The position numbers were made by a program, and so were the translations under genes. From positions 1 to 28,544 of the IMG/VR virus record IMGVR_UViG_3300031519_000158: a stretch of DNA of 28,544 nucleotides, one strand, 5' to 3'. The notes beneath the pieces are model-generated. The model saw only the letters and a program-made list of their open reading frames with translations. It did no database searches and was not told the DNA's origin. The DNA comes from a virus (taxonomy: Duplodnaviria; Caudoviricetes). Below are positions 1 to 28,544 of this stretch, one piece after another; within the stretch, counting starts at the first letter, position 1, and each line of letters starts with the position of its first letter.

Positions 1-2
1 AG

Positions 3-3000
3 GTTCCTACTAACTACAACGCTGCAACTCGCACTTACACAGGTTTGTGGGACGGAACATTTCAAATGGCATGGACCGATAACCCTGCTTGGATCTTCCG
101 TGACATCGTTCTGAACGAGCGTTTTGGCGTCAAACGTTATGTAAGTTCTATCGCCATTGATCCTTGGTATCTTTACACCGTTTCTCAATATTGCGATGAG
201 CTTGTACCGTCTGGCAGCGGTGGAACGGAACCTCGTTTTACTTGCAATGTTTACTTGCAAAATCCAGGCTCGGTATATCAGGTGCTTAATTCGCTTGCCT
301 CTTGCTTCAGGGGTTTGCTTTATTACAGCGAAGGTGAGCTGTATTTAACGCAAGACCGGGAACAAGATGTAGTTCAGCAATTTAGTGAAGCCAATGTCAT
401 TCAAGATGTAGCAGAAAACGGAGAAGTCTCGTCGCCATGTTTTAGCTATACGGGTTCAGCAAGGTCAGCGCGTAAGACCGTAGTTTTAGCGAACTGGGAT
501 GATCCAACTCAGGTTTATTCAAGTGTCACGGAGTATCAGCAAGATGATGAGCTACTGGACAAGTTTGGGTATAACCCTGTTGATCTTCGCTTGATCGGCG
601 TTACGTCTCGCGGCCAAGCTTTACGCGCTGCCAAGCATACGCTTTTCAGTGACAGGTATGAAACAGAAAAGGTTAGTTTCCGCATTGGAGCGGAAGGCAT
701 TGCTGCTGGCGTTGGCGAGATTATCAAAATTGCTGACCCATTGAAGCAAGGTCAACGTCTAGGTGGTCGCATCGTATCTGTTGACGGAAACTTTATTACA
801 GTCGATGCAGTTTTAACGTTATCGCCTGGAACTGACTACACGCTGACTGTTGTAATCCCTGAAGGGGAAACGGTCACAAATAACGATGGTTCTATAAAGG
901 TAAATCCAAAGCTAGAGGTTTTAACCGTCGTTAGTTCCGCTAATACTGGCTTTGAAATTACCGACGCCAATCTTTTGGCTCAGGATTCCGATGAGCTTTT
1001 GACACAAGCCAGTGATAATTTAATTGCGCGATATATCAGCAGCGACGGAACCACTACCAGATTTGAGGTTAACTCAGCCGTACCAACGCAAAACGGTGCG
1101 TTATGGGTTCTTGAGTGGACCTCAATGAAGGCTGCAACTTATCGGATCATCTCGATTTCAGAAGTTGAGTCTTTGATTTATCAAGTTGAAGCCATTCAAT
1201 ATAACAGCAGCAAATATGGTTATGTTGACAACGATTTGCCGGTTGCAATACCAAAAGATCGTTTTACTCTTCAGCCTGTTAGTGAGCCGACAAATTTTAG
1301 CGGCATTCTTGAGTATTCAAACGGTCAGACATCAATTCAAGCTTCATGGCGTGCCCCACAAGTAAACAATTCAGTTGACTTACTGGTACGGGGTTACAGG
1401 TATCAATGGCGAAAAGTTGGCGACACGGAATGGTCAGACATTCTTCAATTACAGGCAACAGCAGTTGAAACGCCTCTTTCAACTCATACTTTTGGGAATG
1501 CCTATCAGGTCCGAGTCTCTGCCGTTAACCGGCTAGGTAGTCAATCTGATTGGGTCGTTTATGACGTTGACGCTTTTGCTCCTATCCCTGATTTAAGTGA
1601 TGCTGCTTTTGGAGCAACGGTTACGCACGCCAATCAACCAGATGGCACCCAGTTAATCATTGTTGATTCTGGAACGTGTCCGATTTTGCCTCGTATTAAT
1701 GGTTTCAAGTGTTGGGTCAAGCCTCGTAACCTATCGTCTGGTGAAATTCCTGGTGTGAAGCCGCCTGGTAATGATGGCTGGTATTTCTTGGCTGACATTC
1801 CGCTTACGGGTTATTACACCGTTGCGTTCCACGCTCCAGACACCTATGACGTTCGCGTTAACTTTACAAGTTCAATTTTTGGAGAAAACCCAACTGATTA
1901 CATCTATGACTTTGTAGAGCGGGGTGAGATTGCACCGCCAACTCCAAGCAACTTTAGTGTTGTTGAAAATCAGAATAGTAGTGGTAAGCGTTTTAGCTGG
2001 CAGCTGCCCACGACACAGTACGGCAGTTGGGACCAAAACCTTGTTGCTGATGTCGTGAGCTATGAGGTTAAGTACAAAAAAGGAACGCTGGCGCTAAACG
2101 TTGTCGAGTTTGAAGTTGCGACCGATCTTGTCACAGTCAAAACCTCAACAGTGATCGGCACCAGGACTAACCAGCATTTGCTGAGTATTGGTGATGAAAT
2201 TGAGTTTGCGGTGTCTTCTGGGTCGTTGCCTACCGGGGTTGTTTCTGGAACGACTTACTTTGTTGCGAGCGATGGCTTCACAAGTACAGCCTTCAAAATC
2301 AGTGCAACAAATGGCGGTGCTGCAATTGACTTTACTGGCACTGCAACTGGAACATATAACGTTTCAGGCCCAGTAGATCTAAAGACTCGACTAGACATTA
2401 CCGCTACTTGGGGCGCTGGTATTGAATTGGCATCTGGTGGCTTGCCTGCACAACAGCAATGGTTTGAGACAAGTTTGTTTGACACTGGCACTTATGTGGT
2501 GATGGTCAAGTCAGTTGATGCAACGCAATGGCGTGCAGATCTTCCAGCGTATGTATTGGTAAACATAGGCGCTCCACCAATTAGCAATGCAGTGCAGTCA
2601 ATTGATGCAAAGAACGCACCAAGCAATGATTGGCCTGGAACGTATGACAACTGCTCTCTTGCTATGGGTCTCCTGCTGACTCAAGACGAAGGCTCCCTCT
2701 TGACTCAATTAAACGACAAGTTAGCAAGAAACAACGAAGAGTATTTAGCTCAGACAGATGCAACGCTTGACAGCTATTTTACTTGGACTTTTGACAACAA
2801 TAATCTTGAAAGCGCATTGCTGTTTTCCACGACTTCAACTGCGACTTATTCACATTCGCTGGTTGCGTTAACGGGTCAAGCAACTGAGCTAACGCAAGAG
2901 GATGATTTTGATCTTTTGCAGGAGAACGATGATCGAATTTTGGCTGAACAACGGTATTACTCGCCAACAGAGTTAGCAGAAGGCGGAGTTGTTCACCCTT

Positions 3001-3356
3001 ACGCGCCATTTGAGAAGCTACTTGGTGATGTGTATCGAGTCGAGACGCGCTTCAAGAGTCCTGATGGCGGAACGACTGCTGGCAACATCACGGCATTAAC
3101 GGCTCAACTTGACTATCCCGACGTGATCGAAAAGCAAAACGATGTTTCAATTTCTAACGTTGGAACGGCAGTGGCGTTGACCAAAACATTCCGAGCGGTT
3201 TCAAGCGTTTCGATTACAGCTTTACAAACAGGTGGAAGTACTGCTGCTATGGCGTATGTGACTGCTAAATCGACAAGCTCAGTTACGATTGAGTGCAGGA
3301 ACTCATCCGGTGCTTTGGTTGCTGGACTTGTTGACATCACAGTAATTGGTTACTAA
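3..3356 (+). CDS. Tail tip / central tail fibre protein (lambda gpJ-like host specificity protein), 5'-truncated by the window edge
   Basis: Frame is open from nt 3: VPTNYNAATRTYTGLWDGTFQMAWTDNPAW, then YCDELVP..G.GG.EPRFTCN and GVTSRGQALR, all lambda-J family motifs. FN3-like segments further on. The TTG at 45 in the ORF track is not the true start. Confidence 0.92.
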   Translation, partial: VPTNYNAATRTYTGLWDGTFQMAWTDNPAWIFRDIVLNERFGVKRYVSSIAIDPWYLYTVSQYCDELVPSGSGGTEPRFTCNVYLQNPGSVYQVLNSLASCFRGLLYYSEGELYLTQDREQDVVQQFSEANVIQDVAENGEVSSPCFSYTGSARSARKTVVLANWDDPTQVYSSVTEYQQDDELLDKFGYNPVDLRLIGVTSRGQALRAAKHTLFSDRYETEKVSFRIGAEGIAAGVGEIIKIADPLKQGQRLGGRIVSVDGNFITVDAVLTLSPGTDYTLTVVIPEGETVTNNDGSIKVNPKLEVLTVVSSANTGFEITDANLLAQDSDELLTQASDNLIARYISSDGTTTRFEVNSAVPTQNGALWVLEWTSMKAATYRIISISEVESLIYQVEAIQYNSSKYGYVDNDLPVAIPKDRFTLQPVSEPTNFSGILEYSNGQTSIQASWRAPQVNNSVDLLVRGYRYQWRKVGDTEWSDILQLQATAVETPLSTHTFGNAYQVRVSAVNRLGSQSDWVVYDVDAFAPIPDLSDAAFGATVTHANQPDGTQLIIVDSGTCPILPRINGFKCWVKPRNLSSGEIPGVKPPGNDGWYFLADIPLTGYYTVAFHAPDTYDVRVNFTSSIFGENPTDYIYDFVERGEIAPPTPSNFSVVENQNSSGKRFSWQLPTTQYGSWDQNLVADVVSYEVKYKKGTLALNVVEFEVATDLVTVKTSTVIGTRTNQHLLSIGDEIEFAVSSGSLPTGVVSGTTYFVASDGFTSTAFKISATNGGAAIDFTGTATGTYNVSGPVDLKTRLDITATWGAGIELASGGLPAQQQWFETSLFDTGTYVVMVKSVDATQWRADLPAYVLVNIGAPPISNAVQSIDAKNAPSNDWPGTYDNCSLAMGLLLTQDEGSLLTQLNDKLARNNEEYLAQTDATLDSYFTWTFDNNNLESALLFSTTSTATYSHSLVALTGQATELTQEDDFDLLQENDDRILAEQRYYSPTELAEGGVVHPYAPFEKLLGDVYRVETRFKSPDGGTTAGNITALTAQLDYPDVIEKQNDVSISNVGTAVALTKTFRAVSSVSITALQTGGSTAAMAYVTAKSTSSVTIECRNSSGALVAGLVDITVIGY

Positions 3357-4474
3357 TGGCTGACGCACGCATCTCCCAGTTACCAGCCGCAACGACGGTT
3401 GCAAGCCAGGACATTGTCCCGTTCACAAGTATTAGCGCAAGTGAAACGCGCAAAATTACGGCTAATAACCTGGCAATTGTTCTAACCCAGCTGGGTTTGA
3501 CGGTTGGAACGTCTGCTCCAACGACTCCTTATAACGGTCAGCTTTGGGTTGACACCAATACGAACCCGCCAATTCTGAAGGTTTATAACGGCGCAACGTT
3601 TACAACTGTTAGTTTTCTGCCTGGGTCGTCAGTTGCTACAAGCCCAAGTGGCACTGCACCTTCAAGTCCAGTTTTGGGGCAATTATGGCTCGACACATCT
3701 CAAACGCCGGATGAGTTGAAGGTTTATGACGGCGCAGCTTTTGTTCGCGTTGATCCCTTAGGTATCACTGATACTGCGGCAGCGGCTAAGTATTTGCAGA
3801 TTACCAACGCTGCAAGTACATATTTGACGTTGACTGGTGGGACGTTGACGGGGAACCTGACGCTAACGGGTAACCCCACAACAACCAATATGGCCAGTAA
3901 CAAGGGCTATGTTGACGCCCAAATTGCTGCAATCCCGGCAGTAACTGACCAGACGCCTGCTGGAACGGTTATTTATTCGGCAAGATCTACTGCTCCAACT
4001 GGTTACATCAAGGCAAATGGTGCTGCGATTAGTCGATCAACGTTTTCAGTGTTGTTTGCTGCAATCGGTACGCAGTTTGGAGTTGGTAATGGGTCTACCA
4101 CGTTTAACGTGCCTGATTTGCGTGGTGAATTTATCCGTGGTTGGAGTGATGGTCATACGGTTGACAGCGGTCGAACGCTAGGCAGCAACCAAGGAAGTGC
4201 AAACCTATCTCACAATCACGGAGTCAGCGATCCTAGCCACGCTCACGGAGTTCACGATCCTGGGCACGCGCACAGTCTTACCGCAGCTCGTCAAACGGGA
4301 AGTGCTGCATCAGGAAGCGGAGATAACGAATGCTCAAACCAAAACTTCTCTACAAACGCTGCCGGAACAGGCATCGGAATCCATGGTGCGACCACTGGAA
4401 TCAGCATTAATGCCAATGGCGGCAATGAATCACGTCCCAGAAACGTGTCCTTATTGGCCTGTATCAAGACCTGA
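3356..4474 (+). CDS. Tail fibre protein with phage tail-collar domain and His-rich (HxH) tip
   Basis: PAGTVIYSA...PTGYIKANGAAISRSTFSVLFAAIGTQFG.G.GSTTFNVPDLRGEFIRG is a tail-collar motif. Ends ESRPRNVSLLACIK. Two GQLWxDT...LKVYxG repeats and HNHGVSDPSHAHGVHDPGHAHS. TAATG overlap with J. Confidence 0.9.
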   Translation: MADARISQLPAATTVASQDIVPFTSISASETRKITANNLAIVLTQLGLTVGTSAPTTPYNGQLWVDTNTNPPILKVYNGATFTTVSFLPGSSVATSPSGTAPSSPVLGQLWLDTSQTPDELKVYDGAAFVRVDPLGITDTAAAAKYLQITNAASTYLTLTGGTLTGNLTLTGNPTTTNMASNKGYVDAQIAAIPAVTDQTPAGTVIYSARSTAPTGYIKANGAAISRSTFSVLFAAIGTQFGVGNGSTTFNVPDLRGEFIRGWSDGHTVDSGRTLGSNQGSANLSHNHGVSDPSHAHGVHDPGHAHSLTAARQTGSAASGSGDNECSNQNFSTNAAGTGIGIHGATTGISINANGGNESRPRNVSLLACIKT

Positions 4475-4509
4475 TCTGGCATTAAAATCAAGCTACTAGG
4501 GAGTGCATC

Positions 4510-6285
4510 ATGGCCGACATCAAAATCACTGATCTGACTGCTTACACAGATCCGGTTAGCACTGATGTGCTGCCTATTGTTGATGTTGGCAATGATCTGA
4601 CCAAAAAAGTCAGCATTGCGGACCTGCTGGAGAACGCTGGAACGGGTAGTGCTGCTGCACCTTCGTTTAGTTTTGATGGCGATAATGATACGGGTATTTA
4701 TCGGCCTGGGGCGGATCAGGTTGCTATCAGCACTAATGGTGTTGAGCGCGTTGAGTTTGGCACCAGCGAAGTGGTGTTCAATGATGGCGGTGCTAATGTT
4801 GACTTCAGGGTTGAAGGCGACACTAAATCTAATTTGTTCTTGATTGACGCAGGAAATGATAGCATTCAGACCGATGGCCCTATTGGCGTAGGCGGTGCTA
4901 ACTATGGAGCAGCAGGTCAAGTACTTGTCTCCAATGGATCCAGTGCAGCCCCAACCTGGGAGCAAGTTACTCCATCCGCAGTCTTTGGCTGGGACCACGA
5001 CGATGATACTTATGGGCTTTATCTGCCAGGTACCAGCATCAAAGTCAGCGACCTTACGGGCGCGGTAGACATTGACGTTCAATCGCGAATGCGTCGTTGT
5101 GTCATTAACGATGCTGGGGTTGTTCAGTATTACCTAGACGCTGATGACAGCGACATGAAAGCAGGCGATTGGCTTCGCATTATAGAAACTGAAGCACTTG
5201 ACACTGCTTATACTGGCACAATTAGTGAAAGCACAAATAGTTCACTTCGTGTCGGTGTACCGGCATGGGCTGCTGGTACGTTCACCGTGGGGCAGCGTGT
5301 TACGAATGGCGGGTACTTGTGGGAATGCCTTGCAGCCACTTCAACCGCTACACCTGCCGCTGGTGCAGTAGCAAGTGACCTTACAGGTACTGGTGGTCAA
5401 GTGGTTGTTGAGGTGCCTGCATTCAGCGTGCGTTACGGCTTCTTAAATGGTGTTCACACCCGTGAAGTCAAATTGGGTTGTAACGATGGTCTTATTGCCC
5501 AAGGTTTCCGACCACATCCTGCATTTATCAAGACAGACGGTACTTACAAAAGTGCGTTCTATTTTGGGGCTTATCACACCTATGACGATGCTGGCACTGG
5601 ATCTAGCGTAAGCGGTCAAACAAATACCCGCAGCCAAACCCGCAACACCTTCCGCGCCGAAGCCGCAGCCCGTGGCACTGGATGGCATGTATTGTCTTAC
5701 TTAGAGCTGGCTGCTATTCAAACACTGCTTATTTGCGAGTTTCAGGATTACAACTCACAAAAAGTGATTGGTAATGGCCCTGATGCTGGCACAACTTATG
5801 GAGTGACAACAGGTCAAAGTGATGGTGATGGTAATCACAGCGTCAACAGCACTGATAACGGTTCCAATGCTGATGATTACATGTCATATCGCGGCATTGA
5901 AAATCTTTATGGTCGCGCGCGGCAATTCGTTGACGGCATAAACGTTTATGAGCGAGTGGTCTATTTGACTAATGATCAAACAGCTTTTGCAGACAACACT
6001 GCTGATGGTTATGACTTTTACGCTCAAGTTCCAACTGGATCAGCGTCATACCAGAAAGAGCTACATCCGTTAGCAGATGTATTTTTACCGTCTGTTGTGA
6101 CGGGAGCAAGCAGCACGACGTACCTGGGAGATGCTTTCTGGACCTTTTCCGGGTGGCGTGTGGCCGATGTGGGGGGCGATTCCAGCCTTGGTACGCGGGA
6201 TGGGGCCTTCTGCTTGGTTCTGAGCCTTGCGTCGGGCAATTCCAGCGCGGTCGTCGGGTCTCGCCTGGCGTATGCTGAAAATTAA
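4510..6285 (+). CDS. DGR target protein: tail fibre/receptor-binding adhesin with C-terminal C-type-lectin-fold (FGE/Mtd-like) variable domain
   Basis: N-terminal MADIKITDL fibre domain and GSAAAPSFSFDGDNDTGIYRPG motif. C-terminal SYRGIENLYG...VDG and GG......DGAF.L......S....GSRL, typical of DGR CLec targets. The last 46 codons contain the VR. Confidence 0.88.
   Translation: MADIKITDLTAYTDPVSTDVLPIVDVGNDLTKKVSIADLLENAGTGSAAAPSFSFDGDNDTGIYRPGADQVAISTNGVERVEFGTSEVVFNDGGANVDFRVEGDTKSNLFLIDAGNDSIQTDGPIGVGGANYGAAGQVLVSNGSSAAPTWEQVTPSAVFGWDHDDDTYGLYLPGTSIKVSDLTGAVDIDVQSRMRRCVINDAGVVQYYLDADDSDMKAGDWLRIIETEALDTAYTGTISESTNSSLRVGVPAWAAGTFTVGQRVTNGGYLWECLAATSTATPAAGAVASDLTGTGGQVVVEVPAFSVRYGFLNGVHTREVKLGCNDGLIAQGFRPHPAFIKTDGTYKSAFYFGAYHTYDDAGTGSSVSGQTNTRSQTRNTFRAEAAARGTGWHVLSYLELAAIQTLLICEFQDYNSQKVIGNGPDAGTTYGVTTGQSDGDGNHSVNSTDNGSNADDYMSYRGIENLYGRARQFVDGINVYERVVYLTNDQTAFADNTADGYDFYAQVPTGSASYQKELHPLADVFLPSVVTGASSTTYLGDAFWTFSGWRVADVGGDSSLGTRDGAFCLVLSLASGNSSAVVGSRLAYAEN
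6145..6265 (+). repeat. DGR variable region (VR)
   Basis: 121-bp ungapped match to 6341-6461 (offset 196). 21 mismatches, 20 of them opposite TR adenines. Ends in TCGGGTCTCGCC. Confidence 0.96.
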
Positions 6286-6292
6286 GAAAAGC

Positions 6293-6298
6293 TATACT
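6293..6298 (+). promoter_or_regulatory. Candidate -10 box (TATACT) for the TR-RT transcript
   Basis: Matches the recurring (GC)TAnnnT box seen before many genes in this window; located between the target stop and the TR. Confidence 0.35.
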
Positions 6299-6303
6299 TA
6301 TAC

Positions 6304-6325
6304 GGTGATGCCAAATTACATCACC
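6304..6325 (+). other. Inverted repeat/hairpin downstream of VR (candidate DGR homing cruciform or 5' structure of the TR RNA)
   Basis: GGTGATG (6304-6310), 8-nt loop, CATCACC (6319-6325), 18 nt after the target stop codon. Confidence 0.5.
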
Positions 6326-6340
6326 TTGGCTTGGCTCTGT

Positions 6341-6461
6341 TTTTCCGGGTGGCGTGTGGCCAATGTGGGAGGCAATTCCAACAATGGTACGCAGGATGGA
6401 GCCTTCTACTTGAATCTGAACAATGATTCGGGCAATTCCAACACGAACATCGGGTCTCGCC
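6341..6461 (+). repeat. DGR template repeat (TR)
   Basis: 29 adenines, with 10 AAY codons in the VR-equivalent frame. A-free 5' end (21 nt) and 3' end (12 nt). Lies directly upstream of the RT gene. Confidence 0.96.
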
Positions 6462-6579
6462 GTTGCCCCCAGGTTTTTAGTGAACCATACAGAGCAGGCC
6501 ACACCTCTTGGTGAAACAACTGCACCGCATAAAGCATTAGTAGGTACGCCGAATATGCTGCGACGCTGGGGGCTTAAAA
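6462..6579 (+). ncRNA. DGR spacer (Sp) RNA segment between TR and RT, structured
   Basis: GCCCCCAG (6465-6472) pairs with CTGGGGGC (6566-6573). Internal CACC-TCTT-GGTG hairpin (6502-6513) and an AGCAT-TAGTAG...CGAAT-ATGCT stem (6533-6559). Confidence 0.65.
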
Positions 6580-7626
6580 ATGAAACGTTATGGTAATTTA
6601 TATCATCAAATTTACGACATAGAAAACCTTCGGGTTGCTTACGAAAATGCAAAGCGTGGCAAGACCAAAACTCAACAAGTTATAAAAGTAGACGAAAATC
6701 CTAATTGTTATTTGCTTAAAATACAGCAACTGTTAGAAGATGAAGCATTTGTGAATGGCAAATACACCACTTTCGAGCTGGTAGAGCGCGGCAAACATCG
6801 CGTTATCCATGCCTTACCATTTTTCCCTGACAGAATTATTCACCATGCAATCGTTCAAATTATCGGTCCAATATGGATAAAAACGTTTATCCGCGATAGT
6901 TATTCCTCGATACCAGGCAGGGGCATACATGATGGCGTTAGACGCATCAAACGTATAATGCCGAACTGCAAGGGATGGTATGCGTTGAAATGTGACATCA
7001 AAAAATTTTACCCATCGATAGATCATGACGCACTTAAAACAGCTGTCCGCGCAAAGATAAAAGACCCAAGCCTGCTAAAGATTCTGGATACAATTATTGA
7101 TTCTGAAGAAGGCGTACCGATTGGTAATTACTTAAGCCAATATTTTGGTAACGTAATATTTAACTCATTTGATCATTGGATAAAGGAGGATCAAGGCGTT
7201 AAGTATTATTTTAGATATTGCGATGACTTTGTCATTCTTGCCCCAAGCAAAGAAAAACTTCATTTGCTAAAGAAAGAAATAGAAAGCTACTTAAAGCAGC
7301 TTAAATTAACACTAAAAGAAAACTGGCAAATATTTCCTATTGATTCTAGAGGCGTTGATTTTATGGGTTATCGTTTTTGGTGTGATAAAACTTTGGTTCG
7401 CAAAGCAACCATTCAGCGATTTAAGGAAAGATTGAAGGTCAAGCGTATGACGTTGAATGAAGCAATTCGACTGCGACATGTCATTGGATCTTTTCGCGGT
7501 TGGCTTCGGTACGCTGATACGTCTAAGCTGATAAACGAAAGCGTATTGCCAGCCAAATCCCGTGTCAAAGCCTACCTTCGTAAATTACGGCAGCGATTAT
7601 CCCAGACCTCGCTTCGTCAAGAATGA
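6580..7626 (+). CDS. DGR-type reverse transcriptase (bRT-like)
   Basis: KxRVIHALPFFPDRIIHHAI, SYSSIPGRGIH, LKCDIKKFYPSIDH, GVPIGNYLSQ (DGR-diagnostic IGxxxSQ), RYCDDF (YxDD) and GVDFMGY. 348 aa, with no maturase or endonuclease extension. Confidence 0.96.
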   Translation: MKRYGNLYHQIYDIENLRVAYENAKRGKTKTQQVIKVDENPNCYLLKIQQLLEDEAFVNGKYTTFELVERGKHRVIHALPFFPDRIIHHAIVQIIGPIWIKTFIRDSYSSIPGRGIHDGVRRIKRIMPNCKGWYALKCDIKKFYPSIDHDALKTAVRAKIKDPSLLKILDTIIDSEEGVPIGNYLSQYFGNVIFNSFDHWIKEDQGVKYYFRYCDDFVILAPSKEKLHLLKKEIESYLKQLKLTLKENWQIFPIDSRGVDFMGYRFWCDKTLVRKATIQRFKERLKVKRMTLNEAIRLRHVIGSFRGWLRYADTSKLINESVLPAKSRVKAYLRKLRQRLSQTSLRQE

Positions 7627-7930
7627 GTGGCTTGTTCCGTATGCCGTTACCCCAAGCACTGATGAGGATGGCGTAATCAGCTACGAAGCAAGCGAAGTTG
7701 CAAGCAAGACGCTATTTGCACACGATCTTGATGCCGTGGTTCCAGCAGGTAATGATGCTGACGTGATTGAAGCCGTTAAACACGGGATCAGATTGCAACG
7801 AGCAGCGGAATACCCACCGATTCAGGATTTTCTAGACGGGGCCGCCAAAGACGATCAAGACCAAATCGATGAATACAAGGCTGCCTGTCTTGCAGTAAAG
7901 GCAAAGTACCCGTTCCCCGAGGAGCAGTAG
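7562..7930 (+). CDS. Small acidic protein, probable tail-fibre-associated/assembly protein
   Basis: C-terminal RAAEYPPIQDFLDG...CLAVKAKYP resembles small proteins found after phage fibre genes. The GTG start overlaps the RT 3' end by 65 nt, so the start is uncertain. Confidence 0.65.
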   Translation: MSKPTFVNYGSDYPRPRFVKNEWLVPYAVTPSTDEDGVISYEASEVASKTLFAHDLDAVVPAGNDADVIEAVKHGIRLQRAAEYPPIQDFLDGAAKDDQDQIDEYKAACLAVKAKYPFPEEQ

Positions 7931-8050
7931 TATCAAAAGCGCACTCCAACTAAGCCTGGTGCAGAAGACATCGAGGTTCAAGCCAATAAACAGGCTTGGA
8001 TCGATGAGCAACGCGCACCAACCAAATCCGCCGGGGTGCCTTGGAACTGA
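7931..8050 (+). pseudogene. Start-less chimeric gene remnant (39 codons)
   Basis: Open frame YQKRTPTKPGAEDIEVQANKQAWIDEQRAPTKSAGVPWN* directly after the TAG of 7562-7930. Shares KPGAE with 8596-8661. No ATG; the only GTG is three codons from the end. Confidence 0.45.
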
Positions 8051-8083
8051 TCGTTAGCTAGACTGGCGAACAGGAGGTAAGTC

Positions 8084-8422
8084 ATGGCAGTTTCCCCAGG
8101 TATCTACAACATCACACTGCAACGCAGGGCAGATTACTATGTCACATTGCAGTTCAAGGACTCGACGGGAACTGCCATTGATTTAACAGGCTGGACGGTA
8201 GAGGCACAGTCTTGGGATGAAAACCGCAACAAAAAATACGTGGACTTTGCGGTTGCGTATACAGACAGAACAGCAGGCACTGTTTCAATTTCGCTGACAG
8301 ATGCTCAAACGGAAACGCTTCCAGTACTGAGCTATTACGATGTCTTGCTGACCGACGTATCAGGGTTGAAGGAATATTATCTTGAAGGGAAAATCACTTC
8401 AAGCGAAGGTTACACAGCATGA
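8084..8422 (+). CDS. Beta-sandwich virion/tail protein (BppU-N/LtfC-like, tentative)
   Basis: Strong RBS AGGAGGT at 8072-8078. The pattern IDLTGWTVEAQ...GTVSISLTDAQT...YYDVLL...YYLEG is common in phage tail accessory proteins. Confidence 0.7.
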   Translation: MAVSPGIYNITLQRRADYYVTLQFKDSTGTAIDLTGWTVEAQSWDENRNKKYVDFAVAYTDRTAGTVSISLTDAQTETLPVLSYYDVLLTDVSGLKEYYLEGKITSSEGYTA

Positions 8423-8589
8423 CAAGCGTCAATGTCACAGAGGTAAAAAATACCGTCACAGTGTCAGATGACGGTTCTACGGTCACAGTAACGACTGGTG
8501 CGATTAGTCAAGACACTTTTAATGCGCTTGTTAATCGGGTCACTGCATTGGAGTCAACGAATTATCTGGTCTTGCAGGACGGTAATTAA
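8419..8589 (+). CDS. Small hypothetical virion protein (56 aa)
   Basis: ATGA overlap with the upstream gene. MTSVNVTEVKNTVTVSDDG...YLVLQDGN*. Below the ORF-track cutoff. Confidence 0.65.
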   Translation: MTSVNVTEVKNTVTVSDDGSTVTVTTGAISQDTFNALVNRVTALESTNYLVLQDGN

Positions 8590-8595
8590 ATTTTC

Positions 8596-8661
8596 ATGAA
8601 AAGACCTGACCCTATGATCCCCAGCAAGCCTGGAGCGGAAATCGATGGCTACACCCAATAG
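8596..8661 (+). pseudogene. Truncated small gene (MKRPDPMIPSKPGAEIDGYTQ*)
   Basis: 21-codon ORF. Similarity to the 7937-8000 remnant ends at KPGAE, and the next gene starts at 8645. Confidence 0.4.
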
Positions 8662-8785
8662 CCTAAACGGCGCACAATTTGTTGTGAGCAAACCAAAGAA
8701 AACACGCCAAGGTAACGGTTTAAACAGCAAATCTTCTCATGGACGCAAGAATGGGAGGAAGTATCGCGGTCAAGGCAAGGGCTAA
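8645..8785 (+). CDS. Small basic protein (46 aa)
   Basis: MATPNSLNGAQFVVSKPKKTRQGNGLNSKSSHGRKNGRKYRGQGKG*. TAATG-coupled to the next gene. KPKKTRQG...RGQG is a pattern I recall from cyanophages. Confidence 0.7.
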   Translation: MATPNSLNGAQFVVSKPKKTRQGNGLNSKSSHGRKNGRKYRGQGKG

Positions 8786-8913
8786 TGGATTCCCGCACTT
8801 ACGAGAATTGGAGAAAAGTAAAAGAAGCTCTAGAAAGTGCCGGGAAAACTGATTGCATGTTTTACAAACGTGCTGTGACTATATTGGCGGGCAAGCCAGA
8901 CCCGCTAAAATAG
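8785..8913 (+). CDS. Small hypothetical protein (42 aa)
   Basis: MDSRTYENWRKVKEALESAGKTDCMFYKRAVTILAGKPDPLK*. Translationally coupled; family recalled from cyanophages. Confidence 0.7.
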   Translation: MDSRTYENWRKVKEALESAGKTDCMFYKRAVTILAGKPDPLK

Positions 8914-8934
8914 CAAGGTAGAGGCGCTTAAGTC

Positions 8935-9216
8935 GTGATTGAAATTTACGCAGCAATCCTAGGCGCATCTATCGGTATCGCGGGGATGTCCGTCTCTGGA
9001 TTCAGTAGACGCACCAGCGAATCGAGGGAAGCAGTTATTCGGCTTAGTGCTGGGTTGGAATCCATCGCCACCAAGTTGGAAGATTTGCACCAAGACATGA
9101 AGGCAGAAAAGGTTCAGGCGACTGCTGACCGACGCGAGATCTATGAACGGCTTAATGATCACGGCAATCGAATAATTTTATTGGAAAGCTCTAGGGCTAA
9201 AATCAATCCAGATTAA
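8935..9216 (+). CDS. N-terminally membrane-anchored coiled-coil protein (lysis-cassette, holin-like)
   Basis: Hydrophobic N-terminus IYAAILGASIGIAGMSV followed by a coiled-coil. Upstream of the endolysin. Confidence 0.7.
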   Translation: MIEIYAAILGASIGIAGMSVSGFSRRTSESREAVIRLSAGLESIATKLEDLHQDMKAEKVQATADRREIYERLNDHGNRIILLESSRAKINPD

Positions 9217-9226
9217 AGAGCAACCA

Positions 9227-9379
9227 ATGAGAATCGAAGAAGTTTTGGCGCACCCAGCATTCTGGATCGTTGTAGCGGCGGCAAGTGAGTTGATTGGAAT
9301 GTCGCCCAAGTTGCGTGAAAATTCCCTGTTGCAGCTTTTGTTTACAGCACTTCGCTCATTGAAAGCAAAAAAGGGCTGA
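9227..9379 (+). CDS. Small membrane protein, putative holin (50 aa)
   Basis: MRIEEVLAHPAFWIVVAAASELIGMSPKLRENSLLQLLFTALRSLKAKKG*. Two hydrophobic stretches, basic C-terminus, lysis-cassette position. Confidence 0.7.
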   Translation: MRIEEVLAHPAFWIVVAAASELIGMSPKLRENSLLQLLFTALRSLKAKKG

Positions 9380-9591
9380 TCCCTGCTGACGGCAGGTGGC
9401 TGTTCAGGTTCTCAACACGATCACCGCTTGAGGGATTGAAGCGCGAAATTCAACGTCGCAAGTTCGAGGCAACGCTTAAACCTCGTATCGACGCTGAAGT
9501 TGAACGCTGGCATGAATCACAGCCACCAGCCATGCCACCTCCCAAAATTGACGACTTGCACATTAAATCACCCTGGAATGACGAACAGTAA
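9367..9591 (+). CDS. -1 frame ORF probably reached by ribosomal frameshifting from the holin-like gene (fusion about 121 aa)
   Basis: A AAA AAG slippery heptamer at 9367-9373, hairpin at 9382-9396. The -1 frame is open 9319-9591 with no ATG until 9532 and fills the gap to the endolysin. Confidence 0.55.
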   Translation, partial: KKGLIPADGRWLFRFSTRSPLEGLKREIQRRKFEATLKPRIDAEVERWHESQPPAMPPPKIDDLHIKSPWNDEQ

Positions 9592-10651
9592 AGCAATCAC
9601 CCTTGAGCAACTTTTTCGGTACTACAAGAAGGAATTGCCTCATCAGACTGCGGCAATTCAGGAGCTAGAAGCAGATCTGAGCGAAAACGGCTATGACGTG
9701 GCAATGCGTCGCGATCGGGGATGGTTTTCGACATGGAGCCAATCAGGTAAACAGCGCAACTATCAAGCAGCAATTGCACTGGTGAAAAGCTTTGAAGGGT
9801 TTCACCCGGATGCGTATCTCTGCCCGGCTGGGGTGTGGTCGCTGGGCTGGGGGAACACCACAAAGGCTGACGGCTCGCCCGTAATTCCTGGCGATCGGAT
9901 CAGCCAAGAGGACGGTGATCAGCTCTTACAAAAGACAATCGATGGCATTGTCTCGGCATTGGCCGGCTCAATTCCCTACTGGTCAGCCATGACGGAGCAT
10001 CAGCAATCGGCGGTGATCTCATTTGCATACAACGTGGGGAGCTATTTCTACGGCCAGCAAGGATTTGAAACGATTAGCCGGTGCCTGCGCGAGCGGACCT
10101 ACAAAAGCGTGCCGTCGGCATTGCTGCTTTACTGCAATAAGGGCAGTGGCTTCGAGGCTGGCTTGACTCGCAGACGGAAAGCAGAAGGCCAGCTATGGGC
10201 CGGTGAACAAGCTGCAGCGCCAGAACCTGCAACGATCCGGCCTGAGTCACCGTTCAGCACCCGCCTGACGCCTCACATCACGCTGGGTGAGTTTGCACTT
10301 GGGATTGAGGCACGGCGCTTTGAGCATCAGCATCAGGTCGATATGGCCGCAGAGCTGGCGGCGTTTTTGGAGCGTGTTCGCGTCAAGTTTGGGAACAAGC
10401 CGATTATCATCACGTCTGGCTACCGGCCCCCGGCAATAAACCGCAAGGTTGGCGGTGCATCGCAGAGTGAGCACCTCTTTGACAAAGCCGGCGTTGGCGC
10501 GGTGGATTTTTACATTCAAAATGCTGACATCTGGGCGGTTCAGGCATGGTGCGAAGAGAATTGGCCCCATAGCGTTGGCCGTGCTGCATCGCGGGGGTTT
10601 ATCCATTTAGGCCGCAGAAAGGGCGGCTTGTGGGTCCGTTGGAACTATTGA
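9578..10651 (+). CDS. Endolysin: GH24 lysozyme domain plus C-terminal peptidase M15 domain
   Basis: FEGFHPDAYLCPAGVWSLGWGNT, SFAYNVG and GLTRRRKAEGQLW (GH24). TSGYRPPAINRKVGGASQSEH, AVDF and FIHL (M15 Zn peptidase). ATG 9578 preferred over TTG 9500. Confidence 0.9.
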   Translation: MTNSKAITLEQLFRYYKKELPHQTAAIQELEADLSENGYDVAMRRDRGWFSTWSQSGKQRNYQAAIALVKSFEGFHPDAYLCPAGVWSLGWGNTTKADGSPVIPGDRISQEDGDQLLQKTIDGIVSALAGSIPYWSAMTEHQQSAVISFAYNVGSYFYGQQGFETISRCLRERTYKSVPSALLLYCNKGSGFEAGLTRRRKAEGQLWAGEQAAAPEPATIRPESPFSTRLTPHITLGEFALGIEARRFEHQHQVDMAAELAAFLERVRVKFGNKPIIITSGYRPPAINRKVGGASQSEHLFDKAGVGAVDFYIQNADIWAVQAWCEENWPHSVGRAASRGFIHLGRRKGGLWVRWNY

Positions 10652-10954
10652 ATGTTCATTGAAGGGTCGGAGCTGATCCCACGGAAATGGGCTAAAGCTC
10701 GGTTTCGTAGGAGCATCCTTGAAGAATTTGGTCATCGCTGCGCGTATTGTGATGCGAAACTGACCGCTGGCAATACGACCCTCGATCACGTAAGGCCCAA
10801 GGCCAAAGGCGGCCAGACAGAGCGCAAAAATTTAATAGCGTGTTGTTCGAGATGCAACGGCCTAAAAGGCGCTCAGCCTTATCGCGAATGGTTCAGGTCT
10901 CAGCCGTTTTGGTCAGCAGAACGCGAGGCCAGGGTTGAACGCTGGATCACTTAA
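10652..10954 (+). CDS. HNH endonuclease
   Basis: CAYC...TLDHVRPKAKGG.T...NLIACCSRCNGLKG. Confidence 0.92.
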   Translation: MFIEGSELIPRKWAKARFRRSILEEFGHRCAYCDAKLTAGNTTLDHVRPKAKGGQTERKNLIACCSRCNGLKGAQPYREWFRSQPFWSAEREARVERWIT

Positions 10955-11108
10955 ACAATCCGTTATAAGCGTCCATCGCTTGCTGATAGTAAATTTCAGC
11001 CTGCCATTGTTGCCGGTGCTCGCGGGTAATCCCTGCAAACGTTACCCTCCAAATCGTGCCAGAAGTGGTCTGAACCTGTTGCATTGTTGGCGGTGTGCTT
11101 CCTACCAT
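10947..11108 (-). CDS. Small hypothetical protein
   Basis: MVGSTPPTMQQVQTTSGTIWRVTFAGITREHRQQWQAEIYYQQAMDAYNGLFK. Fills the gap between HNH and the next gene. Start could be 11144, 11108 or later. Confidence 0.55.
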   Translation of the reverse strand: MVGSTPPTMQQVQTTSGTIWRVTFAGITREHRQQWQAEIYYQQAMDAYNGLFK

Positions 11109-11129
11109 GGGGGAAATACATTCAGGAAT

Positions 11130-11348
11130 ATGGCGTTTGCTCATTGGCTAGTGCCATCAATGAGCCTAGAGAGGCAAGTAGATGTTGAATGTCATGCGCG
11201 ATCTGTTTTAACCGAAGGAACAGAAAAACAAATAAGAGAGCTTTGCAGCCAATTGGTAAGAACCTTAGCCGAAAGAGAGCAAGTGATGCTACAAGCTGTT
11301 GAGTATATTTCAGAAATCGAAATTCAGCTAGAAGACTTTAACAGCTAG
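11130..11348 (+). CDS. Small helical protein (72 aa), possibly NblA-like
   Basis: ATG 11130 with upstream AGGA and a TACCAT box. The pattern SLERQ...R......EKQIRELCSQLVR loosely resembles NblA. The CDS is likely real; the function is tentative. Confidence 0.55.
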   Translation: MAFAHWLVPSMSLERQVDVECHARSVLTEGTEKQIRELCSQLVRTLAEREQVMLQAVEYISEIEIQLEDFNS

Positions 11349-12228
11349 TTTTGAGGTATACGGCAATCTTTCTGATCGCCTTGTCTTTTTTCAACCTGAT
11401 GCTTTCCCTGCAGGTTCCTTTGGCTTTTGCGATTTGGGTAAGATTCTTTTCTTCGCCAGTCTTAAGGCCAAAATAGTCGCTGATTATCTGCTGGCTTTCT
11501 TCATCTAACCTAAGGATTGCAACCCGTATTTTTTCAATTTGTTCGTTTACCTCTATATCTGTATCAAAAGAATCTCCAGCTCTAGGATTTGACTCTGAAA
11601 AAGCGTCAATAATTGAGACTTTATTGTCTCCTTCAAAAAGCTGATCATCAGATGACTTGTGATGATATGACTGCGCCATTAGCTGAAAATCACCCGGCTG
11701 TAATCCTGTTAGCTTGGTGATTTGCTCAGTAGAAGGTGAATACCCATGTTCAAAGTAAAAATCTTTTAAGATCTTTTGTGCTTTTATAAATCGATTTAAC
11801 ATTGAGTCAGGTACTCGAATCATCCTGTCAGTTCCATATATTGCGCGGCTAATTGCTTGCCGAATCCACCAATACGAATAAGTGCTAAATTTGTAGCCTC
11901 TTTCCGGATCGAACAATTCAGCCGCTCTGCTTAATCCGATTGCTCCTTCTTGCAGTAAATCAGCAAAAGTTAAGGTTTTAGGGTTTGCCTTGAGCAACAT
12001 CTTTCTCGCAACACTTGCAACTAGCTTTATGTTGCTTTTGACTAGCTTTTCTTTTGCTCTTTGCCCAGCCCGCAACTGTCGTTTTTGAATATCACTTAGT
12101 TGATCTTTGGGCAAATCTCTTAGTTCAACGTATTTTTTAATCTGTCTGCCTAGCTGAATCTCCTGGCTTGCTGTCAACAGCGGAAACCGGGCAATTTCGT
12201 TTAGGTACTGCCCGGCAGAATCCATCAA
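11338..12228 (-). CDS. Phage-encoded RNA polymerase sigma-70 family factor (RpoD/group-2-like)
   Basis: Region 1.2 YLNEIARFPLLTASQEIQLGRQI. Region 2 LVKSNIKLVASVARK and DLLQEGAIGLSRAAELFDPERGYKFSTYSYWWIRQAI. Region 4 HTH LTQIAKAKGTCRESIR. Confidence 0.95.
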   Translation of the reverse strand: MMDSAGQYLNEIARFPLLTASQEIQLGRQIKKYVELRDLPKDQLSDIQKRQLRAGQRAKEKLVKSNIKLVASVARKMLLKANPKTLTFADLLQEGAIGLSRAAELFDPERGYKFSTYSYWWIRQAISRAIYGTDRMIRVPDSMLNRFIKAQKILKDFYFEHGYSPSTEQITKLTGLQPGDFQLMAQSYHHKSSDDQLFEGDNKVSIIDAFSESNPRAGDSFDTDIEVNEQIEKIRVAILRLDEESQQIISDYFGLKTGEEKNLTQIAKAKGTCRESIRLKKDKAIRKIAVYLKTSC

Positions 12229-12611
12229 ATTAAAGGGATTAGAAAATCCCTTGATGCTACCGGCTCAGGGCTACGCTGCAGGCCAGTAATAAACGACTCA
12301 ATCCACTCTTGGTCAGCAGCTGTCAATGATGGCGTTGTACGGCAGGGCGCTGGCTGGGGCTGGGGTTGTGCTCCATTGTTACTGCTGCAATCGTCAGCAC
12401 TGGCATCAGGAACAAGCAGAAACCGCCAAGACGACGCAAGAGCGTCTGATGCCTTGTGGATTGCTTCCCCAAAGAAGAGGCCGGCAACATACGCGGCGCA
12501 AATTGCGGTAGCGATGGCTTTCGCTGTGATTTTGAGATGTTGGCCAAGGTCTTGACTTGAAATGATTTGGGGCACGTCATTGAAGGGGGGTGATGCGGAC
12601 TGAAAAAGCAT
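12225..12611 (-). CDS. Hypothetical membrane-associated protein
   Basis: Hydrophobic AIATAICAAYVAGLFFG segment; stop overlaps the sigma start. The ATG at 12611 lies inside a terminator stem, so the true start may be GTG 12575. Confidence 0.55.
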   Translation of the reverse strand: MLFQSASPPFNDVPQIISSQDLGQHLKITAKAIATAICAAYVAGLFFGEAIHKASDALASSWRFLLVPDASADDCSSNNGAQPQPQPAPCRTTPSLTAADQEWIESFITGLQRSPEPVASRDFLIPLI

Positions 12612-12633
12612 CGCTTAGAACCCCAAGCGATGC
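12603..12633 (-). terminator. Rho-independent terminator after ssb
   Basis: GCATCGCTT / AAGCGATGC 9-bp stem (12608-12633) with an 8-nt loop, followed on the minus strand by TTTTT. Confidence 0.7.
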
Positions 12634-12659
12634 AACCTTGCAGTTGTAAACCGCAACAA

Positions 12660-13124
12660 TCAGAAGGGAATGTCGGCCTCGGTCGCGGTCACTTCACCCG
12701 CGAACGTGTCTGCTACTGCTTTTGCGGCAACGTCAACAGGCGCAACAGGCTTAGAGGCTGGCAACGGCTCAGGGTTTTGAGTGACGTTCCTGAACTGCTC
12801 AGCGCAAATGATTAGATCAGTGCGGTCTTCGCCGTCCTGGGTCTTCCATCGGTTGGTCTTGACCCGGCCAGCCACCGCCACGAGATCGCCTTGAGCGCAT
12901 TGATCGCTAAAGGCGACCCCATGTGCTCCCCATATCTCAACCGTAAACCAATCAGGCTGAGAGCCGTCATCCTTCTTGGCTCCTGCTTTATTGATCGCGA
13001 TGCGACCTTTCGCGACGCAGTTGCCAGAATCAAACGTCTTTAGCTCAGGGGCACGCGCCAAGCGTCCTACAAAATTATGTGAGGCAGACCGCAGAACAGC
13101 GGCCATAATTTCTTGTCCAGTCAT
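12660..13124 (-). CDS. ssb: Single-stranded DNA-binding protein
   Basis: FVGRLARAPELKTFDSG, WFTVEIWG, GDLVAVAGRVKTNRW and an acidic tail ending DIPF. ATG 13124 preferred. Confidence 0.93.
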   Translation of the reverse strand: MTGQEIMAAVLRSASHNFVGRLARAPELKTFDSGNCVAKGRIAINKAGAKKDDGSQPDWFTVEIWGAHGVAFSDQCAQGDLVAVAGRVKTNRWKTQDGEDRTDLIICAEQFRNVTQNPEPLPASKPVAPVDVAAKAVADTFAGEVTATEADIPF

Positions 13125-13134
13125 AGTAAAAAAA

Positions 13135-13836
13135 TTAGAAAGGGTCAGCAATGTCAGCAGCAGGAGCAGGAGACGGCTCCGCATCTTGAACGACAACAGG
13201 CATTTGCTGCGCCGTGATCTGCTCATTCAGCTCCGCCACAACATTAGTGACCGGCGCGTCTTCAACTTGAACCCTTGCAGGCTTAATCGTCTCCATCTCT
13301 TCTTTGACCCCAAGGCCAAGCAACACTTCAGGCATAAACAAATTAATTAGCCGTGTTGCAGATCGCCACCTCAGCATTTGCTCAGGCATTGTCCGATACT
13401 TTGAATTGCTGGTCCAGCCATCAGCCTTGGCTTCTGCCAGTGAGACAGACACGTCAATCCGCTCACCTGTTTCTTTCATCGTTGCTTTGGCCGTCACAAC
13501 TAACGATTCACCGCTGCCGGTGGTCTCCCATGTGATCGGGCCAGAAAGCAGCCCTGACTTATTCGCCCGGCTAATTGAAAACTTGGCGCTTGTGCTTGGC
13601 TTGCCTTTGATGATCGCCACCTCTTGAAACATCACCATTGGATGCTCCCCAAGCTGTTCGGCATACATCAATGCAACTAAACACGCTTCAGGCTTGCCCT
13701 GAAAGTGTTGAGGCACCATCCCAGACATTGAGAACACTTTCGCTACCCGATACAGGTGCTCCAGTGCTTGGCCGTTGTGCAAGAACGCGAGCGGCGTTGG
13801 TGATTGCGTTGTCGTAATCGCTGATGAGTTCGTCAT
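13135..13836 (-). CDS. RecT/Red-beta-like single-strand annealing protein
   Basis: SGMVPQHFQGKPEACLVALMYAEQLG...IIKGKPS and AKADGW...KYRTMPEQMLRWRS. Sits between the exonuclease and ssb. Confidence 0.8.
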   Translation of the reverse strand: MTNSSAITTTQSPTPLAFLHNGQALEHLYRVAKVFSMSGMVPQHFQGKPEACLVALMYAEQLGEHPMVMFQEVAIIKGKPSTSAKFSISRANKSGLLSGPITWETTGSGESLVVTAKATMKETGERIDVSVSLAEAKADGWTSNSKYRTMPEQMLRWRSATRLINLFMPEVLLGLGVKEEMETIKPARVQVEDAPVTNVVAELNEQITAQQMPVVVQDAEPSPAPAADIADPF

Positions 13837-13895
13837 AGTTAGGCGGTTGAGGGTTTGTTCTGTAGCGGTAAAGCTCAAGCAGTTGCTTGTCAGCG

Positions 13896-14696
13896 TTAGT
13901 CATTGCACCATCCAGGCAGCTCAAGCGGCTCTTGGATCTGATCTCCATAACCAGGCCAGACACCAGAAGCTCTGCATTCTGCGATCTGCTCCAATGCCCT
14001 GCTGATCCGGCGCTGGCCCGCTGTAATCATCAGCGGCGACGCTGGGTAAACCGCTACGGCATAGGGCCGTATTGATTCAACAGCAATCGTGATGAACTGC
14101 TCAGCGCCAAGTGCATCTTGGTTCCATGCAGCTTGAATGTGATAAGAAAAATTGGCTGTGCTCTTGGCAAATCCAGATCGGCTTGCGTCTTGCGTGGTTT
14201 TTACATCCACAACAATCCGCTGATCTGCTGAATGCCAGTCAGGCCGGGTTTTGCATTCCACGCCTGTCGCAGCATCGGTCCAGCTATACGACTGCTCAAC
14301 CTTGCCCGGCATTTCAAGCAAAAATTTTGCCGCTGGATGGGAACGCACAGCCTCAGCCATGAATGCCACTTCCTCGGCATCGTCAGCGCTTAAAACGACT
14401 CGGCCTGCAGCAGCCTGCTCAAATTCAGCAGCAGCCGCCTTGCCTGCTTTTGTTCTGCGATCTAATCGCGGCTGAACCGCCACCACATCCGTCCATGTTT
14501 CGGGCTCTAAAACCGCAGTATGAAGCGCCGTTCCCTTTTGCATCGCTGCCGTAGGCGCTGCCTTGATCGCGTTTGGGTTCTCAAAGCGGTCCCAATAATG
14601 CAGCATCGTCCGCTCTTTCAACCTGCTAGGGCTGACCGCTGACATCGCGTGATATTCCTCATTGCTCAAGTTCGGGTGATGCGTCAGTTTTGGCAT
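13896..14696 (-). CDS. RecE/exonuclease VIII-like PD-(D/E)XK nuclease (DUF3799)
   Basis: SNEEYHA..AVSPS, GTALHTAVLEP, CKTRPDW, IVVDVKTT and YHIQAAW. ATG 14696 preferred. Confidence 0.88.
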   Translation of the reverse strand: MPKLTHHPNLSNEEYHAMSAVSPSRLKERTMLHYWDRFENPNAIKAAPTAAMQKGTALHTAVLEPETWTDVVAVQPRLDRRTKAGKAAAAEFEQAAAGRVVLSADDAEEVAFMAEAVRSHPAAKFLLEMPGKVEQSYSWTDAATGVECKTRPDWHSADQRIVVDVKTTQDASRSGFAKSTANFSYHIQAAWNQDALGAEQFITIAVESIRPYAVAVYPASPLMITAGQRRISRALEQIAECRASGVWPGYGDQIQEPLELPGWCND

Positions 14697-14770
14697 AGGG
14701 TGCTTTTGATGCCTCGGCAACATAACCGCGAGCATCCAAGAAACGCTCATTTGAAGTCGCATCTCTTCAC

Positions 14771-16213
14771 ATGAAAATCACGCTTCGGGATTACCAGCAG
14801 AAATCTGTTGATGAAATCCGTTACGCCATGCAGTGCGGTCATCGCTCAGTGCTGTTTGTCTTGCCTACTGGCGGAGGAAAGACCGTCATTTTTTCCTACA
14901 TCACCGAATCAGCCGCAACCAAGGGAAACCGTGTTCTGATCTTGGTTCATCGTCAAGAGCTGGTTGAGCAAACATCTCGCACCCTTGCAGACATTGGCGT
15001 TGGTCACGGCATCATTGCCAACGGTTGGAAGCAAGACCTTTCCCATGGTGTTCAAGTCGCATCCGTTGCAACACTCGCTCGGCGGATGCACCGGCTTGAC
15101 CCAGCCTTCTTTCAGCTCATCGTCATCGATGAAGCTCATCATGCTGTTGCCGGCACATGGGAGGCGATCCTGGCTCACTTTGATAATGCAATGCGCTTAG
15201 GGGTTACTGCCACTCCTGAACGCTTAGACGGTCATGGCCTAGGCAGTATGTTTTCCATCATGATCGAAGGCCCGCAAGCCTTGGAGCTTCAAGAGGCTGG
15301 CCACATTGTGCCGGCAAAATATTTTGCGCACCCAGGCCACGAAGACAAAGTTCTGCCAACAAAAGGCGATGAATTTGATTTAGACGCCTTAGAGGAAGAA
15401 GCTCTGACCCGTAGGGCGCTCGATTCGCCCGTTAAGCAGTACAAAGCCAAGCTCAATGGTCAGACCGCTGTCGCGTTTTGCCTGACAATTGCTCACGCTG
15501 AAATGCTCGCCGATTCGTTTTGCATGGCAGGCATTCCATCCGTAGTGCTTGACGGCAAGCTTTCAAAAGCCGTCAGACGACAACGCCTTAAAGCGCTAGC
15601 AGAAGGGAAGATCAAGGTGATCACCAGCTGCATGGTTATCTCAGAAGGTTTTGACCTGCCAAGCGTTGGAGGCTGCCTCCTCGTTCGGCCAACAATGTCC
15701 CTAGCGCTACACCTGCAACAGATAGGCAGATGTTTGAGGCCAGCTCCTGGCAAAACTCACGCCACCATCATCGACATGGTTGGCAATACCAACCGCCACG
15801 GCTTTCACATCATCGAACGAGAATGGAGCCTTGCAGACAAAGAACGCAAAGAAACGCTTTCCGTAAAAGAATGCCCTGATTGCTACGCAATATTGCCAAT
15901 CAGTACAACGGTTTGCACTGAATGGGACAACGTTAAAGAACGAGAATGCGGCCATGTTTTTGGCAAAGGCCCCCGTGAACTTAAGCCTTTAGAAGAAGCC
16001 GGAGATGTGATCGTTGTTGAGTTGGATCAGAGCCAAATTCGTTTGAAACGTAGGTTTGAAGAACGCGAAGCCCGTACGCTGGAAGCTCTTCAAGAATTAG
16101 GCAGGCAGCGTGGATACAAACCAGGATGGGCCTACATCAAACACAAAGGACGCCAAATCAAACGAAGCTCTAGTTCAGCAACGGATTCGCTTGACTCTTG
16201 GTCGCGGCCATAG
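14771..16213 (+). CDS. Superfamily 2 DEAD/DEAH-box helicase
   Basis: LRDYQ, PTGGGKT, DEAHH, TATPER, EGFDLP, QQIGRCLR, C-terminal CPDC zinc motif and RGYKPGWA. Confidence 0.95.
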   Translation: MKITLRDYQQKSVDEIRYAMQCGHRSVLFVLPTGGGKTVIFSYITESAATKGNRVLILVHRQELVEQTSRTLADIGVGHGIIANGWKQDLSHGVQVASVATLARRMHRLDPAFFQLIVIDEAHHAVAGTWEAILAHFDNAMRLGVTATPERLDGHGLGSMFSIMIEGPQALELQEAGHIVPAKYFAHPGHEDKVLPTKGDEFDLDALEEEALTRRALDSPVKQYKAKLNGQTAVAFCLTIAHAEMLADSFCMAGIPSVVLDGKLSKAVRRQRLKALAEGKIKVITSCMVISEGFDLPSVGGCLLVRPTMSLALHLQQIGRCLRPAPGKTHATIIDMVGNTNRHGFHIIEREWSLADKERKETLSVKECPDCYAILPISTTVCTEWDNVKERECGHVFGKGPRELKPLEEAGDVIVVELDQSQIRLKRRFEEREARTLEALQELGRQRGYKPGWAYIKHKGRQIKRSSSSATDSLDSWSRP

Positions 16214-16520
16214 CCGCATCTTTCGTAATAACGTCGGCGCCTTAAAGGACAAGTCCGGGCGCCTAGTACGTTATGGCCTCCAAAAAGGCAGTTCAGATTT
16301 GATCGGTTGGACGACAAAAGAAATTAATGGTCAACGCATTGCCGTGTTCACTGCCATCGAAGTAAAAGACAAAGGCCGGCCTACACCCGAACAGCTCAAC
16401 TTCATCGCTCAGGTCAAAGCCGCAGGAGGAATCGCCGGGATCGCACGTTCCCCAGAGGAAGCCCTAGAGATTGTGAAGCAATACAACAGCGACCAAGGCG
16501 CAGCAGACCCGGCCCCGTAA
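16110..16520 (+). CDS. VRR-NUC domain nuclease
   Basis: FRNNVG, GSSDLIG, AIEVK..GRPTPEQLNF...GGIAGIARS. The start overlaps the helicase and is uncertain. Confidence 0.88.
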   Translation: MDTNQDGPTSNTKDAKSNEALVQQRIRLTLGRGHSRIFRNNVGALKDKSGRLVRYGLQKGSSDLIGWTTKEINGQRIAVFTAIEVKDKGRPTPEQLNFIAQVKAAGGIAGIARSPEEALEIVKQYNSDQGAADPAP

Positions 16521-16546
16521 CGTCGGCAGGCATTCCCCCTTCTGAC

Positions 16547-16768
16547 ATGGCACTGCGATCAGATCCCGCTCATCTTCTCAAAAAACTATTCAAAGACGCT
16601 CACAGCTGCGAACCCAGCTCCATCGCTGTTGCAATTGAATGGGCTCAAAATTTGCCCATGTGGGCCGAACATCAAATCAAATATCGGGGTTGGTCGTACC
16701 AAGCCACTGAGGCCACCGTTCGCGAAGCTCGCAGGCTTCTGAACCGTATCGAGGCCGTTGATCAGTGA
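16547..16768 (+). CDS. Hypothetical protein
   Basis: 73-aa ORF in operon context with a TAACGT box 23 nt upstream. Confidence 0.6.
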   Translation: MALRSDPAHLLKKLFKDAHSCEPSSIAVAIEWAQNLPMWAEHQIKYRGWSYQATEATVREARRLLNRIEAVDQ

Positions 16769-16926
16769 ATTGTCACAAGCTTTTGTTCTTCACGGTCTGC
16801 TGTCATATCCGCAGGCAGCCACGCCAATACGTTGAGGTGCGTGCCTACAGCCCGCAACATGCCAAACATCTTGCCTCGATTATTCACCCAAACGCTTCCT
16901 ATCGCATCGTTGTCCCTCACTTATGA
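16765..16926 (+). CDS. Small hypothetical protein (53 aa)
   Basis: GTGA overlap with the upstream stop and ATGA overlap with the primase start; fills the gap exactly. Confidence 0.55.
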   Translation: MNCHKLLFFTVCCHIRRQPRQYVEVRAYSPQHAKHLASIIHPNASYRIVVPHL

Positions 16927-19433
16927 CCCCTGACATCAACAAAGCTGCTGAAGGCCGCTGGCCTGAGCTGCTGTCCTCTATTGCTGGTATCACCGCTAAA
17001 CAGCTCACAAATGAACACCAGCCCTGCCCCCTATGTGGCGGAAAAGATCGTTATCGATTCGATGATGTAGACGGCTCCGGCTCTTGGTACTGCAATCAAT
17101 GCGGCGGCAAACACCATTCAGGTGGTGGTGGCAATGGCATGACCCTATTGATTCGTAAAACTGGAATGAGCTTCAAAGAGGCCGCGCAAAAAATTGAGCA
17201 GCATCTTGGCCTCAGCGCACCGCCATCAGATCCGCCGACGCAAGGCGCTGAACTCGTTCATCACTACTCCCAGACATTCATCATCTGCCGCTTCCCCAAT
17301 AAAAAGATCCGCCCCCTTACTTGGGTCAACAACAAATGGAATTGGAAGGCCCCAGAAGGAATCCGGCCCCTCCTCCTCTCCCATCAGCTACACACCCGGC
17401 CTGATGCTGGCGTCCTAATCGTGGAAGGCGAAAAAACCTATGACGCAGCCTGCAAGCTGTTCCCCTCCTCCATCGTCTGCACTTGGTCCGGTGGCTCCTC
17501 CGCCATCACAAAATCAAACTGGGCAGCACTAAAAGATAGACGTGTTGCAATCTGGCCTGACAATGACGCTGCAGGCCGCAAAGCAGCCGACAAAATCGCC
17601 AACACACTGCACGATCTCGGCTGCACCTCAATTAGCGAGATCCCCTCACCGCCAGATGCCCCATCAGCTTGGGATTTAGCTGACGCCACTGACTGGACTT
17701 CAGCCCAAGCTCTTGACCATGTAAAACAAAATCGACAACAAAAAAGCTGGGGCATCACTCCCAGCTCAACACCCAACTCAACAAAGGAGGCGCCCAAACC
17801 CCCTCAAGAAACTAGCACCGGCCACTTTCAACTGCTCGGTTATGACTCCCAAGGCGGCTACTACTACCAACCATCAAGAGATGGCCTGATCAAACGCATC
17901 TCAACGCAGTCGCATACTGCGACCATGCTCACAAGCCTCGCCTCTGAATCATATTGGGCCACCATTTACCCCGGCAGGAATGACAACGGTGTCAACTGGA
18001 CATCAGCTGCCTCAGCACTTTTTGAACAGCAAGCAGCTGTTGGGATGTTTGACCCTGGCCGCATCCGTGGCCGTGGCGCATGGCGTGATGCAAATCGAAC
18101 CATCATTCACCTCGGTGATCGCCTCCTAGTTGATGGCACACCTAAACCCATCACCAAGCCAATAGTCAGTCGTTATCGCTATCAGCACCTAGTACGTATC
18201 GATGGTGCCGACGGCCTGCCCCCACTTAGCGACGATTACGCAGCTCAAATCGGCAATATCGCCAAGCGCTTTCATTGGTCAAACCCCCTTTACGGTGCGC
18301 TCATCGCTGGCTGGATTGTTACGGCCCCGATCTGCGGTGCTCTTCGCTGGCGGCCACATATCTGGCTAACAGCAGGCAGCGGCAGCGGCAAATCTGAATT
18401 TCTTACCCGATTCCTTACGCCCCTGCTTGATGAAATGGCCCTATCAGTTGAAGGTGGCACATCTGAAGCCGGCATCCGTCAACAGCTCGGTACTGATGCT
18501 TTGCCCGTGATCCTTGATGAAGCCGAATCCAACGAAAAAGCAGACGCTCAACGAATGCAAAACATCCTGGCCTTAGCCCGTGTTGCAAGTTCTGAATCCA
18601 GATCCGCATTAATCAAAGGATCACCCGGTGGCGTAACTCAATCCTACAAAGTCCGCTCAATGTTTTTCTTGTCATCGATCGGCACCGCACTAAAACAAAA
18701 CGCTGATCGCAACAGATTTGTCGAAATTTCGATGCAATCGCCGCATGAAATGGACCCTGAAACACGCCGCAAACATTGGGAGGCCCTAGACGCTGATCTC
18801 GCCAAATACATCACCCCAGAGATTGGTCAACAATTAATGGCACGCACATTCACTATGCTTCCAACAATTTTGGAAAGCACCGAAGCCTTTACCCGTGCAG
18901 CAACAAAACATTTTGGCAGCTCTAGAACCGGCGATCAGTACGGCCCTCTTTTGGCTGGGGCCTACTCACTAATCGATAGCGAAGCGCCTACGACTGAAAC
19001 CGCTGAGCTTTTCCTGGCCCAGCTGCAGTGGAATGATGACCACCGCGATCATGGCCCATCAGATGAGCGCAACTGCCTCAGCAAGATCCTGCAGCACCCC
19101 GTCAGGGCTGAGGCCGGCGATCGCTCATACACCCGCACCGTGGGTGAACTGATCGACATCTGCCTAGGCCATAAAACTGACGTTGACGTGACCGCCACAC
19201 CGGCTAATTCAGCACTCCTCAGGCTTGGCATTCGCGTCGAAAAGGATGACCGCGAGATCTGCATCTCCAACACCGCTGAGGGCATCCGATCGATCCTCAA
19301 AGCCACTCAATGGGAAAATTGTTGGCCTCTGACCCTTGCCCGACTGCCTGGTTCATCCAAAAAGAAGCCGATGCGATTCACAGGGGCCGGCAGCATCGCC
19401 AGATCGATAGCAGTTGACGTTGAGGCGCTTTAG
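16923..19433 (+). CDS. Primase-helicase (P4-alpha-type Zn ribbon + TOPRIM + C-terminal P-loop ATPase)
   Basis: HQPCPLCGGKDRYRFDD...WYCNQCG, IVEGEKT, IWPDNDAAG, WDLAD, Walker A AGSGSGKS and Walker B VILDEAE. Confidence 0.92.
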   Translation: MTPDINKAAEGRWPELLSSIAGITAKQLTNEHQPCPLCGGKDRYRFDDVDGSGSWYCNQCGGKHHSGGGGNGMTLLIRKTGMSFKEAAQKIEQHLGLSAPPSDPPTQGAELVHHYSQTFIICRFPNKKIRPLTWVNNKWNWKAPEGIRPLLLSHQLHTRPDAGVLIVEGEKTYDAACKLFPSSIVCTWSGGSSAITKSNWAALKDRRVAIWPDNDAAGRKAADKIANTLHDLGCTSISEIPSPPDAPSAWDLADATDWTSAQALDHVKQNRQQKSWGITPSSTPNSTKEAPKPPQETSTGHFQLLGYDSQGGYYYQPSRDGLIKRISTQSHTATMLTSLASESYWATIYPGRNDNGVNWTSAASALFEQQAAVGMFDPGRIRGRGAWRDANRTIIHLGDRLLVDGTPKPITKPIVSRYRYQHLVRIDGADGLPPLSDDYAAQIGNIAKRFHWSNPLYGALIAGWIVTAPICGALRWRPHIWLTAGSGSGKSEFLTRFLTPLLDEMALSVEGGTSEAGIRQQLGTDALPVILDEAESNEKADAQRMQNILALARVASSESRSALIKGSPGGVTQSYKVRSMFFLSSIGTALKQNADRNRFVEISMQSPHEMDPETRRKHWEALDADLAKYITPEIGQQLMARTFTMLPTILESTEAFTRAATKHFGSSRTGDQYGPLLAGAYSLIDSEAPTTETAELFLAQLQWNDDHRDHGPSDERNCLSKILQHPVRAEAGDRSYTRTVGELIDICLGHKTDVDVTATPANSALLRLGIRVEKDDREICISNTAEGIRSILKATQWENCWPLTLARLPGSSKKKPMRFTGAGSIARSIAVDVEAL

Positions 19434-19440
19434 TTTTTCG

Positions 19441-19752
19441 GATAACTTCCCTCCAAAACCGTTACTCCCTGTTACCCCCTTGCGCCGCAAGGGGTTTGCT
19501 GTTACAGGGCGTAACAAGCGGAAACAAGTGGCAAAAACGCTGTAACCCGCTGCGCTGCAACGGATCTCGGCAAAAGTAACAGCGTAACGCTTGGAAGGGG
19601 ATAAATATATATAGATACTTAGATAGAAACAGACATATCTATATGTCTATAAATAAATAAACCTCTATATAAATAGATTTATTTGTTACAGCGTCACATT
19701 TGAGTAATAGCAAGGGGTTTGAACCCGTAACCAAAAAAAACAGGCGTAACCG
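19441..19752. other. Putative replication origin: GTTAC/GTAAC iterons around an AT-rich core
   Basis: GTTAC at 19461, 19471, 19501, 19685; GTAAC at 19511, 19542, 19576, 19584, 19727, 19746. AT-rich 19601-19684. Palindromes 19476-19494 and 19631-19648. Directly after the primase. Confidence 0.7.
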
Positions 19753-19819
19753 TTGCCAAGGCCCTGCCTAGGCGCTATGTTTTGGGCACGCCAGAGATGG
19801 CACCCCTCGCTTGAGATTC

Positions 19820-20023
19820 ATGGCCGCAACCAAAACCGCCACGACTTGGGATCTGGTCTGCTCCGCAAATCAGCACCTCGATTCCCGCAGCGCCAACGCA
19901 CGCATCAACCAGTTTTTCCCTGGTTGGTATGAGCTGATCACAAGCTCCGGCGTTCGGATTGGCCACAAAATGGACGACCAAGCCGTAAGAGCGTTTATCA
20001 ATCAGGCCGTCTTCGCTGCTTGA
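19820..20023 (+). CDS. Hypothetical protein
   Basis: MAATKTATTWDLVCSANQHL...; ATG 19820 or TTG 19811. Confidence 0.5.
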   Translation: MAATKTATTWDLVCSANQHLDSRSANARINQFFPGWYELITSSGVRIGHKMDDQAVRAFINQAVFAA

Positions 20024-20157
20024 ACGCTCTGAGAGGGGCCTAGGAGCCCCTGCAACAGGCCGGGAAGCCTGACTGCATACAAGACCCTCAAGAGGGAAAA
20101 ACAGGGCAGCTGTAGGGGCTGATCCATCTCCCGGTCATTCACACCCCTGAAAATCAA
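20024..20157 (+). ncRNA. Candidate structured intergenic RNA
   Basis: Cluster of hairpins (20034-20051, 20056-20071, 20085-20096, 20114-20148) and a possible pseudoknot 20060-20065/20129-20134. Confidence 0.4.
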
Positions 20158-20499
20158 ATGTCAATCAACTGCCCAAACTGCGGGAAACCCGTCATCCGCA
20201 CCACATGCACACGGCGCAAAGGTGACACCCGTATTCGTTACCGTCGATGCCCCGCCTGCGACCATCCTTTCAGGACTGAGCAAACAATCACCCCTGAAAT
20301 CGTTATGAATAGGAAGCGTGTTTGCACAACGCCGCATAATGCAAAACTTCAGCCCTTTGAAGTTGCTGACATCAAAAAGTTTTTGCAAAATAATATCTAC
20401 ACCCCATATCAACTTGCCCTTCAATACGATGTTTCTCTCAGCGCTATTCAGCACATTCGCAAAGGCGAAACCTGGAAGAGCGTTGAACCTGCTCTATAA
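20158..20499 (+). CDS. Zinc-ribbon (Ogr/NrdR-N-like) plus C-terminal HTH protein, putative transcriptional regulator
   Basis: CPNCG...RYRRCPACDHPFRT and AKL...V..IK...LALQYDVSLSAIQHIRKGETWK. Confidence 0.75.
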   Translation: MSINCPNCGKPVIRTTCTRRKGDTRIRYRRCPACDHPFRTEQTITPEIVMNRKRVCTTPHNAKLQPFEVADIKKFLQNNIYTPYQLALQYDVSLSAIQHIRKGETWKSVEPAL

Positions 20500-20521
20500 T
20501 GTCTCCCAATAGTAGGTTAAA

Positions 20522-21001
20522 ATGGCAAACTTAAGGCGGCGACATTACAAACTAAACTCAAAAGTAATTGAAGCCGTTCGCCATCTCGCAGAATATGGCG
20601 CAGCTCTAGAACACATCGCCGCTGCAGTTGGTGTTAGTTATGCAGCCTTAAAGCAGTGGATTGGCAATGCAAAAGGCCCTAGCCCTACTGAAGAAGAAAT
20701 AGCTCTTCTGGATGCTCTTAATGAAGGTCGTGCAGCTGGTGCCCATAAATTTATAAATATCATCACAAGTTGTGCGCAAGATGGTGATAGCAAATCAGCG
20801 CAATGGATGCTTACTCATAGTCCGTCATATCGCAAGCACTACAGCGACAATGCCGCCGTCACACGCGCAAGAAATGAAGGCATTGAAGCTGCCGTATCAG
20901 CCATCGCTGAGGCAAACCTCACGCCAGAGCAAGAGCGCACCGTTCTGCTTCGCATTCAGGCCAAAACCGGTCAAGAGTTAGTGCCAAGTGAAGAGGGATA
21001 A
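20522..21001 (+). CDS. terS: Terminase small subunit (putative)
   Basis: N-terminal HTH (LEHIAAAVGVSYAALKQW) and SAQWML; overlaps the TerL start. Confidence 0.7.
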   Translation: MANLRRRHYKLNSKVIEAVRHLAEYGAALEHIAAAVGVSYAALKQWIGNAKGPSPTEEEIALLDALNEGRAAGAHKFINIITSCAQDGDSKSAQWMLTHSPSYRKHYSDNAAVTRARNEGIEAAVSAIAEANLTPEQERTVLLRIQAKTGQELVPSEEG

Positions 21002-22394
21002 CCCAATACTTGCCAGGCTGGCAGAACTGCAGACTGAGGCGGTAGGCAGCCGTTCGGCATTGGCTGATGTTGACGACCTTTTGCAACGCATCGCGGCCAC
21101 GCTTAACGCTGGTCAGCTCAGCGCATTTGAGGTAGAGCGCTTGAGCGCTATCGCTGCATCACAAGGCGGATCACCTAACAGCATCCCTGAAATCGGCATC
21201 AGCGCCGGTTATGGCAGCGGCAAGACTTATTGCGCTCATGCGGTTGCCGTAAAGATGGCCGCCTTGAACCAAGGCTTTGTCGGCTGTGTGATGGAACCAA
21301 CCAGCGATATGGTGCGCAGAATTTGGGCGCCAAAGTTTGAAGATTTTTTAGATAGTTTTGGCATTCCATACACCCCACGAGTGGCGCCGTATGTAAGTCA
21401 TACTTTGCATTTTCCTGGCGGTGATTCAACAATCCTTGGCCTGTCGTTTGAAAATTATCAACGCATCGTTGGTGATGACTGGGCCTTCGCAATCATCGAT
21501 GAGGTTGATACTGCGAAAGCCTCAATCGCTCAGCGTGCTTATGACAAGATCCTGGGCCGTATCAGGGTCGGAAACTTCAACCAGCTCCACTGCTACTCAA
21601 CGCCAGAGGGCTTTGGGTTCCATTACCAAACTTTCGGCACTGATGCAGCACGGGAGGGCAAGCGCCGAGCGCTGCTGAGGATGAAGACGGCAGATAATGC
21701 CCATAACCTCCGGCCTGGTTTCGTCGATGACCTGCTGAGCCGTTACACCCAAGAGCAATGCCGGGCTTACCTAGAAGGCGTATACCAGAACCTGGCGACG
21801 GGCACGGTCTATGACAGGTTTGACCGGGCTAAGCACGTCTCAGGCGTTGATGATGATCCACTGGCTGAGGAGCCGCTGAGAATTGGCATTGATTTCAATG
21901 TGGGCAATATGAACGCAGTGGTCGCGATCCGGTCAGGCAATGCCCTGCATTTCATCGATGAGATCAGCCAGGCGCACGATACTGATGCCCTGGCACAAGA
22001 GATTTGCGCTCGTTACCCAGGCCGGACGCTTTACGGCTACCCCGATGCCTCAGGTGGCAACCGCTCGACTAATGCGACCAAAACTGATCTGGAGATATTG
22101 GCCAGTTATGGCATCAGCAACCAATCGCCTAAGGCCAATCCCAGGGTCGCTGATCGGGTTTCTGCTCTGCAAGGTGCTTTGGAGAACGGGAAAGGTGAAA
22201 TCAGGATCCAGATCAACCCACGATGCAAAAAGCTGATCGAATGCCTAGAGCTGCAGGCATATAACGAGCGGCAGGAGCCAGACAAAGAATCTGGCCATGA
22301 TCACATGAACGACGCGGCAGGGTATCTCGTATGGCGTGAGCTGAACCCACTGCATCGCAGGGCTGGCCGTGGCACCGGGATTAGACTGTACTAA
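20988..22394 (+). CDS. terL: Terminase large subunit
   Basis: Walker A AGYGSGKT, Walker B IIDEVD, motif III STPEG, nuclease IGIDFN and DHMNDA. Confidence 0.95.
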   Translation: MKRDNPILARLAELQTEAVGSRSALADVDDLLQRIAATLNAGQLSAFEVERLSAIAASQGGSPNSIPEIGISAGYGSGKTYCAHAVAVKMAALNQGFVGCVMEPTSDMVRRIWAPKFEDFLDSFGIPYTPRVAPYVSHTLHFPGGDSTILGLSFENYQRIVGDDWAFAIIDEVDTAKASIAQRAYDKILGRIRVGNFNQLHCYSTPEGFGFHYQTFGTDAAREGKRRALLRMKTADNAHNLRPGFVDDLLSRYTQEQCRAYLEGVYQNLATGTVYDRFDRAKHVSGVDDDPLAEEPLRIGIDFNVGNMNAVVAIRSGNALHFIDEISQAHDTDALAQEICARYPGRTLYGYPDASGGNRSTNATKTDLEILASYGISNQSPKANPRVADRVSALQGALENGKGEIRIQINPRCKKLIECLELQAYNERQEPDKESGHDHMNDAAGYLVWRELNPLHRRAGRGTGIRLY

Positions 22395-22408
22395 CGAAAC
22401 ATTGAACA

Positions 22409-24220
22409 ATGGCAAAGCGCGGCGGCGGATCTGGCAGGAAGTACGTCCGCGACTCAATCGGGCGTTTTGCGTCTAAGGGTTTTAGCGGTCAGACGGGAGG
22501 CCGTGGCGCACGGCTGAAAGCTAAGGGCAAGAAACGCGACGGTGGCGGGGCAATCGTCAAGCCAAGCAGGATCGGTGAGATGAAAAACACCATCTCAAAG
22601 TCGAGTTCAAAGCGGAAGGTCAACGCAAGCAGCAGGGCCACTGACCGCCAAATCGCAAGAGATGTAGCAGCACGATCAAAGCCGACATCAGCACGGACAA
22701 GCAAGGGGCCAACCAATAAGGCAAAAGTTGCTTACAAGCGTGCCAGCGGTGACGCTCGGATGAGGAATGCAGACCTGAGAGGCGCAGATGCTAAGGAGCG
22801 GCGGATGGCCAATAGCGCGTCAGCCAAGGTCAAGAATATGCAGCGCCGCAGATCGGCATCAACACCTAAAGCAGGCGCAGACGCTCCACGCAGCAAGCAA
22901 AAAGCAAGGGAGCTTGCACGGGTCAAAAGGGCTTCCAGCAACGAAAGGAAAGCCTATGCAGCTAGGGGCGACGGGGCTGGTACTGCTAAACAATCCCGCA
23001 GCGCATCTGTTGCAAAGCGTGCCCAAGATATTTACAGCGGCAAGATCAGCGCATCGAAGAAAACCACATCAAGACTTACCCGCACACAAAACCCTGATGT
23101 TTTGAGGGCGAGGATCAAGAAAGGCGAGAAGCTTACGGCAGCACGCGCTAAAAAAAAAAGCGTAACGGCCAATAGCGCACGGGCTACCGGCAAGCTGACC
23201 AGGCCCGTCGCTCAAGGCAACATCAGACGGACTGGCGGCAGGCTTGGCCCTAAAAACACGATCAAGCCGGGGCCGAAGTCACCGCGCACCAAGATGAATC
23301 GTGCGATCGATAATGTGATCAAAAAGGGCAAAGCCCTAAAGGGATCGGCTGACAAGTTGCGCGGTGTAAAGAAGCAGGCTGATGCACTGCGGGGCCGGAT
23401 GCTTAAAGAAGACAAGGGCCGATTGGGCAAGGCGCTATCAAAACCGTCAGTAACGGATAAGCGCAGCCGAGATTATGGCGGGCGGTTGACGAAAGGAGCA
23501 CGGGGCCAGGATCCAGCAACTGGCGGGAAGAAAGGCAAGGCCAAACCAGCCGCAGCAAAGCCAGCAGCAGCAAAGACAAAGCTCAAGCGGTCAGGGCAAA
23601 AAATCAGGGTAAATAGTTTGGCGACCAATAAAGAGCAGGGGCGCAAAGGCATCGCAAGCATGTCATCGCGGGCCAAAGCAGCCCGAAAAGGTGATGTTGC
23701 CGAAAGGAAGTCGGGAAGAATGAGCAGAATTGCTGAAAGGCAGTCTGAAATCGTCGCAAGACGCCAAGGCCGGAGGGCTAGCAATTACAACCCCGATGGA
23801 ACTTTTAATCAATCAACAGCTAACGCAAACCAGCGCAGGCTCGGTCGGTCGAAACAGCTGCAAGAAAAGCTCAGATCTGCGGGTGGCGGTAAAAACATTG
23901 CATCAAAAGCGCTATCTAAAGGCCGGAAACCAGCAGCAGCGAAACCAGCCGCAGCGAAGCGCCGTGGAGCGGTGGGCAAGATCAGCGAGGCAAAAGCTGG
24001 CCGGATCGTGGCGAGGATGGATGCACAACGCGGACGAAAGGCGCTGCCTGGCAGACGTAACGCAAATTTCGTAAGGACAGCCGAAAGGCGGTCTCAGTTC
24101 ATCCTGAAGCCTGCGGCAACTGCTCGCAACAAAGGGAAGGCAATCAGCGTCAATGAATCGGTGCAGAAGGCTGTCTCTAATGCCGCCAAACGCCGGAAGC
24201 CTAAACGTCGCAGGAGCTGA
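22409..24220 (+). CDS. Very basic low-complexity protein (603 aa), possible DNA-condensing/core protein
   Basis: K/R/A/G/S-rich throughout. N-terminal YVRDSIGRFAS and two KPAAAKPAAAK repeats (23543-23575, 23927-23959). Own -10 box and downstream terminator. Confidence 0.8.
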   Translation: MAKRGGGSGRKYVRDSIGRFASKGFSGQTGGRGARLKAKGKKRDGGGAIVKPSRIGEMKNTISKSSSKRKVNASSRATDRQIARDVAARSKPTSARTSKGPTNKAKVAYKRASGDARMRNADLRGADAKERRMANSASAKVKNMQRRRSASTPKAGADAPRSKQKARELARVKRASSNERKAYAARGDGAGTAKQSRSASVAKRAQDIYSGKISASKKTTSRLTRTQNPDVLRARIKKGEKLTAARAKKKSVTANSARATGKLTRPVAQGNIRRTGGRLGPKNTIKPGPKSPRTKMNRAIDNVIKKGKALKGSADKLRGVKKQADALRGRMLKEDKGRLGKALSKPSVTDKRSRDYGGRLTKGARGQDPATGGKKGKAKPAAAKPAAAKTKLKRSGQKIRVNSLATNKEQGRKGIASMSSRAKAARKGDVAERKSGRMSRIAERQSEIVARRQGRRASNYNPDGTFNQSTANANQRRLGRSKQLQEKLRSAGGGKNIASKALSKGRKPAAAKPAAAKRRGAVGKISEAKAGRIVARMDAQRGRKALPGRRNANFVRTAERRSQFILKPAATARNKGKAISVNESVQKAVSNAAKRRKPKRRRS

Positions 24221-24253
24221 CCTGCTACGATTTTTCATTCATAGGTTCCCCAG

Positions 24254-24284
24254 ACCTCACTCCTTGCAGGGAGTGGGGTTTTTT
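24254..24284 (+). terminator. Rho-independent terminator
   Basis: CCTCACTCCT-TGCA-GGGAGTGGGG stem (two G-U pairs) followed by TTTTTT. Confidence 0.75.
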
Positions 24285-24453
24285 AATGCTTATAAGCCGC
24301 AGCTGCTTTTCGTGCATTTGCCTGCCGCAGCTGCTTACGGTGCGATTCCACCAAGTGATACGACGACACGTTGCAGCAGCTGGTGATCCCTTCCTCTGTC
24401 AGGCACACCCTCACGCAATCGTCTGCGGTGGCGCTTACGTCTAGATCGTCCAT
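24283..24453 (-). CDS. Small hypothetical protein (56 aa)
   Basis: MDDLDVSATADDCVRVCLTEEGITSCCNVSSYHLVESHRKQLRQANARKAAAAYKH*. GAGG just upstream and a TAACTT box 22 nt upstream. Confidence 0.6.
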   Translation of the reverse strand: MDDLDVSATADDCVRVCLTEEGITSCCNVSSYHLVESHRKQLRQANARKAAAAYKH

Positions 24454-24504
24454 GCCTCTTTTGATGCCTCTTGCTAAGTTAATGCCGAACGCATCCCCAG
24501 CACC

Positions 24505-24666
24505 ATGGAAGAATTTTTGAGCGCTCTTGACGCGCTGATCGAAGAAACTGAAGGGCTCAGCGTGATTGAGCTTGTCGGCGCGTTGGAACTAGCCAAAAAC
24601 GACATCATCGCCGGGCTTGCAGTGGCTGAGCTGCTGACTGAAGACGGTGAAGAGGCAACAGCATGA
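24505..24666 (+). CDS. Small acidic protein (53 aa)
   Basis: MEEFLSALDALIEETEGLSVIELVGALELAKNDIIAGLAVAELLTEDGEEATA*. ATGA-coupled to the next gene. Confidence 0.65.
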   Translation: MEEFLSALDALIEETEGLSVIELVGALELAKNDIIAGLAVAELLTEDGEEATA

Positions 24667-24791
24667 CCCGGCCTGTTGTGACCGCTGTTGGCCGTTTGTT
24701 GCAGTCAAAACACGGTGAACCGCGAAAGCATCAGTTGATTCAAGTTGATGCGAATGGCCGCGCCAAAATTATCAAAGATGAACCGGCCTAA
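24663..24791 (+). CDS. Small hypothetical protein (42 aa)
   Basis: MTRPVVTAVGRLLQSKHGEPRKHQLIQVDANGRAKIIKDEPA*. Translationally coupled. Confidence 0.6.
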   Translation: MTRPVVTAVGRLLQSKHGEPRKHQLIQVDANGRAKIIKDEPA

Positions 24792-24817
24792 ACTGTTAGC
24801 AAAAGGCGGCGGCAGCA

Positions 24818-26179
24818 TTGGGCTATCAATCAACGGCACGGAATAGAGTTAAAACCTCAAAGGTTGTAAATGTCTATGACCCAAATCAGGCATGGGTTGA
24901 CCAAGAACCACACTGGGAGCTGATTGAGTGCTTGCTGACAGGCACTTATGGCATCAGGAAAGAGGGGCGTAAATACCTCCCGCAGGAACCGCGTGAGCAA
25001 GATGATGCCTACCAAAACAGACTGCTTCGCAGCACGCTGCAACCGTATTACGTCAGGCTTGAGCGGCTGCTGGCCGGGATGCTTGCCCGCAAGCCGGTAA
25101 AGCTGAATGACATCAGTGACGGCATCCGTGAGGACTTATTTGATGTTGACCGGCAAGGAAATGACCTGAACACTTGGGTATATGAAACAGCCCGTAAGGC
25201 GATCCGATATGGTCATGTTGGCGTTTTGGTTGATGCACCATCAGACGGGAACGGCAGGCCGTATTGGTGCAGCTATGACCCGCGCAGCATTTTGGGATGG
25301 CGCACTGAAACGCAAGACGGCAAGCCCCGGCTTGTCCAGCTCAGGCTAAAAGAACAGGTGACCGAGCCTGATGGAGAATACGGCGAAAAAACAGTTAATC
25401 AGGTGAGAGTATTGACGCCAGGATATTACGAGCTGTTCAGGCAAGATGAGGGGAAAGAGTACAAATTGTTTGAGGAAGGCAAAACAAGCCTTAGCGAAAT
25501 ACCGTTTTCAGTTGCATACAGCAACCGCGTCAATTATCTGCAATCAAAGCCGCCAATGGAAGACATTGGTGAATTAAACATCAAGGCGTATCAAGTTCAA
25601 TCAGATTTAGACAATATTCTTCACGTCGCGGCTGTTCCGATGTTGGCCATTTTTGGTTTCCCGCAATCAGCAGAGGAGATTAGTGCCGGGCCAAATGAAG
25701 CGCTTGCGCTGCCTGAAGGCGCATCAGCGCAATACATTGAGCCAGGCGGGGCCAGCTTTAACGCATTGTTCCAGCGGCTGGATCAGATCGAAAAGCAGAT
25801 CAATGAGCTGGGCTTGGCCAGTGTGCTGGGCCAAAAGCTATCGGCTGAAACTGCTGAATCAAAGCGCATCGATCGCAGCCAAGGCGATTCAACGATGATG
25901 GTGATCGCCCAAAATATGCAGGACATGATCGACAACTGCCTGCGGTTTCATGCTGATTATCTGAACGACACATCACCCGGCAGCGCATTGATCAACCGTG
26001 ATTTCATGGGCTCCCGTATGGACCCGAGCGAAATCAAAGCATTGCTTGAGCTTTATTTGGCCGGCACCATCACGCAATCGACGTTGTTGACGCAACTTGA
26101 GGCCGGTGAAGTGCTTGGTGATGACTTTGACCTAGAGGAGGAGCTTGAGGCAACGGCTGCCGGTGGCCTGCAGGAATGA
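24818..26179 (+). CDS. Portal protein (DUF4055-type)
   Basis: YLPQEPREQDDAYQNRL, YGHVGVLVDAP, KAYQVQSDLDNILHVAAVPML; position between TerL and the minor head gene. Confidence 0.88.
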   Translation: MGYQSTARNRVKTSKVVNVYDPNQAWVDQEPHWELIECLLTGTYGIRKEGRKYLPQEPREQDDAYQNRLLRSTLQPYYVRLERLLAGMLARKPVKLNDISDGIREDLFDVDRQGNDLNTWVYETARKAIRYGHVGVLVDAPSDGNGRPYWCSYDPRSILGWRTETQDGKPRLVQLRLKEQVTEPDGEYGEKTVNQVRVLTPGYYELFRQDEGKEYKLFEEGKTSLSEIPFSVAYSNRVNYLQSKPPMEDIGELNIKAYQVQSDLDNILHVAAVPMLAIFGFPQSAEEISAGPNEALALPEGASAQYIEPGGASFNALFQRLDQIEKQINELGLASVLGQKLSAETAESKRIDRSQGDSTMMVIAQNMQDMIDNCLRFHADYLNDTSPGSALINRDFMGSRMDPSEIKALLELYLAGTITQSTLLTQLEAGEVLGDDFDLEEELEATAAGGLQE

Positions 26180-27408
26180 GCACCCCGTCTGAGTTTTATC
26201 GGCACGCTGTTGACCTAAATCGATTTAGCAATGCTGAGGCAAAGCAGATTGCGATTGCTTACAACCGATTGATTTTGCAGGCTGTCGCGGAGCTGCAGAT
26301 TCTGGTCGAAGATGAGCGAGCCTTTGACCGTCAGACACGTCTTAGGGAGATCGTTAGGCAGCTACGGGCAAGCCTCAACAATTGGGCAGGCGAAAGCTCT
26401 GCATTGTTAGTGGGTGAGCTTCAAGGGCTTTCAGCGTTTGAAGAGCAGTTTGTCAGGGCGCAACTGCTGGAGATGGTGCCAGAGCGGCTAGCTGATCAGG
26501 TGAAAGCGCTGCAGATCGATCCTGCTTTTGCTCGCGCTGTCGTGATGACAGACCCAATCGAGATTGGCTTGAATGTTCTGTCTGACGACCTGCTGGAAGC
26601 CGTAGGGCCATCACCGACAACGTTCAGACTGACTGCGACTCAAGGCGCTCAAATCACGCTTCCGAATGGCTCAACCGTATCGAAAGCGTTTAGGGGGATC
26701 GCTGAATCTCAAGCCGAGCTGTTCACCAAAACCGTGCAGTCTGGATTTCTAGCGGGTGACTCAGGGCCGCAGATGGCGAGGCGCCTAAAGGGCCGTTTGA
26801 AATTTGCTGATTTTGGGCCGTTGTCAGTGCGGCAACTAGCGCAGGCAGGCGGGCAGCTCACAGCAGTGGCCAATCATCAGGTAAACACGCTGGTGAGGAC
26901 CAGTGTTAATCAGGTGGCAAATGCGGTCAGCCAAGCCACCTACAAGGGCAATGCCGAGATTACTGAGAAATACAAATACGTTGCGACGCTTGATTCCCGC
27001 ACATCGGCACGATGCAGGGCGTTAGATCAACAGGTGTTTGAGTACGGCAAAGGGCCAACACCACCGCAGCATTTCAACTGCAGATCAACGACCGTGCCAG
27101 AGATCGATTATGCAGCGCTAGGGATGCCTGAGCCACCACCGAGTGCAATACGAAGGCCAGGCATCATCTCAGGGCCGATGAGCAAAGCAGCCAAGACGCG
27201 GACGGTCCCGGCAAATCAGTCTTATGGGGAATGGTTGCAGGAACAAGGCGACGACATAAAGCGCGATGTTTTGGGGCCGAGCAGGATCCCCTACTGGAAC
27301 AAGCTGGTGAAGAAATACGGGTCAGAAGATGCAATCCGCAAGTTTTTAGCAACTGACGGTTCAGAGCTGACGCTGAAGCAGCTGAAAGCAAGGTACGGGC
27401 AGCCGTAG
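26176..27408 (+). CDS. Minor head morphogenesis protein (Mu gpF / SPP1 gp7 family)
   Basis: TLVRTSVNQVAN, YVATLDSRTSARCRALD and PPQHFNCRST. Confidence 0.92.
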   Translation: MSTPSEFYRHAVDLNRFSNAEAKQIAIAYNRLILQAVAELQILVEDERAFDRQTRLREIVRQLRASLNNWAGESSALLVGELQGLSAFEEQFVRAQLLEMVPERLADQVKALQIDPAFARAVVMTDPIEIGLNVLSDDLLEAVGPSPTTFRLTATQGAQITLPNGSTVSKAFRGIAESQAELFTKTVQSGFLAGDSGPQMARRLKGRLKFADFGPLSVRQLAQAGGQLTAVANHQVNTLVRTSVNQVANAVSQATYKGNAEITEKYKYVATLDSRTSARCRALDQQVFEYGKGPTPPQHFNCRSTTVPEIDYAALGMPEPPPSAIRRPGIISGPMSKAAKTRTVPANQSYGEWLQEQGDDIKRDVLGPSRIPYWNKLVKKYGSEDAIRKFLATDGSELTLKQLKARYGQP

Positions 27409-27432
27409 GATGAGAGCAGCAGCAACTTAGCC

Positions 27433-27492
27433 ATGAAATGCGGCGGTTATAAGAAGCCAAAAGGCAACAAGAAAGGCGGCAAGAAGAAATGA
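27433..27492 (+). CDS. Basic micro-peptide (19 aa)
   Basis: MKCGGYKKPKGNKKGGKKK*. TAGGAT box 21 nt upstream and ATGA overlap with the next gene. Confidence 0.5.
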   Translation: MKCGGYKKPKGNKKGGKKK

Positions 27493-27713
27493 GAAAAGGT
27501 CAACGGGTCAGTTGGGTTTATCAAGGCAAGCGCACTTTTGGCACTGTTACCGCAATGGGCGGCGCCAGGGCTGCAATCAAAGGGCCTAAAGGCGGCAACA
27601 TCGTTAGGGTTGGCACTGCAGATGACCCAGTGATCAAGATCAAGTCAGAATCAACAGGCAACCCAGTCCTTAAGCGTCGATCACAGTTGAAGTCAGCACC
27701 AAAAAGAAAGTAG
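27489..27713 (+). CDS. Small basic SH3/Tudor-like protein (DUF2945/HVA1-like)
   Basis: KGQRVSW......FGTV...IVRVGTADDPVIKIKSESTGNPVLKRRSQL. Confidence 0.7.
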   Translation: MRKGQRVSWVYQGKRTFGTVTAMGGARAAIKGPKGGNIVRVGTADDPVIKIKSESTGNPVLKRRSQLKSAPKRK

Positions 27714-27746
27714 GATATTGGCGTAAATAAACCTTACGGGTTTCAC

Positions 27747-28409
27747 ATGACCGACGAGATTACGTCTCAAGAGCAAGAACAACCAACAGCCAACGTTGAA
27801 GCGCTAAGGAATAGCGTTGAAGCGTTAGAGCGAAAGAATTATGAGCTGATCGGCAAGCTAAACAAAACAAAGGCCGCTGATGTTGACGTTCAGGCGTTGA
27901 TTGATTTCAAGGCCAACGCCGAGCAACAGCAGCTTGAGAGCAAAGGCCAATACGCCGAGGCCAAAGCTGCACTTGAGCAGCAGTTCAGGGAATCAGCTAC
28001 TGAGAAAGATCAACAGATCAAGGAGCTGACCAACCGAGTGCAAGAACTTGAGTTGATGGCACCAGCCGTCAGCGCATTGTCTGATGTGGTCCATGATCCG
28101 CAATTGGTGCTGAACACGCAGCTAAAACGCGACCAAATCCAGCGCGAGCCTGATGGCACTGTCGTGGTAGTCGAAGGCTATGAGCGCACCCCAGTAGGAG
28201 AATGGGCGAAGGCTAAAACACCGGCATGGATGCAAAAAGCACCGAAGCCGCAGGGGTCTGGTGCGCCATCGTCTAGGGCCAGCGGTGAGATCACGCCAGG
28301 CACAAAGAACCCGTTCAGCGCTGAAAGCTTCAACCTCACAGAGCAGTCACGGTTGTATAAAACAGATCGTGATTTGTACGAACGGCTAAAAAATGCCGCA
28401 AACCGCTAA
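27747..28409 (+). CDS. Capsid scaffolding protein
   Basis: Acidic coiled-coil ending PQGSGAP...KNPFSAESFNLTEQSRL; directly upstream of the capsid gene. Confidence 0.82.
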   Translation: MTDEITSQEQEQPTANVEALRNSVEALERKNYELIGKLNKTKAADVDVQALIDFKANAEQQQLESKGQYAEAKAALEQQFRESATEKDQQIKELTNRVQELELMAPAVSALSDVVHDPQLVLNTQLKRDQIQREPDGTVVVVEGYERTPVGEWAKAKTPAWMQKAPKPQGSGAPSSRASGEITPGTKNPFSAESFNLTEQSRLYKTDRDLYERLKNAANR

Positions 28410-28487
28410 TATGTAGCGAAGGTGAAGCTACGCAGAGCCGCAAGGGTTACGCCCGAAAAATAAACAACCATTTTTTAGGAGGTAGTC

Positions 28488-28544
28488 ATGGCGGTTCTGC
28501 GCTCTGACATCATCATTCCGGAGATTTTTACTCCGTATTTGATC
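28488..28544 (+). CDS. Major capsid protein, N-terminus (runs off the window)
   Basis: RBS AGGAGGT, MAVLRSDIIIPEIFTPYLI; position after the scaffold. Confidence 0.8.
   Translation, partial: MAVLRSDIIIPEIFTPYLI

Follow-up and report, generated by a model that had tools for sequence, protein, structure and literature searches.

An accessory-free diversity-generating retroelement rewriting a predicted lectin-fold fibre tip in a KBS-S-2A-like cyanosiphovirus

The metagenomic virus record IMGVR_UViG_3300031519_000158 (positions 1 to 28,544; the whole 28,544 nt stretch is called the window) carries a fibre gene that ends in a repeat, a second copy of that repeat, and a reverse transcriptase (RT) gene. 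Is this a working diversity-generating retroelement (DGR), what does it diversify, and in which phages does it occur? The target gene and the repeats are as follows.

4510..6285, + strand: target gene for a 591-aa fibre protein, with an N-terminal virion-anchor part, a middle domain and a C-terminal C-type-lectin (FGE-type) domain ending in VR
6145..6265, + strand: variable repeat (VR), codons 546-585 of the target, at the 3′ end of the gene
6254-6265, + strand: GC-rich constant core common to VR and TR, the last 12 nt of VR and likely the IMH core
6341..6461, + strand: template repeat (TR) with 29 adenines, differing at 0-3 positions from those of the five nearest cassettes

VR and TR align without gaps over 121 nt at an offset of 196 and are the sole repeat of such size in the window. 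They differ at 21 positions, 20 opposite TR adenines (20 of the 29; 13 to G, 4 to T, 3 to C) and one elsewhere (T>G at 6231), a concentration at adenines with a hypergeometric p of 5e-15. The adenines are spread over 19 codons, 10 of them AAY, and no substitution at any of them can produce a stop codon. Recalculation returned exactly the repeat coordinates, mismatch counts, codon placement and 4^29 repertoire of the original prediction. That repertoire (2.9e17 DNA variants; at most 9.4e15 protein variants) is a ceiling and no true repertoire, because the realised spectrum is far from uniform: at 386 TR adenines in 13 VR/TR pairs, VR had 159 G, 67 T and 55 C, with 105 A kept, and third-position adenines read G in 40/44 cases. 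The same pairs were changed at 281/386 adenines versus 11/1122 other positions (L089 is the window's own record and was excluded from all counts). The TR letters in the window VR start 4 nt further upstream than in relatives, as expected from TR-to-VR transfer. No second target for the TR was found on either window strand (next best score 76/121, against 120), nor any remote target in the window; the BLAST search of five related records also returned none, a weak test that missed the known second repeats of S-EIV1 and L011 as well.

6462..6579, + strand: structured segment separating TR from RT, which likely forms the 3′ part of the DGR RNA (Rfam and covariation)
6580..7626, + strand: intact DGR reverse transcriptase, Pfam RVT_1 E 2e-19
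6304..6325, + strand: 7-bp inverted repeat with an 8-nt loop, 38 nt past VR, a candidate target-recognition hairpin

The RT is full-length, as had been claimed, with an open 348-aa frame carrying IGNYLSQ and YCDD, and the element is a genuine, intact DGR. The best matches of this RT are DGR RTs, and related RTs are catalogued as DGR clade 1. In a tree of 51 rows, built without the Wu lineage-3 reference rows, the 16 RTs that accompany this target family formed one side of a 100/100 branch. Identity to the window RT was 83% for L008/L009 and 62% for L012; the best cultured or curated matches were crAss-like phages and Psychrobacillus phage Perkons (40-45%). Within the spacer, 6497-6579 matched Rfam RT-17 with E 1.8e-4 and 32.7 bits, below the 40.4 cut-off, and 11 of the 27 predicted spacer pairs showed two-sided change among 10 related sequences. 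The hairpin downstream of VR was predicted in the window, L006, L008 and S-EIV1, and other stems in L011 and L012; it is non-canonical, its z-scores are weak (-2.3 to +1.4), and it was counted against the best explanation. A sigma-70 promoter scan before TR gave nothing (4 sites versus 5.9 expected). A TATAAT-like hexamer before TR recurs, by eye, in several loci. One RNA-library contig (X15) spans the locus, which is no demonstration of transcription.

7562..7930, + strand: ORF122, a small acidic protein (pI 4.5) whose gene overlaps the RT 3′ end and travels with the target

The original prediction had equated the element with the Bordetella phage BPP-1 mechanism. The adenine-specific TR-to-VR mutagenesis stands, and with it two further likenesses, a C-terminal VR in an FGE-type lectin fold and a GC-rich 3′ core diverging between VR and TR. 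The BPP-1 layout does not: that phage has the order mtd-avd-TR-brt (architecture B, avd-TR-RT), whereas no Avd match (PF22296) was found in the window or in 5/5 related records, one of them 99% complete. A GC-rich hairpin with a GRNA tetraloop (as defined in PMC3240598) was also not found after VR, only the 7-bp stem with its 8-nt loop. BPP-1 switches tropism; for the window element a role in host recognition is putative. With 56 nt from target stop to TR, the element is an accessory-free A1 type (target-TR-RT), barring ORF122 as an unrecognised accessory. Target-VR-TR-RT order, no avd and a lectin-fold VR are shared with Architecture A1/Lineage 3 of Wu et al. 2018 (PMC5758913) and with the crAssphage LMMB element (PMC7290462); the differences are the cyanophage backbones and a near-identical cassette in both sipho- and T7-like podoviruses. 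The window VR terminates in SRLA, the CLec3 motif of the LMMB paper (PMC7290462), and the RT is 39.6% identical to the lineage-3 LMMB RT; a placement in lineage 3 would be tentative.

5377..6282, + strand: predicted C-type-lectin domain, structure model pLDDT 90.4

The target matched the PHROG 5302 tail protein (E 2e-81). Its residues 1-98 are 68% identical to the syntenic KBS-S-2A tail fibre, and residues 46-591 match S-EIV1 AHV82155 at 66%. Modelling of the C-terminal domain, proposed earlier as a check, gave a predicted TaqVP-like C-type-lectin fold for the tip: the best match was TaqVP (5VF4; Z 26.8, rmsd 2.6 Å, 255 aligned), followed by TvpA (Z 13.2) and Mtd (Z 12.8), with a Foldseek E of 2.5e-14. 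TaqVP, from a Thermus aquaticus prophage (PMC6328139), is the closest solved fold and also has a 40-residue C-terminal VR, but it is monomeric, has a single domain and belongs to a DGR with Avd, whereas the window target has about 290 extra N-terminal residues. By analogy with TaqVP the variable residues would be surface-exposed. The fibre tip may be the receptor-binding site through which the phage tracks host surface variation.

45..4474, + strand: upstream tail module of central tail fibre J and tail-collar fibre, 69-71% and 65% to KBS-S-2A
11338..12228, - strand: cyanobacterial-type sigma factor, a host marker; NCBIfam Sig70-cyanoRpoD is the best model at E 1e-60, below its cut-off, and KBS-S-2A sigma matches at 38%

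Ten of 18 tested window proteins match the Synechococcus siphovirus KBS-S-2A (NC_020854) in the same order (TerL 58%, portal 69%, J 71%). Judged by this synteny the backbone is that of a KBS-S-2A-like cyanosiphovirus, in support of the cyanophage assignment made originally, and the virus likely infects Synechococcus-type cyanobacteria. Gene order and the anchor domain are shared with KBS-S-2A, which differs in having another, 271-aa fibre and no annotated RT. The window is 71% complete, and the missing part corresponds to head-tail genes in KBS-S-2A. A megablast search of positions 8084-20499 against cultured phages gave no match. RecT and exonuclease VIII are encoded in the window; no integrase was found in its 28.5 kb, and integrase genes lie near the cassette in L007 and L011. 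Among related loci, S-EIV1 (KJ410740) is a cultured Synechococcus phage, and in L062 the end of the RT lies two genes from psbA; psbA was absent from G001, which was counted against the best explanation. A GTDB scan returned 10 loci, none cyanobacterial, with no prophage copy in GTDB cyanobacterial genomes, which was likewise counted against it.

4863..7950, + strand: mobile cassette (target C-terminal 470 aa, TR, RT and ORF122), with near-identical copies between unrelated flanks

Cassette identity to the window is 98.0% in L004 (over 3088 nt) and L001 (over 3019 nt), and 97.6% over 2671 nt in L013, a 99%-complete T7-like cyanopodovirus genome with a T7 RNA polymerase and a capsid 86.5% identical to that of S-B28, in which neither integrase nor Avd was found. 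The RT differs from that of L004 at only 15/981 bases, while TerL and portal are 32% and 33% identical; the L013 RT differs at 16/981. The right edge lies at about 7950 in the window, L004, L013 and L086. The presence of near-identical cassettes in unrelated virus types argues that the cassette moves as a unit, and the ~3.1-kb segment has likely been transferred recently between unrelated cyanophages.

The mutator has been lost in several relatives. S-EIV1 resembles the window in target, VR, TR, spacer and ORF122 but is RT-deleted, missing 857 nt of RT relative to L182 so that only the two RT ends are left. L083, with the L002-L004 backbone, has an HNH gene in place of TR-RT, and overall the RT has been lost from 7/22 distinct loci in which this target family occurs. 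Two relatives, L008 and L184, have eroded, adenine-depleted templates. An X13 contig showing 18 differences across the TR region was considered as a further eroded template and rejected, its 1-nt insertion fitting an L006/L007-type relative.

Part of this was already known. The original prediction had proposed novelty, naming catalogued close homologues as what would count against it, and near relatives are indeed present in Roux et al. 2021 (PMC8144416). In the accessible parts of that survey, cluster Meta_3300001970_GOS2248_100354212 is listed as DGR clade 1, target PC_00002, viral, aquatic/saline, host NA. L012 is a member (same dataset id, 4648-nt contig, 343-aa RT and RT start), and the window RT, at 62% to L012, lies within the cluster's identity level of at least 50%; the cluster also includes RTs that, by eye, resemble L008/L009 at the N-terminus. 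The likeness extends to a viral, aquatic or saline source and a pure adenine bias, while the entry as available, with host NA, has no cyanophage assignment, cross-type transfer or RT-less copies. Six contig names of the closest loci were not among the supplement entries seen, and a literature search found no paper on cyanophage DGRs. Mechanism class, architecture and RT lineage are thus already known; added here are a ~98% cassette in another siphovirus lineage and a T7-like cyanopodovirus, the RT-deleted S-EIV1 copy, and two adenine-depleted templates.

Among six cassettes at least 94% identical, pairwise differences numbered 17-29 sites in VR and 0-4 in TR. Run X7 had 22 differences in VR (21 at TR adenines, 1 a return to the TR base) versus 1 in the other 680 nt. 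Contigs broke inside VR in 3/4 runs examined, and in X9 the depth was 101 and 100 in the flanks and 19 in the VR piece. Across populations, compared on assembled contigs with runs X19-X21 (share at most 0.08) excluded, TR was constant while VR varied, except for the eroded TRs of L008 and L184. The pattern proposed earlier as a check, VR-confined variation against an invariant TR, was therefore seen at the level of contigs, not raw reads. As VRs differ among relatives whose TR is the same, VR homing is, on this comparison, recent, and current activity is likely. One VR is common to L002, L003, L004 and L097 and another to X6 and X7, representing either the same material assembled repeatedly or persisting variants, a persistence that argues against fast turnover of the dominant type.

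DGRs are established to work by reverse transcription of a TR-spacer RNA with errors at adenines, after which the cDNA takes the place of VR, beginning at the GC-rich 3′ core. The main reading, with a probability of about 0.8, is that an accessory-free DGR (target-TR-RT) in a KBS-S-2A-like siphovirus, likely of a Synechococcus-type host, rewrote the last 40 fibre codons, that the predicted lectin tip likely binds the host surface, and that the cassette likely moved recently between unrelated cyanophages. The TR-spacer RNA would be copied by the RT with errors at adenines and the mutated cDNA would replace VR starting from the core, with spacer hairpins perhaps binding the RT and priming without Avd. 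The rewritten tip would serve as receptor-binding site and ORF122 as assembly partner of the fibre. Transfer would occur by recombination, with the left junction in a glycine-rich linker of the resident fibre gene, giving new N-terminal anchors, and the right junction just beyond ORF122. Often the mutator would be lost later, by RT deletion or TR adenine loss, freezing the last tip.

A wider proposal is tentative and probably overreaches: that picocyanophages, whatever their tail type, have in common a single plug-in 'adhesin plus mutator' module whose right edge is fixed. The module would enter a phage by recombining into a fibre gene already present, search tip sequence space without Avd, and then silence itself by template overwriting or RT loss. 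Hypermutation would then be a transient, transferable phase of host-range evolution in lytic cyanophages, with ORF122 conserved in such modules from cyanophages to crAss-like phages. T7-like cyanophages are reported to overcome host resistance only in some cases (PMC5520035), a constraint that they could escape with a DGR such as the one in the near-complete T7-like cyanopodovirus. The ~98% identity with siphovirus copies implies that modules for host recognition can pass from one phage family to another within a short time. The compact, Avd-free element also offers a simple system in which to study cDNA priming by such DGRs, and S-EIV1 is a cultured natural negative control.

Could the element be intact but dormant, its VR differences old and now shuffled by ordinary phage recombination? 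The VRs shared between assemblies, the RT-less state of 7/22 loci, and the window's RecT and exonuclease VIII would fit, but cassettes only ~1-2% divergent elsewhere have 17-29 VR differences, almost all of them at TR adenines, contigs break and depth drops inside VR within single runs, and RT and TR are intact; dormancy is accordingly improbable. Assembly artefact, with one cassette joined to the wrong flanks, is more improbable still. Apart from S-EIV1, every cassette backbone comes from metagenome assembly, and 3 kb of shared sequence at 98% identity acts as a repeat that can mislead assemblers. Nevertheless, the cassette SNPs, the VR and the in-frame N-terminal fusion are particular to each backbone, the separate T7-like contigs L013 and L062 carry the cassette in the same head-gene region, the cultured S-EIV1, which is of a third phage type, carries a more diverged copy, and the window's own flanks are bridged by X5 and X6 contigs.

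The identity of the diversified protein invites more doubt. In L004, L013 and L088, short-anchor forms of the target gene are found in the company of head genes, so a 'tail tip' location may not hold in every backbone. As these phages have their own tail tips too, the protein might be a fibre decorating the head or neck that binds particles, or ligands of a weak first contact, rather than the receptor by which host range is determined. This is unlikely, though less so than dormancy: the window gene follows J and the collar fibre, at the position where KBS-S-2A has tail fibre CPKG_00003, and its anchor is 68% identical, in support of a tail-module fibre; Roux et al. (PMC8144416) class target cluster PC_00002 as phage structural. 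There is likewise only a small chance that ORF122 supplies the missing accessory function, standing in for Avd as a partner of the RT. Its gene, which overlaps the RT 3′ end, comes after the RT in each clade locus that has an RT and downstream DNA, and Foldseek against viral models ranked second and third a 114-aa and a 111-aa protein of crAss-like cr50_1 and cr55_1 (E 6e-3 and 2e-2), where genes of those lengths, matched by organism and length only, overlap the DGR RT 3′ end. That likeness is weak, however (TM 0.32; hhalign E 0.36 and 0.63), in phage Perkons the corresponding place is taken by a gene of 449 aa, and the pI of 4.5 compares with an Avd average of about 9.5 (PMC5758913). ORF122 gave no bAvd match, and it is retained in 6/7 RT-less loci; in three of these the RT is reduced to the tail in which ORF122 starts. 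It is likely a fibre partner or assembly chaperone, not Avd, within the accessory-free element of the main reading. Complete and incomplete cassettes also occur side by side in the phage group of the LMMB paper (15/91 complete, 66 incomplete; PMC7290462). The ORF122 model is a beta-sheet plus helices, and in the ESM Atlas the protein falls in viral clusters, one of which offers a lead in carrying XkdW on 32% of its members.

The element in the window is a real, intact and recently active diversity-generating retroelement (DGR) of the known accessory-free kind. DGR mechanism, accessory-free architecture and reverse transcriptase (RT) lineage are all already known, and the main addition here is a near-identical cassette across unrelated cyanophage types, together with a decayed copy in a cultured isolate. 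Its parts are arranged as follows.

Target fibre gene, 4510-6285: first in the order target, TR, RT, ORF122
Gap between target and TR, 56 nt: contains a 7-bp inverted repeat
TR (template repeat), 6341-6461
Structured spacer, between TR and RT
RT, 6580-7626
ORF122, 7562-7930: overlaps the end of RT

The original prediction described a variable repeat (VR) and TR of 121 nt each, offset by 196 nt, with 20 of the 29 TR adenines substituted and a single non-adenine mismatch; all of these figures are correct, the lone mismatch being T to G. The TR adenines do lie in 19 codons (10 of them AAY) from which no stop can be reached, and the RT is intact, with IGNYLSQ and YCDD. Mismatches between the window VR and TR are concentrated on TR adenines (p 5e-15). 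Neither a further long repeat nor a second target was found in the window. Assignment to the DGR class was correct, but the BPP-1 label was too strong, there being no Avd and no GRNA hairpin: the window gave no match to Avd and has no room for the gene either, whereas the BPP-1 layout, as described in PMC3240598, is avd-bearing with a GRNA hairpin. In layout the window cassette corresponds to the A1 architecture described by Wu et al. 2018 (PMC5758913), which is also that of crAssphage LMMB (PMC7290462). The spacer matched Rfam RT-17 at E 1.8e-4, below the model cut-off, and showed two-sided changes at 11/27 predicted pairs among 10 spacers of related sequences. The C-terminal 302 residues of the target have a predicted fold (pLDDT 90) closest to TaqVP (Z 26.8; rmsd 2.6 over 255 aligned residues), with TvpA and Mtd as the next matches; the TaqVP entry 5VF4 was also matched by sequence profile (E 3e-4).

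Across 13 VR/TR pairs, adenines were changed at 281/386 positions vs 11/1122 for other positions, a count that excludes L008 and L184 (eroded TRs), L182 (duplicated VR) and L188 (TR truncated) as well as repeat entries for a single phage. Third-codon-position TR adenines (window 6174, 6204 and equivalents) became G in 40/44 cases and never C or T, a bias far above that at first and second positions. At position 18 the window TR has G, where eight relatives have A, and the TR of L013 carries two VR-type changes. The VR of L182 (8780-8980) contains two partial copies in tandem, mutated differently, so that the frame of the target end is shifted; this is either aberrant homing or a misassembly.

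Recent homing is seen in six cassettes of at least 94% nucleotide identity (window, L001, L002, L013, L090 and L005), any two of which are separated by 17-29 VR differences, most at TR adenines, and by 0-4 TR differences. A contig from public run X7 showed 22 VR differences from the window, 21 at TR adenines, and one in the other 680 nt. Contigs break within the VR in three of a set of four runs, and depth across the VR in run X9 was 101, 19, 100. One VR is common to four assemblies of one phage and another to runs X6 and X7, which counts against activity. Judged from assembled contigs, homing is likely to be ongoing.

The window phage very likely infects picocyanobacteria. Its record is a virus contig, 71% complete, in which no integrase was found. 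Ten of the 18 proteins tested have matches in cyanophage KBS-S-2A, which infects Synechococcus WH7803, and their order is the same in both. The best eight TerL records are Synechococcus and Prochlorococcus phages. The target occupies the position of the KBS-S-2A tail fibre CPKG_00003, with likeness limited to the first 98 residues. Public runs with the cassette carry the labels brine, seawater, estuary and marsh. Of 21 rows in the run listing, 20 contain some part of the cassette and 16 contain half of it or more; 15 studies and 4 possible sources are represented. Roux et al. 2021 (PMC8144416) place this RT lineage in a 32-sequence cluster of DGR clade 1, viral and from aquatic or saline settings, with taxonomy given as NA and L012 among its members; 'Cyanophage' does not occur in those of its supplements that were searched. 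No cyanophage DGR was evident among the hits listed in full-text searches of freely readable literature, a range that took in neither the paper on S-EIV1 nor the supplements of Wu et al.

Elsewhere in the window, tail fibre J (45-3356) has repeated LLxQ(E/D)xxxxL motifs that, as a guess from sequence, may possibly be docking sites for side fibres. The endolysin (9500-10651) fuses phage lysozyme and peptidase M15 domains. Between terminase and portal, 22409-24220 encodes a very basic, Lys/Arg-rich, repetitive 603-aa protein with no Pfam or PHROG match, where KBS-S-2A has an 85-aa gene.

Scanning viral contigs for the RT yielded 108 relatives, with 79 loci kept; target scans added further loci. 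From 4863/4905 to 7923/7950 the segment shows 98.0% identity to L004 and to L001 and 97.6% to L013, and the DNA flanking it on either side is unrelated. The terminase and portal of L004 are only 32-33% identical to those of the window. L013 lies in a 44.5-kb, 99%-complete genome with a T7 RNA polymerase and a capsid 86.5% identical to that of Synechococcus phage S-B28; integrase, Avd and psbA are all absent from it. On L062, a second T7-like contig, psbA comes after the RT end and ORF122. The left edge of the cassette lies within a glycine-rich linker of the target, and therefore the N-termini differ, each being supplied by its own backbone. The right edge is near 7950 in four backbones and at 7923 in one. 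Among the best 72 protein homologues (at least 62%), one C-terminal domain stands behind many different N-termini. In an RT tree of 51 rows (midpoint root only), a 100/100 branch separates the 16 tied to the target family from the other 35, which were picked by similarity from 105. A close relative of the window phage (L088:2-5495; scaffold protein 93%, head morphogenesis 96%) carries this target domain too (97%), there joined to a different N-terminus and sited in a head-gene block that the window does not have.

Among distinct target-family loci having downstream DNA, 15 (window counted) have a TR and full RT, and seven do not. The cultured Arctic Synechococcus phage S-EIV1 carries an unannotated DGR remnant (L080:6396-7326; KJ410740 about 21079-22009) that retains VR, TR, spacer and ORF122, with 26/33 TR adenines changed; its RT has an 857-nt internal deletion when set against its relative L182. 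L083 has the backbone of L002-L004, but an HNH gene replaces TR-RT. The L008 TR (2944-3064) shows 17 differences from that of L007, every one at an adenine and in a pattern that does not resemble the L008 VR; it retains 14/31 adenines beside a full-length RT. The L184 TR (2415-2535), also adjoined by a full-length RT, has lost 27/27 adenines relative to L012. Self-homing is the likely cause of both depleted templates, each a single assembly. In L180 (5961-9299), on a contig with baseplate-type genes that is likely from a T4-like phage, the target domain and ORF122 are present but TR and RT are not.

A role for ORF122 as an RT accessory would fit its weak structural resemblance to the DGR-RT-overlapping genes of crAss-like phages cr50_1 and cr55_1, but ORF122 is kept in six of the seven loci without a full TR-RT, which speaks against that role and favours a fibre partner. 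In L005 (5525-5957) and L062 (328-862), ORF122 breaks off after its first 38 codons and a diverged second ORF122 with its own start follows, an arrangement that resembles a scar left by recombination when the cassette arrived.

Follow-up and report, generated by a model that had tools for sequence, protein, structure and literature searches.

A probable conserved −1 ribosomal frameshift in a small membrane-protein gene beside the endolysin gene of Synechococcus phages

Introduction

Does the small membrane-protein gene that precedes the endolysin gene in a group of Synechococcus phages yield one protein or two? The question arises from a window of 28,544 bases, an entire contig, from a cyanosiphovirus that is kin of Synechococcus phages S-CBS1 and KBS-S-2A and has approximately 65% nucleotide identity to them in the lysis region. 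Besides the lysis region, the window contains genes for tail fibers, the head, recombination, and replication, together with an HNH gene and a sigma factor. A preliminary description of this DNA proposed that some ribosomes shift into the −1 frame near the end of the short gene, giving isoforms of 50 and about 121 amino acids. This proposal is strongly supported by the comparison of relatives, and on the strength of those alignments we put the probability that the 50-codon gene carries a conserved programmed −1 ribosomal frameshift at about 0.85.

To our knowledge, routine annotation of tailed phages records programmed frameshifts only in tail chaperone genes and in some capsid genes. The site described here would add a case from the lysis cassette, in Synechococcus phages that form a widespread group. 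For annotators, it would be a defined correction to cyanophage records. For recoding research, it would offer a clean natural series in which heptamer type and stop geometry each take two forms and losses have occurred several times independently, and for phage ecology a testable handle on cyanophage lysis timing, a trait that shapes the release of ocean carbon.

The short gene and its slippery site

The short 0-frame gene lies at 9227..9379 on the + strand and encodes 50 amino acids followed by TGA (MRIEEVLAHPAFWIVVAAASELIGMSPKLRENSLLQLLFTALRSLKAKKG). A single hydrophobic segment in the protein is followed by a Leu-rich stretch, SLLQLLFTALRSL, resembling an amphipathic helix, and the end is K-rich. 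By direct reading, the gene ends GCA AAA AAG GGC TGA, as first described, and A_AAA_AAG therefore occupies 9367..9373 (+ strand; codons GCA AAA AAG) in the X_XXY_YYZ phase. This is a canonical −1 slippery heptamer in the right phase of the upstream frame, and the phasing given in the preliminary description was correct. The 0-frame stop, TGA at 9377..9379 (+ strand), is one codon 3′ of the heptamer. We also considered A_AAG_GGC as a second, overlapping slip pattern and rejected it as a conserved feature because GGC follows the heptamer in just 41 of 88 close relatives.

The −1 frame opens at the heptamer and runs through 9373..9591 (+ strand), a reading of 72 codons closed by TAA at 9589-9591. 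Its peptide, P0001 (GLIPADGRW...SPWNDEQ), opens with GLIPADGRWLFRFSTRS and ends HIKSPWNDEQ. Both the open length of 72 codons and the overlap with the endolysin start proposed earlier were borne out, with the endolysin ATG at 9578 located inside the end of the −1 ORF and an overlap of 14 nt. Joining residues 1-49 of the short gene to the 72-residue extension gives a predicted trans-frame isoform of 121 amino acids.

The same heptamer in the same phase is used by E. coli dnaX (tau/gamma) and by the IS3-family elements IS911 and IS150, where tandem tRNA-Lys slippage takes place, and the host tRNA-Lys set governs how slippery AAG is. As in those systems, the two products here would have a common N-terminus. 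The shift in dnaX shortens the protein, whereas here it would extend it, with the 0-frame stop one codon past the site. In the mechanism we propose, the P- and A-site tRNAs would slip −1 in tandem on A_AAA_AAG, so that the pairing on AAA_AAG is re-formed on A_AAA_AA. Unshifted ribosomes would stop one codon past the heptamer and release the 50-aa form. The shifted fraction would make the protein of 121 residues, in which the membrane segment at the N-terminus is unchanged and 72 residues are added at the C-terminus, and these ribosomes would end at 9591 inside the endolysin start, which may couple endolysin translation to the shift.

Conservation of the heptamer and its linkage to the extension

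A set of close relatives was assembled from 59 IMG/VR loci, the best 80 of 152 metagenome-contig relatives (the window itself among these 80), and two isolates. It comprised 94 distinct junction regions, and 88 of these have an in-phase AAAAAAG followed by one codon and a stop. The first A of the heptamer is always the third position of a codon (NNA), supplied across the 88 relatives by nine codons for eight amino acids: GCA in 48, GGA in 17, GAA in 8, ACA and TCA in 4 each, CCA in 3, GTA in 2, and AAA and CAA in 1 each. The Lys codon located two codons upstream of the heptamer varies in the same relatives (AAA 50, AAG 31), as does the 0-frame stop (TGA 81, TAA 6, TAG 1).

A consolidated count began with 311 loci, of which 193 distinct sequences were analysed and 4 were skipped. 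A canonical in-phase heptamer together with a homologous −1 extension is present in 174 of the 193 and neither is present in 14, so that heptamer and extension are linked, though such counts overstate the number of independent observations because the relatives share phylogeny. Most of the 174 have A_AAA_AAG, one codon, and the stop (160/193). Another 12 have A_AAA_AAG abutting the stop, one, phage S-EIVl, has G_GGA_AAG, and one has A_AAA_AAA. The seventh base of the heptamer is G in 172 of the 174. Among the remaining sequences, L176 has A_AAA_AAA but no extension, one locus (L007) has the two frames fused, and three (L055, L056, and L117) have an extension but were scored as having no heptamer at the end of the 0 frame. 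In L007 the frames are joined by a one-base insertion approximately 35 nt upstream. In L117 the heptamer is in fact present, but the short ORF contains an early TGA; its contig is labelled cov 3.8. The idea of a frameshift would have been undermined by homologues lacking the slippery site, as the preliminary description pointed out, and instead A_AAA_AAG is in phase in 172 of 193. The same description had named the heptamer, the −1 ORF, and a hairpin as features to look for in related phages; the first two are kept and the hairpin is not.

This recurrence also bears on the possibility that a single 121-codon gene was broken by a one-base error or mutation in the A run. Homopolymers are prone to error and in-frame versions of the gene do occur in databases. 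However, 172 distinct sequences, drawn from isolates and from many metagenomes, share the arrangement of frames, the PHROG profile matched by the short form is equally long (49 positions), and synonymous sites elsewhere are saturated. Since the arrangement recurs in relatives, we regard a sequencing error or a pseudogene as excluded for practical purposes.

Coding signal in the −1 frame and the question of a separate start

The −1 frame stays open past the 0-frame stop and has no evident start of its own near the slip site. In the window, the first canonical start past the slip site is TTG 9436, at codon 22 and 3′ of the conserved GLIPADGRWLFRFSTRS block. A tblastn search with the −1 peptide gave 68% identity to S-CBS1 (residues 1-70) and 65% to KBS-S-2A (residues 2-72). 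We then compared the three frames by mean NG86 dN/dS over the 88 distinct close relatives. For post-slip codons 3-21, dN/dS in the −1 frame is 0.17 (dN 0.24, dS 1.43) and the frame is open in 88/88. The 0 frame over the same codons gives 1.45 and is open in 66/88, and the +1 frame gives 3.0 and is open in 9/88. For codons 22-43, dN/dS in the −1 frame is 0.07 and the frame is open in 86/88. Mean pairwise dS around the slip region is approximately 1.4, with synonymous sites saturated. These values indicate that purifying selection acts on the −1 frame from just past the slip site (codons 3-21).

The first post-slip codons (alignment columns 7-12, 51 distinct sequences) have turned over synonymously with the protein fixed. 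The Pro residue is present in 51/51 and is encoded by CCT in 26, CCC in 15, CCA in 8, and CCG in 2, Arg is present in 49/51 by way of six codons, and Trp is present in 50/51. An in-frame deletion variant lacking 37 codons (L058, L060, and L061) also retains the −1 frame.

Alternatively, the downstream ORF could be a separate gene, starting at TTG 9436 or at a TTG or ATG at codons 8-10, or translated by re-initiation at a CTG or ATC that overlaps the TGA. S-CBS1 gp23 and S-CBS3 gp22 are annotated in this way, as separate genes from an internal TTG or ATG. About 37 of the 88 relatives have a TTG or ATG at post-slip codons 8-10, where some independent initiation is possible, and cTGAtc is common around the short-gene stop. 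However, in 48 of the 88 the −1 frame contains no ATG, GTG, or TTG between the upstream stop and the end of codon 16, and in S-EIVl and L059 there is a −1-frame stop directly 5′ of the slip site. At the TTG from which S-CBS1 gp23 is annotated, the window reads CTG and KBS-S-2A CTT. For re-initiation, the codons for Leu and Ile located at the stop are also found as CTA, TTA, ACA, and ACC, none of which is a start codon. A start at TTG 9436, which the preliminary description had listed as an outcome that would contradict a frameshift, cannot account for 21 preceding codons whose coding is conserved, with dN/dS of 0.17 over codons 3-21. A separate gene would also leave unexplained the invariant heptamer, the NNA codon that precedes it, and the switch to G_GGA_AAG in S-EIVl. 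We therefore consider a separate gene improbable and favor a ribosomal frameshift into the −1 frame.

The downstream hairpin and other candidate stimulators

Stimulatory elements are common at −1 frameshift sites, though not obligatory. The preliminary description proposed that a hairpin 3′ of the heptamer serves as a stimulator of the dnaX type. The small hairpin CCTGC-TGACG-GCAGG is present at 9382..9396 (+ strand) with the proposed 8-nt spacing, but its folding is matched by shuffled sequence and it is not kept in relatives. The segment 9374-9410 folds at −11.5 kcal/mol (z = −0.17), an energy reached or surpassed by 80 of 200 shuffles; for 9360-9460 the folding z is −0.14. Across 42 distinct sequences, the 45 nt 3′ of the heptamer have a mean folding z of +0.14. 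RNAalifold applied to 41 distinct relatives gave no consensus structure 3′ of the heptamer, and the hairpin shows no covariation among these 41. In the stem as it stands in the window, the central two pairs are standard in only 13/41 and 9/41 relatives. With folding at the level of chance, no conservation, and no covariation, a dnaX-type stimulatory role for this hairpin is not supported, and its complementarity is accounted for by the codons for Pro-Ala-Asp-Gly-Arg.

An upstream SD-like 4-mer, located 4-20 nt 5′ of the heptamer, is found in only 6 of 160 relatives. Since the hairpin is at chance and unconserved and the SD-like motif is this rare, neither a 3′ stem-loop or pseudoknot nor a 5′ SD-like element is supported as a stimulator. 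This differs from dnaX and IS911, whose downstream stem-loop and upstream SD-like stimulator are neither found nor conserved here. Because neither a stimulatory RNA structure nor an upstream SD was found, the frameshift efficiency could be low. We infer that the slip would be ribosomal in nature and would need no RNA stimulator besides the heptamer and the nearby stop.

The wider family, its variants, and its losses

Among cultured phages, S-CBS1 and KBS-S-2A have the heptamer in the same phase followed by one codon and TGA. S-CBS3 reads GGA AAA AAG CTC TAG, with a diverged −1 extension that ends ...AMEIKAPWRRE and whose stop overlaps the endolysin start as ATGA. The arctic-lake phage S-EIVl (79 kb) reads CCG GGA AAG CGC TGA, an in-phase G_GGA_AAG followed by one codon and the stop. 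The −1-frame stop 5′ of its slip site is TAA, and its 90-codon extension has a tail like that of S-CBS3. In this phage, Gly and Lys tRNAs would slip on G_GGA_AAG, which is also the heptamer of lambda G-T. In the T7-like podoviruses S-B28 and 7B11-B the gene ends CCA AAA AAG TAA, so that the heptamer abuts the stop. Their extension is of a different type, is conserved between the two, and ends ...SISLT(S/A)P(W/F); seven further distinct IMG/VR relatives share this arrangement. The extension types have a C-terminal motif in common, roughly [LMI]x[IL][KRQT][SA]P[WF].

MedDCM-OCT-S37-C6 and ten relatives read CCA AAG AAA (or AAG) CAG RCY TAR and have no homologous extension. L187 (GCA AAG AAA TGA) and L176 (CCA AAA AAA GGC TGA) likewise have no extension and run straight into the endolysin gene. 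P60 gp39 and S-CBP3_0004 have no heptamer and carry a charged 0-frame tail instead. In L055 (G_GAA_AAG) and L056 (G_AAA_AAG) the heptamer is degraded and the extension is cut at 36-39 codons. The losses fall into at least five separate groups, and the comparison indicates that the two are lost together.

Slippage could also occur during transcription, with RNA polymerase adding an A in the A6 run so that the fusion is in frame in a minor part of the mRNAs. In the distant relatives L057, L059, and L310, the stop is directly preceded by an A8G or A9 run, and assembled fused forms exist that differ as if by the length of the A run. One of these, P0022 (126 aa, containing LKAKKELIPSDGRW), has both halves in one frame with exactly the predicted trans-frame junction; P0010, with one K fewer, and P0012 (121 aa) are similar. 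All three are located on ENA contigs of 49-63 kb, and their 90% cluster also contains 49-aa short forms ending ...LKAKKN. The contigs behind P0022 and P0010, each of 63 kb, are nearly identical, and the two proteins may reflect variation in the length of the A run or homopolymer errors. Six A residues are, however, few for efficient polymerase slippage, and the G_GGA_AAG of S-EIVl contains no long homopolymer. Polymerase slippage would favor a longer A run, whereas the seventh base is G in 172/174. Contigs from four independent DNA runs have no indels in 9150-9650, though none of the pieces covers the heptamer together with 31 nt on each flank. We consider transcriptional slippage very unlikely and keep to slippage by the ribosome as the preferred reading.

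P0026 (67% identity to P0001 residues 3-35), P0036 (hhalign 89%, E 2.2e-6), and P0035 are more diverged single-frame proteins. P0019, P0023, and P0047 look like 0-frame read-through, with W at the TGA; we read them as gene-calling artefacts and not as evidence. P0024 and P0034 were rejected as fusions, being −1-frame calls from upstream ATGs inside the short gene.

Gene order in the lysis region

The endolysin (9578..10651, + strand) matches Pfam Phage_lysozyme (4.1e-23) and Peptidase_M15_3 (8.7e-21) and the endolysin family phrog_28234 (1.1e-137). The short gene ends 199 nt upstream of the endolysin ATG, and its neighbors are tail-fiber-type genes, an LtfC-like gene, and the endolysin. The order of short gene and endolysin is identical in S-CBS1, KBS-S-2A, and S-CBS3. 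In S-CBP3 the copy of the short gene abuts a lysozyme gene, and in P60 it is 3′ of the endolysin. S-B28 has it between the tail fiber and the small terminase, which is the place of gene 17.5 in T7.

Immediately upstream in the window is a partner gene of 93 aa (8935..9216, + strand), with a hydrophobic N-terminal segment at residues 1-20 followed by a charged helical region. Its most hydrophobic 15-aa stretch is residues 1-15 (KD 1.97), and it matches phrog_26178 (E 1.6e-37), annotated as function unknown. Homologues are found immediately 5′ of the short gene in S-CBS1 (71% identity), KBS-S-2A (66%), and S-CBS3 (48%). The siphovirus partners are 80-93 aa in length, each opening with a hydrophobic segment and also having a region that resembles a coiled coil. 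Podoviruses S-B28, 7B11-B, and P60 have a similarly sized and built gene in the partner position, which is phrog_12220. Neither the partner families nor those of the short gene carry a functional annotation.

Predicted protein properties and a possible role in lysis

In the short form, residues 11-25 reach KD 1.83 by hydropathy calculation only, the N-terminal flank is net negative, and the C-terminal flank has 6 K/R against 1 E. By the positive-inside rule, the negative N-flank and the K/R-rich C-flank suggest that the C-terminus, and hence the extension, is cytoplasmic. The extension itself is not hydrophobic, with 13 K/R, 12 D/E, and 9 Pro residues. From 81 sequences, AlphaFold2 models the extension at pLDDT 76; residues 18-49 form a single long helix (pLDDT of approximately 90), and a Pro-rich stretch follows. 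The fused P0022, modelled from only 4 sequences, reached pLDDT 51.5, too low for interpretation. The best ESM Atlas matches are unnamed viral clusters at 0.84-0.86, under the useful range.

As expected for a holin, the short form is a small protein with at least one predicted transmembrane segment (by hydropathy only) and a charged C-terminus, and its gene adjoins the endolysin in the lysis cassette. It matches phrog_22542 (E 4e-26, positions 1-48 of 49) and phrog_15106 (E 3.8e-5), both of ‘unknown function’. There was no Pfam match at E ≤ 0.1, no NCBIfam match at E ≤ 1, and no annotated PHROG holin family among its matches. From gene position and protein architecture, we offer the tentative guess that the isoforms belong to a holin-like gene of the lysis cassette, with the long form modulating the short one, or else the timing or coupling with which the endolysin is expressed. 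The holin/antiholin-like lysis timer suggested in the preliminary description would likewise fit only this position and architecture.

A broader and still speculative idea is that S-CBS1/S-CBS3-type siphoviruses, S-EIVl, and S-B28-type podoviruses, representing at least three marine and freshwater cyanophage lineages, have a lysis clock set by frameshifting. If so, one holin-like gene would give an effector and a modulator in a ratio fixed by the slip on A_AAA_AAG or G_GGA_AAG, the pair being either a holin and an antiholin or a holin and an endolysin-coupling form. Burst timing could then depend on host tRNA-Lys and on the translation state, and the gene would be a recoding-based counterpart of the dual-start S gene of lambda.

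Comparison with known two-product phage genes

In lambda, dual starts give the holin/antiholin pair S105/S107, according to passages of PMC3091744. Like lambda S, a single gene in the lysis cassette would yield two membrane proteins that share their transmembrane part, in a ratio fixed at translation. Unlike lambda S, the difference would be a 72-residue C-terminal extension reached by frameshift, as opposed to two extra N-terminal residues from a second start. The short form begins MRIEEVLAH..., with no second Met nearby, and so does not have the dual-start arrangement.

Xu, Hendrix and Duda, cited in PMC3931495 and PMC13704836, reportedly described in 2004 the G/GT-type frameshift of the tail assembly chaperone in tailed phages. 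The present gene resembles this type in that the slip occurs near the 3′ end of a short gene into an overlapping −1 ORF that has no start, and in that the arrangement is conserved while the sequences diverge, often with no RNA structure. It differs in encoding a membrane protein and in its location, which is bounded by the tail fiber genes and the endolysin instead of by the genes for the major tail and tape measure proteins. P2 has a comparable E/E+E′ frameshift (in passages of PMC3931495 and PMC3091744), and the passages of PMC3091744 that deal with P2-like phages report no RNA structure at the frameshift.

Systems that tie frameshifting or frame overlap to lysis-gene expression are described in passages of PMC10885494. 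As in the systems covered there, shifted ribosomes would stop at 9591, 14 nt past the endolysin ATG, and could for this reason feed endolysin initiation. Unlike in those passages, the −1 peptide here is itself under strong purifying selection, so the extension is not merely a track for ribosome delivery.

Public records and occurrence

The proposed frameshift is unannotated in all six isolate records examined (S-CBS1, KBS-S-2A, S-CBS3, S-EIVl, S-B28, and 7B11-B), where the extension either has no annotation, as with the −1 ORF of KBS-S-2A, or is called from arbitrary internal starts. No account of this frameshift was found by full-text literature searches or in passages of PMC9671017, PMC6157547, PMC3751600, PMC3931495, PMC13704836, PMC10885494, PMC3091744, and PMC12859696. 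For Streptomyces BI2 phages, PMC9671017 notes, with no detail, that GeneMarkS predicted frameshifts close to holins. One scan of genome contigs returned only two contigs, both from MAGs labelled Gammaproteobacteria. In IMG/VR alone, relatives of the short gene are encoded on 484 stretches.

Gene neighborhood and translation of the lysis region

The predicted -1 frameshift at the A_AAA_AAG heptamer (9367-9373) would carry ribosomes from the 50-codon membrane-protein gene (9227..9379) into a 72-codon extension ORF (9373..9591). In the cases checked, this ORF stops either within the next gene or where that gene begins. In S-CBS3, the end of the extension ORF and the endolysin start share an ATGA overlap (locus L142, 1247-1250), while in the window (9578-9591), S-CBS1, and KBS-S-2A the extension ORF overlaps the next gene by 14 to approximately 30 nt. 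Frameshifted ribosomes that finish the extension ORF could therefore supply endolysin initiation.

A conserved partner gene always lies 5' of the frameshifted gene, at 8935-9216 in the window, 1083-1328 and 1082-1327 in the related loci L001 and L002, and 651-893 in S-CBS3. Its product of 80-93 amino acids has a hydrophobic segment at the N-terminus followed by a coiled-coil-like region, and podoviruses carry an analogue with the same build, phrog_12220. This partner may itself encode the holin, or else a spanin-like component.

Single-frame versions and matches in the genome collection

Unlike the split form, three database proteins (P0022, P0010, and P0012, from ENA contigs of 49-63 kb) have the short gene and extension fused in frame, and they differ from the split form as though the A run had a length of 7 or 4 nt instead of 6. 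Two of the three come from 63-kb contigs that are near-identical to each other. Either the run length varies naturally or the fusions are homopolymer errors. In one IMG/VR contig (L007, 1357-1716), the heptamer is intact and a 1-base insertion approximately 35 nt 5' of it places both parts in one frame, replacing about 13 residues.

The species-representative genome collection yielded only two matches (L309 and L310), on short contigs of metagenome-assembled genomes labelled Gammaproteobacteria. Both contain the same phage lysis region and are probably mis-binned phage contigs.

Read assembly and additional features

Around the heptamer (9354-9391), Logan unitigs from several metagenomes, including sequencing runs X5 and X6, break at approximately 9363 and at 9388-9391, with a peak of summed contig depth in the same place. 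Such a pattern would be expected if about 29 nt around the heptamer were common to many co-occurring strains, though it is only suggestive of this.

Elsewhere in the window, a diversity-generating retroelement adjoins the tail genes (4510-7626), with a reverse transcriptase ORF at 6580..7626 (phrog_1423, E 3.7e-118). A 121-nt repeat has one copy at 6145-6265, in the 3' end of a tail protein ORF (4510..6285), and another at 6341-6461; the two are 83% identical, with nearly all mismatches at positions where the latter copy has A. This is the adenine-specific pattern of a template/variable repeat pair.
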